Shown one piece after another: positions 1 through 64,000 of a stretch of 64,000 nt of DNA. How positions within the stretch are numbered: the first letter of the stretch is position 1; the number at the start of each line of letters is the position of its first letter. The notes under the pieces are model-generated. The model saw only the letters and a list, made by a program, of their open reading frames with translations, did no database searches and was not told the DNA's origin. The position numbers and the translations under genes were made by a program. Source of the DNA: Actinomycetota bacterium (GTDB lineage: Bacteria > Actinomycetota > Acidimicrobiia > Acidimicrobiales > JAJPHE01); contig JAJPHE010000160.1 in NCBI GenBank assembly GCA_021325435.1, forward strand, positions 10,202 to 74,201, written 5' to 3'.

Positions 1-1405
1 GGTCCAGGCCGGTGAGAAGGTGCTGTGGGTGGGCGAGAACAGCCTCGAGGTGGTCGTCCTGGTCAACGCCATCCGCAAGACCGGCGCGGTCGGTGTGCCG
101 ATGAACTACCGGCTCACCAACGAGGAGGCGGCCTACGTGGTCGACAACTCCGACGCCGTCGCGGTGGTCTTCGACGTCGACCAGGCCGACCAGCTTTCCG
201 GTCTGCCCGACCGGTGCGGCAAGGTCCGTCACTGGGTGCGCTTCCGCTGCGGGGCCGCCGAGGGCCCGCAGTGGGCGCGCTGCATGTCCGATCTCGTCGA
301 GCAGGCGCCCGAAGATGAGCCGGAGCGGCCCGGTGACGACCCCGGCCTGGCCGCCACCATGATCTACACGTCCGGCACCACGGGCAAGCCCAAGGGGGCG
401 TTGCGCACCCGGCAGGACCCGGCGGTGTCGGGCGCCCTGGCCGCCCTTGTCGGCTGGCAGCCCGACGACGTGTACATCACCACCGGGCCGCTGTACCACT
501 CCGGCCCCCTCGGCTTCATGGCGATCGTCCAGCGCCTCGGCGGCACCGTGGTGGTGCTGCCGAAGTTCGACCCAGAGCGTTGGCTGGAGCTGGTCGACCG
601 GCACCAGGTGACCACCACGTTCTCGGCGCCGACGCCGGTGCGTCGCATCGTCGACCTCCCCGAGGAGGTCCGCCGCCGGTACGACGCCTCCTCGCTGGCC
701 CGGGTCATCGCCAACGCCGCTCCGTGGCCCTTCGAGCTCAAGCGGAAGTACGTCGAGTGCTTCGGCGACACGTCGCTCTGGGAGGTCTACGGCTCGACCG
801 AGCTGGGGGTGAACACGGTGCTCGCCCCCTCCGACCAGATGCGCAAGCCCGGTAGCTGCGGACGGGCCGCCCCGCTGGTCGACATCATGCTGGTGGGTGA
901 CGACGGTGAGGAGGTGACCGAGCCGCACGTCCCCGGGGAGCTGTTCGTCCGGTCGGGGTCCACCTTCGACACCTACTACAAGGACGGCGAGAAGTTCGAG
1001 CGGTCCCGGCGGGGAGACTTCCTGTCGGTGGGCGACGTCGCCTACCGCGACGAGGAAGGCTTCTATTACATCTGCGACCGCAAGTCCGACATGATCATCT
1101 CGGGCGGCATGAACATCTACCCGGCCGAGATCGAAGCGGTGCTGGTGGCCCATCCGGCGGTGGCGGATGCCGCAGTGTTCGGCATCCCCAGCGACGAGTG
1201 GGGCGAGTCGGTCCACGCCGTGGTCAGCCCGTACCCCCAAGTGGAGGTGTCCGACGCCGAGCTACAGGAGCTGTGCCGCCAGCACCTGGCCGGCTACAAG
1301 GTCCCCCGGAGCTTCGACCGCATGGCGGAGATCCCCCGGACTCCGTCAGGGAAGATCCTCAAGCGCCAGCTGCGGGCCCCCTACTGGGAGGCCGCCGGTC
1401 GCTGA
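1..1405 (+). CDS. AMP-dependent acyl-CoA synthetase/ligase, 5'-truncated by the window edge
   Basis: The frame of ORF 20..1405 stays open back to position 2. It carries the ANL adenylation motifs MIYTSGTTGKPKGA and YGSTE and a C-terminal PSGKILKR. The first motif lies too near the ORF start for a complete protein. Confidence 0.85.
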   Translation, partial: VQAGEKVLWVGENSLEVVVLVNAIRKTGAVGVPMNYRLTNEEAAYVVDNSDAVAVVFDVDQADQLSGLPDRCGKVRHWVRFRCGAAEGPQWARCMSDLVEQAPEDEPERPGDDPGLAATMIYTSGTTGKPKGALRTRQDPAVSGALAALVGWQPDDVYITTGPLYHSGPLGFMAIVQRLGGTVVVLPKFDPERWLELVDRHQVTTTFSAPTPVRRIVDLPEEVRRRYDASSLARVIANAAPWPFELKRKYVECFGDTSLWEVYGSTELGVNTVLAPSDQMRKPGSCGRAAPLVDIMLVGDDGEEVTEPHVPGELFVRSGSTFDTYYKDGEKFERSRRGDFLSVGDVAYRDEEGFYYICDRKSDMIISGGMNIYPAEIEAVLVAHPAVADAAVFGIPSDEWGESVHAVVSPYPQVEVSDAELQELCRQHLAGYKVPRSFDRMAEIPRTPSGKILKRQLRAPYWEAAGR

Positions 1406-1466
1406 GGGCGACACCAGGCGGGAGGATCATCCGTGAGGAGGAGGCGGATACCTCCGTCAGGGGGAT

Positions 1467-2222
1467 GTGGCTGAAACTGCCGCTGGTTACCCTGCCCCGG
1501 TGACCGACGCGGGGTTCGACTACGACCACGCCCCGGTACGCACCCGCGACCGGCCGCTGTTCGGCATGCTCCTCTTGGGCGTCGGCGCCGTCTGGCTGCT
1601 CAGCCAGGCCCACGTCCTGCATCTGGCGGCCGAGACGCTGCTGTCGCTCCTGCTCATAGCCATCGGTGTCAGCCTCGTCCTTACCGGGCGGACCGGAGGG
1701 CGCAAGCTGCCCATCATCCTCGGGGCGGTCGTGACCGTGCTGCTGCTGAGCAACCCCACCCACGTCAACGCCTGGATGCCTCACGCCGCCGGCAACTCCT
1801 ACGTCCAGCCCCAGACGGTCGACGATCTGCGCCCCTACCGCGAGGGTTTCGGCAACATGACCATCGACCTCACCTCCTTGGTCTTGCCCGCCGGCACCAC
1901 CACGGTCGACGCCGAAGTCGGGTTCGGAAACCTGACCGTCCGGGTGCCAGACGGGGCCGCCGTCCGGGTCGACGCCGGCGACGGCGCCGGCAACGTCACC
2001 ATCGAGGGGCAGCGGCTGGGCGGCGGGCTGGTGACCGACCAGCCCTGGACCTCCGCCGGCTATGACCGAGCGGCGGACCGCCTCGAGCTCAAACTCCGGG
2101 TGGGGGCGGGCAATATCGACGTGGTTGCCATCTCCAGCTCCCCCCAGCCCAAGTCGGGGGAGAAGGTGCCGACCCCGCCGGACGTGCCTGTCCCGCCGAG
2201 CCCGCCCGGAGCGAACCAGTGA
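1467..2222 (+). CDS. LiaF-like membrane protein (DUF2154-type C-terminal domain)
   Basis: N-terminal TM helices (LFGMLLLGVGAVWLL, LLSLLLIAIGVSLVL). The C-terminal beta-rich segment GNLTVRVPDGAAVRVDAGDGAGNVTIEG is typical of LiaF-family domains. Its stop overlaps the kinase start (GTGA at 2219-2222). An alternative start is GTG 1500. Confidence 0.65.
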   Translation: MAETAAGYPAPVTDAGFDYDHAPVRTRDRPLFGMLLLGVGAVWLLSQAHVLHLAAETLLSLLLIAIGVSLVLTGRTGGRKLPIILGAVVTVLLLSNPTHVNAWMPHAAGNSYVQPQTVDDLRPYREGFGNMTIDLTSLVLPAGTTTVDAEVGFGNLTVRVPDGAAVRVDAGDGAGNVTIEGQRLGGGLVTDQPWTSAGYDRAADRLELKLRVGAGNIDVVAISSSPQPKSGEKVPTPPDVPVPPSPPGANQ

Positions 2223-3141
2223 CCGCTACCGCCCGGCCCGTCGCCCACCCGTTCCACATCCGGCGGGTCACCTTCGGGGTCATCTACATCGTCGTCGGCT
2301 TGGCCTTTCTCATGGAGAGCTTCAACCTCTGGAAGGTCCACGCCGGCGACATCTGGCCGCTCGCCCTCATCGGCTTCGGCACCAGCGTCCTGCTCGGCCG
2401 GGCCCGGAGGATCCAGGTGGAGGAGGACCGGGGCGCCCAGCTGGCGGTGGCCGAGGAGCGGGTCCGCATCGCCCGTGAGCTGCACGACATCGTCGCACAC
2501 AGCGTCAGCCTGATGACGATCCAGATCGCCGCCGCCCGGCGGGTGCGCCACACCCGGCCCGACGCGGCCGATCAGGCGCTGGAGGCGGCCGAGCGCACCG
2601 GTCGGCAGAGCCTGGCCGAGCTGCGTCAGATGCTGGCCATGCTGAGGGGCGCGGACGCGTCGATCGGCGCCGCCGGGTTGCACCGCCAGACGGAGGAGGA
2701 GCGGGTCCACGGACGGCGGCCCCTCCCCGGTCTCGCCGACCTCAAGTCCCTCGTGGCGGCGCCGGCGAGGCCGGCCTCGACGTCAGCCTGCGCGAGTCGG
2801 GCACCCCCCCGGAGAGCGCCGGCAGCGTCGGCCTCGCCGTCTACCGGGTCGTACAGGAGGCGCTGACCAACGCCATGCGTCATGCCGGGCCGTCGGCCCA
2901 CGTCCAGGTGGAGGTGGTGTACGCGCCCGGGTTCATCGTGCTCTTCGTCGACGACGACGGACCCGGCGTCCGGACCGACGGCGGTCGGGGGGCAGACGGC
3001 GCCCGAGGTGAGGGTCACGGCATCCTGGGGATGCAGGAGCGGGTGGCCGCGGTCGGCGGCATGCTCCAGGCCGGCCCCCGCCAGCCGGGCCCCGGATGGC
3101 GGGTCCACGCCCGTTTCCCCCTGGGGATCGAAGGCGCTTGA
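2219..3141 (+). pseudogene. LiaS/NarL-type sensor histidine kinase (HisKA_3 + HATPase_c) split by a 1-nt frameshift near 2755-2765
   Basis: ORF 2219..2866 carries 2 TM helices and the H-box ARELHDIVAHSVSLMTIQ, then degenerates into Arg/Pro/Ser-rich sequence. In the other frame the expected continuation reads GEAGLDVSLRESGTPPESAGSVGLAVYRVVQEALTNAMRHAG, joining ORF 2875..3141 (HATPase: [18 protein letters not shown]). Confidence 0.75.
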
Positions 3142-3800
3142 TCCGCATCCTGGTGGTGGACGACCAGGCCCTGGTCCGGTCGGGCTTCCGCCTCATCCTC
3201 GAGGGTGAGGACGACTTCGAGGTCGTCGGTGAGGCCGCCGATGGCGACGAGGCGATCGAACTGGCCCGGCGGCTGTCCCCCGACGTCGTGCTGATGGACG
3301 TGCGCATGCCCAGGATGGACGGGGTCGAGGCCACCCGGCGCCTGGCCGGGGTGACCGACGCCCGGGTCCTCATCCTCACCACCTTCGATCTCGACGAGTA
3401 CCTGTTCGACGCGGTTCGGGCCGGCGCCAGCGGCTTCCTGCTGAAGGACGTGCCCCCCGACGACCTGGTGACGGGGGTGCGGGCGGTGGCTCGGGGTGAC
3501 GCCCTCATCGAGCCGAGGATGACCAGGCGCCTGCTCCACGAGTTCGCCCGCCACCCCGGTCCGGGCTCCGGGCGGCCGACCCTCGACAAGCTGACCGAGC
3601 AGCTCACCAGCCGTGAGCTGGAGGTGCTGCGCGAGCTGGCCCGGGGCCTGTCGAACGCCGAGATCGCCGAGCGCCTCTACATCAGCGAGACGACGGTCAA
3701 GACCCACGTCGCCCACCTCCTGACCAAGCTCGGCCTGCGCGACCGCATCCAGGCGGTGGTCCTCGCCTACGAGTCGGGCCTGGTCTCGGCCGGCGGCTGA
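3138..3800 (+). CDS. NarL/LuxR-family response regulator (LiaR-like)
   Basis: Receiver domain ([27 protein letters not shown]) plus a LuxR HTH ([36 protein letters not shown]). TTG 3138 overlaps the kinase TGA (TTGA). The track's ATG 3096 adds an Arg/Pro-rich extension inside the kinase gene. Confidence 0.9.
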
Positions 3801-3924
3801 TATCAGCCTCACGGAGGAGGCGAAATCCTCAATGCGGCCGACGACGACCGGGCGCCCGGGGCTTACGTTCCTCTCAACGGGTCGGAGCCGGGCATGGCGG
3901 CGACCCGGCGAAGGGAGCACTGCG

Positions 3925-4167
3925 ATGACGAGGTGGGGCATGGAGCGGACGGCGTGGGACAGGGACGTGAGCCCGTACGGGCGCGAGCGGTCGCTGGTCG
4001 CCACCATGGGGCGGGCGGCCGTGGCCGGGGTGTTCGCGGTGGTCGCCGTGGTGATGCTGTGGCATCTGGTCGGCTTCCTCTTCGGAGCGGTGGTGTTCGC
4101 CGCCCACGTGGTGGTGGTGCTGGCCGTCCTCGCCGCCATCGGCTGGGTCATCCACAAGCTGCTGTAG
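3925..4167 (+). CDS. small two-TM membrane protein, hypothetical
   Basis: ATG 3925 is preceded by AAGGGAG (3911-3917). Hydrophobic stretches AAVAGVFAVVAVVMLWHLVGFLFGAVVFAAHVVVVLAVLAAIGWVI. A hairpin follows the stop. No family was recognised. Confidence 0.4.
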   Translation: MTRWGMERTAWDRDVSPYGRERSLVATMGRAAVAGVFAVVAVVMLWHLVGFLFGAVVFAAHVVVVLAVLAAIGWVIHKLL

Positions 4168-4184
4168 CAGCGGCGGGGCCGCTG
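4168..4184 (+). terminator. GC hairpin directly after the small membrane ORF
   Basis: CAGCGGC-GGG-GCCGCTG, a 7-bp stem with a 3-nt loop, starting 1 nt after TAG 4165-4167. There is no U-tract. Confidence 0.35.
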
Positions 4185-4209
4185 GCTTCTCCTGGCTACC
4201 GTCACCGGC

Positions 4210-5487
4210 GTGGCGGGCCGGGGAGGGCGGCTGGTGGGGGAGACCTTCTCCTCCCTGCGCATCCGCAACTTCCGGCTGTTCTTCGTCGGCCAGCTGGTGT
4301 CGAACAGCGGGAACTGGCTGACGATCGTGGCCCTGACCCTGCTGGTGCTGCACCGCACCGACAGGGGAACCGCCGTCGGACTGCTGTCGGCGTGCCAGTT
4401 CGGCCCGATGCTCGTCCTGTCGGCGTGGGCCGGACTGGTCGCCGACCGGGTCGACAAGCGGCGGCTGCTCTGTCTCACCCAGGGATTGGAGATGGGCCAG
4501 TCGGCCACCTTGGCCGCCCTGGCGTTCATCCCCGGCATCCCCCTCGTCGTCTTCTATCTGGTCGCCCTGGCCGGAGGGGTCATGCTGGCCTTCGACAACC
4601 CGGCGCGCCGGTCGTTCGTCAACGAGATGGTGGACCGGCCCAACGTGACCAACGCGGTGACGCTGTACAGCGCGCTGGTCAACCTCTCGCGCATCTTCGG
4701 GCCGACCGTGGCCGGCCTGCTGGTGGTCAGCTTGGGTTTCGGGTGGTGCTTCACCATCGACGCCGTCTCCTACGTGGGCGTGCTGACCGCCCTGGTGATG
4801 ATGCGCCCCGGGGAGCTGTATCGGGGGGCGCCGTCGCGGCGGGGCCCGGGACAGATCCGCGCAGGCCTCCGCTACATCCGCCGGGCGGCCGAGCTGCGGA
4901 TCTCCTTCGTCGTCCTCCTCGTCATCGGGGCGGTCAGCTACAACTTCACCGTCGTCTTCCCGCTGTTCGTGGAGAAAGGGCTGCACCGGGGTGACGCCGC
5001 CTACGCCTTTCTCTATGCGGTGTTCAGCGCCGGCTCGGTGATCGGTTCCCTCTTCGTCGCTCGCCGCTCGGAGGTGGGGATGCGCAGCATCGTCGGCGGG
5101 GCGGCCCTGTTCGGCGTGGCGATGATCGGCCTGGCCCTCTCACCGGGGATGACGGTCGCCTACCCGGTGGCGGCTCTGGTGGGCGGGGCCAGCGTCGCCT
5201 ACATGACCGCCACCACGGCGCTGGCCCAGCTGCGGGCCGAACCCGTCATGGTGGGCCGGGTGCTCGGGCTGCAGACCGTGCTGTTGATCGGCACGACACC
5301 GGTCAGCGGGCCCCTCCTCGGGTTGCTGGCCGACCTGGCCGGGGCCCGCATGCCGGTCCTGGTCGGCGGTGTCGCCGCCGCCGGGGCCAGCGTCTACGCC
5401 GCAGTGGCTTGGTTCGGGCCGGCCCGGGCCGAGGACCGCGCCCTCGCGGAGCGAGCAGCCGCAGAGCGAGGGAGGGCGGTTACCTGA
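4210..5487 (+). CDS. MFS transporter (EntS/MFS_3-like efflux family)
   Basis: N-terminus FSSLRIRNFRLFFVGQLVSNSGNWLTIVAL is typical of this MFS subgroup. About 12 hydrophobic segments. Start could be GTG 4210 or GTG 4237. Confidence 0.8.
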   Translation: MAGRGGRLVGETFSSLRIRNFRLFFVGQLVSNSGNWLTIVALTLLVLHRTDRGTAVGLLSACQFGPMLVLSAWAGLVADRVDKRRLLCLTQGLEMGQSATLAALAFIPGIPLVVFYLVALAGGVMLAFDNPARRSFVNEMVDRPNVTNAVTLYSALVNLSRIFGPTVAGLLVVSLGFGWCFTIDAVSYVGVLTALVMMRPGELYRGAPSRRGPGQIRAGLRYIRRAAELRISFVVLLVIGAVSYNFTVVFPLFVEKGLHRGDAAYAFLYAVFSAGSVIGSLFVARRSEVGMRSIVGGAALFGVAMIGLALSPGMTVAYPVAALVGGASVAYMTATTALAQLRAEPVMVGRVLGLQTVLLIGTTPVSGPLLGLLADLAGARMPVLVGGVAAAGASVYAAVAWFGPARAEDRALAERAAAERGRAVT

Positions 5488-5496
5488 CCGAGGACC

Positions 5497-6483
5497 TCAG
5501 CTCGGACTGCGGGCGGGGGTGTGGGCCCTCAGGTAGAACCAGTAGCCCCAACCCACCGGCAGCAGGGCCCAGAAGCTGATCAGCCGGTACAGGAGGGAAA
5601 CGGCAAGGCCCCGCGACGCCGGCATGCCGTACACGGCGAGCAGCCCGGTGAGGCCCGCCTCGACCACCCCTAGCCCGCCGGGGGTGATGGGCAACATGCC
5701 GGCCACCTTGGCCAGGGCGTAGGCGACCAGGACCCCGGGCCAGGGGACGTGAAAGTGCAGCGCCCCGATGCAGAGCACCAGGCACCCCAGGTCGGCCAGC
5801 CAGTTCACCATGGACGCGGCCATCGCTCGGCCCCACTGAAAGGGGCTGGGCTGGTAGCGGCGCAGCCGTGTGGATGTCTCGAGGACCCAGCGCCGGGCGC
5901 TCTTCCAGCGCGACAGGCGGTCAGCCACCCACCCGACCAGGTCGGAGTAGCTCATCCCCCGTAGGTGGAGGATCACCACGACCACCGCCACGACCGGGGG
6001 GATGGCGGCCAGGAAGGCCACCGGCACCTTGGCCGCGGCGGTGGGCCCGCCCTCGGTCAGCTCGATGCCGGCGGCGAGGACCAGGAAGAGGCAGAAGCTC
6101 GACGTGGCCCCGCTGATCAGGACGTCCCAGCCGGCGAGGGTCCGGTCGGCGCCCCGTCGCCGTAGCTGCTGGAAGAGGAAGGCGGTCGACCACGCCACGC
6201 CACCCGGAACCGACATGGTGATGGCGTTGTGGGCGGCGGTGAGCTCGGCCATCTCCGTGGTGCGGATGTGTACCCCGCCCGGCTGGAGGAAGAGCCACTC
6301 GACCCGGGCGAGGGCGAACACCGACGCCGCCTCGGCCAGCACGGCACCCCCGAGGAACAGGTAGCGGGGGTGGGCGAGCAGGGGCACGGCAGAGAGCAGC
6401 TCGTGGCGGCGGCGGACCAGCTCGACGACGGCCGCCACCAACAGCAGTCCTACCGCCACCTGCTTGACCCGACGCCAAGTCAC
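5497..6483 (-). CDS. lysylphosphatidylglycerol-synthase TM-region family (UPF0104, flippase-like) membrane protein
   Basis: Polytopic membrane protein with the family-typical MLPITPGGLGVVEAGLTGLL motif near the C-terminus. Confidence 0.75.
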   Translation of the reverse strand: MTWRRVKQVAVGLLLVAAVVELVRRRHELLSAVPLLAHPRYLFLGGAVLAEAASVFALARVEWLFLQPGGVHIRTTEMAELTAAHNAITMSVPGGVAWSTAFLFQQLRRRGADRTLAGWDVLISGATSSFCLFLVLAAGIELTEGGPTAAAKVPVAFLAAIPPVVAVVVVILHLRGMSYSDLVGWVADRLSRWKSARRWVLETSTRLRRYQPSPFQWGRAMAASMVNWLADLGCLVLCIGALHFHVPWPGVLVAYALAKVAGMLPITPGGLGVVEAGLTGLLAVYGMPASRGLAVSLLYRLISFWALLPVGWGYWFYLRAHTPARSPS

Positions 6484-6547
6484 GGGCTCTCGCTACCCAG
6501 TAACCCGGGCCCGGACGCCGAGCGGCTCTGGGAGCCCGTCGCCAAAC

Positions 6548-6563
6548 TTGACCCCACGGTCAA
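6548..6563. promoter_or_regulatory. perfect 6-4-6 palindrome TTGACC-CCAC-GGTCAA in a divergent intergenic region
   Basis: Read directly from the sequence. It lies 78 nt upstream of the acyl-CoA dehydrogenase start. The left arm also resembles a -35 hexamer. Confidence 0.25.
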
Positions 6564-6640
6564 GAAACCGTTGGACTGGGAAGTAACAGAGCGTCAACCA
6601 CCCGACGATCCGAGCGATCGACGGCAGCCGAGGAGCAGCG

Positions 6641-7981
6641 ATGGCCGACACCACCACCGCCCAACGGGGAAGCACCGCCGGTAGCGCCGGCGACGATGTC
6701 ACCACCGAGGTCAAAGCCTGGCTGGCCGAGAACTGGGACGCCGACCTGACCGTGGCCGAGTGGTGGGAGCGCCTCGGCACGTCGGGCTGGGCCGCGCCCT
6801 CCTTGCCTTCCGACTCCTACGGCAAGGGCCTCTCCCGCGAGGAGAGCGTCCGAGTCCAGCAGGCCATCGCCGAGTTCGGCGCCCTCGGCGCCCCCGGTGG
6901 CCTCGGCCTGCTGTTGGCCGCGCCCACCATCGCCACCCACGGGACCGACGAGCAGAAGGAGCTCTACGTCCGCCAGATCGTCACCGGGCAGAAGGCGTGG
7001 TGCCAGCTGTTCAGCGAGCCGGGGGCCGGCTCCGATCTGGCCGGCCTGCAGACCCGGGCCATCCGCGACGGCGACGAGTGGGTGATCAGCGGCCAGAAGG
7101 TGTGGACCTCGGGCGGTCAGATCGCCGACATGGGCATGCTCCTCGCCCGCACCGACCCCGATGTCCCCAAGCACCAGGGCATCACCTGGTTCGCCTTCGA
7201 CATGCACCAGGAAGGCGTCGAGGTGCGGCCGCTGCGCGAGATGACGGGGCGGGCCCTGTTCAACGAGGTGTTCATCGCCGAGGCCCGGGTCCACAACGAC
7301 GCCATCATCGGCGGCCTCAACAACGGGTGGGCCGTGGCCAACACCACCCTGGCCTTCGAGCGGGCCGGCCTGGGCGCCGGAGGCGGCACGGCGGCCGGAG
7401 GTGCCGCGTCCCCCGGCACGGTCGCCGCCGACCTGGGCAAGCGGGCGGGCGACTTCGTCGGCGGCATGGGGCGGAGGGGGGCGACGGGCGGCGGCGGCCT
7501 CTTCGGGGCCACCGAGAAGCTGCTCGTCGAGCTGGCCAAGGGCAACGGGGCGATCTCCGACCCCACCATCCGCCAGGACCTCATGCGCCTGCACACCCTC
7601 AACGAGATCGCCCGCTACACCAACCTGCGCCAGAAGGCGTTGCGGGGGGTCGGCGGTGACATCCCGGGGCTGGGCAATATCGCCAAGCTGTCGATGAGCC
7701 ACATCCTGCGGCTGTCCCGCGACCTGGGGCTGCGGATCCTCGGGCCCCTGGGCACCCTGCACGCCTACACGCCCGACCAGCGCAAGACCCTCGACGGGGT
7801 GACCAAGAACCCCTTCGCCGGCATGGTCACCGAGATGGCGCTGTTCACCCAGGGACCATCCATCTACGGCGGCACCGACGAGATCCAGCACAACATCATC
7901 GGCGAGCGGGTGCTCGGCCTGCCGAAGGAGCCGAGCAACGACCGGGTGACCCCCTTCCGCGAGCTGCCGAAGAACGGTTGA
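6641..7981 (+). CDS. acyl-CoA dehydrogenase (FadE-like)
   Basis: WCQLFSEPGAGSDLAGLQTRAIRDGDEWVISGQKVWTSG and C-terminal IYGGTDEIQHNIIGERVLGLP are classic ACAD motifs. It contains a Gly-rich insertion. Confidence 0.9.
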   Translation: MADTTTAQRGSTAGSAGDDVTTEVKAWLAENWDADLTVAEWWERLGTSGWAAPSLPSDSYGKGLSREESVRVQQAIAEFGALGAPGGLGLLLAAPTIATHGTDEQKELYVRQIVTGQKAWCQLFSEPGAGSDLAGLQTRAIRDGDEWVISGQKVWTSGGQIADMGMLLARTDPDVPKHQGITWFAFDMHQEGVEVRPLREMTGRALFNEVFIAEARVHNDAIIGGLNNGWAVANTTLAFERAGLGAGGGTAAGGAASPGTVAADLGKRAGDFVGGMGRRGATGGGGLFGATEKLLVELAKGNGAISDPTIRQDLMRLHTLNEIARYTNLRQKALRGVGGDIPGLGNIAKLSMSHILRLSRDLGLRILGPLGTLHAYTPDQRKTLDGVTKNPFAGMVTEMALFTQGPSIYGGTDEIQHNIIGERVLGLPKEPSNDRVTPFRELPKNG

Positions 7982-7986
7982 GGCCC

Positions 7987-9198
7987 TCACGCCGGGGCCA
8001 TCCCCGGCCGTAGCGGCAACAGGCACACCAGGGCGCCGGCGCTCAGTATCAGCCCGGCGCCCACGGCCCACTCGTAGCTGCCGGTCACGTCGATCACCAG
8101 GCCGGCCAGCGGCGGGCCGACCAGGGCGCCGAGGCCGGCGCCGCTGTAGAGCACCCCCAGCACCCCTCCCAGCCCACGGACGCCGAACAGCTCGGCCGCC
8201 ACGGCCGGCGACAGGGCGATGAACCCTCCGTAACCGAGGCCGAACACCAGGGCGAACACGATCAGCCACAGCGCGCTCCTGCCCACCAACCAGAACAGGA
8301 AGCTGCCGCCCAGCACGACGAAGCACGCCCGGTAGCTGCGCAACAGCCCCGCCCGTTCGGCCACCGGCCCGAGAGCGAGGCGCCCCACCGTGCTCGACGC
8401 ACCGACGAGGCCCACCAGCGAAGCGGCGGCGACTCTGCTCATCCCCCTGCCGTGGGCGTAGGGAACGAGGAAGACGAAGGGGATGTAGAGCGCCATCGAG
8501 CCGAGGATCCCCGACACGTACAACCACACGAAAGCGGGAGACAGCAGCACCTGGCGACCCGGCGCCCCCACCGGGCCGCCGGCGTGGGCCGGTGGGCGGC
8601 GGGCCACGACCGCGCAGGCGGCCAGCAGCACGGCGGAGAGCGCTCCGAACACCACCTCGGTGTGACGCCATCCGATGTGGTCGATGAGCACGGCAGCCAA
8701 CGGGGAGATGGCGAGGGTGCCGACGCCGATGCCGGCCACCGCCACGCCGAGGGCGGTGCTGCGCCGTCGGCGGAACCAGCCGCCTACCACGCCGAGCATC
8801 GGCACGTAGCCGCAGGCGACCCCCACCCCAACTCCCAGGCCGTAGGTCAGGTAGGCCAACCACAGTCGGCCGACCAGCGATGTAGCCGCCACTCCCGCTC
8901 CCATGACGACCGCGCCCACGGCCAGCACTACCCGGGGCCCGAACCGGTCAGCGGCCGGGCCGCTCACCGCCCCCAGGGCGAAGTAGGCGAAGGCGGTGAG
9001 GGAGAAGACCAGGCTGGTGGCGCCGCTGCCGGCGTGGAAGGTCCTGGAGATCGGCCCGAAGAAGGCGCCGAAGCTGTAGGCCACCCCGAACACGACGAAC
9101 ATCGACACGAAGCTGGCCGCCACCATGCCCCAGGCCCGGGGGCTGTCGTAGCCCTCGTCGCCGAGGTCGGGGGATGTGGGCCCAGCCGCCAATCCCAT
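7987..9198 (-). CDS. MFS transporter (oxalate/formate antiporter-like subgroup)
   Basis: Twelve hydrophobic segments and an MFS-like loop GWFRRRRSTALGVAVAG. Start set at ATG 9198 (MGLAAGPTS...). The 541-aa track ORF adds an Arg-rich extension that overlaps the upstream gene. Confidence 0.8.
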   Translation of the reverse strand: MGLAAGPTSPDLGDEGYDSPRAWGMVAASFVSMFVVFGVAYSFGAFFGPISRTFHAGSGATSLVFSLTAFAYFALGAVSGPAADRFGPRVVLAVGAVVMGAGVAATSLVGRLWLAYLTYGLGVGVGVACGYVPMLGVVGGWFRRRRSTALGVAVAGIGVGTLAISPLAAVLIDHIGWRHTEVVFGALSAVLLAACAVVARRPPAHAGGPVGAPGRQVLLSPAFVWLYVSGILGSMALYIPFVFLVPYAHGRGMSRVAAASLVGLVGASSTVGRLALGPVAERAGLLRSYRACFVVLGGSFLFWLVGRSALWLIVFALVFGLGYGGFIALSPAVAAELFGVRGLGGVLGVLYSGAGLGALVGPPLAGLVIDVTGSYEWAVGAGLILSAGALVCLLPLRPGMAPA

Positions 9199-9215
9199 CT
9201 GTCCCGGGGCCTGGT

Positions 9216-10493
9216 TCAAGCCGGACCGCCCACGATGGCGCCGGCGGCGGCCAGGTCGCGCCGGAGGGCGGAGACGTCGAGTCCCCTCGCCGCCACTCCG
9301 GCGGAAGCGGCCCGGGCGGCGGCGGCGCCGGCCGCCTCCCCGGTGGCCATGGCGGCCGGAATCTCCTTGGTCGCCTGGTGCACGTAACGGGTGGTCGAGA
9401 TGCACCGGCCGGCGACCAGCAAGTTGTCGGCCACGGCCGTGGTCAGGCACCGGTAGGGGATGTCGAACACCACCTGGCGACGGGTCCAGTGCCCGGTGCG
9501 GGCCACGGCATCGGGGAAGCGCAGGTCGGCGTCCTCCTTGCGCAGGACGTAGTCGCCGACCAACCGGCGGCTCTCGGTGATGCCCAGCATTCGGGCGTAG
9601 TCGTCCAACCACGCATCGGCGAATCCGGGGACGTCGCCCCGCAGCGACTCGAAGGCGGCCCGGGCCCCGGCCCGGCAGGCGAGCTCGGCGCGGGTCATGT
9701 CATCCGGATCGCACGGGTCGACCCGCTCGGCGGCCGGACCCCACGGAACCAGCACCCTTCCCTTTCCGGTGGTGACGAACCACGACCGCCCCGCTTCGGC
9801 TTCCTGCACGTCCACCCCTCCGGCCCGGAACCACAGGTGGGGTGGTATGGGCACCAGCTCGAAGTCGGCGCCGGCCGAGGCCATGACGTCGCCATCGCCG
9901 GTGGTGTCCACGACGATGTGCGGGACGACCGCCTCGCGACCACGCTTGGACTCGAGCAGAACGGCGTCGATCCTGCCTTCGGCCGTCACCGCCCTGGCGC
10001 AGTGCGTGTGCAGTCGCAGCTTGACCCCGGCGTCGGACAGCGCCTCGTAGGCGGCGTCGACGAAGGCCTCGGGGTCGTAGGCGACCGAGTAACGAACGGA
10101 CTCCGGCGCGCCCCACACCAGGCCCCACCGCCGCCAGCGGTCGACCACCTCCGGCTCCTCTGAGGCCCACTCGGACCGCGGCGGGTAGTGGGCCTGCCCC
10201 CGGGCGTCGAGGCGGTCCACGAACTCCTGGCAGATACCGGCGACCACCTGGCTGCCGTCCCCGTCGTCCAGGGTGAGCAGGAGATTGATCAGCCCGACGG
10301 TCGCCAGTCCGCCGGCGATCCCCGAGCGCTCCACCAGCCACGTGTCAGCGCCTCGCCGGGCGGACGCCAGGGCGGCAGCGATGCCGGCGCAGCCCGCCCC
10401 GACGACCACCACGTCCGGTCGGCCGGCCACCGGAACGTCACGGGCCGGCTCGGTCCAGGTGTCCATCAGCGGATTCTGCATCGGATCGTCCAT
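9216..10493 (-). CDS. FAD-dependent oxidoreductase (FAD_oxidored-like family)
   Basis: Dinucleotide-binding fold DVVVVGAGCAGIAAALASARRGADTWLVERSGIAGG. C-terminal GRCISTT...HQATKEIPAAMATGEAAG. Probably co-transcribed with the downstream MFS gene. Confidence 0.8.
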   Translation of the reverse strand: MDDPMQNPLMDTWTEPARDVPVAGRPDVVVVGAGCAGIAAALASARRGADTWLVERSGIAGGLATVGLINLLLTLDDGDGSQVVAGICQEFVDRLDARGQAHYPPRSEWASEEPEVVDRWRRWGLVWGAPESVRYSVAYDPEAFVDAAYEALSDAGVKLRLHTHCARAVTAEGRIDAVLLESKRGREAVVPHIVVDTTGDGDVMASAGADFELVPIPPHLWFRAGGVDVQEAEAGRSWFVTTGKGRVLVPWGPAAERVDPCDPDDMTRAELACRAGARAAFESLRGDVPGFADAWLDDYARMLGITESRRLVGDYVLRKEDADLRFPDAVARTGHWTRRQVVFDIPYRCLTTAVADNLLVAGRCISTTRYVHQATKEIPAAMATGEAAGAAAARAASAGVAARGLDVSALRRDLAAAGAIVGGPA

Positions 10494-10498
10494 CGATC

Positions 10499-10514
10499 GG
10501 ACCGGCGACGGTCC
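10499..10514. promoter_or_regulatory. 6-4-6 palindrome GGACCG-GCGA-CGGTCC between divergent genes
   Basis: Read directly. It lies in the 71-nt gap between the FAD oxidoreductase (-) and the ABM gene (+). Confidence 0.2.
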
Positions 10515-10564
10515 CTTGGTAGCGTGCGATCCCCGGTGCCCGCCGGGAGGACGAGGGAGGCGCG

Positions 10565-10915
10565 GTGGCCGCGGAGAAGGTTGGGGTGGCGGCGAGGCTG
10601 GTGGCCAAGCCGGAGCGGAGGGGCGAGCTGGTGGAAGCGCTCCGCGGTCTGGTGGAGGCCGCTCGCGAGGAGGCCGGCACCGAGCTCTATCTCCTGCACG
10701 AGGCCGCCGGCGACGACGACACGGTCTGGGTCTACGAGCTGTACGCCGACCAGGACGCTCTGTCCGCCCACAGCTCGAGTGAGGCGATGAAGGTGGTCGG
10801 AGCCCGTCTCGCTGACATCCTGGCCGGTCCTCCGGAGCTGATCCTGCTGCGACCGGTGGACGCCAAGGGCGCCCGGCTGCAAATAGCCGGCGCTTCCGGT
10901 CACCCTCCGGGTTGA
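10565..10915 (+). CDS. antibiotic-biosynthesis-monooxygenase (ABM) domain protein
   Basis: About 100-aa ferredoxin-like pattern: VAARLVAKPERRGELVEAL...EAGTELYLLHE...VWVYELYADQDALSAHSSSEAM. Confidence 0.7.
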   Translation: MAAEKVGVAARLVAKPERRGELVEALRGLVEAAREEAGTELYLLHEAAGDDDTVWVYELYADQDALSAHSSSEAMKVVGARLADILAGPPELILLRPVDAKGARLQIAGASGHPPG

Positions 10916-11047
10916 CCAGCTCAGAGGGGCCCTTGACCGGGGCCGGACCAGCCCGTTCGGGGCATGTCCGTTGCGAGAGGTCTTCGACCTATCGCGGCTT
11001 GCAACCGATTTATCAAGCCTGTCCCAGCGCCGTCCGAGAGACCGGCG

Positions 11048-11653
11048 ATGGGCAAGTCGCAACCACCCGACGAGCATTTCGAAGCCCTGATCGAGGCCGC
11101 TCGGGCGGCCGAGCCTTGGGCGGTCGGCGAGCTGTGGCGCCGGTACCAGCCCCGACTGCGGGGCTACATCGGCACCCTCGAGCCGGGCGCGGCCGACGAC
11201 ATCTGCTCCGAGACGTGGATCTCGGTCGGGCGGTCGCTTCCGCGCTTCCGGGGAGCCGAGCCTGACTTCCGGTCGTGGTTGTTCACCATCGCCCACCGCC
11301 GACTGTGCGACCACCGTCGCCGGACGGGTAGGAGCCAGATCCTTCTCGCCGCGGCCGGCGACTCGGACGGTGCCGAGCCGGTCTGCAGTGCCGAGAGCGA
11401 CGCCCTGGAGCGCGAGGGAACCCGTCGTGCGCTAGCCCTGATTGCCGCCCTTCCGCCCGACCAGGCCCAGGTGGTGTTGTTGCGCACCCTCGCCGGTTTG
11501 GACTCCGACCGAGTGGCCGCCGTCGTCGGCAAGCGACCGGGCACGGTGCGGGTGCTTGCCCACCGCGGTTTGCGCAACCTGGCCAAGCGCCTCGACGGCG
11601 CCCGCCTTTCCATGCCCGCCGACGAGCCGGCCGCCCGGCGGCCCGGGGCGTAA
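11048..11653 (+). CDS. ECF-type sigma-70 family RNA polymerase sigma factor
   Basis: Region 2 (DDICSETWISVGRSLPRFRG...FRSWLFTIAHRRLCDHRRR) and region 4 (LPPDQAQVVLLRTLAGLDSDRVAAVVGKRPGTVRVLAHRGLRNL). Start set at ATG 11048. Confidence 0.85.
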   Translation: MGKSQPPDEHFEALIEAARAAEPWAVGELWRRYQPRLRGYIGTLEPGAADDICSETWISVGRSLPRFRGAEPDFRSWLFTIAHRRLCDHRRRTGRSQILLAAAGDSDGAEPVCSAESDALEREGTRRALALIAALPPDQAQVVLLRTLAGLDSDRVAAVVGKRPGTVRVLAHRGLRNLAKRLDGARLSMPADEPAARRPGA

Positions 11654-11683
11654 CGCCTCCGCACTGGCGACCGATAGCTGGCC

Positions 11684-12637
11684 GTGATTCGCAGAGAGCG
11701 CACCACCGGGGTGTACGACCCGTTCGACATCGACGGGCCGACCCTCGAGCGTCTGCTCTCCGGGAATCTGCACCCCGAGGACGCTCCCCCCGCCTTCGCC
11801 GCGGTGGCCGAATGCCTCGGGCTGGCGAGGGCGTCGTCGATCTCCGCTCCCCGCGGGGAAGCGGAGGCGGTGGCTGCTCTTGTCTCTTCCATCCATCGCC
11901 ATCCTCATCGCAACCGTCGGAGGAGCATCGTGATCGCCAAAATCGCCACCGCAAAACTCACCGCGCTCACCGCCGCCGGGGTCCTCTCCGCCGGCGGAGT
12001 CGCGGCCGCCGCCACCGGGTCCCTTCCGGCTCCGGTGCAGGACGCCGTCTCGTCGGTCGCCTCCGACGTCGGGGTTCCCGTTCCCAGCTCTTCGACCTCG
12101 ACGTCCACGCCGACAGACTCGACCGACGGCTCGACCACCACTGCGACTTCAGGCTCCGGCACCTCGTCCACCACCGGCACGCCGAGCACCGGTTCCACCG
12201 GCACCAGCGGCACCGGCACCACCACGAGCGGCGGCACATCCGGCTCGACCACCAGCACGTCCGGCTCGACCACCGGCACATCGGGCTCGACTTCGCCCAC
12301 GAGCGGCTCCGCCTCCGGAAGCACTTCGGGCTCGGCACCGGCGCCGTCGTCGGGCACCACGGCCAGCACCGGAACCTCGCCGACCGCCAGCACCTGCCCC
12401 TCCGGGTTCAAGAACCACGGGGCCTACGTGTCGAGCGTGGCCCACAGCGCGCCGAAGGGCCCGGGGCACGGCCAGGCTGTGTCGCAGGCCGCCCACTGCA
12501 CCTCGGGCGCCTCGCCCTCCGGCACGGGCTGGAACGCCCAGCCGGCCCCGTCGAGCGGGACGACCAGCGGTAGCGGGTCGACCGGCTCCAGCAGCGGTTC
12601 GAGCACCGGCTCCACCACCTCTGGGTCCGGTGACTGA
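11684..12637 (+). CDS. single-pass membrane protein with a Ser/Thr/Gly-rich ectodomain; candidate anti-sigma partner
   Basis: It starts 30 nt downstream of the ECF sigma stop. One TM helix (AKLTALTAAGVLSAGGVAAAA). About 130 aa of S/T/G low complexity. C-terminal Cys-flanked module CPSGFKNHGAYVSSVAHS...GHGQAVSQAAHC. No HxxxCxxC zinc anti-sigma motif. Confidence 0.55.
   Translation: MIRRERTTGVYDPFDIDGPTLERLLSGNLHPEDAPPAFAAVAECLGLARASSISAPRGEAEAVAALVSSIHRHPHRNRRRSIVIAKIATAKLTALTAAGVLSAGGVAAAATGSLPAPVQDAVSSVASDVGVPVPSSSTSTSTPTDSTDGSTTTATSGSGTSSTTGTPSTGSTGTSGTGTTTSGGTSGSTTSTSGSTTGTSGSTSPTSGSASGSTSGSAPAPSSGTTASTGTSPTASTCPSGFKNHGAYVSSVAHSAPKGPGHGQAVSQAAHCTSGASPSGTGWNAQPAPSSGTTSGSGSTGSSSGSSTGSTTSGSGD
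12236..12298 (+). repeat. imperfect 21-nt tandem repeat (about 3 units) inside the S/T/G-rich coding region
   Basis: acatccggctcgaccaccagc / acgtccggctcgaccaccggc / acatcgggctcgacttcgccc, encoding TSGSTTS-TSGSTTG-TSGSTSP. Confidence 0.6.
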
Positions 12638-12664
12638 GGCCTGACCTGGCAGCGGCAGGGCGAC

Positions 12665-12708
12665 GGCCGGGGCCTCTCCCATCCCCAGCGGGAGATTCGG
12701 CCCCGGCC
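12665..12708. terminator. bidirectional terminator-like hairpin between convergent genes
   Basis: GGCCGGGGCC TCTCCC ...loop... GGGAGA ttc GGCCCCGGCC, a 10-bp outer and 6-bp inner stem. It lies between the stops at 12637 (+) and 12717 (-). Confidence 0.5.
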
Positions 12709-12716
12709 GCTTCGCG

Positions 12717-13373
12717 TCAGCCCGAGGCCGCCGACTCGGCGGGCGGCCTCGGGCGGGCCACCGCCACCCGTTCCGGATCGGGTACCGGCGCGGCGACGAG
12801 GAGGTGGAGCGGGCTGCGCTCGACACGAACGGCCAACCAGCGCAGCACCGGCATTCCGAGCGGGCGCAGGGCGGCCGCCACCGCCCCGCCGAGCAACAGC
12901 CCGGCGATCACGTCACCGGGGTAGTGCACTCCGGCGTACACCCGGGCCAAGGCGAGGATCAGTCCGACCGCCAGGGCGAGCAGACCCATGCCGAGGTCGG
13001 AGAACAACAGCCCGACGATCACCCCGCCGGCGGCGGTGGCGTGGTCGCTGGTGAACGAGTAGTCGTGGGCGCAGGTGACGAGCGGGTGCACGTTGGCCAA
13101 GGCGTGACACGGACGGGCCCGGGCAGCGGCGTGGGAGATCGGCTGGTTGACGCCGACGGCCACGACGGCCGCCACCGGGGCCCAGGCGGCCGAGGCGACC
13201 GCTGATGGAGGGTTCGTCCCTCGGCGCCCCCGCAGCCACGCTCCGGCCACGCAGGCCGCCAGCAGCGCGAGGCCGATGTAGACCGCGTAGAGCTTCATGA
13301 ACTCGTGCAGCCACCCGGTGTGGGCGGCGAACCGGTTCACGTCGCGGAACAGGCGGGCGTCGAGACTGCGCAA
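12717..13373 (-). CDS. PAP2-family phosphatase (phosphatidic acid / undecaprenyl-PP phosphatase superfamily)
   Basis: PAP2 motifs SFTSDHA and RVYAGVHYPGDVIAG, with several TM helices. Start assigned to TTG 13373, preceded by AGGGGAGGG. The longer track ORF runs antisense into the SDR gene. Confidence 0.75.
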   Translation of the reverse strand: MRSLDARLFRDVNRFAAHTGWLHEFMKLYAVYIGLALLAACVAGAWLRGRRGTNPPSAVASAAWAPVAAVVAVGVNQPISHAAARARPCHALANVHPLVTCAHDYSFTSDHATAAGGVIVGLLFSDLGMGLLALAVGLILALARVYAGVHYPGDVIAGLLLGGAVAAALRPLGMPVLRWLAVRVERSPLHLLVAAPVPDPERVAVARPRPPAESAASG

Positions 13374-13469
13374 CTGGGTCCCTCCCCTGAGTGGCTCGGA
13401 AGAGACTAGGGCCGGACGGGCCAGGACCGATCCGCCGTTAGGCTCCGGACACCGAATCGGGAGGTCTGC

Positions 13470-14291
13470 ATGGCCGACTCCAAGGTCGCCCTCACCACCG
13501 GTGCCAACTCGGGTATCGGGCTCGCCACCGTCCTGGAGCTGGCCCGCCGCGGCTTTCGGTCGGTCGGCTCGGTGCGCGGGGAGGCCAAGGCCGAGGCGGT
13601 GGCCAAGGCGGCCGCCGACGCCGGCGTCCAGGTCGAGACTGTCCTGCTCGACGTGACCGACCCCGAGGGATGCGCCGAAGTCGTCGATCGTCTGCGCCCC
13701 GCCGTCGTGGTGAACAACGCCGGCTATTCCGCCACGGGCGCCATCGAGGACGTGGACGACGAAGAAGCTCGTCAGGCCTTCGAGACGATGGTGCTGGCGC
13801 CCATGCGGATGGCCCGCCTGGCCCTGCCCCACATGAGGCAGGGCGGGGGCGGCCGCATAGTCAACGTGTCGTCCATCTACGGCATCGCCACCACGCCGTT
13901 GACCGGCTGGTACCAGGCGTGCAAGCACGCTCTCGAGGCGCTCTCGGACGCCCTCCGGGCCGAGGCGGCCGGGTCAGGCGTCAAGGTGGTCCTGGTGGAG
14001 CCGGGGGGGTTCCGCACGGGCATCTGGGAGGAAGCCGAGCGCGAGGTCCAGCGCCGGGCCGGGTCGCGCTACGAACCCGGTTACCGCCGCATCCTGACCG
14101 GCACCCGCCTGGCTCAGCCGGTGATGGGAGAACCGGCCCAGGTCGCCCGGGTGATCGGCCGGGCGGCCACGGCCCGCCTGCCCCGGGCCCGCTACCTCGT
14201 CGGCTACGACGCCCAGGCCCTCGCCGTGGTCCAGCGGTTGACGCCCACCGCCGTCAAGGACCGGGTCTCGCGCCTCGTGCTCGGGCTCTAG
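13470..14291 (+). CDS. short-chain dehydrogenase/reductase (SDR)
   Basis: TGANSGIG cofactor motif, NNAG, and catalytic YQACKHAL (YxxxK). SD GGGAGG lies upstream of the ATG. Confidence 0.9.
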   Translation: MADSKVALTTGANSGIGLATVLELARRGFRSVGSVRGEAKAEAVAKAAADAGVQVETVLLDVTDPEGCAEVVDRLRPAVVVNNAGYSATGAIEDVDDEEARQAFETMVLAPMRMARLALPHMRQGGGGRIVNVSSIYGIATTPLTGWYQACKHALEALSDALRAEAAGSGVKVVLVEPGGFRTGIWEEAEREVQRRAGSRYEPGYRRILTGTRLAQPVMGEPAQVARVIGRAATARLPRARYLVGYDAQALAVVQRLTPTAVKDRVSRLVLGL

Positions 14292-14294
14292 GAG

Positions 14295-15263
14295 GTGGGG
14301 GCGCGCATCGGCCTCGTGCTCGGGGCGGGCGGCGTGGTGGGCCACGCCTTCCATGCCGGAGTGCTGTCGACGCTGGCCGAGGAGGTCGGCTTCGATCCCC
14401 GCCGGGCCGAGCTGATCGTCGGCACCTCGGCCGGCTCGAGCGTTGCCGCCCTGCTCCGGGCGGGGGTGTCGGCGTCCGACCTGGCCGCCCGGGCCATGGG
14501 CCGACCGCTGTCCGCCGAGGGTGCCCGGGTGCTGGGCCAGGCCGGGTCCACCTCGTCGGCCCGCATCTCCGACCTGCCTCAGCCCCGCCGCTTTCGCATC
14601 GGGTTGGCTTCGCCCGGGCTTCTCGCCCGGACGGTCACCCGACCGTGGGAGGCCCGGCTGGGCACCCTGGCCGCCGCCGTGCTGCCGGCCGGGCCGGTCC
14701 CGACCGACGTCGTCAGCTCCTGGCTCGGCCCGATCTTCGGTGACCGATGGCCGCCGGGGATGTGGGTCTGCGCCGTCGACCTGGCCGACGGCCGGCGGGT
14801 GGTGTTCGGCGGGCCCCGGTCGCCCGCGGCCAGGGTCGCCGAGGCGGTGGCGGCGTCGTGTGCCATCCCCGGGTTCTTCTCGCCCGTGTCCATCGGCGGC
14901 CGGCGTTACGTCGACGGAGGCGCCCACTCGCCCACCAACGCCGATCTGATGGCGGGGGAGGGCTTCGACCTGGTGGTCGTCAGCTCTCCCATGTCGGCAG
15001 CCCGGCCCCTGGGCGGCGGGCTCGGCCTGGCCGGGCGTCGGTTAGCCCGGATGGCCCTGGGAACCGAGGTGGCGGCGGTGCGGCGCGGGGGCACGCCGGT
15101 CCTGGCGTTCCAACCGACGGCGGAGGACCGGGCGGTGATGGGGGTCAACGCCATGGACCCCGGGCGCCGCCACGGCGTCACCGTCCAGGCCCGGACGTCG
15201 ACCCGGCGTCGCCTGGCCCGGGCCGACCTCGCCGACCGCCTCGACATCCTGGCCCAGGCCTGA
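14295..15263 (+). CDS. patatin-like phospholipase
   Basis: Oxyanion GAGGVVGHAFHAG, nucleophile elbow GTSAGS and catalytic YVDGG. GGAGG lies upstream of GTG 14295. Confidence 0.85.
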   Translation: MGARIGLVLGAGGVVGHAFHAGVLSTLAEEVGFDPRRAELIVGTSAGSSVAALLRAGVSASDLAARAMGRPLSAEGARVLGQAGSTSSARISDLPQPRRFRIGLASPGLLARTVTRPWEARLGTLAAAVLPAGPVPTDVVSSWLGPIFGDRWPPGMWVCAVDLADGRRVVFGGPRSPAARVAEAVAASCAIPGFFSPVSIGGRRYVDGGAHSPTNADLMAGEGFDLVVVSSPMSAARPLGGGLGLAGRRLARMALGTEVAAVRRGGTPVLAFQPTAEDRAVMGVNAMDPGRRHGVTVQARTSTRRRLARADLADRLDILAQA

Positions 15264-15281
15264 GGGCCGCGATCGAGCCGG

Positions 15282-15926
15282 TCAGACCCTCTCGGACTCG
15301 GCCGCCTCAGCCGGGCGTCGCCACCACCGCAGCCCGGCCCAGGCAAGGCCCACCACCACGAGAACGGCGATCACGTAGGTAGCCGGCTGGAAACCGTGGG
15401 ACACGCCCCGCCAGTGCGAGGCCAACGCGTACCCGGTCAGCGCCAGGCCGAAGTCCCACGCCAGGCAGCCCGGCACGGTGAACAGGGTGAACCGCCAGAA
15501 CGGCATCTCGGCCACCCCCGCCGGGAGGCTGATGAACGTCCGCACGATCGGTATCACCCGCCCGAATAGCACCGCCGGCTCCCCCCGACGGCGGAACCAC
15601 CCCTCGGCCCGGTCGAGCTCATGGGCCCGCACCCTCACCAACCGGCCCCAGCGCTCGATGAGGGGACGTCCGCCGGCCCGGCCCACCCAGTAGGCGATCC
15701 ACGACCCCACGACGTTGCCGGCGGCGCCGAGAAGGCCCACGATCCCCACCTCGAGGTGACGGTGGGAATGGGCCACGCCCGACAGCAACGCCCCGCTCGA
15801 CAACGCCCCGCCGAACAGCATGATCGCCTCGGAGGGGATCGGGATGCAGGCCGATTCGGCGATCATCAGGACGAACACGGCGAGGTAGCCGTAGCTCAGG
15901 ATGTTGCTGGTTACGAAGTGCTCCAA
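15282..15926 (-). CDS. DedA/SNARE-associated family membrane protein
   Basis: YLAVFVLMIAESACIPIPSEAIMLFGG is the DedA signature. Start is TTG (caa 15924-15926). Confidence 0.85.
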   Translation of the reverse strand: MEHFVTSNILSYGYLAVFVLMIAESACIPIPSEAIMLFGGALSSGALLSGVAHSHRHLEVGIVGLLGAAGNVVGSWIAYWVGRAGGRPLIERWGRLVRVRAHELDRAEGWFRRRGEPAVLFGRVIPIVRTFISLPAGVAEMPFWRFTLFTVPGCLAWDFGLALTGYALASHWRGVSHGFQPATYVIAVLVVVGLAWAGLRWWRRPAEAAESERV

Positions 15927-16180
15927 GGGGCCTCCGCCGGAGATCGAAGGGGGATGACACTACGGGAGCGTCCGGTACGATGGCGGGAGCACACCTGAGT
16001 GGTGTCTGAGAGCCGGCCTGCGGGCCCGACCCCGAGGAGGTGACACGGGTGCGAAGAGGTGAACCCCCGAGTAGTCCCCACGCGCCCCGGCCCTCCTGGG
16101 AGCTGGCCTGACGTACTGACCGGTCGCCCGCCCTGGGAGGGAAGCAACAACCACCCACGATCCAGGAAGCGGAGGCTCCC
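15927..16180 (+). promoter_or_regulatory. 254-nt untranslated leader with a long-range helix that covers the downstream SD; unclassified
   Basis: 15927-15937 (GGGGCCTCCGC) can pair with 16169-16179 (GCGGAGGCTCC) for 11 bp including one G-U. The 3' arm contains the GGAGG located 5 nt before ATG 16181. A local hairpin sits at 15991-16005. Confidence 0.3.
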
Positions 16181-17509
16181 ATGTCACGTCGCCCTGGCCT
16201 CCCGGCGCCCCGTTTGAGGGCGCGTCGCACGGAGAGGCTCCTTGCCACCAGGCAGGTCCGCGAAGCCATCGTCTCTCTGGCCGGCCTGATGGGCCGGCCG
16301 GTGGTCAACCAGGGCGGCGCCGAGATCGGCCGCCTGCACGACATCGTCGTGCGCTGGTCCGACGACGAGCTGTACCCACCGGTCACCGGTCTCGTCGTGC
16401 GCGTCGGACGTCGCCTGGCCTTCGTGGACGCCGGCGCCATCGAGCGCTTCACCCACGGAGACGTGTGCCTGCGATCATCCCGACTGGACCTGCGCGACTA
16501 CCAGCGCCGGCCCGGGGAGGTGCTGATCGCCAAGGACCTGCTCGACCACCAGCTCGTCGACGTGGACGGGGTGCAGGTCGTTCGGGCCTCGGATCTCTAC
16601 CTGGCCAACGTCAGGGGGCGGCTCCGCCTCGTCGGTGTCGACGTCAGCGTCAACTCGCTGGTGCGCCGGCTCGGGCCGGCCCGGTGGCGGACCCGGCCGA
16701 CGCCCGGCCGGGTCATCGACTGGGCCGCCATCCAGCCGTTCGGCGACGGAACCAACCTGGTCCGCCTGCGCACCTCCCACGAGGGACTCCACCGGCTCCG
16801 CCCCGGCGAGCTGGCCGACCTGTTGGAGGACCTCGGGCGGCCCGCCCGCCAGGAGCTGCTGGCCCACCTGGACCCCGAGCAGGCTGCGGACGCCCTCGAG
16901 GAGATGGACCCCGAAGAGCTCGAGGCCCTCCTGCGCGAGGCCCCGCCGGAGCAGGCCGCCGAGCTGGTGGCCTCGATGGAGCCGGACGAGGCGGTGGATG
17001 CGCTGCGTGACCTCGGCGAGGCCGAGCGCGAGGAGCTGCTGGCCAACATGCCCGCTGATGTGGCCGACCAGCTGACCGAGCTGCTCGATTATCCGGCCGA
17101 CAGCGCCGGGGGGATCATGACGACGATCGTCGTCACGGCCGGGTTGGACGAGAACGTGGACAGCGTCTGCCAAAGGTTGCGCGACGTGCGTGAGCATCGC
17201 GGCGACCTCGACGCCGTCGCCGTCGTGGACCCCGAGGGCCGTTTCCTCGGGGACCTTCCCCTCTACGATCTGGCGGTGGCCGACCGTCTCACCCCTGTCG
17301 CCGAGCTCCTCGTCGACACCACGCCGGTGACGGTGAAGCCCGACGCGCCGCTGCGCGACGTGGCCGCTCATCTGGTCGAGGCCCGTCAGCTGTCGATCGT
17401 GGTGGTCGACGACGAGGGACGGCCCCAGGGCCGAATCCTCGCCGACGACATGGTCGACGCTCTGCTGCCCGAGCGCGGCCGGTTGCACTTCCCGAGGCTG
17501 CTCCAGTGA
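16181..17509 (+). CDS. soluble PRC-barrel x2 / MgtE N-terminal domain / CBS-pair protein with no transporter domain
   Basis: PRC-like segments (GRPVVNQGGAEIGRLHDIVV; LLDHQLVDVDGVQVVRASDLYL). Acidic helical MgtE_N repeats (LHRLRPGELADLLEDL...DALEEMDPEELEALL...ELVASMEPDEAVDAL...LLANMPADVADQL). CBS pair (GGIMTT...). No TM segments. Confidence 0.8.
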   Translation: MSRRPGLPAPRLRARRTERLLATRQVREAIVSLAGLMGRPVVNQGGAEIGRLHDIVVRWSDDELYPPVTGLVVRVGRRLAFVDAGAIERFTHGDVCLRSSRLDLRDYQRRPGEVLIAKDLLDHQLVDVDGVQVVRASDLYLANVRGRLRLVGVDVSVNSLVRRLGPARWRTRPTPGRVIDWAAIQPFGDGTNLVRLRTSHEGLHRLRPGELADLLEDLGRPARQELLAHLDPEQAADALEEMDPEELEALLREAPPEQAAELVASMEPDEAVDALRDLGEAEREELLANMPADVADQLTELLDYPADSAGGIMTTIVVTAGLDENVDSVCQRLRDVREHRGDLDAVAVVDPEGRFLGDLPLYDLAVADRLTPVAELLVDTTPVTVKPDAPLRDVAAHLVEARQLSIVVVDDEGRPQGRILADDMVDALLPERGRLHFPRLLQ

Positions 17510-17516
17510 GCGTGCC

Positions 17517-18839
17517 ATGGCCAGCCCCGTCACGCAGGAGCGACGTTCCGGTCGGCTGGCCGGACCGGCGCGGGCCCTGGCCGGGGCGAGGGTCAGCGCC
17601 GGGGGCCGGGCCCGGCAGCTGCTGGCTTACGCGGCGTTCGCCGGCCCGGGGCTGATCGCCGCCAACGCCGGCAACGACGCCGGGGGCATCGCCACCTACG
17701 CGTCGGCTGGTAGCCAGTTCCGCTACCGGACCCTGTTCTTCATGGTGCTGGTCACCATCGGGCTGGTCGTAGTGCAGGAGATGTCCACCAGGCTGGGCGC
17801 CTTCACCGGCAAGGGGCTGGCCGCCCTCATCCGCGAGGAGTTCTCCATCCGGCTGGCCACCTTCGCCCTTGGCTGCCTTCTGCTGGCCAACCTCGGCTTG
17901 GTCGTCACCGAGTTCGCCGGCGTCGGCGCCGCCTTCGAGTTGTTCGGAGTGCCGCGCTACCTCACCGTGCCGATCGCCGCCGTCGCCATCTGGGCCCTCG
18001 TCCTGTTCGGTTCCTACCGCTACGCCGAGCGGATCTTCCTGGTGCTCTCGCTGGCGTTTCTCACCTACCCGATCGCCGCTGTCCTCGGCCACCCGCATTG
18101 GGGGCAGGTGGCGTCCGACACCGTTCTGCCCCACTTCCTCGGCAGCCGCGACTTCGTCCTGCTGGGGGTGGCGCTCATCGGTACCACGATCAGCCCTTAC
18201 ATGCAGCTTTACGCCGCCGCCGGAGTCGTCGACCGCGGCATCGGCCCCGACGAGTACCGCTACGAGCGCATCGACGCCGTGTCCGGCGCCATTTTCGCCA
18301 ACGTCGTGTCCATGTTCATCATCATCGCCACCGCCGCCGCCATCGGGGGGCACGGACCCCTCAACTCGGCCAAGGAGGCGGCCCAGGCGTTGCGTCCTGT
18401 GGCCGGGCCCGGGGCGACGCTGCTGTTCGGCATGGGCCTGCTCGGCGCCTCGGCCCTGGCCGGGGCGGTGGTGCCCCTCTCGACGGCCTACGCCGTGTCC
18501 GAAGCGGTCGGCGCCGAACGCTCCGTGTCGCGCAGGTTCAACGAGGCGCCGGTGCTCCTCGGCCTGTTCACCGGGCAAATCGTGGTGGGAGCAGCGGTCG
18601 CCCTGATCCCGTTCAACCTGATCCACCTGCTGATCGGAACCCAGGTCCTCCAGGGATTGGTGACCCCGGTCTTCCTGACGTTCATCCTCGTCCTGGCCAA
18701 CCGCCGAGACGTCCTCGGCGATGCGGCCAACGGTCGAACTTTCCGAAAGGTGGCCTTCGTGACGGTCCTGGCCGTGGGCGGCCTGTCCCTGGTGCTCCTC
18801 GGCCAGACGGTGCTCGGCTGGCTAGGACTGGTCCACTGA
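17517..18839 (+). CDS. NRAMP/SLC11-family transporter with non-canonical metal-site residues
   Basis: The family N-terminus is GPGLIAANAGNDAGGIATYASAGSQFRY, where canonical proteins read ..DPGN... The TM6 region is LIGTTISPYMQLY, where canonical proteins read G-A-x-x-M-P-H-N-L-Y. About 11 TM helices. Confidence 0.85.
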   Translation: MASPVTQERRSGRLAGPARALAGARVSAGGRARQLLAYAAFAGPGLIAANAGNDAGGIATYASAGSQFRYRTLFFMVLVTIGLVVVQEMSTRLGAFTGKGLAALIREEFSIRLATFALGCLLLANLGLVVTEFAGVGAAFELFGVPRYLTVPIAAVAIWALVLFGSYRYAERIFLVLSLAFLTYPIAAVLGHPHWGQVASDTVLPHFLGSRDFVLLGVALIGTTISPYMQLYAAAGVVDRGIGPDEYRYERIDAVSGAIFANVVSMFIIIATAAAIGGHGPLNSAKEAAQALRPVAGPGATLLFGMGLLGASALAGAVVPLSTAYAVSEAVGAERSVSRRFNEAPVLLGLFTGQIVVGAAVALIPFNLIHLLIGTQVLQGLVTPVFLTFILVLANRRDVLGDAANGRTFRKVAFVTVLAVGGLSLVLLGQTVLGWLGLVH

Positions 18840-18904
18840 CGCGGCCTCGGCGGCCACCGAGCCCGCTTGACCGGGGAGTCAACTTCGGAGGAGGCTTCCC
18901 GGCC

Positions 18905-20170
18905 ATGAAACGGACGGGGGAGGGGCTGCGCATCGCCTTCCTCGCCTATCGGGGGAACCCCCATTCCGGCGGACAGGGCGTCTACACCCGCTACCTGACC
19001 TCCGAGCTCACCGCCCTCGGCCACCACGTCGAGGTGTTCGGCGGCCAGCCCTACCCGGTCCTCGAGGACGGGGTGCGACTGGTGCCGGTGCCGAGCCTGG
19101 ACCTCTACCGCAAGCCGGACCCCTTCCGCATCCCCCGCCCCCACGAGTTCCGCCAGGGCGTGGACTTTCTGGAGTTCGGCCTGATGTGCACCGCCGGCTT
19201 TCCCGAACCGCTCACCTTCAGCCTGCGGGCCCGCAAGGTGCTGGCCGCCCGCCGCCACGAGTTCGACCTGGTGCACGACAACCAGTGCCTGGGACGCGGG
19301 TTGCTCGGCATGCTGGACGACGGTTGGCCTCTCTTGGCCACCCTGCACCATCCGATCACCGTCGACCGCGATCTGGAGCTGGCCCACGCCCGCACCCTCC
19401 GCCGCAAGCTGACCCTGCGGCGCTGGTACGGGTTCCTCGGCATGCAGTGCCGGGTCGCTCGCCAGCTCCCCCGTATCGTCACCGTGTCCGAGTCGTCGAG
19501 GAACGACATCGCCTCCCAGATGGGCGTGGCGGGCGATCGCCTGTCGATCGTCCCTGTCGGCGTAGACCACCAACGCTTCCGGCCCATGCCGCAGGTGGCT
19601 CGGGTGCCGGGCCGGCTCATGACCACCGCCAGCGCCGACGTGCCGCTCAAGGGCCTGGTGCCCCTGCTCGAGGCGTTGGCCAAGGTGCGCACCGAGCGCC
19701 ACGCCGAGCTGGTTGTGATCGGCTCGCCCCGTCCGGAGAGCCGGGTCGGCGAGACCATCGACCGGCTCGGGCTGCACGACGCCGTTCGCTTCGTCAGCGG
19801 GGTGAGCGACGAGGAGCTCGTCCGGCTGTACGCCGAGGCGGAGGCCGCCGTGGTCCCCTCGCTGTACGAGGGTTTCTCCCTGCCCGCCGTCGAGGCCATG
19901 GCCTGCGGCGTGTGCCTGGTGGCGACGACGGGCGGCGCCCTGCCCGAGGTGGTCGGGCGCAGCGGCGAGACCGGCCTGCTGGTTCCCCCCGGCGACCCGG
20001 GAGCGCTGGCTCTGGCGCTCAGTCGGGTGCTGGACGAGCCCGAGCTGCGGGCCCGGCTGGGGGCGGCCGGTCGGGCCCGGGTCCTCGAGCGCTTCACGTG
20101 GCGGGCTACCGCCGCCGGCACCGCCGAGATATACGCCGAGATGATGGAGGAGCGGGCGGCGGCGTGCTGA
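18905..20170 (+). CDS. GT-B glycosyltransferase (GT4/group 1)
   Basis: N-terminus IAFLAYRGNPHSGGQGVYTRYL. C-terminal EGFSLPAVEAMACGVCLVATTGGALPEVV (E-x7-E region). Start set at ATG 18905. The track's 690-aa ORF begins inside the NRAMP gene. Confidence 0.85.
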   Translation: MKRTGEGLRIAFLAYRGNPHSGGQGVYTRYLTSELTALGHHVEVFGGQPYPVLEDGVRLVPVPSLDLYRKPDPFRIPRPHEFRQGVDFLEFGLMCTAGFPEPLTFSLRARKVLAARRHEFDLVHDNQCLGRGLLGMLDDGWPLLATLHHPITVDRDLELAHARTLRRKLTLRRWYGFLGMQCRVARQLPRIVTVSESSRNDIASQMGVAGDRLSIVPVGVDHQRFRPMPQVARVPGRLMTTASADVPLKGLVPLLEALAKVRTERHAELVVIGSPRPESRVGETIDRLGLHDAVRFVSGVSDEELVRLYAEAEAAVVPSLYEGFSLPAVEAMACGVCLVATTGGALPEVVGRSGETGLLVPPGDPGALALALSRVLDEPELRARLGAAGRARVLERFTWRATAAGTAEIYAEMMEERAAAC

Positions 20171-20871
20171 CCGTGCGCTACGACCGGCTGGGATTGCGGC
20201 CCGGCGATCGCGTCCTCGACCTTGGTTGCGGGGCCGGCCGCCACGCCTACGAGTCGATGCGCCGGGGGGCGACCGTCATCGCTCTCGACGCCAGCGACTC
20301 CGAGCTCAAAGACGTCGCCGGCACCATGGCGGCCCTCATCGAGCAGGGTGAGGGCCCGGGTGGGGGAGGGGTGGTCAACGGTGACGGGCTGCACCTGCCG
20401 TTCCCCGACTCCTCCTTCGACCGGATCATCGCCGCTGAGGTGCTCGAGCACATCCCCGCCGACACCGGCGCCATCGGCGAGCTGGCCCGCGTCCTGCGTC
20501 CCGGCGGCACCATGGCCGTCACCGTGCCCCGCTTCGGTCCCGAGCTGGTGAACTGGGTTCTGTCGGACGCTTACCACTCGGTCGAGGGTGGTCACGTCCG
20601 CATCTACCGGCGCTCGGCCCTCGGCGCCCGGCTGGCGGCGGCCGGTCTGCGGGTCACCGGCTCCCACCACGCCCACGCCCTGCACACCCCGTACTGGTGG
20701 CTGCGGTGCGCGGTCGGGGTCGACCGGGCCGATCACCCCGTAGTGTCGGCCTACCACCGGCTGTTGGTCTGGGACATCGTGTCGGCCCCGCCCGTCACCC
20801 GGGTGGCCGACCGGCTGCTGAATCCGCTGATGGGCAAGAGCCTCGTGGTCTACGTGGAGAAGCCGGCATGA
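20164..20871 (+). CDS. class I SAM-dependent methyltransferase
   Basis: Motif I VLDLGCGAGRHA, then ALDAS, then post-I/II DRIIAAEVLEHI and LRPGGTMAV. GTG 20164 overlaps the glycosyltransferase stop by 7 nt. Confidence 0.85.
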   Translation: MLTVRYDRLGLRPGDRVLDLGCGAGRHAYESMRRGATVIALDASDSELKDVAGTMAALIEQGEGPGGGGVVNGDGLHLPFPDSSFDRIIAAEVLEHIPADTGAIGELARVLRPGGTMAVTVPRFGPELVNWVLSDAYHSVEGGHVRIYRRSALGARLAAAGLRVTGSHHAHALHTPYWWLRCAVGVDRADHPVVSAYHRLLVWDIVSAPPVTRVADRLLNPLMGKSLVVYVEKPA

Positions 20872-21959
20872 GCCGGCCGCCGCTGCCGGCCGTGCCCGGC
20901 GTCATCAGCGCCGACCAGGTGGCCCAGACCGCCGACTCGATCGCCGCCGTGCAACTGCCGTCCGGCATGATCCCCTGGTTCCCTGGCGGCCACGCCGATC
21001 CGTGGAACCACGTCGAAGCGGCGATGGCGCTCACCGTCGCCGGGCGCCTGGCCGAGGCCGAGGACGCCTACGCCTGGCTGCGCGACGCCCAACACGCCGA
21101 CGGCTGGTGGTGCACCTACTACCTGGCCGAGGGGGTGGAGGAGCCCCGCCGCGACACCAACGTGATCTCCTACGTGGCCACCGGCTGCTGGCACCACTAC
21201 CTGTCGACCGGCGACCGCGGGTTCCTCGAGTGGGCGTGGCCCATGGTCCGTTCCGCCGTCAGCTTCGCTCTGCGCTACCAGCTTCCCGGGGGCGAGCTCA
21301 TCTGGTCGGTCGACCCCGACGGCACCCCCGGCCGTTTCGCCCTGCTCACCGGCACGGCCTCGGCCTACTTCAGCGTGCGCTGCGCCATCGCCATCGCCGA
21401 GGAGCTCGGCGACGACCAGCCCGAGTGGGAGCTGGCCGCCGGCCGGCTGGCCCACTCCGTGGCCCGCCGTCCCGACGCCTTCGAGCCCAAGGAGCGTTGG
21501 GCGATGGACTGGTATTACCCGGTGCTGTGCGGCGCCCTGTCCGGCGCCGCCGGCCGAGCCCGCATCTCGGAGCGCTGGGGTGAGTTCGTGATGAACGACC
21601 GGGGGGTGCGCTGTGTGTCGGACCGGCCCTGGGTGACGGCGGCGGAGACCGCCGAGTGTGTCCTGACGCTGGACGCCCTCGGGTGGCGCGAGGACGCCGT
21701 CCGTCTCCTGTCCTGGGTCCAGAGCCTGCGCGACGTCGACGGGTCGTACTGGACGGGACGGGTCTACCCCGAGCGGGCCAACTTCCCCGGCGGCGAGCGC
21801 AGCACCTACACCGCCGCCGCCATCGTGCTGGCCGCCAACGCCCTCGGGGGCAGCGGGCCGGCCGCCGGTCTGTTCCGCGGCGAGCAGCTGCCGGTCGGGG
21901 TCGAGTTCCTCGAGCCGGCCCTCGACGGCTCGGAAGCCGACCCGGCCCAGCACCCCTAG
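20868..21959 (+). CDS. prenyltransferase / terpenoid-cyclase-fold (alpha-alpha toroid) protein
   Basis: Repeated aromatic/Trp-rich helical hairpins (QLPSGMIPWFPGGHADPWNHVEAAMAL, DGWWCTYY, DGSYWTG). ATGA start/stop overlap with the methyltransferase. The family call is by resemblance only. Confidence 0.6.
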   Translation: MSRPPLPAVPGVISADQVAQTADSIAAVQLPSGMIPWFPGGHADPWNHVEAAMALTVAGRLAEAEDAYAWLRDAQHADGWWCTYYLAEGVEEPRRDTNVISYVATGCWHHYLSTGDRGFLEWAWPMVRSAVSFALRYQLPGGELIWSVDPDGTPGRFALLTGTASAYFSVRCAIAIAEELGDDQPEWELAAGRLAHSVARRPDAFEPKERWAMDWYYPVLCGALSGAAGRARISERWGEFVMNDRGVRCVSDRPWVTAAETAECVLTLDALGWREDAVRLLSWVQSLRDVDGSYWTGRVYPERANFPGGERSTYTAAAIVLAANALGGSGPAAGLFRGEQLPVGVEFLEPALDGSEADPAQHP

Positions 21960-21969
21960 TCGCTGGTCT

Positions 21970-21986
21970 CCCGACGGGCGGTCGGG
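21970..21986. terminator. short hairpin between convergent genes
   Basis: CCCGAC-GGGCG-GTCGGG (6-bp stem), between the stops at 21959 (+) and 21993 (-). Confidence 0.3.
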
Positions 21987-21992
21987 CCCGGC

Positions 21993-22652
21993 CTACTGGC
22001 CCGGTCCCACCCGGCGCAGCACCCGCAGGCTTCCGCACCCCGGCTCCTCCTCGAACCCACCGGAGGAGCGGGCCCGGGTGAACAGCTCCCAGGGGGGCCG
22101 ACCGCCCTGGGCGGGATCCTCGAACACGTCGTGGATGGCCAGCAGGCCGCCGACGGCCAGATGGGGGGTCCAGCCGTGATAATCGGCCCAGGCCGGCTCC
22201 TCCCCGTGGCCGCCGTCGATGAACAGCAGCGACAGGGGGGTGGCCCAATGGGCGGCGATCGCCGGTGAGTCCCCGACGACCGCCACCACCACGTCCTCGA
22301 GCCGGGCCTCCTCCATGGTGCGGCGAAAGGTGGGCAGGGTGTCCATCCGCCCGGTGCGAGAGTCGACCAGGGTGGGGTCATGGTGCTCCCATCCGGCCTG
22401 GTTCTCCTCCGAGCCCCGATGGTGGTCGACGGTGAACAGCACCGACCCCCCGGACCGGGCCGCCGCCCCCAGGTAGATGGCCGACTTGCCGCAGTAGGTG
22501 CCCACCTCCAGCAGCGGCCCCAGGCCCCCCCGGGCCGCCCGCAACCCGGCTCGGTAGAGGGCGGCGCCCTCGTCGTCGGGCATGAACCCCTTGGCCGCCC
22601 GGGCGCACGACAGGAGGAACGGGTCGATCACCTGACCTTCGTCGTCGGTCAC
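21993..22652 (-). CDS. class I SAM-dependent methyltransferase (Methyltransf_24 / O-MT-like)
   Basis: LEVGTYCGKSAIYLG (motif I), LLFIDGGH and LLAIHDV, typical of this small methyltransferase family. Confidence 0.75.
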   Translation of the reverse strand: MTDDEGQVIDPFLLSCARAAKGFMPDDEGAALYRAGLRAARGGLGPLLEVGTYCGKSAIYLGAAARSGGSVLFTVDHHRGSEENQAGWEHHDPTLVDSRTGRMDTLPTFRRTMEEARLEDVVVAVVGDSPAIAAHWATPLSLLFIDGGHGEEPAWADYHGWTPHLAVGGLLAIHDVFEDPAQGGRPPWELFTRARSSGGFEEEPGCGSLRVLRRVGPGQ

Positions 22653-22674
22653 TGCTCCTCCCTACGATGGGCCG

Positions 22675-23928
22675 GTGACGCTGTTTCCGGAGCCGGCGTC
22701 GGTACGCCGGCTCAGCCTGGTCCGTCTCTCCAGTGAGTTGGCCCGCTCGGCCGCCGGGCTCGGGCGGGTATCGGTGGAGGGCGAGGTGGTGCGGCCGAGG
22801 ACCCTACCGTCCGGGCGCACCTGGTTCACGCTGCGCGACCGGGCGGCCCAGATCAGCGTGACCGTCCCGGGTGGGCGGGCGGCCCGGGCCCGGGTGGTGC
22901 ACGGGGAGCGGGTGGCCGTCACCGCCTCGGTCTCCTACTCGCCGGAGCGAGGACAGCTCTTCCTCGCCGCCGAGGAGGTGGTGCCGGTCGGCGCCGGCGC
23001 CATCGCCGCCCACCTCGCCGACGTCCGGGCCCGGCTGGCCGCCGCCGGCCTCCTCGACCGGCCCCGCCGCCCGTTGCCGGCCCTGCCGGCGGCGGTGGGC
23101 GTGGTGTGCGGGGCCGACGCCGCCGTGCGGGGCGACATCGAGTCGGTGGTGGCCGACCGGTTCCCCGGCTACCCCGTCCGCTTCGCCGAGGTCAGCGTGT
23201 CGGGCCCCATGGCTGCCGATTCGATCGCCTCCGCCCTGCGGGCCCTGCAGGGCGACCCCGACGTGGAGGTGGTGATCCTCGCCCGCGGCGGCGGTGACGC
23301 CGCCCAGCTGCTCCCGTTCAGCGACGAGGAGCTCTGTCGGGCGATCGGGGCGGCGCGGGTGCCCGTCGTGACCGCCATCGGCCACGAGGGTGACCGTCCG
23401 TTGTGCGACGAGGTGGCCGACCTGCGCTTCCCGACACCGTCGCTGGCGGCGGCGGCGGTGATACCCGACCGCCGTGGCCTGCAGGCCCGTCTCGAGGACC
23501 TGGCCGCCCGGGCCGGGTCGGCGGTGGACGCGGCGTCGGTCGCCGCCCGGCAGCGGGTGGCGGCAGCCGATCCGTCGGCCGCCCTCGACGCCGCCCTGGT
23601 CCTGGCCCGGGGCCGGATGGACGCGGCCGGTCGACGCCTGCTGATGGCCGACCCCGGCCGGCGGGTCACCGACGCCGCTCGCCTGCTGGCCCGCATCGAC
23701 CGCCAGTCCGGCATGACCCACCGGCTGCGTCGGGCCCGGGCCCAGCTGGCCGACCGGGGCCGGACGCTGCACGCCCTCGACCCCGCTCGGGTGCTGCAGC
23801 GCGGCTACGCCGTGGTCCGCTCCGGTGGCGCGGTGGTCCGTTCGGCCCAGCAGGTGACGGCGGGCGATCCCCTCGAGGTCGAGTTGGCCGAAGGCCGCCT
23901 CGACGCCGTGGTCCGGGGGCAGGCATGA
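22675..23928 (+). CDS. xseA: exodeoxyribonuclease VII large subunit
   Basis: N-terminal OB fold (VSVEGEVVRPRTLPSGRTWFTLRD) and catalytic core (VGVVCGADAAVRGDI...ILARGGGD...VVTAIGHEGDRPLCD). Confidence 0.9.
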   Translation: MTLFPEPASVRRLSLVRLSSELARSAAGLGRVSVEGEVVRPRTLPSGRTWFTLRDRAAQISVTVPGGRAARARVVHGERVAVTASVSYSPERGQLFLAAEEVVPVGAGAIAAHLADVRARLAAAGLLDRPRRPLPALPAAVGVVCGADAAVRGDIESVVADRFPGYPVRFAEVSVSGPMAADSIASALRALQGDPDVEVVILARGGGDAAQLLPFSDEELCRAIGAARVPVVTAIGHEGDRPLCDEVADLRFPTPSLAAAAVIPDRRGLQARLEDLAARAGSAVDAASVAARQRVAAADPSAALDAALVLARGRMDAAGRRLLMADPGRRVTDAARLLARIDRQSGMTHRLRRARAQLADRGRTLHALDPARVLQRGYAVVRSGGAVVRSAQQVTAGDPLEVELAEGRLDAVVRGQA

Positions 23929-24143
23929 CCGAGCCCCGCCCCGACCTCGGATCGCTCACCTTCGAGCAGCTGCTCGAGGAGCTCGAGTCCCTCACCGCCC
24001 AGATGGCCACCGGCGATGTGGGCATCGAGGAGGCCGCCGACCTCTACGAGCGGGCCGGTCAGGTCTACCGGGCGGCGGCCGACCGCCTCGAGGCGGTGCA
24101 GGCCCGAATCGATCGCCTCAGATCGGATCAGTCGGGGAGCTGA
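23925..24143 (+). CDS. xseB: exodeoxyribonuclease VII small subunit
   Basis: 72 aa: LTFEQLLEELESLTAQMATGDVGIEEAADLYERAGQVYRAAADRLEAVQARI. ATGA overlap with xseA. Confidence 0.85.
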   Translation: MTEPRPDLGSLTFEQLLEELESLTAQMATGDVGIEEAADLYERAGQVYRAAADRLEAVQARIDRLRSDQSGS

Positions 24144-26671
24144 GCGGCGATGCGGCCGGACTGACGGCGGGCGAAGGCCACGTTCACGTCGAGCCGGTCG
24201 AGGATCTGGGCGAGGGTCTGCTGCCCCGACCGGATCGGGTGGGCGTCGAAGAACCCGCGGATGTCGGTGGCCAGGGCGGACTGGCACAGGGCGGAGAGCC
24301 CCTCGAGCATGCGCACGATCGAGTTCTGGGGCAGGCGCTCGACGATCGGGTCCCAGTTCTGCTTGAGGAAGGACCAAGCTTCGGGACCGCCCACCCGGTT
24401 GGCCAGCAGCACCGACAGCAGGTACGGCGCGTTCTGGGTGCGCACCTCGTCGAGGGACATGCGCAGCGTCCGCCCCACCAGCCCGAGGTCCTGGAAGCCG
24501 CCGAGGGCGTAGAGGTAGCGCACCTCCTCTTGAGGGGTGGCCGGGTGCCGGAACCGGTCGAGGAAGTCCTCGTACTCGCTGGCCGAGCCGGTCCAGGCCA
24601 CCACCGACACCACCGCGGCCAACAGGTCGGGGTCGATGGCGGAGCGGTCGATCAGGGCCCGCTTGTGGAGCTCGGCGCAGCGTCCCCGCACCTCGTCGTC
24701 GGCGCCGGTCGTGCCCAGCGCCCCCACCAGCGTCGCTCGCAGGGTGCCGACCTTGTCGGCCTCGCCCGGACGGGTGTCCCAGCCGAGGCGGTCGAGGGCC
24801 GGCCCCGCCACCCGGCGGATGAAGGCTTCGACCGCCGCCCGCTCGGGGCCGTCGGTCACCCGGTGCAGGAAGTCGAGCGGGTTGAGCGCCGCGCTCCAGA
24901 CCGAGGGGTCGTCGTCCGCACCGATGCGGGCGGTCAGGGCCAGGAAGTCCCCCAGCGGGGCGGCGTCGGCCAGGGCCAAAGCCCAGCTGTCGGACAGGAG
25001 GTTGAAGCGCTCCAACGGGTCGAGCTGGTCGAGTTGCCCGGCGAGGGCGGTGAACAGGTCGGCGCCGTAGCGGACGCGGTAGAAGCCCCATCCCCCCGAG
25101 TTGACGACCGCCCAGTCGGGCCGCCCGCCCAGATCGATCTCGGCCGAGGTCCCGGACAACAGGACCCGGTGGTCGCCGACCCGGCCGCCGACCGAGGCCC
25201 GGACCAGGACGGGGACGCTCCAGCGGGTGGCGTCATCACCGCCCAGGTAGGCGAAGCGCTGCTGGGACAGGGACAGCCCCCGCTCGGTCGCCGCCCCCGA
25301 CACCAAGGGGTTGCCGGCCTGGAAGATCCAGCTGTCCATCGTCGAGCGCACCGGTTCTCCGGTGGCCTCCTCGATGGCGTCCCAGAGGTCGGTGGTCTCG
25401 GCGTTGCCGTGGCTGTGGGCGGTCAGGTAGCGGTTGATGCCCCGCCGAAAGTCGTCCTCGCCCAGGTAGCGCTCCATCATGCGCAGCACCCCGGCGCCCT
25501 TCTGGTAGGTGAGGGTGTCGAACATGCCCTCCGCCTCCTCGGGGCGGGCCACGGGGAACTCGATGGCCCGCGTCGACGGCAAGCCGTCGATCGACATGGC
25601 CGCCCCCCGGCTCAGCCCGAAGGTCACCCAGCGGTCCCACTCCGGCCGGTAGGCGTCGACGCAGAGCAGCTCCATGAAGGTGGCGAACGCCTCGTTGAGC
25701 CACAACCCGTTCCACCATCTCATCGTCACCAGATCGCCGAACCACATGTGGGCGATCTCGTGGGCGATGACGTCGGCGACCCGCTCGAGCTCGATGTGGG
25801 AGGCGGCGTTGCGGTCGATGAGCAGCAGCGACTCGCGGAAGGTGACCGCCCCCAGATTCTCCATGGCGCCGAAGGCGAAGTCGGGTAGCGCCACCAGGTC
25901 GAGCTTGGACGCCGGATATGGGATGCCGAACCAGTTGGCGAAGAAGCGCAGGGCGTGGGCGCCGACCTCGAGGGCGAAGTCGCACAGATGTCCCTTGCCC
26001 GGAACGTGCACGACGCGAAGGCTCACCCCGTCGACGTCGACCGGGTCGCAGGTCTCCAGCGGTCCGATGATGAACGCCACCAGGTAGGTGGACATCTTCA
26101 TGGTGTCGGCGAAGCGGATGACCGAGCCCCCGTCGGGGCGGCGGTCGCGCCCGACCTCGGGTGAGTTGGACACCGCCGTCAGCCCCGGCCCGACGCTGAG
26201 GGTTATGGAGAACACCGCCTTGCGGTCGGGCTCGTCCCAGCACGGGAAGGCCCGGCGGGCGTCGGTCGCCTCGAACTGGGTGGCGGCGATCACCCGTTCA
26301 TCGCCGTCGGCGTCCTGGTAGGTGCTGCGGTACAGGCCACGGAGCTTGTCGTTGATCGACCCGGCGAAGGAGAGCAGCAGGGTGGCGGGGCCGGCCGGGG
26401 CCTCCCCCTCGAGGCGGAGGATGACTCGTTCCTCGTCCTCGTCGAAGGCGACGGAGGCGTCCAGCTGGGCACCGTCTTGGCAGACCAGGCGGGCTTGGGC
26501 GACCTCGAGCTCGGCCGCGTTGAGGACGAGCTCGCCGGTCGGTTCGTGGATCTGCAGCGACACTCGTTCGGTGCCCGTGAAGGTCGCACGGTCGAGGTCG
26601 GGGACGATCTCGATCTCGTAGCGGTCCGGCTCGATCGTGCGCGGGAGCCGGTAGGGCGGGGTGTCGGTCAT
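24128..26671 (-). CDS. pepN: aminopeptidase N (M1 family)
   Basis: GAMEN exopeptidase motif and zinc site HEIAHMWFGDLVT...WLNEAF. 847 aa. Confidence 0.95.
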   Translation of the reverse strand: MTDTPPYRLPRTIEPDRYEIEIVPDLDRATFTGTERVSLQIHEPTGELVLNAAELEVAQARLVCQDGAQLDASVAFDEDEERVILRLEGEAPAGPATLLLSFAGSINDKLRGLYRSTYQDADGDERVIAATQFEATDARRAFPCWDEPDRKAVFSITLSVGPGLTAVSNSPEVGRDRRPDGGSVIRFADTMKMSTYLVAFIIGPLETCDPVDVDGVSLRVVHVPGKGHLCDFALEVGAHALRFFANWFGIPYPASKLDLVALPDFAFGAMENLGAVTFRESLLLIDRNAASHIELERVADVIAHEIAHMWFGDLVTMRWWNGLWLNEAFATFMELLCVDAYRPEWDRWVTFGLSRGAAMSIDGLPSTRAIEFPVARPEEAEGMFDTLTYQKGAGVLRMMERYLGEDDFRRGINRYLTAHSHGNAETTDLWDAIEEATGEPVRSTMDSWIFQAGNPLVSGAATERGLSLSQQRFAYLGGDDATRWSVPVLVRASVGGRVGDHRVLLSGTSAEIDLGGRPDWAVVNSGGWGFYRVRYGADLFTALAGQLDQLDPLERFNLLSDSWALALADAAPLGDFLALTARIGADDDPSVWSAALNPLDFLHRVTDGPERAAVEAFIRRVAGPALDRLGWDTRPGEADKVGTLRATLVGALGTTGADDEVRGRCAELHKRALIDRSAIDPDLLAAVVSVVAWTGSASEYEDFLDRFRHPATPQEEVRYLYALGGFQDLGLVGRTLRMSLDEVRTQNAPYLLSVLLANRVGGPEAWSFLKQNWDPIVERLPQNSIVRMLEGLSALCQSALATDIRGFFDAHPIRSGQQTLAQILDRLDVNVAFARRQSGRIAAQLPD

Positions 26672-26789
26672 GGCACCCTCAAGCTAATTTGCGGCGGCGG
26701 GTTCCGTCCGGACGTGCCCGATAGTGGCACCGGGTGCCCGCCGGCGGAAGGCTCGGAGAGGGCGGCGGCTGCCGCTAGCGTCCCCGCCC

Positions 26790-27785
26790 GTGTCCCCTCC
26801 CTACGACGTGGTCGCCGTCGGGCACGCCATCGTCGACGTGGTCGTCGCCGTGGAGGCGGAGGAACTGGCCGCCACCGGGCTGACGCCCGGGACGATGACC
26901 CTGATCGGGGAAGAGGAAGCCGAGCGGCTGTACGCCGCCGGGGCGGCGGGCCGCGAGGTCGCCGGTGGGTCGGCCGCCAACACGGCCGTCGGCGTGGCCT
27001 CCCTCGGTGGGTCGGCGGCCTTCGTCGGTCGGGTGGGCGACGACCGGCTGGGCAAGGTCTTCGTCGACGATCTGGCCGCCGTCGGCGTCGACTTCGACAC
27101 CCCTCCGGCGGCCGATGTGGACGGCACCGGGCGCTGCATCGTCTTCGTCACCCCCGACGGTGAGCGCACCATGCGCACCTATCTCGGCGCCGGCCCCCAC
27201 ATTGGCGAGGACTGTGTCGACGAGGCTCTCATCGGCGGTGCTCGCCTGGTGTATCTCGAGGGTTACCTCTGGGATGCGGCCTCGGCCGCCGCCGCCGTGG
27301 GGCGGGCCATCTCGCTCTCCAGGCGCTCGGGGGCGCAACTGGCCCTTTCGCTGTCGGATCCGGGTTGTGTGGAGCGCCATCGCGAGGAGCTGTCCGAGTT
27401 GCTCACCGCCGGCGCCGTCGACGTGCTCTTCGCCAACGAGGCGGAGATCGTCGAGCTCCTCGGCGCCGATGGCTTCGACTCTGCCGTCGAGGAGGTCGGA
27501 CGCCTGTGCCCGGTCGCCGCCCTGACCCGGGGCGAGCTCGGCTCGGTGGTCGTCACCGCCGCCGGAACCACCGCGGTACCGGCCCATCCGCCCCGGCGGG
27601 TGGTGGACACCACCGGCGCCGGAGACCTCTACGCCGCCGGCTTCCTGTACGGGATGTGCCGCCACCTGCCCCCCGAGGCCTGCGCCCGGCTGGGCGGGCT
27701 GGCCGCGGCCGAGGTCATCTCCGTCCTCGGCGGCCGGCCCCATGCGAGGCTGGCCGACCTGGCCGCCAAGTCCGGGCTGGTCTGA
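26790..27785 (+). CDS. PfkB-family sugar/nucleoside kinase (adenosine-kinase-like)
   Basis: N-terminus YDVVAVGHAIVDVV, GGSAANTAVG, and C-terminal VVDTTGAGDLYAAGFLYG. Start set at GTG 26790. Confidence 0.8.
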   Translation: MSPPYDVVAVGHAIVDVVVAVEAEELAATGLTPGTMTLIGEEEAERLYAAGAAGREVAGGSAANTAVGVASLGGSAAFVGRVGDDRLGKVFVDDLAAVGVDFDTPPAADVDGTGRCIVFVTPDGERTMRTYLGAGPHIGEDCVDEALIGGARLVYLEGYLWDAASAAAAVGRAISLSRRSGAQLALSLSDPGCVERHREELSELLTAGAVDVLFANEAEIVELLGADGFDSAVEEVGRLCPVAALTRGELGSVVVTAAGTTAVPAHPPRRVVDTTGAGDLYAAGFLYGMCRHLPPEACARLGGLAAAEVISVLGGRPHARLADLAAKSGLV

Positions 27786-27838
27786 GCGGCGGCCCAGGTC
27801 TGCTGCCCCCGGCGGCGGGGGCCCGGTACGGTGAGCCG

Positions 27839-28705
27839 GTGACCGCCGCCAACCCGTGGCTCGAGCGCCGGGTCCTCGCCTACGCCCACCAAGGCGGTGC
27901 CCGCGAGGCGCCTTCCAGCACGCTCTACGCCATGCACCGCGCCCTCGAGGCCGGGGCGACGGCCCTCGAGATGGACGTGCACGCCACCGCCGACGGGGAG
28001 CTGGTCGTGTGCCACGACTCGACCGTCGACCGCACGACCGACGGAACCGGCCCCATCGCCGCACTGACCCTCGACGCTCTGCGGCGGCTGGACAACGCCT
28101 ACTGGTTCGTTCCGGGCGAGGTGGCGGTGCGGGGCCGACCAGCGACCGACTACCCGTTGCGGGGCCGGGCGCCTGACGACGCCCAGCTGCGGATCCCGAC
28201 CCTCCGTGAGGTGTTGGAGGAGTTCCCGACCACCTTCCTCAACCTGGACATCAAACAGACGGCGCCGAACGTGTCCCCCTACGAGGCGGCCCTGGCCCGC
28301 CTCCTCGCCGAGCACGACCGGACCGACGACGTCATCGTCGCCTCCTTCCATGACGCCGCCACCCAGGCCTTCTCGGCAGTCTCGCCTCAGGTGGGAACGT
28401 CGCCCGGCACGCTCGGCGTCGGCGCCTTCTTCGCCGCCGTGCGCAAGGGGGTCGAGCCACCGGCGGTTGAGAGTTTTCGCGCCCTGCAGGTTCCCGTCCG
28501 GTTCGGGACGACCGTCATCGTCGACGAGGAGTTCGTGGGCGGCGCCCACGCCCACGGGCTGGCTGTGCACGTGTGGACCATCGACGACCCCGACGAGATG
28601 GGCCGCCTCGTCGACCTCGGCGTCGACGGCATCATGTCCGACGTCCCGTCGGTGCTGGCCAAGGTCCTGGACGACCGGGGGGCCACCTTCCGCGCCGGGC
28701 GGTGA
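27839..28705 (+). CDS. glycerophosphodiester phosphodiesterase (GDPD)
   Basis: AHQGGAREAPSSTLYAM..ALEMDVHATADGELVVCHDSTVDRTTDG and VHVWTIDD. Start set at GTG 27839. Confidence 0.85.
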   Translation: MTAANPWLERRVLAYAHQGGAREAPSSTLYAMHRALEAGATALEMDVHATADGELVVCHDSTVDRTTDGTGPIAALTLDALRRLDNAYWFVPGEVAVRGRPATDYPLRGRAPDDAQLRIPTLREVLEEFPTTFLNLDIKQTAPNVSPYEAALARLLAEHDRTDDVIVASFHDAATQAFSAVSPQVGTSPGTLGVGAFFAAVRKGVEPPAVESFRALQVPVRFGTTVIVDEEFVGGAHAHGLAVHVWTIDDPDEMGRLVDLGVDGIMSDVPSVLAKVLDDRGATFRAGR

Positions 28706-28714
28706 GGAGCTCCG

Positions 28715-30265
28715 TTAGGGACGCAGCCCCCGCGCCGTGGGCCCCGGGGCCCGCAGCGGCGCGGCCAGCCCGGCGAACTCGCACAGCAGCCGCCTGGTGT
28801 CGCGGGGGTCGATGATCTCCTCGACGAGGAAGGCCTCCGCCGTCCGGAAGGGGGAGCGGACCAGGTTCATGCGCTCCTCGATCTCGGCGCGGAGGGCGTC
28901 GGGGTCCTCCGCCTCCTCCAGCTGGGCCCGGAAGGCCGCTTCGATCCCTCCCTCGAGGGGCAGCGAGCCCCAGTCGCCCGAGGGCCACGCGTACCGGTAG
29001 GACAGCCGCGAGGCGTTCTGGTGGGCGGCGCCGGCCACCCCGAACACCCGGCGCAGGATGACCGAGCACCACGGGACCCGCGCTTGGTAGACGGCGGCGA
29101 GGGCGCGCGAGCCGTAACGGATGGTGGCGGCCTGCTCGGCCTGGGTGCCGATCACGAACCCCGGCTGGTCCACCAGGTGGACGACGGGCAGGTGGAAGGT
29201 GTCGGCCAGGTCCACGAAGCGGGTGACCTTCTCGGAGGCGGACGCCGTCCAGCCGCCGCCGTACTGGTAGGGGTCAGAGGCCAGTAGGGCCACCGGCCAG
29301 CCGTCCAGCCGGGCCAGCCCGGTGACGGCCGACCGCCCCCACAACCGTCCCATCTCGAGAAAGGAGCCCCGGTCGAACAAGGCCTCGATGATCGGGCGGA
29401 TCTTGTAGGCCTGGCGCCGCGAGCGGGGAACGGCCCCGATCAGCCACTCGTCGCCCCGCTGGGGGTCGTCGGTCGGCTCCGCCCGGGGGGGCAGCTCCCA
29501 GACTGATGGGGGCAGGTAGGAGAGGAAGCGCCGGGTGGCGGCGAAAGCTTCGTCCTCCGAGGAGACCTCGTCGTCCACCGCGCCGTTGCGGGCGTGGATG
29601 TGGCTGCCGCCGAGCTGTTCCTTGTCGACCTGCTCGCCGAGGCGGGCCACCACGGGCGGACCGGCCACGAAGACCTGGGACGTCCCCCGGACCATCACCG
29701 AGTAGTGGCTGCTGACCACCCGGGCCGCCCCCAACCCGGCCACCGAACCGAGGGCCAGGGCCACGACCGGAACCGACGCCAGGTTGTCGACCACCCACTC
29801 CCATCCGGGATTGGCCGGCACGTAGGTCCGTCCCGTCTGGTCGAGCGACTTGACCGAGCCCCCGCCTCCCGTGCCGTCCACGAGGCGTACGATCGGTATG
29901 CGCAGCTCGTTGGCCATCTGCTCGGCCATCACCTGCTTCTGGAAGATGGAGGCGTCGGCCGCTCCGCCCCGCACCGTGAAGTCGTCGCCTCCCACCACAA
30001 CCGGGCGCCCGTCGATACGGCCGCGGCCCATCACGAAGTTCGCCGGCATGAAGTCCGTCAGTTGGGACCCCTCGTAGGTGGCCTTGCCGGCCAGGGCGCC
30101 GATCTCGTGGAAGCTGCCCGGGTCGAGGAGGGCGTCGATCCGCTGGCGCACGGTCAGCTTGCCGCCGGCGTGCTGGCGGGCGACCTTGTCGGGTCCCCCC
30201 ATGCGCTGGGCCAGCTCCACCCGGCGGGCGAGCTCGTCGACCTCAGGCTGCCAGCTGTCCGTCAC
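28715..30265 (-). CDS. acyl-CoA carboxylase carboxyltransferase (beta) subunit
   Basis: Two carboxyltransferase halves (GKLTVRQRIDALLDPGSF...GRIDGRPVVVGGDDFTVRGG; ...GRLDGWPVALLASDP). Start assigned to GTG 30265, forming a GTGA overlap with the upstream stop. Confidence 0.9.
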   Translation of the reverse strand: MTDSWQPEVDELARRVELAQRMGGPDKVARQHAGGKLTVRQRIDALLDPGSFHEIGALAGKATYEGSQLTDFMPANFVMGRGRIDGRPVVVGGDDFTVRGGAADASIFQKQVMAEQMANELRIPIVRLVDGTGGGGSVKSLDQTGRTYVPANPGWEWVVDNLASVPVVALALGSVAGLGAARVVSSHYSVMVRGTSQVFVAGPPVVARLGEQVDKEQLGGSHIHARNGAVDDEVSSEDEAFAATRRFLSYLPPSVWELPPRAEPTDDPQRGDEWLIGAVPRSRRQAYKIRPIIEALFDRGSFLEMGRLWGRSAVTGLARLDGWPVALLASDPYQYGGGWTASASEKVTRFVDLADTFHLPVVHLVDQPGFVIGTQAEQAATIRYGSRALAAVYQARVPWCSVILRRVFGVAGAAHQNASRLSYRYAWPSGDWGSLPLEGGIEAAFRAQLEEAEDPDALRAEIEERMNLVRSPFRTAEAFLVEEIIDPRDTRRLLCEFAGLAAPLRAPGPTARGLRP

Positions 30266-30888
30266 GCCGTACCCGGCTGGCTCATGAAGGCCAGCTCCAC
30301 CGAGGACCCGCACGCCCGGTCGACGGTGGCGATCGAGCGCCCGGGCTGGAGGGCGGGGCGTACCGGGCGGAGGCGGTCGCCCAGGAGGGCGGCCGTCGCC
30401 TCTATGTCGCCCACGGTTATGGCCAGGCCCCAGAACCGGGGCGGGCCGTCCCCGCCCGCTTCGACCACCTCGAGGATCGTCTCGCCGATCCGGAAGAAGG
30501 CCATCGACATGGGTCGGGCCCCGTCGGGCGAGCGGCGGCGTCGCAGCAGCAGCCCGGCGTCCTGCAACAGCTCGACGGTCCGCTCGAATCGGGGGCTGCT
30601 CACCACGATGTGGTCGATCGCCACTGCGCCGTTGGGGTGGGAGGCGGATGCCGGGTCGGGGGGTCCGTCGCCGTCGACCAGGCGGGTGGGCAGCCCGTCG
30701 AGGTCAGCCGGTCCGCCCAGACCGCTCAGCGTCCACCAGGCGATGCCGGTCGATGCGCCTTCGGGCGGCGTGGCGCCGAGGTCGACCCGGACCGAGCCGA
30801 TGTGGCAGGTGCCCCCCTCTACCGCGAAGCCGAGGTCCTCCCACAGCGCGGGGGGGTCGGTCACCGCCATGGCGGTCACCGAGGGCAT
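30262..30888 (-). CDS. VOC/glyoxalase-like domain protein
   Basis: IDHIVVSSPRFERTVELLQDAGL...MAFFRIGETILEVVE resembles glyoxalase-like beta-alpha-beta-beta-beta modules. Family-level call only. Confidence 0.6.
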   Translation of the reverse strand: MPSVTAMAVTDPPALWEDLGFAVEGGTCHIGSVRVDLGATPPEGASTGIAWWTLSGLGGPADLDGLPTRLVDGDGPPDPASASHPNGAVAIDHIVVSSPRFERTVELLQDAGLLLRRRRSPDGARPMSMAFFRIGETILEVVEAGGDGPPRFWGLAITVGDIEATAALLGDRLRPVRPALQPGRSIATVDRACGSSVELAFMSQPGTA

Positions 30889-30922
30889 CAGCCGGGTGGC
30901 CGGGGCGCGGCCAGCCCGGTTG

Positions 30923-31006
30923 CTAACCGCGCCCGCAGTTGGGCTTCTTGCCGTGGTTGGCCGACTTCTTGCGCCGGGCCTTTCGCTTGACCGTTCGCTT
31001 CGACAT
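30923..31006 (-). CDS. 50S ribosomal protein bL37 (27 aa), not in the ORF track as a separate gene
   Basis: Minus-strand ATG (cat 31004-31006) to TAG (cta 30923-30925) encodes [27 protein letters not shown]. This matches my recollection of the mycobacterial bL37 pattern (basic N-terminus plus ANHGK-PN). Confidence 0.7.
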
Positions 31007-31046
31007 GGGCGAGGAGCCTATTCCGGTGGCAGGTAGCCTCGCGGCC

Positions 31047-32129
31047 GTGGCGTCGGAGCGGCTTGGCATCGTCGGCCTGCCGAACTCAGGCAAGTCTTCG
31101 CTGTTCAACGCGTTGACGGGGGGCACGGCCGTGGTGGCGCCCCATCCGTTCTCCACCACCGAGACGAATGTCGGGGTGGCCCAGGTCCCCGACCCCCGCC
31201 TCGACGCTCTGTCGCAGATGAGCCACAGCCGCAAGACCGTGCACGCCACCGTCGAGCTGGTCGACATCGCCGGGCTGGTGGCCGGGTCTGCCGCCGGCGA
31301 GGGCCTGGGCAACCGGTTCCTAGCCGGCATCCGCGAGGTCGACGCCCTGCTCTACGTCCTGCGGGCCTTCGAGGATCCGAACGTCGTTGGCGGCGCCGAT
31401 CCGGTGGAGGATCTGTCGACCCTCGAGCTCGAGCTGGTGCTGGCCGACCTGGCCTCGGCCGAGCAACAGGCGGAACGGCGTCGCAAGGCGGCCAAGTCCG
31501 ACAAGTCGCTGGTCGGGGAGGTCGAAGCCCTGGACGCCGCCGTCGAGGTGCTGCAGGGCGGGACGCCGGTCTACCGGTCCACCCTGGGGCAGGGCACCCG
31601 GGTCGCCCTGCGCCCGTTCTTCCTCCTGACCAACAAGCCGATTCTCGCCGTGGTCAACCTGGGCGAGGAGCAGCTGCTCGACGCCGACGCCGTCGTCAAA
31701 CCCGTCGCCGACGAGCTGGGCGGCGCCGGCGACGTGCTCGGGGTGTGCGTGCAGCTCGAGGCGGAGGCGGCGCGCCTCGACCCGTCCGAGCGGGCCGAGC
31801 TGCTCGAGGGGCTGGGACTGGGGGAGGGGGCCCTGCCCCGGGTGGCGCGGGGCGCCTACCACGTCCTCGGTCGGCGCATGTTCTTCACGACCGGCGACAA
31901 GGAGTCGCGGGCGTGGGCCTTCCGCCAGGGGGCCCGGGCGCCGGAGTGCGCGGGCGTGATCCATTCCGACCTCCAGCGCGGCTTCATCCGAGCCGAGGTG
32001 ATCGGCTGGGAGGATCTGTTGGAGCTGGGCTCCTGGTCCCACGCCCGCGAGGCCGGCAAGCTGCGGGTCGAGGGGAAGGAATACGAGGTCGCCGACGGGG
32101 ACGTCCTCGAGATCAGGTTCAACGTCTGA
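31047..32129 (+). CDS. ychF: redox-regulated ATPase YchF (Obg-family)
   Basis: [19 protein letters not shown] (P-loop), [10 protein letters not shown], and C-terminal TGS-like [20 protein letters not shown] 31047 is preferred because ATG 31005 overlaps the bL37 start codon on the other strand. Confidence 0.9.
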
Positions 32130-32138
32130 ACGGGGCGA

Positions 32139-32474
32139 GTGGTGGCGTGGCTGCTGCGAGAGGGCGAGGTGCTGGCGTCGCTGGAGGTGCTCGACTCCGT
32201 GCCCAGCCGGATGAAGGGGCTCATCGGCCGTGACAGAGTCGACTGCGCCGTCCTGTTGCCCCGGACGCGGGCCATCCACACCGTCGGCATGCGCTTCCCC
32301 ATCGACGTCGCCTTCTGCACCTCGGACATGAAGGTGGTGGCGACCATCACCAACGTTCGTCCCCTCCGGTTGTCGATGCCGCGCCTCAAGGCCAGCTGTG
32401 TGATCGAGGCCGAGGCGGGCTCGTTCGGGCGGTGGGGTCTTCGGGCCGGGGACCAGCTGGAGGTGAAGGGCTGA
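32139..32474 (+). CDS. DUF192 domain protein
   Basis: RMKGLIGRD...AIHTVGMRFPIDVAF...VIEAEAGSF matches the DUF192 (COG1430) pattern. Confidence 0.7.
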   Translation: MVAWLLREGEVLASLEVLDSVPSRMKGLIGRDRVDCAVLLPRTRAIHTVGMRFPIDVAFCTSDMKVVATITNVRPLRLSMPRLKASCVIEAEAGSFGRWGLRAGDQLEVKG

Positions 32475-33313
32475 CGGCCCCCCGCGAGGGGCTGCTCGTG
32501 GTGGTCGCCACGCCCATCGGCAACCTCGGCGATCTGTCCTCGCGGGCCGTCGCCGCCCTGCGGGGCGCGGATGTCATCGTGTGCGAGGACACCCGCCGCA
32601 CGCGTGCGTTGCTCTCCCACGCCGGTGTGACCGGCAAGCGGCTCGTCGCCCTCCCCGCCCCCCGCGAGGCGTCCGGGGTCGCCCAGCTGGTCGCCTGGCT
32701 GGGGGAGGGGAAGACCGTGGCCCTGGTCAGCGACGCCGGCACCCCGGCCGTGTCCGACCCCGGCGCCCGACTGGTGTCGGCCGCCACCTGCGAGGGCTAC
32801 CGGGTCGAGGCCGTCCCCGGGCCCTCGGCGCTGTTGGCCGCGCTGGTGGTCAGCGGCCTGGCGACCGACCGCTTCTGCTTCGAGGGGTTCCTGCCTCGCA
32901 AGGGCGCGGAGCGGCGGGCCCGGCTGACCTCCGTGGCCGCCGAGGAGCGCACCACGGTCCTCTACGAGGCGCCTCCCCGGGTGGCCGCCACCCTCGCCGA
33001 CCTGGCCGGGGCGTGTGGCGCCGGGCGGGCGGTGGTGGTCGCCCGCGAGCTGACCAAGCGGCACGAAGAGGTGTGGCGCGGCAGTCTGGGAGAGGCGGCG
33101 GCCTTGGCCGCGGCGGCCGAGCCGCGCGGGGAGCACGTGATCGTGCTGGCGGGGGGGCCGTCAACCGAACCGGTGGACGACGACCGCCTCGACACCGCCC
33201 TGCGCCAGCACATGTCGGCCGGAATGTCAGCGCGCGACGCCGCTCGGGTGGTGGCGGAGAAGCTGGCGGTCGGTCGCCGCCGGGCCTACGAGGCCGCCCT
33301 CAGGCTGCGATGA
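32432..33313 (+). CDS. rsmI: 16S rRNA (cytidine1402-2'-O)-methyltransferase
   Basis: LLVVVATPIGNLGDLSSRAVAALRGADVIVCEDTRRTRALL and LVSDAGTPAVSDPG. The start is ambiguous: GTG 32432, CTG 32471 (CTGA overlap, GGAGG 7 nt upstream) or GTG 32498. Confidence 0.85.
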   Translation: MGSSGRGPAGGEGLTAPREGLLVVVATPIGNLGDLSSRAVAALRGADVIVCEDTRRTRALLSHAGVTGKRLVALPAPREASGVAQLVAWLGEGKTVALVSDAGTPAVSDPGARLVSAATCEGYRVEAVPGPSALLAALVVSGLATDRFCFEGFLPRKGAERRARLTSVAAEERTTVLYEAPPRVAATLADLAGACGAGRAVVVARELTKRHEEVWRGSLGEAAALAAAAEPRGEHVIVLAGGPSTEPVDDDRLDTALRQHMSAGMSARDAARVVAEKLAVGRRRAYEAALRLR

Positions 33314-33331
33314 GCCCTGGGCCGGGTGGCC

Positions 33332-33601
33332 CTAGGGGGAGCCGGCCGAGAAGGACGGCCCCACCTCGCTGACGCCTGTCGTGCATTCACGGCAGATGAG
33401 CCGCTCGCGGAACGACCGCAGATCGTCCTCGGTGCCGCAGAAGACGCAGCCCTGGCGGACCTTGGTGAGCGTCACCGAGTCGCCTTTGACGGCGACCTCC
33501 AACTCGTCACCAGGGCTGATTCCGAGCATCCTTCGCAGCTCCACCGGGACCACGATGCGGCCCAGGTGGTCGATCCGCCGGGGGACTCCGGTCGAATTCA
33601 C
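33332..33601 (-). CDS. AbrB/MazE/SpoVT-family DNA-binding protein with a C-terminal Cys4 segment
   Basis: SpoVT-AbrB swapped-hairpin motif IDHLGRIVVPVELRRMLGISPGDELEV, followed by CVFCG...(13 aa)...CRECT. Confidence 0.75.
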   Translation of the reverse strand: MNSTGVPRRIDHLGRIVVPVELRRMLGISPGDELEVAVKGDSVTLTKVRQGCVFCGTEDDLRSFRERLICRECTTGVSEVGPSFSAGSP

Positions 33602-33640
33602 TGAGTGGCACCCCCTTCGCTATCTGTAGGGTTCTACGCG

Positions 33641-35149
33641 ATGGGCCGCCTCTTTCTGACGACTCCCATTTATTACGTAAATGACCTGCCCCATATCGGC
33701 CATGCCTACACCACCGTCATCGCCGACGCGGTGGCCCGGTGGCACCGACTGCGGGGGGACGAGGTCTTCTTCCTGACCGGCACGGACGAGCACGGGCTCA
33801 AGGTCCAGCGGGCGGCCGAGGCCAACGGGCTGTCCCCGAGCGAGCACGCCGACCGCACCGCGGCCCGCTTTCTCGAGACCTGGAAGCTGCTCGACATCGC
33901 CTACGACGATTTCATCCGCACCACCGAGCCCCGGCACCACCAGTCCGTCCAGGCGTTCCTCCAGAGGATCTACGACGGCGGCGACATCGAGCCCGACACC
34001 TACGAGGGTCTCTACTGCGTGGCCTGCGAGGGGTACTACAACGAGTCCGAGCTCGGCCCCGGCCTCACCTGTCCCATCCACGGGCGCCCGGTGGAGCACA
34101 TGTCGGAGCAGAACTACTTCTTCCGCCTCTCCCGGTACCAGCAGCCCCTTCTCGACTGGTACGCCGCCCACCCCGACGCCGTGCAGCCGGAGTCGAAGCG
34201 CAACGAGGCGCTCGGCATCATCCGCCAGGGGCTCGACGACGTGTCGATCACCCGAACCTCGCTGGACTGGGGGGTGCGCGTCCCCTGGGATCCCGCCCAC
34301 GTCTTCTACGTGTGGTTCGACGCCCTCATCAACTACGCCACGGCGATCGGCTACGGCGAGAAGCCCGATCGGTTCGACGCCTGGTGGCCGGCGGTCCACC
34401 ACATCATCGGCAAGGACATCCTTCGCTTCCACTGCGTCTACTGGCCGGCGATGTGCCTGGCCGCAGGCATCGATCCCCCGGCGCGCATCTCGGTCCACGG
34501 CTACCTGCTGGTCGGCGGGGAGAAGATGTCCAAGACCCGGCTCAACCAGATACACCCGGCCGACCTGGTCGCCGATTTCGGCGTCGACGGGTTCCGCCAC
34601 CACTTCCTGCGCGACGCCCCGTTCGGGCCCGACGGAGACTTCTCCTATGAGGGCATGGTCGCCCGCTACAACTCCGACCTGGCCAACAACCTGGGAAACC
34701 TCCAGGCCCGGGTGGCCACGGTCGTGGACCGCAAGTGCGGGGGTGTCGGGCCGGCGCCCCGCGCGGACTCGCCGCTGGCCGAGGTGGTGGCGGCCGCCCA
34801 CGCCCACGCCGACGACGCCTGGCGGCGGGTGGCGCCCAGCGAGGCGCTCGAGGCGACCTGGCGCATCGTGCGCGAGACGAACTCCCTGTTGGAGGCGGCC
34901 GAGCCGTGGAGGGCCGAGCCCGGCCCTGAGGTCGACGCCGTCCTGGGGGACGCCCTCGAGGCGCTGCGGGTGGTGTCCATCCTGGCCTCGCCGGCGGTGC
35001 CCTACGCCGCCGCGGAGATCTGGCGCCGCCTGGGGCTCGAGGGACGCCCCGAGGACCAGCGGCTGCCGGATGCGGTGCGCTGGGGCGGCTACCCGGGTGG
35101 GCTGCAGGTGATCCGGGGGGATCCCCTGTTCCCCCGCAAGCAGGATTGA
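33641..35149 (+). CDS. metG: methionine--tRNA ligase
   Basis: TTPIYYVNDLPHIGHAYT (HIGH) and GEKMSKTRLN (KMSKS). Start set at ATG 33641. Confidence 0.95.
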   Translation: MGRLFLTTPIYYVNDLPHIGHAYTTVIADAVARWHRLRGDEVFFLTGTDEHGLKVQRAAEANGLSPSEHADRTAARFLETWKLLDIAYDDFIRTTEPRHHQSVQAFLQRIYDGGDIEPDTYEGLYCVACEGYYNESELGPGLTCPIHGRPVEHMSEQNYFFRLSRYQQPLLDWYAAHPDAVQPESKRNEALGIIRQGLDDVSITRTSLDWGVRVPWDPAHVFYVWFDALINYATAIGYGEKPDRFDAWWPAVHHIIGKDILRFHCVYWPAMCLAAGIDPPARISVHGYLLVGGEKMSKTRLNQIHPADLVADFGVDGFRHHFLRDAPFGPDGDFSYEGMVARYNSDLANNLGNLQARVATVVDRKCGGVGPAPRADSPLAEVVAAAHAHADDAWRRVAPSEALEATWRIVRETNSLLEAAEPWRAEPGPEVDAVLGDALEALRVVSILASPAVPYAAAEIWRRLGLEGRPEDQRLPDAVRWGGYPGGLQVIRGDPLFPRKQD

Positions 35150-35967
35150 CCGGCCGCCCGGGCCCCGCCGAGGGATCGGTCGTGGGCGGGCCCGTGTGGA
35201 CCGATAGCCACTGCCACCTGCAGGACGAGGCCGACCCGGAGGGGGCGTGGGCGGCGGCGAGGGCCGCCGGCGTCGAGCGCCTCGTCTGCGTGGGCACCAA
35301 CGCCGCCTGGTCGCGCCGGGCCCTCGAGCTGGCCGACCGGCTCGGCCCCGGCGTCTACGCCACCGTCGGGCTGCATCCCCACGAGGCATCGGCCGGCACC
35401 TCCGAGGTGGCGGCCATGGTCGGGGAGCTGGCCGGGGATCCCCGTTTGGTCGGGGTGGGGGAGTGCGGTCTCGACTACCACTACGACAACTCGCCCCGCC
35501 CCGAGCAGCGGCGGGCGTTCGCTGAGCAGGTGGTCCTGGCCGCCCACCACCGGCTCACGCTCGTGATCCACACCCGCGAGGCGTGGGCGGACACCTTCGG
35601 GGTGCTCCAGGCCGAGGGAGTGCCGGAGCGGACGGTGTTCCACTGCTTCACCGGCGGCCCCGACGAGGCCCGCCGGTGCCTCGACCTGGGCGCCTACCTC
35701 TCCTTCTCGGGCATCGCCAGCTTCGCCAGCGCCGGTGACGTGCGCGAGGCGGCCAAGCTCTGCCCTGCCGACCGGTTGCTCCTGGAGACCGACTCGCCCT
35801 TCCTCACCCCGGCACCCCACCGGGGGCGGCCCAACACCCCCGCCTACCTGCCCCTGGTGGGCCGGGCGGTGGCCGCCGCCCGGGGCGAGGCGCCCGAGGT
35901 GTTGGCCGAGACGTCGAGCGGGGCGGCGGCCCAGGCTTTCGGCCTCCAGGGCGCTCGCGATAGTTAG
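35146..35967 (+). CDS. tatD: TatD-family metal-dependent hydrolase
   Basis: WTDSHCHLQDE, VGECGLDYHY, LVIHTREA, FHCFTG and LETDSPFLTP. TTGA overlap with metG. Confidence 0.85.
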   Translation: MTGRPGPAEGSVVGGPVWTDSHCHLQDEADPEGAWAAARAAGVERLVCVGTNAAWSRRALELADRLGPGVYATVGLHPHEASAGTSEVAAMVGELAGDPRLVGVGECGLDYHYDNSPRPEQRRAFAEQVVLAAHHRLTLVIHTREAWADTFGVLQAEGVPERTVFHCFTGGPDEARRCLDLGAYLSFSGIASFASAGDVREAAKLCPADRLLLETDSPFLTPAPHRGRPNTPAYLPLVGRAVAAARGEAPEVLAETSSGAAAQAFGLQGARDS

Positions 35968-35969
35968 CG

Positions 35970-35993
35970 CTCCGCTTGCAGGGGTAAGCGGAG
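35970..35993 (+). terminator. 8-bp hairpin 2 nt after the tatD stop
   Basis: CTCCGCTT-gcaggggt-AAGCGGAG. There is no U-tract. Confidence 0.35.
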
Positions 35994-36095
35994 TCCCTTA
36001 GCCTGCCCTGACTCCCGCCGGCGCTGGGGCCGGCGCTCGAGGGGCTCTCTTGCACCTGGCCCCTCCTCCCGACAACCGAGAGGAAGGACCACACC

Positions 36096-36767
36096 CTGAC
36101 GTACCACGACGCCGCTCTCGTCGCGTGGCGACGGCGCCGACTCCGCCGGCTGCGCAGGCTGCGCCGGATGTTCGTCGTGCCCCTGACCATGGGCACGCTG
36201 GCGGTGCTGGGCACGCTGGTCGTGCCCTCGGGCCATGCCGCCGCCCGGGTCGTGGTGAGCACGGTGGGCCGGCCCGACCGGCTGGTGGCCGAGCGGGCCA
36301 GCCGGTCGCGTCTCGGGATGCTCGACGCCGAGCAGATTCAGGCCATCGCCGCCGGTGGCCGGGCTTCGGTGGTCGTGGTCCCGACGGCGGCCACCCCCAC
36401 CCCCACCACCACCCCCCACGCCGTCGTTCGGCGGGTGACGCCGGCCAGCACGACCACGACCACCCGGCCCCGGCCCACCACCACCACGACCGAGGCCCCC
36501 ACCACCACGACCACCGCGCCGCCCGGCCACTCCGAGACCGGTCAGGCCTCCTGGTACAACGGGCCTGCCGGCCAGTGCGCCAACAACTCGATCCCCTTCG
36601 GTACCGTCGTCACCGTGACCAACCTGGCCAACGGGGCGAGCACCCAGTGCACGGTGGAGAGCCGCGGCCCCTACGAGGGCGGCAGGATCATCGACCTGAC
36701 CGAGGCCACCTTCTCGCAGATCGCGTCGCCGTCGCAGGGTGTCATCAACGTCCGCATCCAGTGGTGA
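36096..36767 (+). CDS. secreted RlpA-like double-psi beta-barrel (DPBB) protein with a Thr/Pro-rich linker
   Basis: C-terminal GQASWYNGPAGQCANNSIPFGTVVTVTNLANGASTQCTVESRGPY..GRIIDLTEATFSQIA is an RlpA/DPBB pattern. Linker PTPTTTP...TTTTTRPRPTTTTTEAPTTTTTAPP. The first canonical start is ATG 36168. An in-frame CTG at 36096, with AGGAAGGA upstream, would add the n-region RRRRLRRLRRLRRMF. Confidence 0.7.
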   Translation: MTYHDAALVAWRRRRLRRLRRLRRMFVVPLTMGTLAVLGTLVVPSGHAAARVVVSTVGRPDRLVAERASRSRLGMLDAEQIQAIAAGGRASVVVVPTAATPTPTTTPHAVVRRVTPASTTTTTRPRPTTTTTEAPTTTTTAPPGHSETGQASWYNGPAGQCANNSIPFGTVVTVTNLANGASTQCTVESRGPYEGGRIIDLTEATFSQIASPSQGVINVRIQW

Positions 36768-37641
36768 GCCGAAGGCGGGCGCCGTCGGTCGCGCCCGCCT
36801 GAGCGCCCTGCTGCGCCAGCACGGAATCCGGCCGAGCCGAGCCCTCGGGCAGAACTTCCTCGCCGATCCCAACACCGCCCGCCGCCTCGTCCGCCTGTCC
36901 GGTGTCGGGGCCGGCGACCGGGTGGTCGAGATCGGCGCCGGCCTCGGGTCCCTCACCCTTCCCCTGGCCGCCGCCGGGGCCCGGGTGACGGCGGTCGAGG
37001 TGGACCGACGGCTGGCCGCCGCCCTGCGCGAGGTCACCTCCGGCTACAACGTCGAAGTGGTCGAGGCGGACGCCCTGAGCGTCGACTGGGGAGCCCTTCT
37101 CGGAGGGGGCCGATGGGTGTTGGTGGCCAACCTCCCCTACAACATCGCCACCCCTCTGGTGGTCGAGCTGCTGGAGGGAGAGCCCGACCTTCAGCGCATG
37201 CAGGTCATGGTCCAGCGCGAGGTCGCCGAGCGCCTGGCCGCCGGCCCCGGCTCCTCCTCCTACGGGGCGGTGTCGGTGAAGGTCGCCTACTTCGCCGAGG
37301 CCCGGGTGGTCGGCCACGTGCCCCCCACCGTCTTCATACCGCAGCCGGCCGTCGAGTCGGCCCTCGTATCCCTAGTCCGCCGCCCGGCGCCCGCCGTCCC
37401 CGCCTCGGTGGCCTCCTACGCCGAGATCGTCTCCCTCGTCGAAGCCGGGTTCGCCCAGCGTCGCAAGATGCTGCGCCGGGCCCTGGCCGGACTCGAACCG
37501 ACCCTCGATGCCGCCGCCTGGGCCGCGGCCGGCGTCCGACCGGAGGACCGGGCCGAGGACCTGGACGTGTCCTCCTGGGGCCGACTGGCCGCCGCCCGCC
37601 GGGCCGCCGCCGGCCGGGCCACCCCCCAGGGCGCCCGGTGA
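36739..37641 (+). CDS. rsmA: 16S rRNA (adenine1518/1519-N6)-dimethyltransferase
   Basis: LGQNFLADPN, VVEIGAGLGSLT and ANLPYNIATP. The start (GTG 36739) is uncertain. Confidence 0.9.
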   Translation: MSSTSASSGEPKAGAVGRARLSALLRQHGIRPSRALGQNFLADPNTARRLVRLSGVGAGDRVVEIGAGLGSLTLPLAAAGARVTAVEVDRRLAAALREVTSGYNVEVVEADALSVDWGALLGGGRWVLVANLPYNIATPLVVELLEGEPDLQRMQVMVQREVAERLAAGPGSSSYGAVSVKVAYFAEARVVGHVPPTVFIPQPAVESALVSLVRRPAPAVPASVASYAEIVSLVEAGFAQRRKMLRRALAGLEPTLDAAAWAAAGVRPEDRAEDLDVSSWGRLAAARRAAAGRATPQGAR

Positions 37642-38453
37642 GCGCCGCCGGGCAGCTCCCCGCCCTGCTGACCGCCCCGGCCAAGCTCACCCGCTGGCTG
37701 CGGGTGGTGGGGACCCGCCCAGACGGCCTGCACCTGATCGAGGCCGAGATGGTCTCGCTCGATCTGGCCGACCGCATCGACCTCTCCGCCGGCGACGGCC
37801 TCGAGGTCGTCGACGAGACCGCCCTATCGCCCGGGCGACAGATCGGGCTTCCCGTCGAGGCGGGCGGCGAGAACCTGGTGGCCCGGGCCCTGGCGGCGGT
37901 GGGGCGCACGGCCCGGGTCCGACTCCACAAGCGGGTGCCCGCCGGCGCCGGGCTGGGGGGTGGCTCATCCGACGCCGCCGCCGTGCTGCGCTGGGCGGGC
38001 GTCACCCCCGAAGGGGAGGGGCTGTCGTTGGCCGCCTCCCTGGGCGCCGACGTGCCCTTCTGCCTGGTGGGAGGAAGGGCCGAGGTCGCTGGCATCGGCG
38101 AGCAGGTCAGCCCCCTGCCGTTCGCTCCGCTGAGCTTCACCTTGCTGCTGCTTCCCTTCGGTGTGTCGACGGCGGAGGTGTACCAACGCTGGGATGCCCT
38201 CGGAGGCCCGGTCGGGGAGGGTCCGAACGACCTCGAGACCCCCGCCCTGGAGGCCGAGCCCCGCCTCGCCGCCTGGCGTGACGCCCTGGGCCAGGCGACA
38301 GGGGCCCGCCCCGTGCTGGCCGGCAGCGGGTCCACCTGGTTCGTGGAGGGGGCCTACGCCGGCTTGGCGGGGTCGTTCCCCCCGCCGGGCGGCCAGCGCC
38401 AGGCCGGCCACGTTGTGGTCTGCCATAGCCAGCCGGCGCCGCCGTCGGCCTGA
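37638..38453 (+). CDS. ispE: 4-diphosphocytidyl-2-C-methyl-D-erythritol kinase
   Basis: APAKLTRWLRVVGTRPDGLHLIE and the GHMP motif KRVPAGAGLGGGSSDAAA. GTGA overlap with rsmA. Confidence 0.85.
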   Translation: MSAAGQLPALLTAPAKLTRWLRVVGTRPDGLHLIEAEMVSLDLADRIDLSAGDGLEVVDETALSPGRQIGLPVEAGGENLVARALAAVGRTARVRLHKRVPAGAGLGGGSSDAAAVLRWAGVTPEGEGLSLAASLGADVPFCLVGGRAEVAGIGEQVSPLPFAPLSFTLLLLPFGVSTAEVYQRWDALGGPVGEGPNDLETPALEAEPRLAAWRDALGQATGARPVLAGSGSTWFVEGAYAGLAGSFPPPGGQRQAGHVVVCHSQPAPPSA

Positions 38454-38460
38454 CGCGAAA

Positions 38461-38482
38461 CGGCCGCCCCTCGGGGCGGCCG
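38461..38482. terminator. bidirectional GC hairpin between ispE (+) and bS22 (-)
   Basis: CGGCCGCCC-ctcg-GGGCGGCCG, a 9-bp stem. It lies between the stops at 38453 and 38506. Confidence 0.5.
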
Positions 38483-38505
38483 GAGAACGGCTGAGTCCGG
38501 TCGGG

Positions 38506-38604
38506 CTACTTGCCCGCCCGCCGCTGCCAGCGGGTGGCCTTCAGCATCTTCTTGTGCTTCTTCTTGCGCATCCGCTTACGGCGCTTTTTGATCAGAGAGC
38601 CCAT
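38506..38604 (-). CDS. 30S ribosomal protein bS22 (32 aa), absent from the ORF track
   Basis: Minus-strand ATG (cat 38602-38604) to TAG (cta 38506-38508) encodes MGSLIKKRRKRMRKKKHKKMLKATRWQRRAGK. This matches my recollection of actinobacterial bS22 (MGSVIKKRRKRM.KKKH.KLL...). Confidence 0.8.
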   Translation of the reverse strand: MGSLIKKRRKRMRKKKHKKMLKATRWQRRAGK

Positions 38605-38683
38605 GACCGGCCGCAGGCTACTGGCTGGTCACAAACCCCTGCGAACCCGGCAACTATCGTCGCCCTGGAGGCTCCGTGCCCGA

Positions 38684-38754
38684 TCGGGGGTCGTCCAACG
38701 GCAGGACAGCGGACTTTGGATCCGCTAATGGAGGTTCGAGCCCTCCCCCCCGAG
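38684..38754 (+). tRNA. tRNA-Gln (anticodon TTG)
   Basis: Manual cloverleaf. Acceptor TCGGGGG/CCCCCGA. D-arm GTCC-AACGGCA-GGAC. Anticodon arm GCGGA-CTTTGGA-TCCGC (TTG at 38716-38718). Variable region TAAT. T-arm GGAGG-TTCGAGC-CCTCC. Discriminator G. CCA is not encoded. Confidence 0.85.
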
Positions 38755-38765
38755 CCGTCCGCCGC

Positions 38766-38840
38766 TCAGAACTCCCACGCCATCTTGGCCAAAGAGAGCA
38801 ATCCGGCGAAGATCAGCACAAACAGCAGCAGGAAGTTCAT
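38766..38840 (-). CDS. candidate 24-aa hydrophobic micropeptide
   Basis: Minus-strand ATG (cat 38838-38840) to TGA encodes MNFLLLFVLIFAGLLSLAKMAWEF. GAAGGGA lies about 10 nt upstream. The stretch is locally AT-richer. No homology was recognised, so it may be a chance ORF. Confidence 0.25.
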   Translation of the reverse strand: MNFLLLFVLIFAGLLSLAKMAWEF

Positions 38841-39004
38841 CGCTTGGTCCGTCCCTTCGTTGTGCTCGAAGGGTTCGGGGCCGGGGCGGGTCGACCCTTC
38901 CCAACGGGCGCCCAACTCGGCGGGCCGGGCGGGGGTGTCGATGTCCGTGCCGGTGGCACCGGAAATAGACCGCCTGACCGCCTGCTTGCTGTAGAAAAGA
39001 CTGC

Positions 39005-40111
39005 GTGAGCTCTCGCCGTCTGAATGCCGTGGTGCTGGCGGCCGGCGAGGGGACCCGGATGCGCTCGGCGCGGCCCAAGCCGCTGCACCTCCTGTGCGGC
39101 CGACCCATGGTCGCCTACGTGGTCGACGCCCTGGCCGAGGTTTCGGTGGAGCGGGTGGTGGTGGTGGTCGGCCACTCCGGCGAGCGGGTGGCCAAGGCCC
39201 TCCAGGAGCTGGCCCGCCCCGACCTGACCATCGAGTTCGTCGAGCAGCGGGTGCAGCGGGGCACGGGCGACGCCGCCGCCGTGGGACTCACCGGGCTGCC
39301 GAGCGACCTCGAGGACGAAGAGGACCTCGACGTCGTCGTCCTGCCCGGCGACACGCCGCTGCTGCGCCCGCCGACCCTCGCCGCCCTGGTGCGGACGCAC
39401 CGGTCCTCTGACGCGGCGGCGACCCTGCTCACCGCCCGTCTCGACAACCCCTACGGCTACGGGCGCATCGTCCGCTCCAAGGACGGCAGGATCGCCCGGG
39501 TCGTGGAGGAGCCCGACGCGACCGACGAGGAGCGTCAGATCAACGAGGTCTGCACCAGCATCTACTGCTTCCGACGGGGGGTGCTGGCCCCGGCCCTTCG
39601 CCGCCTGTCGCCGGAGAACGCCCAGGGGGAGTACTACCTGACCGACGTGGTGTCGGTCGTTCACGACGCTGGCTACAACGTCGTCTCCATGGTCGTGGCC
39701 GACCCGATGGAGGCCGCCGGTGTCAACGACCGGGCCCAGCTGGCCGTGGCCGAGGCCGAGCTGCGCGACCGGACCAACGAGCGCTGGATGCGCCGCGGGG
39801 TCACCATGGTCGACCCGGAGCGGACCTACGTCGACGCCTCCGTGCAGCTCTCCGAGGACGTCACCCTGTTCCCCGGCACCCTCCTCCAGGGGGCCACCAC
39901 GGTCGGGGAGGGGTCGGTGATCGGCCCCGACAGCCGGCTGGTCGACTGCCGGGTCGGACGGGGGGCGCTGGTCGAGCAGACCGTGGCCAGGCGGGCCTAC
40001 ATCGGCGACGAGGCCCAGGTCGGACCGTTCGCCGTGCTCGAGCCCGGGTCCCATGTCGGGCCGGGCGAGGTCACCGGTCCGTTCCATCGCCGTCAGGCCG
40101 AAGGGGGATAG
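39005..40111 (+). CDS. glmU: GlmU-like N-acetylglucosamine-1-phosphate uridyltransferase with a short left-handed beta-helix (LbH) domain (368 aa)
   Basis: Uridyltransferase motifs AVVLAAGEGTRMRSARPKPLH, VVLPGDTPLL and EYYLTDV. The LbH repeats begin but the ORF stops 5 nt before prs, shortly after GPFAVLEPGSHVGPGEVTG. Confidence 0.8.
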   Translation: MSSRRLNAVVLAAGEGTRMRSARPKPLHLLCGRPMVAYVVDALAEVSVERVVVVVGHSGERVAKALQELARPDLTIEFVEQRVQRGTGDAAAVGLTGLPSDLEDEEDLDVVVLPGDTPLLRPPTLAALVRTHRSSDAAATLLTARLDNPYGYGRIVRSKDGRIARVVEEPDATDEERQINEVCTSIYCFRRGVLAPALRRLSPENAQGEYYLTDVVSVVHDAGYNVVSMVVADPMEAAGVNDRAQLAVAEAELRDRTNERWMRRGVTMVDPERTYVDASVQLSEDVTLFPGTLLQGATTVGEGSVIGPDSRLVDCRVGRGALVEQTVARRAYIGDEAQVGPFAVLEPGSHVGPGEVTGPFHRRQAEGG

Positions 40112-40116
40112 CAGCT

Positions 40117-41088
40117 GTGGAGCTGGTGACCAAGAAACGGCTCCGGCTGTACGCCGGTCGAAATCATCCCGAGCTGGCCGCGGAGATCGCCGAGCGCCTC
40201 GGCGTCGATCTCGGCGAGCCCCAGCTGCGTGAGTTCGCCAACGGCGAGATCCACTGCCGGTTCAGCGAGTCGGTGCGGGGCACGGACGTGTTCATCCTGC
40301 AGACCCACGGCCGCGAGGTGAACCACTCGATCATGGAGCAGCTCATCATGATCGACGCGGCCAAGCGGGGTTCGGCCAAGCGGATCACGGCCGTGTGCCC
40401 CTACTACGGCTACTCGCGTCAGGATCGAAAGGCGTCCGGACGCGAGCCGATCACCGCCAAGCTGATCGCCGACATGTTCCGCACCGCCGGCGCCGAGCGG
40501 ATCGTCAGCGTCGACCTCCACTCCGGTCAGATCCAGGGTTTCTTCGACGGGCCGGTGGACCACCTGACCGCCATGCCGGTCCTCATCGACTACCTGAAGG
40601 CGACAGGCGTGGGCGATCTGCTGATGGTGGCCCCCGACGCCGGGCGGGTGAAGGTCGCCGAGCGCTTCGGCCAGCATCTCGACGCCGACATCGCCATCGT
40701 CCACAAGCGCCGCCCCCGGGGCTCGGCGAACGTGGTCGAGGCGTTGGACGTCGTGGGAGCGGTGGACGGACGTTGCTGCGTGCTGGTGGACGACATGATC
40801 GACACCGCCGGCACCGTCTGCGCCGCCGCCGAGCTGCTCCTGGCCAAGGGCGCCACCGACGTCTGGACCATGGCCACCCACGGGGTCCTCTCCGACCCGG
40901 CCATCGACCGGCTCAAGAACTCGGCCATCTCGCGGGTGGTGGTCACCAACACCCTCCCCGTGCCGCCCGACCGCCAGTTCGACAAGCTCGAGGTCCTGTC
41001 CGTCGCCAGCGTGGTCGCCGACGCCATCGACGCCGTGTTCGAGGACACCTCCGTCTCGGAGATCTTCGGGGGCGAGAACCAGTTCTGA
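40117..41088 (+). CDS. prs: ribose-phosphate pyrophosphokinase
   Basis: FANGEIHCRFSESVRGTDVFILQT, YYGYSRQDRK, DLHSGQIQGFF and VLVDDMIDTAGT. Confidence 0.95.
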   Translation: MELVTKKRLRLYAGRNHPELAAEIAERLGVDLGEPQLREFANGEIHCRFSESVRGTDVFILQTHGREVNHSIMEQLIMIDAAKRGSAKRITAVCPYYGYSRQDRKASGREPITAKLIADMFRTAGAERIVSVDLHSGQIQGFFDGPVDHLTAMPVLIDYLKATGVGDLLMVAPDAGRVKVAERFGQHLDADIAIVHKRRPRGSANVVEALDVVGAVDGRCCVLVDDMIDTAGTVCAAAELLLAKGATDVWTMATHGVLSDPAIDRLKNSAISRVVVTNTLPVPPDRQFDKLEVLSVASVVADAIDAVFEDTSVSEIFGGENQF

Positions 41089-41142
41089 CCGAGTAGAATC
41101 CTGCGGTCCTGGTAACCCGCACCCCCGCCGGAGCGCGCCGTC

Positions 41143-41865
41143 ATGCCCGAGATCACCCTGAACGCCCAGACGGGCCGCAAGGCCGGTACCCGCCCCAGCG
41201 GCCGACTGCGGGCCGCCGGCCAGATCCCCGGGGTCATCTACGGCCACGGCATCGAGCCCATCCCGGTGGCCGTCGACGGTCGTGAGCTTCGCTCGGCCCT
41301 GTCCTCCGACGCCGGGCTCAACGCCCTGCTGTCGTTGAAGGTGGACGGCACCAGCCACCTGGCCATGGCCCGGGTCATCCAACGCCACCCGGTGCGTCAC
41401 ACCGTCGTCCACGTGGACTTCCAGGTCGTGCGGCGCGACGAGGTGATCAGCGCCGACGTGCCCGTCCACCTGGTCGGCGAGGCCGAGGCGGTCCAGCGCG
41501 ACGACGGCGTCGTCGACCAGCAGCTCCACACCCTGTCGGTCAAGGCGACACCTGACCGCATCCCCCACGCCATCGAGGTCGACATCTCCGCCCTGGAGGT
41601 CGGCTCCACCATCCGGGTGGGGGACCTGCGCCTGGCCCAGGGCGTAAGCACCGACGTCGACCCCGACCAGGCGGTTGTGGTGGGCCAGCCCCCGCAGGCC
41701 GCCGCCGAGGCGGCCGCCATCGAGGAGGCGGCGGCCGAGGCCCTGGCCGAAGCGGCCGCCGAGACCCCCGAAGGGGCGGAGGCCGCCGGCGAGGAGGTCG
41801 TGGAGGCGAGCGCCGAGGGCGGCGAGGCCGCCGACGGGGCCGCCGAGAGCTCCGACGAGGGTTAG
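41143..41865 (+). CDS. rplY: 50S ribosomal protein L25 / general stress protein Ctc, long form with an acidic Ala/Glu tail
   Basis: LRAAGQIPGVIYGHG...VQRHPVRHTVVHVDFQ. A C-terminal beta-domain is followed by an A/E-rich tail. Confidence 0.9.
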   Translation: MPEITLNAQTGRKAGTRPSGRLRAAGQIPGVIYGHGIEPIPVAVDGRELRSALSSDAGLNALLSLKVDGTSHLAMARVIQRHPVRHTVVHVDFQVVRRDEVISADVPVHLVGEAEAVQRDDGVVDQQLHTLSVKATPDRIPHAIEVDISALEVGSTIRVGDLRLAQGVSTDVDPDQAVVVGQPPQAAAEAAAIEEAAAEALAEAAAETPEGAEAAGEEVVEASAEGGEAADGAAESSDEG

Positions 41866-41868
41866 CCG

Positions 41869-42468
41869 CTGCTTCGTGCGCGTACCGGCACGCCGGCCGA
41901 CCTGCTGGTCGTCGGGCTGGGCAATCCGGGCCGCGAGTACGAGCACACCCGTCACAACCTCGGCGCCGACACCGTCGCCCTCCTGGCCTCGCGCCACGGC
42001 GACCGGCTACGGATGTCGAAGGCCGACCGCTCGCTGGTGTCGGAGGTCCGCATCGACGGCCGCCGGGTCGCCCTCGCCTTCCCCCAGACCTACATGAACG
42101 AGTCCGGTAGCGCCGTCGGTCGACTGGTGCGCCGCCACGGGATCGTGGACCTCGCCCGTCTGGTCGTGGTGCACGACGAGCTTGACCTGCCGGTCGCCAA
42201 GGTGAGGGTGAAGCTGGGCGGGGGAACGGCCGGACACAACGGGCTGCGCTCCATCCAGGCCCACCTCCGCGACAACGGTTTCGCCCGGGTCCGGATCGGC
42301 GTGGGCAAGCCCCCGGGCAAGCAGTTCGGGGCCGACCACGTCCTGCGACCTCCGTCGAAGTCCGAGCGGACCGAGCTGGAGGTGGCGGTGCAGGTGGCCG
42401 CCGACGCCGTCGAGTCGATCCTCGTGGACGGCGTGCCCGCCGCCATGAACCGGTTCAACGGTCTGTGA
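41869..42468 (+). CDS. pth: peptidyl-tRNA hydrolase (start codon non-canonical or unresolved)
   Basis: The conserved N-terminus LLVVGLGNPGREYEHTRHNLGAD lies upstream of the first ATG/GTG/TTG (ATG 42013). The only in-frame candidates are CTG 41869 (GAGGG 7 nt upstream) and CTG 41902/41905. Confidence 0.8.
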   Translation: MLRARTGTPADLLVVGLGNPGREYEHTRHNLGADTVALLASRHGDRLRMSKADRSLVSEVRIDGRRVALAFPQTYMNESGSAVGRLVRRHGIVDLARLVVVHDELDLPVAKVRVKLGGGTAGHNGLRSIQAHLRDNGFARVRIGVGKPPGKQFGADHVLRPPSKSERTELEVAVQVAADAVESILVDGVPAAMNRFNGL

Positions 42469-42478
42469 GAGCTGCCTG

Positions 42479-45400
42479 ATGACCCTCAAGCAGCTGCCGC
42501 CTCTCCTCCGCCACGACCCGGCCCTGGTGGCGGTGGCGGGGGCTTCCAGCGCCGTGCTGGCCGTGCCCGAGCCCGCCCGGGCGATCACCGTGGCCGGCTT
42601 GTGTCATCTGTCGGACCGCCGCCCCATCGTGGTGGCGGTGCCCACCCACGCCGACGCCGATCGGCTGGTCGCCGACCTCGAGGCCTTCCTCGGGCCGGAA
42701 CGGGTCGACCCCTTCCCGGCGTGGGAGACCCTCCCCTTCGAGCGGGTGAGCCCCGGGGTGGAGACCATGGGTCGTCGGCTGCGGGCCATCTGGCATCTCC
42801 GGCGGCGGGCGGCGGGCGACGACGCCGGTCCTTCGGTCATGGTCGCCACCGTTAAGTCACTGCTGCAGCGGCTCGGCCCCGGCGCCACCCGGTCCGAGCC
42901 GCTGGTCGTGCGGGCCGGCGAGCAGCTCGACCCGGAGGAGCTGGTGACCCGACTGGTCACCATGGGCTACCGGCGCGAGTACCAGGTCGAGCACCGGGGC
43001 GAGGTGGCCGTCCGCGGCGGCATCGTCGACGTGTTCCCCTCGACCGACGACGGCCCCGTCCGCATCGACCTGTGGGGTGACGAGGTCGATCGGCTCACCG
43101 ACTTCGACGTGTTCGACCAGCGCTCCACGGCCGAGCGCGAGCAGGTCGAGGTGTTCGCCTGCCGCGAGGTGCTGCCGACCGACACCGTGCGGCGGCGGGC
43201 GGGCTCCCTCATCGGAGCCCAGCCGTGGGCCCGGGACCAGTGGGAGCGGCTCTCCGAGGGGCTGTTCTTCGACGGGATGGAGTCGTGGCTTCCGTGGCTG
43301 GCCGAAGACGACGCGGTGCTGACCGACCTGCTCGGCCCCGAGGCCCAGGTCGTCCTGGTCGATCCCCGGCGGATGCGCGACCGGGCCGCCGAGGTCCTCG
43401 ACGAGGAGGCGGCGCTGGCCGCGACCCTCGCCCAGACGTGGGGGGCGCCGGCCAACGAGGAGTTCCCCCGCCTTCATGTTCCCTTCGAGCGGCTCCTCGA
43501 GCGCACCGACTCCGGCGTGCTGTCGGTCACGTCGGTGGCCGAGGGCCCCGACACGCCAGCCGTGGACGCCCGGGGCTGGGACCCGGTGATCGGCGACCCC
43601 GCCCGGCTGGCCCGCAACATCGGGTCGCTGGCCCGCGACGGCCACCGCGTGGTCATCTGCGCCGACGGCGAGGGGAGCGCCGCCCGCATCGCGTCGTCGC
43701 TGCGCGAGGAGGGCCTCGTCGTGGCCTCCGCCCAGCCCGACGAGCTTCCGGCCCCCGGCATCACCGTCGCCGTGCAGCCCCTCGAACGGGGCTGTGTCCT
43801 CGCCGCCGCCAAGCTGGCCGTGCTGGCCGAGTCCGACGTGACCGGCCGGCGCCGGCCGCACCGGCGGCCCCGCCCCCGGGCCCGGGCCGGCGAGGGCTTC
43901 TTCGACGATCTCAAGGTGGGCGACTACGTGGTCCACCACCACCACGGCGTCGCCCGTTACGGCGGGATGGTGAAGCGGGCCATCGGCGGCTCCGAGCGCG
44001 ACTACCTCCTGCTCGACTACCGCGGTGGCGACAAGCTGTACGTGCCGTCCGACCAGATCGACGCCGTCACTCCCTACACCGGCGGTGAGACGCCGAGCCT
44101 CAACCGGCTGGGGGGCTCCGACTGGCAGCGCACCCGCTCCAAAGTCCGGGCCGCCGTGCGCGAGATCGCCCAGGAGCTCGTCGTCCTCTACCGGCGGAGG
44201 GTCACCTCCACCGGCCACGCCTTTCCGCCGGACACTCCCTGGCAGGCCGAGATGGAGAGCGCCTTCCCCTTCACCGAGACGCCCGACCAGGCCAAGGCGA
44301 TCACCGACGTCAAGGCGGACATGGAGCAGGCCGTGCCCATGGACCGCCTTCTCTGCGGGGACGTCGGGTTCGGCAAGACCGAGGTCGCCATCCGCGCCGT
44401 GTTCAAGGCGGTGCAGGACGGCAAGCAGGCGGCGGTGCTCGTGCCCACCACCCTCCTGGCCCAGCAGCACTACCAGACGTTCTCCGAACGGTTCGCCGGC
44501 TACCCCGTGCGCGTCGAGGTGCTGTCGCGTTTCCTCACCGCCGGCCAGGCCAAGCAGGTGGCCGAGGGACTGGCGACGGGCGCCGTCGACGTGGTCATCG
44601 GCACCCACCGGCTCCTCTCCGGTGACATCCGCTTCCACGATCTCGGCCTGCTCGTGGTCGACGAAGAGCAGCGCTTCGGTGTGACCCACAAGGAGGCGAT
44701 CAAGGCCCTGCGGACCGACGTCGACGTGTTGACGCTCACGGCCACGCCGATACCGCGCACTCTCGAGATGAGCCTGACGGGCATCCGCGACCTCACCCTG
44801 CTCAACACGCCGCCGGCCGAGCGCCAGCCGATCCTCACCTTCGTGGGCGAATACGACGAGCGAGCCGTGTCGGAGTCGATCCGGCGCGAGCTGCTGCGCG
44901 AGGGTCAGGTGTTCTTCGTGCACAATCGCGTCGCCGACATCGAGCAGGTCGCCGCCCGGGTCCGCCAGCTGGTTCCGGAGGCCAGGGTGGCTGTGGCCCA
45001 CGGGCAGTTGGACGAGGGCAGCCTCGAGCGGGTGGTGCTCGACTTCTGGGACGGCGCCTACGACGTCCTGGTATGCACCACGATCATCGAGTCCGGCATC
45101 GACATGCCTACCGTCAACACCTTGGTGGTCGACCGGGCCGACGCTCTCGGCCTCGGGCAGCTGCACCAGCTGCGCGGCCGGGTGGGACGGGCCGGGCAGC
45201 GGGCCTACGCCTACCTCTTCTACCCGCCCGAGCGGGTCCTGTCTGAGGAGGCCTACGAGCGCCTGCGCACCATCGGCGAGCACACCGAGCTCGGGTCGGG
45301 GTTCAAGATCGCCATGCGCGACCTCGAGATCCGCGGCGCCGGCAACCTCCTCGGCCAGGACCAGTCGGGGCACATCGCCGCCGTGGGCTACGACCTGTAC

Positions 45401-45901
45401 GTGCGGATGGTGAGCGAAGCGGTGGCCGAGCTGAAGGGGGAGGAGATCCGGCCTCCGGCCGAGATCAAGCTCGACCTGCCTATCGAAGCCCACCTCCCCA
45501 CCGACTACGTCGGACGCGAGGACCTGCGCCTGGAGGCCTACCGCCGGCTGGCCAACATCACCGACCCGGCCGAGGTGGACGACATCGCCGCCGAGTGGCA
45601 GGACCGCTTCGGTCCCCTGCCCGAGCCGGCCCGGGCCCTCCTGCGCGTCGGCCGCCTGCGGGCCGAGTGCGTCCGCACCGGGGTCACCGAGGTGACGGTG
45701 GTGCGGGGCCGCCCGGGGAGCCCCCCGACCGCCCGGCTGGCGCCGGTCAGTCTCAAGGTGAGCGAGAAGCTGCGCCTCCAGCGCCTCGCCCCCAAGTCGG
45801 TGGTGAAGGAGGACCAGTCGCTGGTGGTCGTCCCCCTGGGACCCAAGGCCGACCCGGCCGAGGCCCTGACCGAACTGCTCACCGAGCTGATCCCCGCGTA
45901 G
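42479..45901 (+). CDS. mfd: transcription-repair coupling factor
   Basis: 1140 aa with RNAP-interaction/CarD-like region (GDYVVHHHHGVARYGGM), DEAD/DEAH helicase motifs (GDVGFGKTEVA, VVDEEQRFGV, TLTATPIPRT) and a TRCF C-terminal domain. Confidence 0.95.
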   Translation: MTLKQLPPLLRHDPALVAVAGASSAVLAVPEPARAITVAGLCHLSDRRPIVVAVPTHADADRLVADLEAFLGPERVDPFPAWETLPFERVSPGVETMGRRLRAIWHLRRRAAGDDAGPSVMVATVKSLLQRLGPGATRSEPLVVRAGEQLDPEELVTRLVTMGYRREYQVEHRGEVAVRGGIVDVFPSTDDGPVRIDLWGDEVDRLTDFDVFDQRSTAEREQVEVFACREVLPTDTVRRRAGSLIGAQPWARDQWERLSEGLFFDGMESWLPWLAEDDAVLTDLLGPEAQVVLVDPRRMRDRAAEVLDEEAALAATLAQTWGAPANEEFPRLHVPFERLLERTDSGVLSVTSVAEGPDTPAVDARGWDPVIGDPARLARNIGSLARDGHRVVICADGEGSAARIASSLREEGLVVASAQPDELPAPGITVAVQPLERGCVLAAAKLAVLAESDVTGRRRPHRRPRPRARAGEGFFDDLKVGDYVVHHHHGVARYGGMVKRAIGGSERDYLLLDYRGGDKLYVPSDQIDAVTPYTGGETPSLNRLGGSDWQRTRSKVRAAVREIAQELVVLYRRRVTSTGHAFPPDTPWQAEMESAFPFTETPDQAKAITDVKADMEQAVPMDRLLCGDVGFGKTEVAIRAVFKAVQDGKQAAVLVPTTLLAQQHYQTFSERFAGYPVRVEVLSRFLTAGQAKQVAEGLATGAVDVVIGTHRLLSGDIRFHDLGLLVVDEEQRFGVTHKEAIKALRTDVDVLTLTATPIPRTLEMSLTGIRDLTLLNTPPAERQPILTFVGEYDERAVSESIRRELLREGQVFFVHNRVADIEQVAARVRQLVPEARVAVAHGQLDEGSLERVVLDFWDGAYDVLVCTTIIESGIDMPTVNTLVVDRADALGLGQLHQLRGRVGRAGQRAYAYLFYPPERVLSEEAYERLRTIGEHTELGSGFKIAMRDLEIRGAGNLLGQDQSGHIAAVGYDLYVRMVSEAVAELKGEEIRPPAEIKLDLPIEAHLPTDYVGREDLRLEAYRRLANITDPAEVDDIAAEWQDRFGPLPEPARALLRVGRLRAECVRTGVTEVTVVRGRPGSPPTARLAPVSLKVSEKLRLQRLAPKSVVKEDQSLVVVPLGPKADPAEALTELLTELIPA

Positions 45902-45915
45902 AGTCTCGACCCACC

Positions 45916-46992
45916 GTGAGGAAAGCCCTGTTTCTTGGCGCGGCTGCCGTCGGGTTGTCCCTGACCGCCGCCGCCTGCAACCCCATCGAGCCCTACGCCG
46001 CCCTAGTGAACGGGCAGGCCATCACCCAGACCGCCCTGAACCAGGAACTCGAAGCGGTCCGGTCCAGCCCCCAGGTGATGCAGACCCTCGCCCAGAACCA
46101 GCTGGCCGTCACCGGGGCCGGACAGGAGACGTTCAGCTCCGACTTCGCCGCCCAGGTGCTCCGGGGCGAGATCTTCTACGCCCTCATCCACCAGGAGGTC
46201 GTCCGCCGCCGCCTGACCGTCACCGGCGCCGACCTGGCCTCGGCCCGCCAGGACGCGGCGGCCGAGTTCGGCAGCCCCGGAGAGTTCCAGTCGCTCCCCG
46301 GCTACTACCAGGACGTCCTCGTCCACCGCTCGGCCGACGCCAACGCCCTGGCCGCCGCCATCGGCCGGGTCCATCTCGGCGCCGCCGCCATCGCCGCCTA
46401 CTACGCCGCCCACCGTGCCGAGTACGTGGAGGCGTGCGTGCAGCACATCCTGGTGGCGACCCAGGCCGAGGCCGCCCAGGTGAAGGCGGACCTGGCGGCG
46501 GGGAAGCCCTTCGACCAGGAGGCGGCGGCCAAGTCGACCGACACCGGCTCGGCGGCCAACGGCGGCCGGCTCGGCTGTGGCCCGGCCAACCAGTACGTGG
46601 CGCCGTTCGCCCACGCGGTGGAGACCCTGCCGGTCGGCGTGGTGAGCGATCCGGTGCAGAGCCAGTTCGGCTGGCACATCATCGAGGTGACGGCCCGGAC
46701 CCAGCAGCCGCTTTCCGCCGTCGAAAGCCAGATCCGCCAGCAGCTGCTGTCGAACGCCTCACAGTCGCTCAACGGCTTCCTCCAGCAGGCGTCGGCCCGG
46801 GCCGACATCGTGGTCAACGCCCGCTACGGGACCTGGGTCCGCTCCGGGCCGAACGGCCCCGGGGTTCAGCCCCCTCAGGCTCCGAACGTCCGCTCCGACG
46901 GCCCCGGCTCCGGGGGTCAGTCGTCGGGTCCGTCCGGCGGGCCCTCGGGCCCACCGGGTCCGTCAGGTCCGTCGGGTCCGTCGGGCCCGTGA
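45916..46992 (+). CDS. lipoprotein peptidyl-prolyl isomerase (SurA/PrsA-like, parvulin domain) with a Gly-Pro-Ser repeat tail
   Basis: Lipobox LSLTAAAC. Parvulin core VQHILVATQAEA...FGWHIIEV. Tail GPSGGPSGPPGPSGPSGPSGP. Start is GTG 45916. Confidence 0.75.
   Translation: MRKALFLGAAAVGLSLTAAACNPIEPYAALVNGQAITQTALNQELEAVRSSPQVMQTLAQNQLAVTGAGQETFSSDFAAQVLRGEIFYALIHQEVVRRRLTVTGADLASARQDAAAEFGSPGEFQSLPGYYQDVLVHRSADANALAAAIGRVHLGAAAIAAYYAAHRAEYVEACVQHILVATQAEAAQVKADLAAGKPFDQEAAAKSTDTGSAANGGRLGCGPANQYVAPFAHAVETLPVGVVSDPVQSQFGWHIIEVTARTQQPLSAVESQIRQQLLSNASQSLNGFLQQASARADIVVNARYGTWVRSGPNGPGVQPPQAPNVRSDGPGSGGQSSGPSGGPSGPPGPSGPSGPSGP
46957..46992 (+). repeat. 9-nt tandem repeat x4 (ggtccgtca/ggtccgtcg/ggtccgtcg/ggcccgtga)
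   Basis: Read directly. It encodes (GPS)n at the PPIase 3' end. The last unit contains both its stop and the GTG start of the next gene. Confidence 0.6.
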
Positions 46993-48509
46993 CCGCCGTG
47001 GTCGTCGCCGTGGGGCTCGGCCCGGCCGGGCCTGAGCTGCTGACGGCGGCGGCGAGGGCGGCCATCGAGGAGATCCCCCGGCGCTACCTGCGCACCGCCC
47101 GGCATCCCTCGGCCGTCGCCGTGCCCGACGCCACCAGCTTCGACGACCTCTACGACCGGGCCGAGACGTTCCCCGAGGTGTACGGGGCCATCGTCGACGC
47201 CCTGGCCGCCGCGGCCGCCGAGCACGGCCGGGTCCTCTACGCCGTGCCCGGCTCTCCCCGGGTGGCGGAGGCCACGGTCGCCGCCCTCCAGGAAGATCCC
47301 CGCGTCGAGCTCGAGGTGGTGCCGGGCCTGTCCTTCCTGGACCTGGTCTGGGACCGGCTCGGGGTCGACCCGGTCACCGCCGGCGCCCGCCTGGTCGACG
47401 GGGGCGCCTTTGCCGTCGACGCCGCCGGCGAGCGGGGCCCGTTGGTGGTCGGGCAGTGCTGGTCGCGCCAGGTCCTCTCCGACATCAAGCTGGCGGTGAC
47501 CGACGAGGCCCCCGAGTCGGCGGTGATCCTCCACCACCTCGGGCTGCCCGACGAGGTGGTGCGCTCGGTCGCGTGGGAGGACATCGACCGCAGCGTCGAG
47601 GCCGACCACCTGACGACGTTGTGGGTGCCGAGACTGGCCGCCCCCGTCGGGGTCGAGATGCTCCGCCTCGCCGAGCTGGTCAGGGCCCTGCGCCAGCGCT
47701 GCCCGTGGGACCGGGCCCAGACCCACCAAAGCCTGACCCGCCACCTGCTCGAGGAGTCCTACGAGGTGCTCGAGGCGATCGAGGCGCTCGAGCGACCGGA
47801 CGGCTCCACCGATCCCGACGCCTTCTCCCATCTGGAGGAGGAGCTGGGTGACCTGCTGTTCCAGGTCTACTTCCACGCCACCCTCGCCTCCGAGGAGGGC
47901 CACTTCGACCTCTCCGACGTCGCCCGCGGCATCCACGACAAGCTCGTGGTCCGCCACCCCCACGTCTTCGGCGACGTGAAGGTCGACACGCCCGACCAGG
48001 TGATGAGCAACTGGGAGCGGATCAAGCGCGACGAGAAGGGCCGGTCCAGCCTGATGGACGGGATTCCCGCCCACCTGCCGGCGCTCCATTACGCCAACAA
48101 GGTGCAGCGCAAGGCGGCCTCGGTGGGCTTCGACTGGCCGTCGGTCGACGGCCCCCTGGCCAAGGTGGCCGAGGAGGCCGACGAGGTTCGCGCCGAGATC
48201 ACCGCCGGCGGCGACGCGGCCGGCCCGGCGGCGACCGCCTCGGCCCGGCTCACCCATGAGGTCGGTGATCTCCTCTTCGCGGTGGTGAACGTGGCCCGGC
48301 ACGTGGGGGTGGACCCAGAAGCCGCCCTGCGCGCGTCGACGTCGGTGTTCCGATCCCGCTTCGCCGAAGTCGAGCGGCTGGCCGCCGAGCGCGGCATCGA
48401 CGTGCACGGCGCCGGAATCGAGGTGCTCGACGGATTGTGGGACGAGGCCAAGGAGGCCGAGGGAGCCGTCGCGCCTCGGGAGGAGAAGAAGGCCGACAAC
48501 CGACAATGA
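46989..48509 (+). CDS. mazG: tetrapyrrole-methylase-like domain fused to MazG nucleoside triphosphate pyrophosphohydrolase (YabN-type architecture)
   Basis: N-terminal VVVAVGLGPAGPELLT...LYAVPGSPRVAE (TP_methylase-like). C-terminal tandem MazG modules (CPWDRAQTHQSL..HLLEESYEVLEAI..EELGDLLFQV; KVAEEADEV...EVGDLLFAVVNVARH). Confidence 0.85.
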   Translation: MTAVVVAVGLGPAGPELLTAAARAAIEEIPRRYLRTARHPSAVAVPDATSFDDLYDRAETFPEVYGAIVDALAAAAAEHGRVLYAVPGSPRVAEATVAALQEDPRVELEVVPGLSFLDLVWDRLGVDPVTAGARLVDGGAFAVDAAGERGPLVVGQCWSRQVLSDIKLAVTDEAPESAVILHHLGLPDEVVRSVAWEDIDRSVEADHLTTLWVPRLAAPVGVEMLRLAELVRALRQRCPWDRAQTHQSLTRHLLEESYEVLEAIEALERPDGSTDPDAFSHLEEELGDLLFQVYFHATLASEEGHFDLSDVARGIHDKLVVRHPHVFGDVKVDTPDQVMSNWERIKRDEKGRSSLMDGIPAHLPALHYANKVQRKAASVGFDWPSVDGPLAKVAEEADEVRAEITAGGDAAGPAATASARLTHEVGDLLFAVVNVARHVGVDPEAALRASTSVFRSRFAEVERLAAERGIDVHGAGIEVLDGLWDEAKEAEGAVAPREEKKADNRQ

Positions 48510-50251
<1,742 letters not shown>

Positions 50252-50362
50252 GGACCGAACCGCCCGACCCGAGCCGCTGAAGGGTCGTGGGGGGGCGCCG
50301 GACCGCGCTCGACTACCCTCCGACCGAAGCCGCCGCCAGCGCACAAGACCGGGAGTCGACCC

Positions 50363-52666
50363 ATGAGCATCCTCGGTAACCGGGTGTTGAGGAAGGAGGA
50401 CCCCAAGTTCCTCACCGTCGGCGGCAGCTACGTCGACGACCTGCCGCTCGAGGGAGCCGTGCACGTGGTGTACGCCCGCTCGACGATGGCCCACGCCCGC
50501 ATCGGGGGGGTCGACAAGTCCGAGGCGGAGGCGGCTCCGGGGGTCCTGGCCGTCTACACCGCGGCCGACATCGACCTCGCCCCGATCCCGAACGGTGCCC
50601 CCTTCGGGAACCCGGCCATGACCCGACCGTGGCTGGCCGACGGCGTCGTGCGCTACGTCGGTGAACCGGTCGCCGCCGTGGTCGCCCAGACCCGGGCCCA
50701 GGCGGTGGACGCGGCCGAGATGGTCATCGTCGACTACGACCCGCTACCGGCGGTCGTGGATCCGGAGGCCGCCCTGCGTGACGAGACCCTGCTCTTCCCG
50801 GAGGCCGGCACCAACCTGGTGATGACCTTTCCCGACGCCCTGGCCGGCATCATGCTTCCGGCGGAGGCGGCCGACCAGGACGAGGGGATCTTCGACGACT
50901 GCGAGGTGGTGGTCGCCCGGCGCATCGTCAACCAGCGGGTGGCCCCTTGTCCGCTCGAGGTCCGGGCCGGCGCCGCTTCGTGGACGGAAGGGCGACTGAC
51001 GCAGTGGGCCACGACCCAGGCCCCCCACGGTGTGCGCGACACGCTGGCCCAGTCCCTCGGCGTCGACCCGACCGCGGTCCGGGTGGTCTCGCCCGACGTG
51101 GGAGGCGGCTTCGGCGCCAAGATCGGCGCCTACCCCGAGGAGCTCTTCCTGGCGTGGATATCGCGCGCCCTGGGGCGTCCCACCCGCTGGGTGGAGACTC
51201 GCAGCGAGAGCATGACGAACCTCGGGCACGGCCGGGCCCAGGTCCAGGACGTGCGCATCGGCGGGACGAGGGACGGTCGGATCCTCGCCTACCGGCTTGA
51301 CGTGATTCAGGACTCCGGGGCCTACCCGGCCATCGGTGCGTTCCTGCCCATGTTCACCCGCACCATGCTCACCGGCGTCTACGACGTACCCAAGGTGTAC
51401 TTCAAGGCCCGTTCGGTGGCCACCAACACCACCCCCACCGTCGCCTACCGGGGGGCGGGCCGCCCCGAGGCGACCGCCGCCATCGAGCGGGCCATCGACC
51501 TGTTCGCGGCGGAGATAGGCATGGACCCCGCCGACGTGCGCCGCCGCAACCTGGTCGGCAAGGACCGCTTCCCGTTCACCACCCCAACCGGCACCGTCTA
51601 CGACGTCGGGGACTACGAGCGGGCCCTCGATCTCGTGCTCGAGGCGGCCGACTACAAGTCTCTGCGCAAAGAGCAGGCCCGGCGGCGCCAGTCGGGCGAC
51701 GCGTCACAGCTCGGCATCGGGCTTTCGGTGTACGTCGAGATCACCAACGGCCTGCCCGGATCCGAGTTCGGGTCCGTCCAGGTCCGTCCGGATGGGAAGG
51801 TGACGGTGCGCACCGGCACCTCGCCGCACGGGCAGGGCCACGTCACGTCGTGGGCGATGCTGGTCTCCGAGCAGCTCGGCGTGGCGGTAGACGACATCGA
51901 GGTGGTCCACGGCGACACCGACGTCGTTCCCCGCGGTGTCGGCACCTATGGGTCGCGCTCGCTGCAGACCGGCGGGGTGGCGGTCAACCAGGCCGCCGGG
52001 CAGGTGGTGGAGAAAGCCCGTCAGCTCGCCGCCGACCTGCTCGAAGCCAGCCCCGACGACGTCGTGCTCGACAAGGCCGGGGGACGCTTCCACGTGGCCG
52101 GCACCCCGGCGGTGGGAAGGACGTGGTCCGAGCTGGCCCAGGCGGCCGGGGAAGGCGGCCTGTCCGCCGAGACCGACTTCACCGCCCCCGGGCCCACGTT
52201 CCCCTTCGGAGCCCACGTGGTGGTGGCCGAGGTGGACACCGAGACCGGCCGGGTGAGGATCTCGCGGGTGGTGGCGGTGGACGACGCCGGGCGGATCCTC
52301 AACCCGTTGCTGGCCGAGGGCCAGATCCACGGCGGGATCGCCCAGGGGGTCGCCCAGGCCCTCATGGAGGAGGTCGTCTACGACGAGGACGGCAACCCGG
52401 TCACCTCCAACCTGGCCGACTACGAGTTCGTGTCGGCCGCCGAGCTGCCCGCCTTCGAGACGATCCATATGGAGACGCCGACGCCGCTCAACGAGCTCGG
52501 TGCCAAGGGGATCGGCGAGTCGGGGACGATCGGTTCCACGCCCGCCGTCCAGAACGCGGTGGTCGACGCCCTGGCTCACCTCGGCGTCCGCCACGTACCG
52601 ATGCCGGCCACCCCCGAGCGGGTGTGGCGGGCCATCGCCGAGTCCCGCGCAGGAGGGAACAGTTGA
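50363..52666 (+). CDS. molybdopterin-binding large subunit of a xanthine dehydrogenase/aerobic CO dehydrogenase family enzyme (form II CoxL-like)
   Basis: 767 aa. N-terminal [16 protein letters not shown]. The active-site loop reads [12 protein letters not shown] (AYRGAGR rather than the AYxCSFR of bona fide CO dehydrogenases). C-terminal [18 protein letters not shown]. Confidence 0.9.
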
Positions 52667-52674
52667 AGGTATCC

Positions 52675-53136
52675 ATGACGATCAACGGCAGGTCGGTCGA
52701 CGCGGACGTCGAGCCGCGGACCCTGCTCGTCCACTTCATCCGAAACGACGTCGGTCTCACCGGCACCAACGTCGGGTGCGACACGACCAACTGCGGGGCG
52801 TGCACGATCCTGATGGACGGCGAGTCGGTGAAGTCGTGCACCGTCCTCGCCGTCCAAGCCGACGGAGCCAGCATCACCACCATCGAGGGGCTCGCCGAGC
52901 CCGACGGACCGATGCACCCCATGCAGGAGGCCTTTCGCGAGAACCACGCCTTGCAGTGTGGCTACTGCACCCCGGGGATGGTGATGGCGGCGGTGTCGCT
53001 GCTGCAGGAGAACCCCAGCCCGACCGAGGCCGAGGTGCGCGAAGGCCTCGAGGGGAACCTCTGTCGCTGCACCGGCTACCACAACATCGTCAAGGCGGTG
53101 CTGGCGGCGGCGTCGGCCCCCGGGGGGCCGAAGTGA
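52675..53136 (+). CDS. [2Fe-2S] small subunit (CoxS-like)
   Basis: [16 protein letters not shown] and [11 protein letters not shown]...[11 protein letters not shown]. An alternative TTG 52663 start would form a TTGA overlap with the large-subunit stop. Confidence 0.9.
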
Positions 53137-53954
53137 TCCCCGCCGCCTTCGAGTACGCCCGGGCCGGATCGGTCGACGAGGCCATCTCGCTTCTCTCCGA
53201 GCACGGCGAGGACGCCAAGGTCCTGGCCGGCGGCCACTCGCTGTTGCCGCTGATGAAGCTGCGCCTCGCCACGCCGTCGGCGCTCATCGACGTGGGCCGC
53301 CTGCAGGAGCTGTCGTACGTGCGCGACGCCGGCGACCGCATCGCCATCGGGGCCCTCACCCGCCACCGCGATCTGCAGGTGTCCGACGAGTTGGCCCGGT
53401 CGGCGCCGATCGTCTCCCACGTCGCCGGTCTGGTGGGCGACCCCCAGGTCCGCCACCGGGGGACCATCGGCGGGTCGGTGGCCCACGGCGACCCCGCCTC
53501 GGACCTGCCGGCCGTGGTGCTCGCCCTCGACGGCGAGCTGGTCATCCGGGGCCCGGCGGGGGAGCGGGTGGTGCCGGCGTCGGAGTTCTTCCACGGCTTC
53601 CTCGAGACCGCCATCGGCCCGGACGAGCTTCTCGTCGAGATCCGCCTGCGCAAGACGCAGGGGGGCTGGTCGTACCAGAAGTTCAACCGGCGGGCCCAGG
53701 ATTGGGCCACCGTCGGGGTGGCGGTGGCCCGGACCGACGGCACCCCCGCCGTTGCTCTCGTGAACATGGGTGCCACGCCGCTGCGGGCGGCCGCCGTTGA
53801 GTCCGCCCTCGCCGCTGGTGCCAGCCCGGCGGAGGCGGCCGAGTCGGCGGCCGAGGGCGCCGACCCGTCGAGCGACATCCAGGCGTCGGCCGAGTTCCGC
53901 CGCCACCTGGCCCGGGTGCTGGTGCGGCGGGGCCTCGAGGAGGCGGGCGTCTGA
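53133..53954 (+). CDS. FAD-binding medium subunit (CoxM-like)
   Basis: [10 protein letters not shown]...[17 protein letters not shown] and [22 protein letters not shown] overlap with the small subunit. Confidence 0.9.
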
Positions 53955-54862
53955 CCGCCTCCCCTGACGAGGTCCGCTCCGCCCTCGCCGCCCACGGCTA
54001 CCTAGCCGACGAGGGGTTGGCCACCGCCGTCTTCCTCGCCCTCACCCTCCGCCGGCCGCTGCTGCTCGAGGGCGAGGCCGGTGTGGGCAAGACCGAGGTG
54101 GCCAAGGTGCTCGCCCGCTGGACGGGCGGGGAGCTGCTGCGCCTCCAGTGCTACTAGGGGATCGACGTCACCCAGGCGGTCTACGAGTGGGACTACTCCC
54201 GCCAGCTGCTGCACCTGCGGGCCGCCGAGCTGCGGGGGGCGGGAGCCGAGATGGCCGCGGCGGTGGAGGACGAGCTGTTCTCCGAGCGCTTCCTCGTCCG
54301 CCGTCCCCTGCTGCAGGCCATCGCCGGCAACGGCGATGCCAAGGTCGCCCCACCGGTGCTGCTGATCGACGAGGTGGACCGGGCCGACGACGAGTTCGAG
54401 GCGTTCCTGCTCGAGATCCTCTCCGACTACGCCGTCACCGTGCCCGAGCTCGGCACCTTCCGGGCCGACACGCCCCCCGTCGTGGTGCTGACCTCCAACC
54501 GCACCCGCGACGTCCACGACGCCCTCAAGCGGCGGTGCCTCTACCACTGGGTCGAGCATCCGGACTTCGAGCGGGAGGTCGCCATCGTGCGGCTGCGGGC
54601 CCCGGAGGTGGGGGAGCGGCTGGCCCGCCAGGTGGCGGCCGCCGTGCAGGCCATGCGGGCGATGGGCCTGTACAAGCCCCCGGGAGTGGCCGAGACCATC
54701 GACTGGGCCCAGGCCCTCGCCGCCCTGGGCCGAACCGACCTCGACGAGTCCACTATCGAGGTGACCCTCGGCACCGTGCTCAAGTACCGCGAGGACGCCG
54801 AGCGGGTGGGGGCCGGCGGCCTCGGACCGCTGGTCGCCGAGGCAGTCGCCCGTGGCGTCTGA
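53951..54862 (+). pseudogene. MoxR-type AAA+ ATPase (CoxD-like) interrupted by an in-frame TAG at 54155-54157
   Basis: One reading frame gives ...RPLLLEGEAGVGKTEVAKVLARWTGGELLRLQCY-TAG-GIDVTQAVYEWDYSRQLL...VLLIDEVDRADDEFEAFLLEILSDY...VLTSNRTR. Walker A lies upstream of the stop and Walker B and sensor motifs downstream. The only N-terminal start is CTG 53951 (CTGA overlap, GGAGG 7 nt upstream). Confidence 0.75.
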
Positions 54863-55976
54863 CGGCCTGGTCACCGCCCCGGAGCGGATCGCCGTGGCCT
54901 TCGTGCGCGTGCTGCGTCGGGCCGGGCTGTCGGTGCCGCCCGGCAGCGCCGTCACCTACGCCCAGGCGCTGGCGGAGGTCGGCATCGACCAGCAAGGTCC
55001 GGTGTACTGGGCCGGTCGGGCCACCCTGCTGCGCCGCCCCGAAGACCGCCCGGCCTACGACCGCGTGTTCGCCGCCTTCTGGCTGGGTCGCCCGATGACG
55101 GTCGACGCCCCGCCGCCGGTGGAGGAGGTGCTCATCGTCGAGGACGACGCTGAGGGTGACGCCGGGCCCGAGGCCGGCGAGGACGAGGACCAGCGCCCCT
55201 CCTTGGTCGTGCGCTACAGCCCGACGGAGGTCCTCCGCCACAAGGACTTCGGCGCCTGCAGCCCCGAGGAGCTGGCCGAGACCCGCCGGATGATGAGCGA
55301 TCTCCGCCTGACCGCCGCCCTGCGCCGGACCCGCCGGCTGCGCCGCTCCCGCCGGCGCCGCGGGCGCCCCGATCCCCGCCGCACGGTGCGGATGGCCCTG
55401 CGCACCGGCGCCGAACCCGTTCGCCGGGCCCACCTCGAGCCGTCGTGGCGGCCCCGCCGGGTGGTTCTTCTGTGCGACGTCAGCGGGTCGATGGAGCCCT
55501 ACGCCCGGGCCCTGCTGCGCTTCCTGCATGTGGCCGTCATGGGCCGGGGCCGGGTCGAGGCCTTCGCCCTCGGCACCCGCCTCACCCGGCTGACCCGCCA
55601 GCTCTCCGGCCACGACCCGGACGTGGCCCTGGCCGCCGCGGCCGGGGCGGTGGCGGACTGGTCGGGGGGCACCCGGCTCGGGGACGGGCTGAGAGCCTTC
55701 AATGACCGCTTCGGCGCCCGGGGCATGGCCCGGGGGGCGGTCGTCGTCATCCTGTCGGATGGCTGGGACCGGGGCGACCCGGCTGTCCTCGGGGCGGAGA
55801 TGGCCCGCCTGAGCCGGGTGGCCCACCGCGTGGTCTGGGTCAACCCTCTGAAGGCCACACCCGGTTACGCCCCGCTGGCCAGAGGGATGGCAGCGGCCCT
55901 CCCGTACGTTGACAACTTCGTGGAGGGCCACTCGCTGGCCTCCCTCGAGGAGCTTTCGGAGGTCATCGGCGCATGA
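54852..55976 (+). CDS. VWA-domain protein (CoxE-like)
   Basis: MIDAS-type LLCDVSGSM, and WSGGTRLGDGL...VVILSDGWD. This is the usual partner of CoxD-type MoxR ATPases. Confidence 0.85.
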   Translation: MASDGLVTAPERIAVAFVRVLRRAGLSVPPGSAVTYAQALAEVGIDQQGPVYWAGRATLLRRPEDRPAYDRVFAAFWLGRPMTVDAPPPVEEVLIVEDDAEGDAGPEAGEDEDQRPSLVVRYSPTEVLRHKDFGACSPEELAETRRMMSDLRLTAALRRTRRLRRSRRRRGRPDPRRTVRMALRTGAEPVRRAHLEPSWRPRRVVLLCDVSGSMEPYARALLRFLHVAVMGRGRVEAFALGTRLTRLTRQLSGHDPDVALAAAAGAVADWSGGTRLGDGLRAFNDRFGARGMARGAVVVILSDGWDRGDPAVLGAEMARLSRVAHRVVWVNPLKATPGYAPLARGMAAALPYVDNFVEGHSLASLEELSEVIGA

Positions 55977-56287
55977 AAGAGGTACTGGGCGACATCGAGC
56001 GGTGGCGGTCGGCCGGCCGGCGGGTGGCGCTGGCCCGGGTGGTGGGCGTCGAAGGCTCCGGTCCCCGCGACCCGGGGGCGACCATGGCGGTGAGCGAAGA
56101 CGGCGAGGTGGCCGGCTCGGTCTCCGGAGGCTGTGTCGAGGGGGCGGTGGTGACCGAGGCGCTCGACGTGCTGGCCCGGGGGGAGGCCAAGCTGTGCACG
56201 TTCGGGTACTCCGACGATGAGGCCTTCGCCGTGGGGCTCACGTGCGGCGGCACCATCCACGTGTTCGTGGAGCCGCTGGACTGGTGA
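55973..56287 (+). CDS. stand-alone XdhC/CoxI N-terminal domain protein
   Basis: VALARVVGVEGSGPRDPGATMAVSEDGEVAGSVSGGCVEGAV matches the XdhC_CoxI motif. 104 aa with no Rossmann-like C-domain. Confidence 0.75.
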   Translation: MKEVLGDIERWRSAGRRVALARVVGVEGSGPRDPGATMAVSEDGEVAGSVSGGCVEGAVVTEALDVLARGEAKLCTFGYSDDEAFAVGLTCGGTIHVFVEPLDW

Positions 56288-57144
56288 GCCTCTATGAGAC
56301 CGTGCGCGACGCCCTGCGGGCCGAGGATCCGGTGGCCATGGCCACGGTGGTGGAGGTCGTCCCCCGCGAGGAGTGGGAGTTCCCCGACGACCCAGGCGTG
56401 GCGCTCGGGGCCAAGCTAGTGGTGCGCCCCGGTCATCCCCGTCAGGGGAGCCTGGGCCACGAAGGGCTCGACACGGTCGTGGCCCGCGACGCCCTCGGGG
56501 CTCTCGAGTCCGGCCTGTCCGACACCCGCCACTACGGGCGGCGGGGCCAGGCCCGCCGGCGCGAGGTCTCCGTCTTCGTCGAGGCGTTCGCCCCGCCCCC
56601 CCAGATGGTCATCTTCGGCGCCGTCGACTTCACCGCCGCCCTGGCCAAGGTGGCCAAGATCCTCGGCTACCGGGTGACGGTGTGCGACGCCCGGCCGGTT
56701 TTCGCCACCCCGGCCCGCTTCCCCATGGCCGACGAGGTGGTCGTCGACTGGCCGGACCGGCATCTGGCCAAGGTCGGGCCCGACCTCGGACCCCGCGACG
56801 CGGTGTGCGTGCTCACCCACGACCCGAAGTTCGACGTTCCAGCCATCGTCGCCGCCCTGCCGACGAGGGTGGGCTACCTGGGCGCCATGGGCTCGCGGCG
56901 GACCAACGCCGACCGGTTGGCCCGGCTCAAGGAGGCGGGGGTGGACGAGGCTGCCCTCGAGCGCCTGATGGCGCCGGTCGGCCTCGACATCGGCGCCCGG
57001 ACCCCGGAGGAGACGGCGATATCCATCTGCGCCGAGATCATCGCCCTGCGGGTGGGTTCCGGGTCGCGGAGCGAGGTCCCGTCCCTGCGTGACCGGGGTG
57101 GACCGATACATCGTGACGGCCGGGGCGAACCTGGGCCAGACTGA
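56284..57144 (+). CDS. XdhC-family molybdenum cofactor insertion chaperone (N and C domains)
   Basis: N-domain (VAMATVVEV...GAKLVVRPG...GSLG) plus Rossmann-like C-domain (MVIFGAVDFTAALAKVAKILGYRVTVCDARP...VLTHDPKFD...YLGAMGSRRT). GTGA overlap with the preceding gene. Confidence 0.8.
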   Translation: MSLYETVRDALRAEDPVAMATVVEVVPREEWEFPDDPGVALGAKLVVRPGHPRQGSLGHEGLDTVVARDALGALESGLSDTRHYGRRGQARRREVSVFVEAFAPPPQMVIFGAVDFTAALAKVAKILGYRVTVCDARPVFATPARFPMADEVVVDWPDRHLAKVGPDLGPRDAVCVLTHDPKFDVPAIVAALPTRVGYLGAMGSRRTNADRLARLKEAGVDEAALERLMAPVGLDIGARTPEETAISICAEIIALRVGSGSRSEVPSLRDRGGPIHRDGRGEPGPD

Positions 57145-57148
57145 GGGG

Positions 57149-58660
57149 ATGGAGGGGGGCACGGGTGGCGGCTCGCCCGACCTGCGCATTTCTGACGACG
57201 ATCGCCAGCAGGTCACCGAGCTGCTGCGACGTCACACGGCCGACGGGCGCCTGACCCTCGACGAGTTCGCTGAACGGGTCGGCGTGGCCCTGGCCGCCCG
57301 CACCCGTTCCGATCTCGAGGCCGTCACCGCCGACCTTCCCCGCGCCCCCGAGCCCGTGCCGGAAACCCGGCGCAAGAAGGCCCGCCGGCTGCTGGTGGCG
57401 GTGATGAGCGGGGCGACGGCCAAGGGAAGGTGGCGCACCGGACGGTCGGTCACCTGCATCGCCGTCATGGGCAGCTGCCATCTCGACTTCCGCCGGGCGG
57501 AGATCGACTTCGACGAAGTGGTGGTGACGGCCGTGGCCGTCATGGGCGGCATCGACATCGTCGTTCCGGAAGGCATCGACGTGGAGCTGACCGGGCTGCC
57601 CATCATGGGCGGCAAGCACATGAAGCTGGCTGACGTCCCGGTGCTGCCCGGCTCTCCCCGGATCGTGGTGCACGCCTTTCCCATCATGGGAGGCGTGCAC
57701 GTCCGCTCCCGCCCGGACAAGGGGGACGAGCCCGGGCCGGCTGGCGACCGCCGCCGCGACTCCAGCCATCACCACCAGCACTGGCGCGACGCCCAGGTGG
57801 AGTGGCAGCAGCAACAACGACAGATGGGCGACCAATGGCGGGCCCAGCAGGCGGAGATGGCCGAACAGCGCGACCGGACACGTGAGGAGCTGCGCCAACG
57901 GCGTAAGGAGATCCGCGACGAGATCAGGGGCAAAGCCCGCGAGCTCGAACGCCGCCACCGTGGGGGCCAGGCCATCGACCTCGCCGACCTCTACGACGTC
58001 TTGTTCACCCGCCCGGCCCCGGTGCCTGTGTCGCCGGCGTCGGGCACCACTCCGCCCGCCGCCCCGCAAGCGGCGACCGGCTTGGGCCGGCCCGCCGATG
58101 ACGAGCCGCTCGAGACCGACGTCGCCGGCGACCTCCCCGGCACTCTCGACGGCACCGTCACCATCATGTTCAGCGACATCGCCGGCTACGCCGAGATCAC
58201 CGAGCGTCTGGGGGATCTAGCCGCCCACGACCTGCTGCGTGAGCACAACCGGATCGTGCGTGACCTTCTCGTCACCCACGCCGGTTACGAGGTGAAGGCG
58301 CAGGGCGACGGCTTCATGGTGGCGTTCTCCAGCGCGGCCCGAGCGCTGCGGTGCGCCATCGGCATCCAGAAGGCGTTCGAGAAGTACGGCCTGGAGAATC
58401 CCGACGAGCCCATCCGGGTCCACGTCGGGCTGCACACCGGTGAGGCCGTCCGCGACGGGGGCGACTTCCTCGGCCGCACCGTCATCGTGGCCAGCCGGCT
58501 GACCGGTATCGCCGGCCCGGGCGAGATCCTGGTCTCCTCCCTGCTGCGTGAGCTCACCGACTCGTCGCGCGAGTTCCGCTTCGGCGAGGCCCGTCAGGTG
58601 ATCTTGAAGGGCATGAGCGCGCCCCAGACCGCTTACCCGGTCGAGTGGCGCGACGCTTGA
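57149..58660 (+). CDS. multidomain DUF1707 / LiaF-like (DUF2154) / coiled-coil / class III nucleotidyl cyclase protein
   Basis: N-terminus LRISDDDRQQVTELLRRHTADGRLTLDEFAERV (DUF1707). Middle VMGSCHLDFRRAEIDFDEVVVTAVAVMGGIDIVVPEGIDVEL (LiaF C-terminal-like). Arg/Gln/Glu-rich coiled-coil. C-terminus VTIMFSDIAGYAEITERLGD...YEVKAQGDGFMVAF...VGLHTGEAV...GRTVIVASRL (cyclase homology domain). ATG 57149 follows GAGGGG. Confidence 0.8.
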   Translation: MEGGTGGGSPDLRISDDDRQQVTELLRRHTADGRLTLDEFAERVGVALAARTRSDLEAVTADLPRAPEPVPETRRKKARRLLVAVMSGATAKGRWRTGRSVTCIAVMGSCHLDFRRAEIDFDEVVVTAVAVMGGIDIVVPEGIDVELTGLPIMGGKHMKLADVPVLPGSPRIVVHAFPIMGGVHVRSRPDKGDEPGPAGDRRRDSSHHHQHWRDAQVEWQQQQRQMGDQWRAQQAEMAEQRDRTREELRQRRKEIRDEIRGKARELERRHRGGQAIDLADLYDVLFTRPAPVPVSPASGTTPPAAPQAATGLGRPADDEPLETDVAGDLPGTLDGTVTIMFSDIAGYAEITERLGDLAAHDLLREHNRIVRDLLVTHAGYEVKAQGDGFMVAFSSAARALRCAIGIQKAFEKYGLENPDEPIRVHVGLHTGEAVRDGGDFLGRTVIVASRLTGIAGPGEILVSSLLRELTDSSREFRFGEARQVILKGMSAPQTAYPVEWRDA

Positions 58661-58688
58661 ACGGACCGGCGGTCTGACCGCCGCCGCC

Positions 58689-59231
58689 GTGGTGCTGGCC
58701 GCGGGCGGCGGCGCCCGCTTCGCCGGGGCCACCCACAAGCTGCTGGCGTCGTTCCGCGGCCGTCCGCTGGTCCTGTGGTCCGTGGACGCCGCCCGGGCTG
58801 CCGGCCTGGACGAGACGGTGGTCATCACCGGCGCCGTCGACCTGGCCGGTCAGCTGCCTGACGACGTCACCGTCATCGAGAACCACGCCTGGGCCGAGGG
58901 GCAGGCGACCTCCTTGCGGGCCGCGGTCGACTGGGCCGAGCACCGCGGCCACCGGGCCGTCATCGTGGGCCTGGGCGACCAGCCGCTGATCCCCGCCGCG
59001 GCGTGGACTGCCGTGGCCGCCGACCCGCACCCCATCGCCGTGGCCTCCTTCGAAGGGCGTCGCCGACCACCGGTGAAGCTGGACCGCCAGGTCTGGCCGC
59101 TGCTGCCGGTGGGGGGCGACGTGGGGGCCCGCGAGCTGATCGCCTCTCGGCCGGACCTGGTGGGCGAGGTAGCGTGCCCGGGAACGCCAGCCGACGTCGA
59201 CACCGTGGAGGACCTCGTCCGATGGAGCTGA
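58689..59231 (+). CDS. MobA/MocA-like nucleotidyltransferase (probable molybdenum cofactor cytidylyltransferase)
   Basis: VVLAAGGGARF...KLL, then VIVGLGDQPLIP. The N-terminal limit is uncertain. Confidence 0.7.
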   Translation: MVLAAGGGARFAGATHKLLASFRGRPLVLWSVDAARAAGLDETVVITGAVDLAGQLPDDVTVIENHAWAEGQATSLRAAVDWAEHRGHRAVIVGLGDQPLIPAAAWTAVAADPHPIAVASFEGRRRPPVKLDRQVWPLLPVGGDVGARELIASRPDLVGEVACPGTPADVDTVEDLVRWS

Positions 59232-59920
59232 CCAACGAGTTCCGGGTATCCGTGCCCGTCGACGAGGCGTGGGCCGTCCTCACCGACGTGGAGCGGATCG
59301 CTCCCTGCATGCCCGGCGCCGAGCTGCAGGAGGTAGAGGGTGAGGAGTACCGCGGGGTCGTCAAGGTGAAGGTGGGGCCCATCAGCGCCCAGTACAAGGG
59401 GGCCGCCCGCTTCGTCGAGCGTGACGACACGGCCAAGAAGGCGGTGCTCAAGGCCGAGGGTCGCGACACCCGTGGCCAGGGCAACGCCAGCGCGACCATC
59501 ACCGCCGTGCTGGCGCCGGACGGCGCCGGCACCAGTGTCTCGATCGTCACCGACCTGTCCGTGACCGGCAAGGTGGCCCAGTTCGGCAGGGGGGTGCTGG
59601 CCGACGTCAGCAGCAAGTTGCTGGGCCAGTTCGTCGAGAAGCTCGAGGCGGATGTCATCTCCGGATCGGGTGGTGGCGGGCCGTCGGGCGGGTCCGGCCC
59701 CGGAGCCGACCATGCCGCCGTGCCGACCACCACCCCCTCCGGCAACGGCGTCGGCGGAGACGGCCGGGTCGGCGCCCAGGTGCGGCCCATCCGGTCGGCC
59801 CCGGCCGAGCCCGTCGACCTGCTCGAGGCGGCGGGCGGCTCTGTGGCCAAGCGGGCCGTCCCGGTCCTCGCCGTCGCGGTCGTGTCCCTGCTTGTCTGGC
59901 GGTGGTTCCGCCGCCGGTGA
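59222..59920 (+). CDS. CoxG-like SRPBCC protein with a C-terminal membrane anchor
   Basis: FRVSVPVDEAWAVLTDVERIAPCMPGAELQEVEGEEYRGVVKVKVGPISAQYKG matches the CoxG family. Gly/Pro-rich linker, then a TM helix VPVLAVAVVSLLVWRWF. Confidence 0.8.
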   Translation: MELTNEFRVSVPVDEAWAVLTDVERIAPCMPGAELQEVEGEEYRGVVKVKVGPISAQYKGAARFVERDDTAKKAVLKAEGRDTRGQGNASATITAVLAPDGAGTSVSIVTDLSVTGKVAQFGRGVLADVSSKLLGQFVEKLEADVISGSGGGGPSGGSGPGADHAAVPTTTPSGNGVGGDGRVGAQVRPIRSAPAEPVDLLEAAGGSVAKRAVPVLAVAVVSLLVWRWFRRR

Positions 59921-60378
59921 GGGGACCTTCGCCCGCCGACCCCGACGTGGTGGGCGGGCTGCTCGGGCGCCGACCCCGGGCCGAGTTCGAGGTGGTGGTC
60001 GCCGACGCAGGCGGGCGCCCGGTGGTCATCCGCAACGCGCCGCTGATGGAGGACGGCGCCCCTATGCCGACCCGCTACTGGCTGGTCGGCGACGAGGAGC
60101 GCCAAGCCGTCAGTCGGTTGGAGTCGGCCGGCGGGGTCCGCCGGGCCGAGGCGGATGTCGACCCGGTCGACCTCGAGGACGCCCATCGGCGTTACGCGGC
60201 CGAGCGTGACGCCGCCCTGCCCCCCGGTTGGAACGGGCCCCGCCCCACCGGAGGGGTGGGCGGAACCCGCCGGGGCGTCAAGTGCCTTCACGCCCACTAC
60301 GCCTGGCACCTCGCCGGGGGAGACGATCCGGTGGGGCGCTGGGTGGCCGCTCGCCTCGCCGAGGGAACGGGTGACTGA
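59902..60378 (+). CDS. DUF501 domain protein (Rv1025-like)
   Basis: PMPTRYWL, GGVGGTRRGVKCLHAHYAWHLAGG.DPVG. An alternative start GTG 59917 forms a GTGA overlap with the coxG-like stop. Confidence 0.8.
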   Translation: MVPPPVRGPSPADPDVVGGLLGRRPRAEFEVVVADAGGRPVVIRNAPLMEDGAPMPTRYWLVGDEERQAVSRLESAGGVRRAEADVDPVDLEDAHRRYAAERDAALPPGWNGPRPTGGVGGTRRGVKCLHAHYAWHLAGGDDPVGRWVAARLAEGTGD

Positions 60379-61285
60379 CACCGTCGCCGCCATCGACTGT
60401 GGCACCAACTCCACCCGTCTTCTCATTGCCGACCGGGCCGGGCGGACTCTCGATCGACGCATGGTGATCACCCGACTCGGCCAGGGGGTCGATGCCCAAC
60501 GCCGGCTCTCGCCGGCCGGCGTCGAGCGCACCATCGAGACGTTGCGCTCTTATCGGAAGGCCATGGACGCTCACGGTGTCGGGGCCGCCCGGCTGGTCGC
60601 CACCTCGGCGGCCCGCGACGCCGCGGACCGCGACGAGTTCTTTGACGCCGCCCGGCAGGTCACCGGAGTGACGCCTGAGTTGCTGGCGGGAGACGAAGAA
60701 GGGCGCCTGTCCTTCGCCGGGGCCACGGCCGGGCTGCCCGTTGGCCAGGGCCCGTTCCTCGTGGTGGACATCGGGGGCGGATCCACCGAACTGGTGGTGG
60801 GCGAGGCAACCGTGAAGGCGGTGTGGTCGGCCGACGTGGGCTGTGTCCGGGTCTCCGAGCGCTTCCTCCAGAAGGACCCTCCCGCCGGCCCCGAGCTCGA
60901 ACGGGCCCGGGCCCACGTTTCGACCGTCCTCGCCGCCGCCGTCGAAGCGATGGGCGGCCTGGCCGGGGCCCGGACCCTCGTCGGGCTGGCTGGCACGGTG
61001 AGCACCGCCGCCATGGTCGACCTGGGCCTCGAGCGTTATGACCGCGAGCGGGTCCACCATCACCGTCTCACCGCCCCCGTCGTCGCCGGCATCCTCCACG
61101 AACTGGCCGCCCTCCCCCTCGAGGAGCGGGCCCGGCGGCCAGGTGTCGAGCCCGGGCGGGCCGACGTGATCGTCGGCGGGCTCGTCGTCCTCGACGCCGT
61201 CCTCGCCGACCTCGGCTTCGCCGAGTGCCTGGTCTCCGAGTCCGACATCCTCGACGGCTTGGTGATGAGCCTGCTGGATCGGTGA
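60371..61285 (+). CDS. ppx: Ppx/GppA-family exopolyphosphatase
   Basis: VAAIDCGTNSTRLLIAD, VATSAARDA and VVDIGGGSTELV (ASKHA fold phosphate motifs). Confidence 0.85.
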   Translation: MTDTVAAIDCGTNSTRLLIADRAGRTLDRRMVITRLGQGVDAQRRLSPAGVERTIETLRSYRKAMDAHGVGAARLVATSAARDAADRDEFFDAARQVTGVTPELLAGDEEGRLSFAGATAGLPVGQGPFLVVDIGGGSTELVVGEATVKAVWSADVGCVRVSERFLQKDPPAGPELERARAHVSTVLAAAVEAMGGLAGARTLVGLAGTVSTAAMVDLGLERYDRERVHHHRLTAPVVAGILHELAALPLEERARRPGVEPGRADVIVGGLVVLDAVLADLGFAECLVSESDILDGLVMSLLDR

Positions 61286-61301
61286 CCGGCGCCGTCCCCT
61301 A

Positions 61302-62420
61302 ATGTCGGAGGGGATGCCCCGCTCCGATCGCGTGCTCATGGGCCCCGGCCCCTCGAACCTCTACCCGGAGGTCACCGAGGCGCTGCAGCGGCCACTCGTC
61401 GGGCACCTCGACCCCGACTTCCTCGCCGTTCTCGACGAGACGTGCGACCGGCTGCGCACGGTCTTCTCGACGGCGAACCCGCTGACGCTGCCGATCAGCG
61501 GCACCGGCTCCGCGGGCATGGAGGCCTCGTTCGTCAATCTGGTGGCCCCCGGCGACACGGTGGTCGTCGGAGTCAACGGCGTGTTCGGGGAACGCATGTG
61601 CGACGTCGCCGCCCGGTGCGGAGCCGAGGTCGTCCGGGTCGACGAACGGTGGGGGAACCCGATCGACCCTGAACGGTTGCTCGCGGCGCATCCCCATCCG
61701 AAGCTCATCGCGGTCGTCCACGCCGAGACCTCCACCGGGGTGCGCAACGAGGTGGAGGCGCTTGGCGCCGGCAAGGGCGACGCCCTGCTGGTGGCCGATT
61801 GCGTCACCTCCCTAGGGGGCATCCCGTTCGCCACCGACGGCTGGGGGGTCGACGTCGCCTACAGCGGCACCCAGAAGTGCCTCGGAGTTCCCCCCGGGCT
61901 GGCCCCGCTGACGATGTCACCGGGCGCCGTCGAGCGCCGGGTGGAGCGACCCCAGTCGTGGTATCTCGACCTCGGCATGATCTCCCAGTACACCGGTTCG
62001 ACGAGCGGGGGGGCGACTCGCCGCTACCACCACACCGCCCCGGTGACGATGATCAACGCCCTTCACGCCGGCCTGGGCGCCATCCTCGAGGAGGGGCTGG
62101 CGGGGGCGTGGGCCCGCCACGAGGAGTGCGGCCGACTCCTGCAGAAAGGGCTGCAGGAGCTGGGCTTCGAGCTGTTCGCCGCCGAGGGTCACCGGCTACC
62201 CCAGCTGACGACGGTGTTGATCCCCGACGGTCTCCTGCCCGGAGGCCTCGACGAGGCCGGCGCCCGCCGGCTGCTCCTCGAGCGCTACGGGATCGAGGTC
62301 GGTGGGGGACTCGGCGAATATGCCGGCCGGATGTGGAGGATCGGCTGCATGGGCCACACCGCCCGGCCCCGCAACGTAACCCTCCTGCTCGGGGCCCTCG
62401 GCGAGATCCTGGGCCGGTGA
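61302..62420 (+). CDS. class V PLP-dependent aminotransferase (serine/alanine--glyoxylate type)
   Basis: LMGPGPSN..PEV, SGTGSAGMEA, VHAETSTG and the PLP lysine context YSGTQKCLGVPPGLAP. Confidence 0.85.
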   Translation: MSEGMPRSDRVLMGPGPSNLYPEVTEALQRPLVGHLDPDFLAVLDETCDRLRTVFSTANPLTLPISGTGSAGMEASFVNLVAPGDTVVVGVNGVFGERMCDVAARCGAEVVRVDERWGNPIDPERLLAAHPHPKLIAVVHAETSTGVRNEVEALGAGKGDALLVADCVTSLGGIPFATDGWGVDVAYSGTQKCLGVPPGLAPLTMSPGAVERRVERPQSWYLDLGMISQYTGSTSGGATRRYHHTAPVTMINALHAGLGAILEEGLAGAWARHEECGRLLQKGLQELGFELFAAEGHRLPQLTTVLIPDGLLPGGLDEAGARRLLLERYGIEVGGGLGEYAGRMWRIGCMGHTARPRNVTLLLGALGEILGR

Positions 62421-63040
62421 GCGCCCGGTCGGTCGGGGATCCTGCCGGCGCAGTCCTGGTCGGGCGGCGCATCCGGCTCAGGCCCCTCGTTGCCGGCGAC
62501 TTCGAGGAGTGGCGCGAGGTGCGACTCCACAACGAGAGCTGGCTCACGCCGTGGGAGCCCCGGCCGGTGCCCGGGCGTCCCGACGTCGTCCGCGACGCCC
62601 GGGCCTTCGCCTCGCGCTGCGGGGCCCGCGCCCGCGAGGCGCAGTTCGGCACCGCCTACGGCTTCGGCATCTTCGTCGACGACCGCTTCTCGGGCGAGAT
62701 CAACCTGTCCTCGGTCCAGCGGGGCCCGCTACAGACGGCCGACATCGGCTACTGGATTGACCGCCGCCGGGCCGGACACTCGTACATGTCCGAGGCGGTG
62801 GTCCTCCTGGCCCGGTTCGCCTTCGAGGACCTGGCCCTGCACCGGCTGCAGATCTCCATCATCCCCCGCAACCTTCGCAGCCGACGGGTGGTGGAGAAGC
62901 TGAACCTGCGCGAGGAGGGGCTGGCCGTGCGCCTGGTCGAGATCAACGGCGTCTGGGAGGACCACCTCCGCTACGCCATCACCGCCGAGGAGTGGCTCGA
63001 CCGGCGCGACCAGTTGGTCGGCGAATGGCTCAACGGCTGA
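62417..63040 (+). CDS. GNAT N-acetyltransferase (RimJ/RimL-like)
   Basis: IRLRPLVAGDFEEW, IGYWIDRRRAGHSYMSEAV and LHRLQISIIPRNLRSRRVVEKLNL. GTGA overlap with the upstream stop. Confidence 0.8.
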   Translation: MSARSVGDPAGAVLVGRRIRLRPLVAGDFEEWREVRLHNESWLTPWEPRPVPGRPDVVRDARAFASRCGARAREAQFGTAYGFGIFVDDRFSGEINLSSVQRGPLQTADIGYWIDRRRAGHSYMSEAVVLLARFAFEDLALHRLQISIIPRNLRSRRVVEKLNLREEGLAVRLVEINGVWEDHLRYAITAEEWLDRRDQLVGEWLNG

Positions 63041-63069
63041 ACGGCTGAATGGCCGCTCGGCCCCTGCTG

Positions 63070-63879
63070 TCAGCCCTTGCCGGACCCGGACACCCGCCGT
63101 CGGATCGCCTCGAGCCGCTCGGCGAAGAAGGGCTGTGAGAGGGACCACAGCTGCGCCTCGAGCTCGAGGTCCACGGCCGGCTCGTGGTCGTCGAGGACCG
63201 ACGCCGCCCGCAGGGTGTGCTTTACCCGCCGGACCAGCTCGGGGGGCCCCGCCGCCGCCCGCCCGGCGACAGCTACCGCCGTGTCGCGCAAGGCGTCGTC
63301 GGCCACGCACTCCCAGACCAAACCGCGGGCCGCGGCCTGCTCGCCGTCCAGAGCCTGCCCGAACAGGACAAGGGCGGCGGCGGTCTGCGGGCCGACCAGG
63401 CGCGACAGCATCCACGTGTGGCCTCCACCCGGGTGAAGGCCGAGATCGAGAAAGCGGGTGTCGAACTTCGCCGACCGGCCGGCGATGCGCAGGTCACAGG
63501 CCAGGGCCAGGTTCATGCCGGCGCCCACGGCGGCACCGTTGACAGCCGCCACCGTCGGCAGTGTCGAGCGCGAGACGCGTAGGAAGCCCTCGTAGATCGA
63601 GCGCATCGACTCGCCCTGACCGGAGCCGCCCGAGCCCCGGGCGGCCTCGCCGGCCCGGCCCAGGTTCGACAGGTTGGCGCCGGCGCAGAAGGCCGGAGGC
63701 GCCCCGGTGATCACCACCGCCCCCACGGAGGTGCCCTCCTCCAGTCGGTCGAAGATGGCGACCAGGTCGGCGACCATGGCCTCCGACAGGGCGTTGCGCC
63801 GTTCGGGGTCGTCCAGGGTCAGAACGGCGACTGATGCCCCGTCGGCCTCAACCGTGTCGACGCGGACGGCGTCGGGCAC
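63070..63879 (-). CDS. enoyl-CoA hydratase/isomerase (crotonase) family protein
   Basis: LDDPERRNALS, VVITGAPPAFCAGANL, and PTVAAVNGAAVGAGMNLALACDLRIA. Confidence 0.9.
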   Translation of the reverse strand: MPDAVRVDTVEADGASVAVLTLDDPERRNALSEAMVADLVAIFDRLEEGTSVGAVVITGAPPAFCAGANLSNLGRAGEAARGSGGSGQGESMRSIYEGFLRVSRSTLPTVAAVNGAAVGAGMNLALACDLRIAGRSAKFDTRFLDLGLHPGGGHTWMLSRLVGPQTAAALVLFGQALDGEQAAARGLVWECVADDALRDTAVAVAGRAAAGPPELVRRVKHTLRAASVLDDHEPAVDLELEAQLWSLSQPFFAERLEAIRRRVSGSGKG

Positions 63880-63884
63880 CGCCT

Positions 63885-64000
63885 CAGGCCTCCGTGGGCC
63901 GGACCACCGCGGGGGAGCGGCGGAAGAACTGCTCGACGTCGCGTTCGTAGCGGTAGTTGGGACGGGTCTGGCCGATCACCCGCTGTAGGCGGCGCGAGCG
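63885..64000 (-). CDS. 3' end of an unidentified gene (C-terminal 38 codons plus stop; continues off-window)
   Basis: The minus frame is open from the window edge to TGA (tca 63885-63887): ...RVIGQTRPNYRYERDVEQFFRRSPAVVRPTEA. The stop lies 5 nt before the crotonase start, suggesting an operon. No family assigned. Confidence 0.35.

Follow-up and report, generated by a model that had tools for sequence, protein, structure and literature searches.

An NRMT-type SLC11 transporter gene with an MgtE-like soluble partner and a conserved short leader ORF in Actinomycetota

Introduction

Two adjacent genes of an Acidimicrobiia contig raise the question whether a soluble protein that resembles the cytoplasmic part of the MgtE channel regulates a transporter of a different family, SLC11/Nramp, encoded directly behind it. 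The locus lies in a window of 64,000 nucleotides (assembly GCA_021325435.1, contig JAJPHE010000160.1), this being the whole stretch of DNA analysed; the first gene is designated gene A, the transporter gene is designated gene B.

A preliminary description of this DNA had taken the arrangement to be previously uncharacterised. That was mistaken: it had been described by Shin et al. 2014 (PLoS Genet; PMC4072509), the feedback idea included. According to these authors, most NrmT genes have as their neighbour a homologue of the MgtE N-terminal cytoplasmic domain, in other phyla too; cytoplasmic feedback regulation of transport by the partner was speculated upon, and metal-chaperone activity was offered as an alternative role. 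In their single test, co-expression of the partner with the Acidobacterium capsulatum transporter left the rescue unimproved; this NrmT rescued the Mn2+ defect better than the Mg2+ defect (PMC4072509). The gene pair reported here is an ordinary example of the pairing of an NRMT with an MgtE-like soluble protein, known since 2014; it is nothing new in kind, and the interest of the locus comes mainly from the leader. New over Shin 2014 are the pairing count, the PRC architecture beside relatives of EleNRMT, the kept Mg2+ carboxylates and a conserved leader ORF (uORF). Literature on PRC-barrel with MgtE, on a uORF with a magnesium transporter in Actinobacteria and on NRMT with CBS was not found, which is not proof of novelty.

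Results

The locus is read as a three-part operon typical of Actinomycetota, composed of the leader ORF, a PRC-PRC-MgtE_N-CBS protein and an NRMT-type carrier (Table 1), and is proposed to serve magnesium uptake. Both ORFs were found on the + strand as the preliminary description had them: the TGA of gene A occupies 17507-17509 and the ATG of gene B begins at 17517, leaving a gap of 7 nt. The ATG of gene A at 16181 is preceded by GGAGG (6 nt before) and is backed by the N-terminus MxRRPPLP that is kept in homologues; the deposited annotation places the start 11 codons downstream. The promoter consensus scan gave one site versus 0.1 expected in shuffles (weak); transcription from it would give a leader of ca. 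190 nt.

Table 1: Features of the locus (positions in the window, 5' to 3').
Feature	Position	Strand	Remarks
Promoter-like site ATGACA-16 nt-TACGAT	15954..15981	+	consensus scan only; weak
Shine-Dalgarno GAGGAGG (extended: GGAGGTGA)	16034..16040	+	precedes the GTG start of the leader ORF by 8 nt
Leader ORF (uORF), 20 codons, VRRGEPPSSPHAPRPSWELA and stop	16049..16111	+	Shine-Dalgarno-led; starts VRRGEPPSS
Gene A	16181..17509	+	ORF; putative regulatory partner, soluble, 442 aa, PRC-PRC-MgtE_N-CBS-CBS
Tandem PRC-barrel-like modules	16268..16750	+	residues ~30-100 and ~112-190; AF2 + Foldseek, Pfam of relatives
MgtE_N domain	16796..17101	+	residues 206-307; acidic helical repeat; carries D237, D269, D273
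CBS pair	17105..17470	+	residues ~309-430; carries D423, D426, R402; Pfam CBS, Foldseek
Conserved C-terminal tail PERGRxHFPRLLQ	17468..17506	+	stands where MgtE has its plug helix and membrane domain
Gene B	17517..18839	+	NRMT-type SLC11 transporter, 440 aa
TM1 metal-site motif D54-A-G-G57 (DxxG)	17676..17687	+	Gly in place of canonical Asn; invariant in A2
TM6 metal-site motif T223-T-I-S226 (TxxS)	18183..18194	+	Thr for Ala, Ser for canonical Met

Homologues of gene A and gene B are nearly always neighbours and frequently overlap. A transporter search in species-representative genomes gave 80 loci; the partner was found directly upstream and on the same strand in 79 of them, and the single exception has no upstream DNA. 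When loci were found through the partner, the Nramp gene followed downstream in all three cases with a 4-nt overlap, so that both counts (79/80, 3/3) bear out the conservation of the pair in relatives. Close relatives of EleNRMT (91-93% identical) have a 450-aa PRC+MgtE_N+CBS gene 3-4 nt upstream. Across Coriobacteriia, Acidimicrobiia, Streptomyces, Mycolicibacterium and Solirubrobacterales the pair overlaps or nearly abuts while the flanking genes vary.

From profile matches and a structure model, gene A is assigned as the MgtE cytoplasmic Mg2+-sensing module minus pore and plug helix, placed after two PRC barrels. Pfam gave MgtE_N (E 1.3e-22) and, after it, CBS in two stretches (E 3.7e-13); sequence matches to MgtE structures in the PDB were also found. 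Residues 200-430 were modelled with AlphaFold2, and the model superposes on cytosolic domains of MgtE (2oux, 2yvy and 8gps; Foldseek E ~1e-18; TM 0.76-0.82, target-normalised); the fold of the N domain and CBS pair is common to the Thermus thermophilus channel (2yvx/2zy9; TM ~0.8). Pfam found neither the MgtE membrane domain in gene A nor any other domain beyond CBS. The maximum 19-residue Kyte-Doolittle hydropathy is only 0.99, and gene A therefore has no membrane segment. With TIGR00400 the score was 78.9 bits (cutoff 232.75), and only profile positions 23-251 were covered. The five-helix transmembrane pore and the plug helix of the channel are absent, gene A ending 12 residues past the CBS pair; gene A is not an MgtE channel. 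Compared with the channel, gene A has in addition the two N-terminal PRC barrels and the conserved 12-residue C-terminal tail, which shows no variation at R434 and P438 and almost none at H436, F437 and R439 (alignment A1 of gene A homologues). The proposal of soluble MgtE regulatory parts without a membrane domain is thus upheld by Pfam, Foldseek and hydropathy, and that of acidic MgtE_N repeats by 32 acidic versus 7 basic residues within positions 200-310.

Six carboxylates of the cytosolic Mg2+ sites of T. thermophilus MgtE were aligned, and gene A is acidic at five of them; the site assignments are those of Maruyama 2018 (Mg4 D91/D247, Mg5 D226/D250, Mg6 D95, Mg7 E59). Gene A D237 aligns with E59 (Mg7), D269 and D423 with D91 and D247 (Mg4), D273 with D95 (Mg6) and D426 with D250 (Mg5); gene A is thus acidic at the Mg4, Mg6 and Mg7 ligand positions and at one of the two Mg5 ligands, the other, D226, being replaced by R402. 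D237, D269 and D273 are invariant or nearly so in alignment A1; D422, D423, D426 and R402 are invariant. Sites Mg1-Mg3 of the channel are lacking, Mg2 and Mg3 being plug-helix sites. The retained carboxylates make a role of gene A as a putative Mg2+ sensor plausible.

Residues 1-205 of gene A gave 12.8 bits (E 0.13) with Pfam PRC (PF05239), below the gathering cutoff of 21.2; the assignment of the two PRC-barrel-like modules, suggested earlier and sustained here, consequently rests on fold and homologues. All top Foldseek matches of the AF2 model of these residues (pLDDT 72.5; second module and linker modelled at low confidence) were PRC-barrel proteins, the best being CdpB1/B2 8qzo (E 1.7e-5 over 184-194 columns), with reaction-centre H subunits, MTH1859 and RimM among the further ones. 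Of 150 relatives of the N-terminal module, 62 matched Pfam PRC (best E 4e-13); an Eggerthellaceae orthologue (L082) that aligns with gene A residues 30-428 gave two stretches (8e-12, 45.4 bits). Gene A modules have the small beta-barrel fold in common with the H subunit, CdpB1/CdpB2 and the RimM C-terminal domain at a sequence identity of only 11-24%; a tandem or paired arrangement is found in archaeal CdpB1/B2 as well. PRC-barrel proteins are protein-protein adaptors, and the barrel of the H subunit lies at the cytoplasmic side of a membrane complex. The gene A modules are fused to MgtE_N-CBS and linked to an SLC11 carrier, neither of which applies to the H subunit, CdpB1/B2 or RimM.

In two Solirubrobacterales species the partner consists of PRC-PRC and a short tail only and adjoins the NRMT gene; because these species keep nothing but the PRC pair beside the carrier, the pair is regarded as the constant module of the partner. 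The short form was retained for Solirubrobacterales only, where it was read from genome DNA. A short N-module family deduced from the length distribution was rejected, many short representatives being frameshifted fragments of full-length genes; a natural partner-NRMT fusion (P0314, 244 aa; the sole representative with both parts) was discarded, as it looks like a chimeric fragment.

Gene B is placed by its sequence in the NRMT branch of SLC11. Pfam Nramp (PF01566) matched with E 1.1e-80; EleNRMT (7qia; 43% identity) gave E 1.3e-93 versus 5.5e-19 for DraNramp, a canonical MntH. In the HMMER alignment with DraNramp and EleNRMT as references, D54-A-G-G57 stands opposite DPGN (EleNRMT D55..G58, Dra D56..N59) and T223-T-I-S226-P-Y228 opposite A-T-V-M-P-H. 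The Asn to Gly and Met to Ser replacements, previously read from a hand alignment, are confirmed thereby; the NRMT-like identity proposed with them agrees with the E values and with the DxxG/TxxS motifs. T223, the equivalent of EleNRMT T224, is invariant in alignment A2. In the gene B clade most members have TxxS in TM6 and a minority TxxT, Met being absent in gene B; the clade keeps DxxG-Txx(non-Met) together with the equivalents of Q376 and E132. Ser is not in the list of the published NRMT signature, DxxG-TxxA/T (Ramanadane 2022).

Canonical Nramp/MntH proteins (DraNramp, ScaDMT, EcoDMT) share the LeuT/SLC11 fold with gene B, and the metal-site residues TM1 Asp, TM3 Glu and TM10 Gln are kept. 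Gene B differs from them by Asn to Gly, Ala to Thr and Met to Ser and by the replacement of both alpha6b proton-pathway histidines (Dra H232 and H237) by Y228 and Y232, and the similarity amounts to E 5e-19 only. Soft-metal selectivity and proton coupling are not expected in gene B because these residues are replaced. EleNRMT, whose structure is solved, has Trp and Asn at the two histidine positions, and its transport of Mg2+ and Mn2+ is not coupled to protons; its T224A variant lost Mg2+ transport and retained Mn2+ transport. The transporters of the known NrmT/NRMT operons (C. acetobutylicum Ca_c0685; A. capsulatum ACP2976/2977; Eggerthella lenta EleNRMT, Ramanadane et al. 2022) belong to the same branch as gene B, and an MgtE cytoplasmic-domain gene is adjacent in the NrmT operons of Shin et al. 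2014 as gene A is here. DxxG, the TM6 Thr and the lack of both Met and alpha6b histidines are common to EleNRMT and gene B; gene B differs from published NRMTs in having Ser, not Ala/Thr, at the former Met position.

The uORF ends 69 nt upstream of gene A; its core, GAA CCC CCG AGT AGT, occupies 16061-16075, so that Pro and acidic codons are close to the start. In 65 of the 80 leaders a uORF was found that follows a Shine-Dalgarno sequence and has the core [E/D]-P-x-S (1 on the reverse strand; 0.85 in shuffled sequences), and the GGAGGTG block is conserved across the leaders in alignment A7. The core Ser codon is AGT in 64 of the 65 uORFs; AGT makes up 0.7% of Ser codons in neighbouring genes. 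The near-invariance of this rare AGT and of GAA suggests an RNA-level constraint that the peptide model leaves unexplained. The motif is present in a single copy, no other being found in the window. M-box (RF00380) was not matched at the gathering threshold in the window, nor at E<=10 in 15200-16500, nor in the Eggerthellaceae loci; the locus is in this respect unlike the NrmT/NRMT systems compared. No Rfam family matched in the leader, no consensus RNA structure was obtained for 30 EPPS-group leaders, and the single-sequence fold of this leader is no stabler than shuffles (z = +0.64).

A metagenome scan with the leader DNA motif alone gave 83 partner+NRMT operons and 2 CorA genes (L144 and L147; Pfam E 2e-56 and 2e-62). 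About 9 of 114 metagenome matches to the leader pattern are chance, for example at the start of an unrelated 415-aa ORF. The small uORF upstream of NRMT operons and CorA may be an undescribed magnesium-responsive switch.

Discussion

The reading proposed for the locus is a single Mg2+-uptake operon in which the leader ORF sets synthesis of both proteins and Mg2+-sensing gene A restrains the NRMT carrier; as a whole it is given an even chance. Gene A would dimerise through its CBS pair and bind Mg2+ between its N and CBS domains, at the acidic sites retained there (Mg4, Mg6, Mg7 equivalents), the Mg2+-bound form restraining the carrier. Docking would most likely be the part of the PRC pair, on the cytoplasmic face of the carrier, and the early acidic-Pro-x-Ser(AGU) stretch of the uORF would make translation sensitive to ribosome state and Mg2+.

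The partner might instead be an accessory protein, for instance a cytosolic metal chaperone or buffer handing on Mg2+ or Mn2+, or a protein that assists assembly or activates the carrier. The chaperone role was offered by Shin 2014 (PMC4072509), where co-expression neither inhibited nor stimulated; the very acidic MgtE_N repeat could simply bind cations, and PRC barrels are general protein-protein adaptors. The retained residues, however, are the very ones by which the N and CBS domains are bridged in the Mg2+-locked state of MgtE, which argues for a conformational switch rather than bulk binding, and the Solirubrobacterales partners are still linked although they have no acidic domain; an accessory role is considered rather unlikely. 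About as improbable is a carrier that imports mainly Mn2+ or divalent cations broadly, with a partner that senses adenine nucleotides (CBS) or another metal, the locus then not being a Mg2+ system. It would agree with the A. capsulatum NrmT (like partner, no M-box), which rescued a Mn2+-uptake mutant fully and a Mg2+ mutant only at millimolar Mg2+, with Mn2+ transport by EleNRMT, with TxxS in place of the published TxxA/T, with the M-box not found at the locus and with the nucleotides commonly bound by CBS pairs (PDB matches). Against it stand the invariance of T223, mutation of whose EleNRMT counterpart kills Mg2+ and not Mn2+ transport, the missing soft Met ligand, the leader ORF that also precedes CorA, a dedicated Mg2+ channel family, and the MgtE Mg2+-site carboxylates retained in gene A. 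That shared descent alone has kept the two genes side by side, with no functional meaning, is scarcely credible: the pair is kept in all the actinobacterial groups named above, Coriobacteriia to Solirubrobacterales, with differing flanks, and the adjacency extends to other phyla (Shin 2014, PMC4072509).

The reading as a Mg2+-uptake operon can be carried further, tentatively and with some doubt, to an undescribed Actinomycetota Mg2+-import leader peptide combined with the PRC tandem as the real NRMT-binding element. The leader peptide (E/D-P-x-S, AGU) before NRMT operons and CorA would read cytosolic Mg2+ via ribosome performance, through proline stalling or intrinsic ribosome destabilisation, and would be functionally analogous to Salmonella MgtL and to the M-box; MgtE_N-CBS would be a detachable Mg2+-sensing add-on to the PRC tandem. 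The role of the MgtE-like partner, a question since 2014, has become more testable: the partner of EleNRMT relatives has the PRC-PRC-MgtE_N-CBS architecture too, so that proteoliposome assays and cryo-EM tools already in existence could be used on it directly, and D237, D269, D273, D423 and D426 are named for mutation.

Control by a short leader ORF operates in the Salmonella mgtCBRU leader, and the mgtA leader is likewise under such control; MgtL is reportedly associated with intrinsic ribosome destabilisation (Chadani 2017). Salmonella Mg2+ transporter genes are controlled by leader ORFs via Pro and acidic codons (PMC8092293). The mgtM, mgtP and mgtQ ORFs described there resemble the uORF in being short, in lying within the 5' leader ahead of Mg2+ transporter genes and in having acidic and Pro codons near the start; the uORF differs in phylum (Actinomycetota), in having no sequence similarity to them, in its E/D-P-x-S core with the near-invariant rare AGU, and in that no conserved alternative RNA helices were identified in its leaders. 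Like the M-box riboswitch, the uORF is common to unrelated classes of Mg2+ transporter (NRMT operons and CorA). Should it respond to Mg2+, it would represent a Mg2+-sensing leader of high-GC Gram-positives, including Streptomyces and mycobacterial relatives. In the Streptomyces group of leaders the Shine-Dalgarno sequence would pair with a complementary stretch inside the uORF, and a putative hairpin with a few compensatory changes lies ahead of the gene A ribosome-binding site. Shine-Dalgarno/CCNCC pairing is perfect only in leaders whose motif is CCUCC.

Gene pair and coordinates

In the window (G+C ca. 72%) the gene of a soluble partner protein (gene A) terminates with TGA (17507–17509), and the ATG of the transporter gene (gene B) follows after 7 nt. 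GGAGG is located 6 nt 5' of the gene A ATG, and the N-terminus read from this codon, MSRRPGLP, agrees with MxRRPPLP conserved among the homologues (alignment). The deposited start (16214; annotated protein of 431 aa) lies 11 codons inside and is probably too short; ATG 16181 is favoured because of the homologue alignment and the upstream GGAGG.

Coordinates of the features (window positions unless a locus is named)
Feature	Position	Strand	Remarks
Leader Shine-Dalgarno (strong), GAGGAGG	16034–16040	+	comparison of leaders
Leader ORF, 20 codons, VRRGEPPSSPHAPRPSWELA	GTG 16049 to TGA 16111	+	starts 8 nt past Shine-Dalgarno
Gene A	16181–17509	+	ORF, 442 aa
Conserved C-terminal tail of gene A, PERGRxHFPRLLQ	17468–17506	+	homologue alignment; at the place of the MgtE plug helix
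Gene B	17517–18839	+	ORF, 440 aa
PRC-only partner genes	L044:4195–4983; L075:4132–4935		two Solirubrobacterales species; overlapping NRMT start

Transporter (gene B)

Gene B matched Pfam Nramp with E 1.1e-80. Among all PDB sequences the top match was the structurally solved NRAMP-related Mg2+ transporter (NRMT) of Eggerthella lenta (EleNRMT, 7qia; E 1.3e-93; 43% identity); canonical MntH structures matched from 5.5e-19 on. HMMER alignment with EleNRMT and the canonical Deinococcus DraNramp, in this order: TM1 site, AGNDAGGI with AGNDAGGI and AYMDPGNF; TM6 site, IGTTISPYM with IGTTIAPWM and IGATVMPHV; the metal site of gene B is D54xxG57-T223xxS226. According to Ramanadane et al. (2022), the NRMT signature is DxxG-TxxA/T vs. 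canonical DxxN-A/CxxM, Q379 is essential, the proton-pathway histidines are lost, and the T224A replacement in EleNRMT abolished Mg2+ transport and not that of Mn2+. The equivalents Q376 and E132 are invariant in the gene B family (homologue alignment), and both α6b histidine positions are occupied by Tyr. Gene B departs from the published signature only at the former Met position, which holds Ser; the gene B clade has Ser there in the majority and Thr in the minority. TxxS is regarded as a minor variant of that signature, Ser still being a hard-oxygen residue, and gene B is classed by its sequence as an NRMT.

Partner protein (gene A)

Pfam search gave MgtE_N at residues 206–307 (E 1.3e-22) and two CBS domains; the MgtE equivalog model matched only with its profile positions 23–251, the score being far under the cutoff, and no hydrophobic segment was found in the protein. 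PDB sequence matches were MgtE cytosolic domains, on which residues 200–430 of the AlphaFold2 model (pLDDT 76) superposed (Foldseek E about 1e-18, TM 0.76–0.82).

Cytosolic sites of T. thermophilus MgtE (Maruyama et al. 2018): Mg4, D91/D247; Mg5, D226/D250; Mg6, D95; Mg7, E59; plug-helix sites Mg2 and Mg3: E258, D259. Gene A equivalents (HMMER alignment): Mg4, D269/D423; Mg5, R402/D426; Mg6, D273; Mg7, D237; all six residues are invariant or nearly so among 31 homologues. In difference from T. thermophilus MgtE the plug helix is missing. The conserved tail has R434 and P438 invariant within the gene A clade; in the orthologue from Eggerthellaceae no alignment with it is obtained.

Over the first 200 residues conservation is as high as in the rest of the protein (homologue alignment). 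Pfam PRC remained below threshold on gene A itself (E 0.13); a model of residues 1–205 (pLDDT 72.5) retrieved PRC-barrel proteins only (CdpB1/B2, reaction-centre H, MTH1859, RimM), and PF05239 was matched in 62 of 150 representatives retrieved with the N-terminal module alone. Gene A encodes the cytoplasmic part of an MgtE without its channel, together with two PRC barrels. The preliminary description had placed both ORFs exactly; the architecture it assigned to gene A, a PRC-like pair followed by MgtE_N and a CBS pair, is borne out by Pfam, models and relatives, since the fold-level matches and the PF05239 relatives stand for the PRC part despite the sub-threshold Pfam score.

The two Solirubrobacterales partners (262 and 267 aa) consist of two PRC modules and a short unrelated tail; MgtE_N or CBS gave no match within ca. 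11 kb fetched around each locus. The PRC pair is the one module present in every partner examined, these PRC-only forms included, and for this reason it is the leading candidate for the part that would dock on the transporter.

Conservation of the pair and earlier literature

An NRMT-alignment scan (one genome per species) gave at least 488 confirmed matches, the best 80 of which were used for counts (mostly Acidimicrobiia, Streptomyces, Kitasatospora, Mycolicibacterium and Pseudonocardiales). The partner was located directly upstream of the NRMT gene on the same strand in 79 of these 80 loci, the remaining one being without upstream DNA; where loci were reached from the partner side, Nramp followed with a 4-nt overlap (3/3). 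Close relatives of EleNRMT (91–93% identical) have, 3–4 nt upstream, a 450-aa gene with PRC (Pfam, 8e-12), MgtE_N and CBS, aligning with residues 30–428 of gene A (31% identity, E 2e-58). Because these Eggerthellaceae partners share the three domains, PRC-PRC-MgtE_N-CBS is, as compared here, the architecture of the partner in two NRMT clades far apart within Actinomycetota and not peculiar to the window genome. On metagenome contig L172 a distantly related NRMT-like gene (34% identical) comes directly after the leader ORF, with the PRC-MgtE_N-CBS gene downstream in opposite orientation (rearranged operon version).

The co-occurrence proposed as a check in the preliminary description is thereby found, and its observation and its assignment of the genes (NRMT; MgtE-like partner) hold; the novelty it claimed for the arrangement does not, the pair having been published by Shin et al. 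2014 (PMC4072509), who found a homologue of the MgtE N-terminal cytoplasmic domain encoded beside most NrmT genes. The partner gene is not addressed in Ramanadane 2022 and 2023, Cellier 2022 and 2023 and a 2026 review. The locus joins a known kind of gene pair. No earlier description was found of the tandem PRC modules, the PRC-only variant, the mapping of site residues and, chief among them, the conserved leader ORF; the moderate interest of the locus comes from these additions.

Leader ORF

No M-box or other Rfam family was found upstream of gene A. The leader ORF (uORF) ends 69 nt before the gene A start. A uORF was scored when led by a Shine-Dalgarno sequence and having the core [E/D]-P-[P/S/C/H]-S in the first ten codons, or MD(S/G)SPGHS, the form of Streptomyces and Kitasatospora; 65 of the 80 leaders contained one (controls: reverse strand, 1/80; shuffles, 0.85). 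Eggerthellaceae leaders carry LKVRK(S/P)KPHSK; the Eggerthellaceae loci L082 and L084 gave no M-box, and in both of them the partner/NRMT leader is preceded by a tRNA gene (L082:2944–3017; L084:3325–3405). No paper describing the actinobacterial uORF was found in a literature search of limited reach.

In the core (window 16061–16075) the Pro codons vary at their wobble positions and the middle codon throughout, as expected of coding sequence. By contrast, Ser is encoded by AGT in 64 of 65 loci and Glu mostly by GAA, codons that make up 0.7% of Ser and 9.6% of Glu codons in neighbouring genes; since they are nearly fixed here yet rare there, an RNA-level or rare-codon constraint, judged from codon usage, overlies the coding one. 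TAG occurs in the -1 frame immediately past the Pro codons, and many uORFs terminate in CTGAC...CTGAC.

A set of 30 leaders with the E-P-P-S core yielded no consensus secondary structure. Within the Streptomyces group, the uORF Shine-Dalgarno can pair with a complementary GUCCUUCC stretch inside the uORF; Streptomyces/Kitasatospora loci L028–L076 (leader alignment A6, columns 291–325) have a conserved, predicted GC-rich hairpin with a few compensatory changes, directly preceding AAGGGGGTG, the partner gene's ribosome-binding site.

Metagenome contigs were searched with the DNA motif alone (AGGAGGTG-N6-24-GAACCNCCNAGTAG), and 114 stretches were obtained. A gene A homologue was directly downstream in 83 of the 96 having at least 700 nt of 3' sequence, NRMT usually being next; about nine were chance matches. 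At loci L144 and L147 the uORF (MRSEPPSS... and MTRSEPPSS..., both in frame) precedes a CorA gene that carries the YGMNFD motif (PF01544: E 2e-56 and 2e-62). The leader being common to two unrelated Mg2+ transporter classes (NRMT operons and CorA) argues for the uORF as a Mg2+-related cis-regulatory element; the M-box was first tied to Mg2+ by the same pattern. MgtL (MEPDPTPLP...) reportedly senses Mg2+ through the effect of such leader codons on the ribosome (Chadani 2017; Gall 2016). [quoted passage not shown]

Proposed mechanism

The analysis establishes what each of the three parts is, that they are linked, that the carboxylates of the MgtE Mg2+ sites are retained and that the leader is associated with Mg2+ transporters. 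The partner may dimerise, closing on Mg2+ like the MgtE cytosolic domain; it would dock on NRMT via the PRC pair, perhaps also via the conserved tail, and would restrict uptake under replete Mg2+, the uORF tuning the synthesis of both proteins. This mechanism as a whole is given an even chance of being correct. Shin et al. 2014 (PMC4072509) speculated that the partner gives cytoplasmic feedback regulation or else affects metal-chaperone activity. In their tests, co-expression of the A. capsulatum partner brought no further gain in rescue, and the A. capsulatum transporter rescued the Mn2+ defect fully and the Mg2+ defect only at millimolar Mg2+.

Among the alternatives, the chief ones are an accessory, non-gating role of the partner and a system centred on Mn2+ or on nucleotides; each is considered unlikely, and to the same degree.

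Neighbouring genes

A GT4 glycosyltransferase gene and one for a class I methyltransferase lie 3' of the NRMT gene (window 18905–21900), as they do in two other Acidimicrobiia contigs (L086 and L087); this neighbourhood looks like synteny only. At the Rfam gathering threshold, the 64 kb of the window gave a single match, a tRNA gene (38684–38754, plus strand). Just after an ECF-type sigma factor gene, a long low-complexity ORF rich in Ser/Thr/Gly occupies window 11684–12637, where the deposited annotation has two short minus-strand genes instead.

Follow-up and report, generated by a model that had tools for sequence, protein, structure and literature searches.

Why should a gene for a nucleotide cyclase lie inside an operon for the assembly of a molybdenum hydroxylase? 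The question is raised by a 64,000 nt stretch of contig JAJPHE010000160.1 (hereafter the window) from an Actinomycetota bacterium of the order Acidimicrobiales, where one gene joins a SHOCT-like helical domain, a predicted Toastrack beta domain and a putative class III cyclase. SHOCT-like and Toastrack domains are widespread, and we know of no demonstrated molecular function for them; fusion to a cyclase would provide a direct, easily measured cAMP readout of whatever the SHOCT-Toastrack module senses. Form II carbon monoxide dehydrogenase (CODH)-like enzymes are abundant in soil Actinomycetota, their substrates and regulation not being settled, and a signalling gene kept inside a form II operon in genomes from across an order offers a tangible clue to those enzymes. 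The answer that we favour, at somewhat better than even, is a cytoplasmic, ATP-specific cyclase of the Ma1120 type, carried on a SHOCT-Toastrack module and serving as an accessory in an old, variable slot of a cox-like operon. Our literature search found no paper joining adenylate cyclase with XdhC and CoxG, and no description of a SHOCT-like domain fused to a class III cyclase.

Features of the locus are collected in Table 1. As the earlier note had it, the cyclase gene is preceded by xdhC and followed by a MobA/MocA-like gene and then coxG. The putative operon reads coxLSM-DE-xdhC-slot-mocA-coxG between ftsB/DivIC and DUF501-ppx, with the cyclase in the slot. The coxL-coxS-coxM genes (50363..53954, + strand) encode a CODH-like molybdenum hydroxylase of form II, as marked by its AYRGAGR motif. 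Two xdhC pieces are present, and they are kept in the same order in nearly all cluster-bearing relatives. Codon 69 of coxD is an in-frame TAG at 54155-54157, where Glu stands in 23/23 relatives whose alignment covers the codon, and because of it the cox cluster may be non-functional in this genome. An overlapping frame, orf54148 (54148-55098), was rejected as a gene; it is an out-of-frame shadow of coxD/coxE with no Pfam match.

Table 1. Features of the cox-like cluster and of the cyclase gene, in window coordinates
Feature	Position	Strand	Basis
DivIC/FtsB-like gene, left cluster border	49451..50251	+	Pfam DivIC
coxL	50363-52666	+	AYRGAGR motif at residue 361; Pfam over coxL-coxS-coxM: MoCoBD_1/2, Ald_Xan_dh_C, FAD_binding_5, CO_deh_flav_C
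coxS	52663-53139	+	2Fe-2S Cys motifs in translation
coxM	53142-53954	+	Pfam (see coxL)
coxD, MoxR-type ATPase	53951-54862	+	translation
coxE, VWA	54852-55976	+	VWA_CoxE, E = 8e-59
Stand-alone XdhC N-domain gene	55973-56287	+	Pfam XdhC_CoxI, XdhC_C (both xdhC pieces)
Full-length xdhC, follows XdhC N-domain gene	ends 57144	+	Pfam; directly upstream of cyclase
SHOCT-like / Toastrack / class III cyclase gene, 503 aa, P0001	57149..58660	+	open ORF, three Pfam domain matches
DUF1707 SHOCT-like helical domain, residues 12-64	57182..57340	+	Pfam PF08044, 72.7 bits (cut-off 27.6), E = 2.4e-20
LiaF-C-like (Toastrack) beta domain, residues 79-188	57383..57712	+	PF09922 (DUF2154), below cut-off; all-beta model
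Variable linker	57713..58150	+	charged Arg/Glu/Gln-rich helix 205-271, then Pro/Ala-rich disordered stretch 296-328
Class III cyclase homology domain, residues 335-498	58151..58642	+	PF00211, phmmer, Foldseek
Catalytic codon D343	58175-58177	+	checked directly in sequence
Catalytic codon K383	58295-58297	+	checked directly in sequence
Catalytic codon D387	58307-58309	+	checked directly in sequence
Catalytic codon D439	58463-58465	+	checked directly in sequence
Catalytic codon I446	58484-58486	+	checked directly in sequence
Catalytic codon R450	58496-58498	+	checked directly in sequence
MobA/MocA-like nucleotidyltransferase (mocA)	58689-59231	+	Pfam NTP_transf_3
coxG	59222-59920	+	Pfam COXG; ATG read from sequence
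DUF501 gene and ppx/gppA, right cluster border	59902..61285	+	Pfam DUF501, Ppx-GppA

The cyclase gene starts 4 nt beyond the end of xdhC, and its stop is separated from mocA by 28 nt; because these gaps are so small, co-transcription with the neighbours is most likely. A consensus scan found no terminator-like site inside or adjoining the gene, promoter and terminator consensus scans near it gave nothing useful, and an Rfam scan of 45000-64000 gave no match. No two-component kinase or regulator adjoins the gene among its Pfam-annotated neighbours. The contig has no gene that we found for a cAMP receptor; the rest of the genome has genes for four cNMP_binding proteins.

Operon, strand and tight spacing are shared with the accessory genes known from the Mo-CODH operons of Oligotropha carboxidovorans and M. 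smegmatis (coxD, coxE, coxF/xdhC and coxG). To our knowledge the cyclase gene is absent from characterised cox operons. In many Acidimicrobiales the cluster does without its product, and Pfam and NCBIfam reveal no homology to CoxD, CoxE, CoxF/XdhC, CoxG or MocA. CoxG is the membrane-bound, menaquinone-binding partner of Mo-CODH (PMC12202499); it works at the membrane (PMC12202499, PMC4240915), which is also the predicted site of the SHOCT-Toastrack module.

The 503-aa reading frame that had been proposed is open, and the protein, P0001, is 100% identical to database cluster P0002. Translation probably begins at the ATG at 57149, given that the orthologues of G002-G005 have an in-frame stop directly 5' of the aligned start. 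Because of these stops a 523-aa database version beginning at GTG 57089 is probably over-extended. Pfam and AlphaFold2 bear out a four-part architecture of DUF1707, LiaF-C (Toastrack) beta domain, charged helix and class III cyclase. In the profile search the DUF1707 and cyclase assignments of the earlier note passed the Pfam cut-offs and the LiaF-like one fell just short (LiaF-like_C, residues 95-154, 26.2–28.0 bits against a cut-off of 29, E = 8e-6). Beyond these three, Pfam and NCBIfam found no domain in the protein. Nor is there a transmembrane helix, a point on which the hydrophobicity scan and the AlphaFold2 secondary structure agree with what had been claimed; the most hydrophobic 19-residue segment (121-139, Kyte-Doolittle 1.83) belongs to beta strands predicted within the LiaF-like domain, and acidic residues occur in it.

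For the LiaF-like domain, homologues and the structural model add to the profile score. All 39 of the 39 homologous N-terminal modules scanned match DUF1707 and LiaF-like_C, the latter at E <= 1e-3, and the stand-alone SHOCT-Toastrack module of genome G046 reaches 34.5 bits with LiaF-like_C. AlphaFold2 models the DUF1707 domain with helices at 16-31, 37-49 and 53-60 (pLDDT above 90), and residues 79-188 as an all-beta solenoid (pLDDT 94–97). A fold search of the N-terminal module against PDB returned no significant match; at its top stood the Toastrack reference structure 4QRK, with a non-significant E = 0.19 and TM 0.24. The earlier note had remarked that LiaF-like domains are usually membrane-tethered. 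Published work speaks to this point: it interprets DUF1707 as a SHOCT-like domain that anchors to the inner leaflet, takes Toastrack for a platform of assembly beneath the membrane, and notes fusions of the two for Actinobacteria (Ravi et al. 2024, PMC11237479). What differs from the Toastrack proteins of that paper, in which the word ‘cyclase’ is absent, is the output, here a fused cyclase.

The module is followed by a linker whose residues 205-271 are modelled as a single long helix, which the composition also fits, and whose residues 296-328 have pLDDT below 50. Among 120 homologues linker length ranges from 24 to 170 aa (median 73). On the model, the charged helix is real in this protein. 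It is not conserved across the family, and such variation in length weakens the case for a coiled coil as functional element.

Guanylate_cyc (PF00211) matches residues 335-493 with 62.7 bits (cut-off 21.9). Best in both sequence and fold is the match to Ma1120 of Mycobacterium avium (PDB 4WP3, 4WP8, 5D15), a minimal class III adenylyl cyclase, with a phmmer E = 2.8e-35 and, in Foldseek against 4wp8_B, TM 0.93 at 41% identity. We assigned catalytic residues by HMMER alignment to Ma1120 and by comparison with the 120 homologues. All catalytic positions are on the one chain, and they are nearly invariant: D343, D387, D439 and R450 each occur in 120/120 homologues, K383 in 119/120 and I446 in 116/120. 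The two metal-binding Asp residues (D343 and D387) and the ATP-type Lys/Asp pair (K383/D439, aligned with K101/D157 of Ma1120) are as the earlier note read them, and so is the change of the transition-state Asn to Ile. Of that transition-state pair R450 is present, and Ile446 at the Asn position aligns with Ala164 of Ma1120 (A164 and R168 in the paper's numbering). The Asn in the Ma1120 stretch GRNVAMAAR was considered as the catalytic Asn and is ruled out by this published numbering. Ma1120 thus shares the Lys/Asp pair, the metal Asp residues and the Arg, and also lacks the Asn. It differs in having Ala there, and its solved chains, of 166–210 aa, hold little beyond the catalytic domain, with no SHOCT-like domain, Toastrack or long linker. 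We know of no cox-operon context for Ma1120.

Changing the Asn in mammalian and Rv1625c cyclases strongly reduces kcat, and Ile446 had been taken to mean a cyclase that is attenuated or non-catalytic, mainly a nucleotide-binding regulator. One slot orthologue, in G049, is indeed fully degenerate at its catalytic positions. Against decay stand the other catalytic residues, invariant or nearly so, and Ma1120 itself, which with its natural Ala is an active adenylyl cyclase and whose activity is drastically lowered by A164N (PMC4215837, which cites Yan et al. 1997 for the conserved Asn-Arg pair). Because Ile is fixed in 116 of the 120 homologues, and because Ma1120 is active with Ala and harmed by Asn, we consider attenuation quite unlikely. 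Near-invariant catalytic residues together with a fixed Ile indicate selection on a working site. With an active cyclase also lacking the Asn, Ile446 is best read as a subfamily trait, neither decay nor ground for exclusion from class III cyclases; Ile differs from Ala, so that Ma1120 is precedent, not proof. The protein is probably a catalytically active, cAMP-forming class III cyclase. More than 100 sequences with Ile fixed at an ‘essential’ Asn, set beside the Ma1120 precedent, help to define the residues that a class III cyclase needs.

Rv1900c (LipJ) and Rv1264 have homologous catalytic domains (PDB 1YBT, E = 2e-20; 1Y10, E = 1e-9), and in them too an N-terminal domain precedes a C-terminal cyclase dimer, which it controls. 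The N-terminal domains differ from ours: that of Rv1900c is an alpha/beta-hydrolase, and Rv1264 has a helical domain that senses pH. The NCBIfam LipJ model gives 92 bits, far under its whole-protein cut-off of 800. Sinha et al. in 2005 are said to have described Rv1900c with Asn/His instead of the Lys/Asp pair.

The arrangement recurs. Of the 59 Acidimicrobiales genomes that could be assessed, 39 have the form II cox-like cluster between ftsB/DivIC and DUF501-ppx. In 15 of these 39 (about 40%), which represent at least 10 families, the cyclase sits in the slot between xdhC and mocA, so that the question of recurrence beside XdhC/MocA/CoxG raised by the earlier note has a positive answer. Three further genomes have the SHOCT-Toastrack module by itself in the slot, 12 have unrelated genes there, and six have nothing. 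Contents other than the cyclase and the module include IlvD, acyl-CoA dehydrogenase, FAD monooxygenase, IS200, DUF6941 and, in one genome, HAMP-GGDEF-EAL, which is another second-messenger enzyme. Five genomes have slot gaps of 0.6–0.85 kb, the length to be expected of a divergent SHOCT-Toastrack gene; none of these matched SHOCT or Toastrack, that of G032 matching only DUF6941. In G003, G005 and G038 the cyclase half escaped local tblastn; genome search found both halves in all three, and the G003 and G005 genes are complete according to extracted ORFs and alignment. This recurrence suggests an optional, candidate link of cAMP signalling to a CO-dehydrogenase-like enzyme.

Outside the slot the picture is more varied. 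From the wider sample, 39–40 of ~60 full-length homologues sit in other contexts. The three closest full-length homologues (P0006, P0004 and P0011, 60–65% identity) have no cox neighbours, and the closest, P0006, is separated by 1.8 Mb from an intact cluster with nothing in its slot. Taking the cyclase for an incidental neighbour, as these cox-free homologues had invited, was reversed by the same-order survey. In a large clade of non-slot homologues only generic metabolic genes recur as shared context (aldehyde and acyl-CoA dehydrogenases). The tree has slot copies at many points of its backbone (paraphyletic), and copies elsewhere form a few derived clades; because of this topology the slot position is, by phylogeny, old and long retained, if dispensable. 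Co-occurrence of cyclase and hydroxylase cluster is not obligatory, and because each is found without the other, the coupling is judged accessory, not part of the maturation machinery. A dedicated maturation role is made less likely by slots that are empty or hold unrelated genes, a cyclase that persists without cox genes, and homologues that mostly lie elsewhere.

Genes embedded in an operon can be held in place by the surrounding operon, and because of this a conserved order by itself is no proof of shared function. The cyclase could then be a passenger, a general-purpose signalling enzyme in a permissive, recombination-prone gap and held only by the genes around it, in which case the operon link would be positional only and the protein one ordinary cyclase among the many of a large family with generic annotation. 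The empty and foreign-filled slots, the many homologues in unrelated contexts, the departure of the closest homologue from the slot and the contig's want of a cAMP receptor gene all fit this. A passenger is harder to square with one position kept across at least 10 families and along the tree backbone, with the return of the bare SHOCT-Toastrack module to the same slot in three further genomes, or with the HAMP-GGDEF-EAL enzyme there in another. We regard it as a possibility to be taken seriously, though on balance unlikely.

The flanks of the cluster offer another home for the cyclase, which might belong with ftsB/DivIC, DUF501 and ppx in a tie to division or polyphosphate, the cox cluster being a second, independent resident of the locus. 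Of 61 genomes, 57 conserve the DUF501-ppx anchor. Five or six species, G025, L103, L108, L129 and L157 among them, have DivIC-cyclase-DUF501 without cox genes, G021 has a SHOCT-Toastrack-only gene near DUF501 without mocA or coxG, and Toastrack proteins have been linked to envelope stress (PMC11237479). Two deletions of flanking cox genes would explain the cox-free cases equally well; moreover, 14 cluster-free genomes of the order have DivIC and DUF501 as immediate neighbours with nothing cyclase-like between, and where the cluster is present the cyclase is always between xdhC and mocA, never at the cluster edge. Such a tie is very improbable.

Under the favoured reading, an accessory Ma1120-type cyclase in the slot, a flexible linker of variable length would join the cyclase to the SHOCT-like and Toastrack module. 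Class III cyclases are active as homodimers with two active sites at the interface. Rigid allosteric control is unlikely through a linker of such length, which is in part disordered and lacks conservation; more likely, the N-terminal module would set where, and how densely, the protein gathers. The published prediction for the module would place this gathering at the inner membrane face, where it may either favour or block the pairing of cyclase domains into dimers. If the gene is co-transcribed, cyclase supply would rise and fall with the hydroxylase operon, and the enzyme could come to lie close to CoxG, the membrane-bound partner. The resulting cAMP may be read by the four cNMP-binding proteins encoded elsewhere.

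A more specific proposal is that the SHOCT-Toastrack module docks beneath the membrane as a sensor dedicated to the form II CODH-like hydroxylase, or to its partners in maturation and quinone coupling, CoxD/CoxE/XdhC/CoxG, with the cyclase turning the hydroxylase's state of assembly or activity into cAMP. We hold this to be unlikely. If true, it would represent a previously undescribed second-messenger circuit within the Acidimicrobiales molybdoenzyme operon, and the lineages with only the module or with GGDEF-EAL in the slot would have alternative outputs.

LiaF and other Toastrack proteins of the PSP/Lia envelope-stress systems carry the LiaF-C/DUF2154 beta-solenoid domain that is predicted in the cyclase protein, which differs from LiaF proper in having no LiaI-LiaF-TM region, no PspC and no transmembrane helix. 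Elsewhere in the window there is a canonical membrane-bound LiaF-like gene (1467-2866, a span that includes an adjoining gene with sequence motifs resembling those of histidine kinases, as read at motif level).

The cyclase gene is open throughout its 503 codons and is separated by 4 nt from the stop codon of xdhC and by 28 nt from the gene that follows. The same protein is present in the database (P0002) with 20 additional residues at its N-terminus; since in-frame stops lie immediately 5′ of the aligned start in the orthologues of four surveyed genomes (G002-G005), the ATG at 57149 appears to be the better start. Pfam profiles find the domains that the earlier note had read from the sequence, DUF1707 and Guanylate_cyc above their cut-offs and LiaF-like_C slightly under its own (26.2 bits versus 29). 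NCBIfam gives only partial cyclase matches, the best being to the LipJ model, far under the whole-protein cut-off.

Features of the cyclase protein and of the surrounding cox-like cluster (window coordinates for genes, residue numbers for the protein)
Feature	Position	Remarks
DivIC/FtsB-like gene	49451-50251	left border of cluster
coxL	50363-52666	form II motif AYRGAGR
coxS	52663-53139	
coxM	53142-53954	
coxD	53951-54862	MoxR-type
coxE	54852-55976	
Stand-alone XdhC N-domain gene	55973-56287	
xdhC	ends 57144	cyclase gene follows
Cyclase gene	57149-58660 (+)	
MobA/MocA-like gene	58689-59231	3′ of cyclase gene
coxG	59222-59920	
DUF501-ppx	from 59902	right border of cluster
DUF1707	residues 12-64	Pfam, 72.7 bits
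LiaF-like_C	residues 95-154	Pfam, 26.2 bits, E = 8e-6
Guanylate_cyc	residues 335-493	Pfam, 62.7 bits
Three short helices	residues 16-60	AlphaFold2
All-beta domain	residues 79-188	AlphaFold2
Single long helix	residues 205-271	AlphaFold2
Pro/Ala stretch, disordered	residues 296-328	AlphaFold2
Cyclase fold	residues 335-498	AlphaFold2
Metal binding	D343, D387	120/120 homologues each
Substrate	K383	119/120 homologues
Substrate	D439	120/120 homologues
Canonical Asn position	residue 446	Ile 116/120, Asn 4/120 homologues
Transition state	R450	120/120 homologues

The AlphaFold2 model was built from an alignment of 120 homologues (mean pLDDT 86). Hydrophobicity windows revealed no transmembrane helix in the protein, as the earlier note had stated, and the most hydrophobic window falls in the beta strands of the middle domain. 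We accept this domain as LiaF-C/Toastrack, in line with the LiaF-like reading of the earlier note, on sequence evidence: all 39 homologue N-terminal modules scanned match both DUF1707 and LiaF-like_C. The fold evidence is consistent but not decisive; a search with the model of the N-terminal 200 residues ranks PDB 4QRK, one of two Toastrack reference structures, first at an E of only 0.19. Toastrack comprises DUF2154 (the LiaF C-terminal domain), DUF4097 and DUF2807 and is proposed to be a platform for sub-membrane signalling complexes, while SHOCT-like domains of the DUF1707 type are predicted to be inner-leaflet membrane anchors (PMC11237479).

Four genomes carry SHOCT-like and Toastrack domains without the cyclase domain (L057:2150-2860 (-), L059:2136-2771 (-), L062:1-327 and L063:1544-2095 (-)), three in the slot between xdhC and mocA and one adjoining DUF501. 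The module is either older than the cyclase fusion or a survivor of cyclase-domain loss.

The charged coiled coil described earlier is a real helix in the window protein and is not conserved in the family, where the region between beta domain and cyclase varies from 24 to 170 residues (median 73) and is unrelated in sequence among orthologues occupying the slot. The linker is a flexible spacer, not a conserved transducer of the coiled-coil type, and its variability argues against rigid allosteric coupling of sensor and cyclase.

Ma1120 of Mycobacterium avium is the class III cyclase closest to the catalytic domain and, among solved structures, the one that matches it best in sequence (E = 2.8e-35); the two superimpose with a TM score of 0.93 at 41% identity. 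Conservation across the 120 homologues bears out the catalytic residues aligned by hand in the earlier note and, at the level of sequence, shows a complete site of the Ma1120 type that is under selection. The earlier suggestion that Ile in place of the usual Asn might attenuate activity is weak. Because Ile is so prevalent among the homologues, Ile446 is, on this alignment, a fixed family trait and no lesion; moreover it aligns with Ala164 of Ma1120 (GRTVIVASR versus GRNVAMAAR by HMMER), which is an active adenylyl cyclase despite lacking Asn there and whose activity falls drastically upon A164N substitution (Syed et al. 2014, PMC4215837). The better reading is that of a predicted active, ATP-specific enzyme.

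Elsewhere in the family, the slot copy of G049 (L050) has lost all catalytic residues (ELEQLG for DKDDIR) and that of G050 (L045) is split by a frameshift; the enzyme appears to be undergoing loss in place in some lineages. In a large out-of-slot clade (L115, L116, L123-L151), 14 of ∼27 members have Asn, Ser or Arg at the position of the substrate Lys and keep the remaining catalytic residues; nucleotide preference may have shifted there.

The arrangement recurs within the order. We searched 60 Acidimicrobiales genomes for the cyclase protein and a DUF501 anchor and compared the regions with the window proteins. The cox-like cluster adjoins DUF501 in 39 of 59 assessable genomes, and its slot holds the full SHOCT-Toastrack-cyclase gene in 15 of these 39 (from at least 10 families), the SHOCT-Toastrack module alone in 3 (G029, G046, G059), other genes in 12 and nothing in 6, with the contig incomplete in 3. 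Among those other genes are IlvD, acyl-CoA dehydrogenases, an FAD monooxygenase, an IS200 transposase and DUF6941. In G020 an 825-aa HAMP-GGDEF-EAL protein (L092:2166-4643 (-)) replaces the cyclase, a second-messenger enzyme of another kind in the same place. DivIC directly adjoins DUF501, with no cluster, in 14 of the 59, and one genome (G025) has DivIC-cyclase-DUF501 without cox genes. The DivIC-DUF501 locus is a long-lived insertion site; in the window the entire cluster (50363-59920) is wedged into it.

A wider scan, over species genomes, yielded 80 loci, the majority from Acidimicrobiales or Acidimicrobiaceae MAGs. Together with the loci fetched earlier, it gave 16-18 full-length copies in the cox slot, 5-6 in a cox-free DivIC-DUF501 interval and 39-40 in other places. 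Maximum-likelihood analysis scatters the slot copies along the backbone of the tree and gathers the out-of-slot copies into a few derived, well-supported clades (one with 27 rows), which fits an old position in the DivIC-DUF501 locus followed by several moves out. The nearest relatives of the window cyclase, the group of P0006, represent one such move: the P0006 genome has the cluster with an empty slot (∼108 nt from xdhC to mocA), and its cyclase gene is 1.8 Mb distant. In that cluster (L181, G061:C1:1247100-1261000) mobA-like, coxE and coxM align only in series of short segments, suggesting frameshifts by assembly error or decay, and coxL had no match in the fetched stretch.

Neither Rfam families nor terminator-like sites were found near the cyclase gene. 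The AYRGAGR motif is treated alongside form I and form II CODH systems in PMC7645674, and CoxG is a membrane-bound, menaquinone-binding partner of Mo-CODH (PMC12202499). The stand-alone XdhC N-domain gene and xdhC (55973-57144) are both conserved in this arrangement in nearly all relatives that carry the cluster; the pair is thus a stable trait, not the product of a local break. Codon 69 of coxD is an in-frame TAG (54155-54157, LQCY*GID) where all 23 relatives whose alignment covers it have Glu (LQCYEGID); either a nonsense mutation or an assembly error accounts for this, and the maturation ATPase may therefore be broken in the window genome.

The cyclase is shown to have retained its position for a long time, with tight operon spacing. 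Four cNMP-binding proteins are encoded elsewhere in the genome. Its link to the cluster is accessory, since each occurs without the other. The SHOCT-Toastrack module would take the protein to a membrane-proximal site and there control cyclase dimerisation through proximity or masking, while co-transcription would make cyclase supply follow the expression of the hydroxylase operon. That the protein directly senses the hydroxylase or its maturation factors is speculative, and a cAMP circuit reporting on the hydroxylase seems improbable. The earlier note's observation of a four-part protein in a maturation operon is confirmed and its interpretation upheld only in part.

Public databases hold >1,300 matching proteins, the best 120 of which all pair DUF1707 with a cyclase domain under generic names; we found no description in the literature of the SHOCT-Toastrack-cyclase fusion or of its place in cox-like operons. 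The protein is not one of the Cox maturation factors, nor is it an orthologue of LiaF, since it lacks both a membrane region and a LiaSR partner. Read from translation alone, window 1467-2866 encodes a canonical membrane-bound LiaF-like protein (TM helices and a beta-rich C-terminal domain), overlapped by 4 nt by a 3′ gene with histidine-kinase-like motifs.
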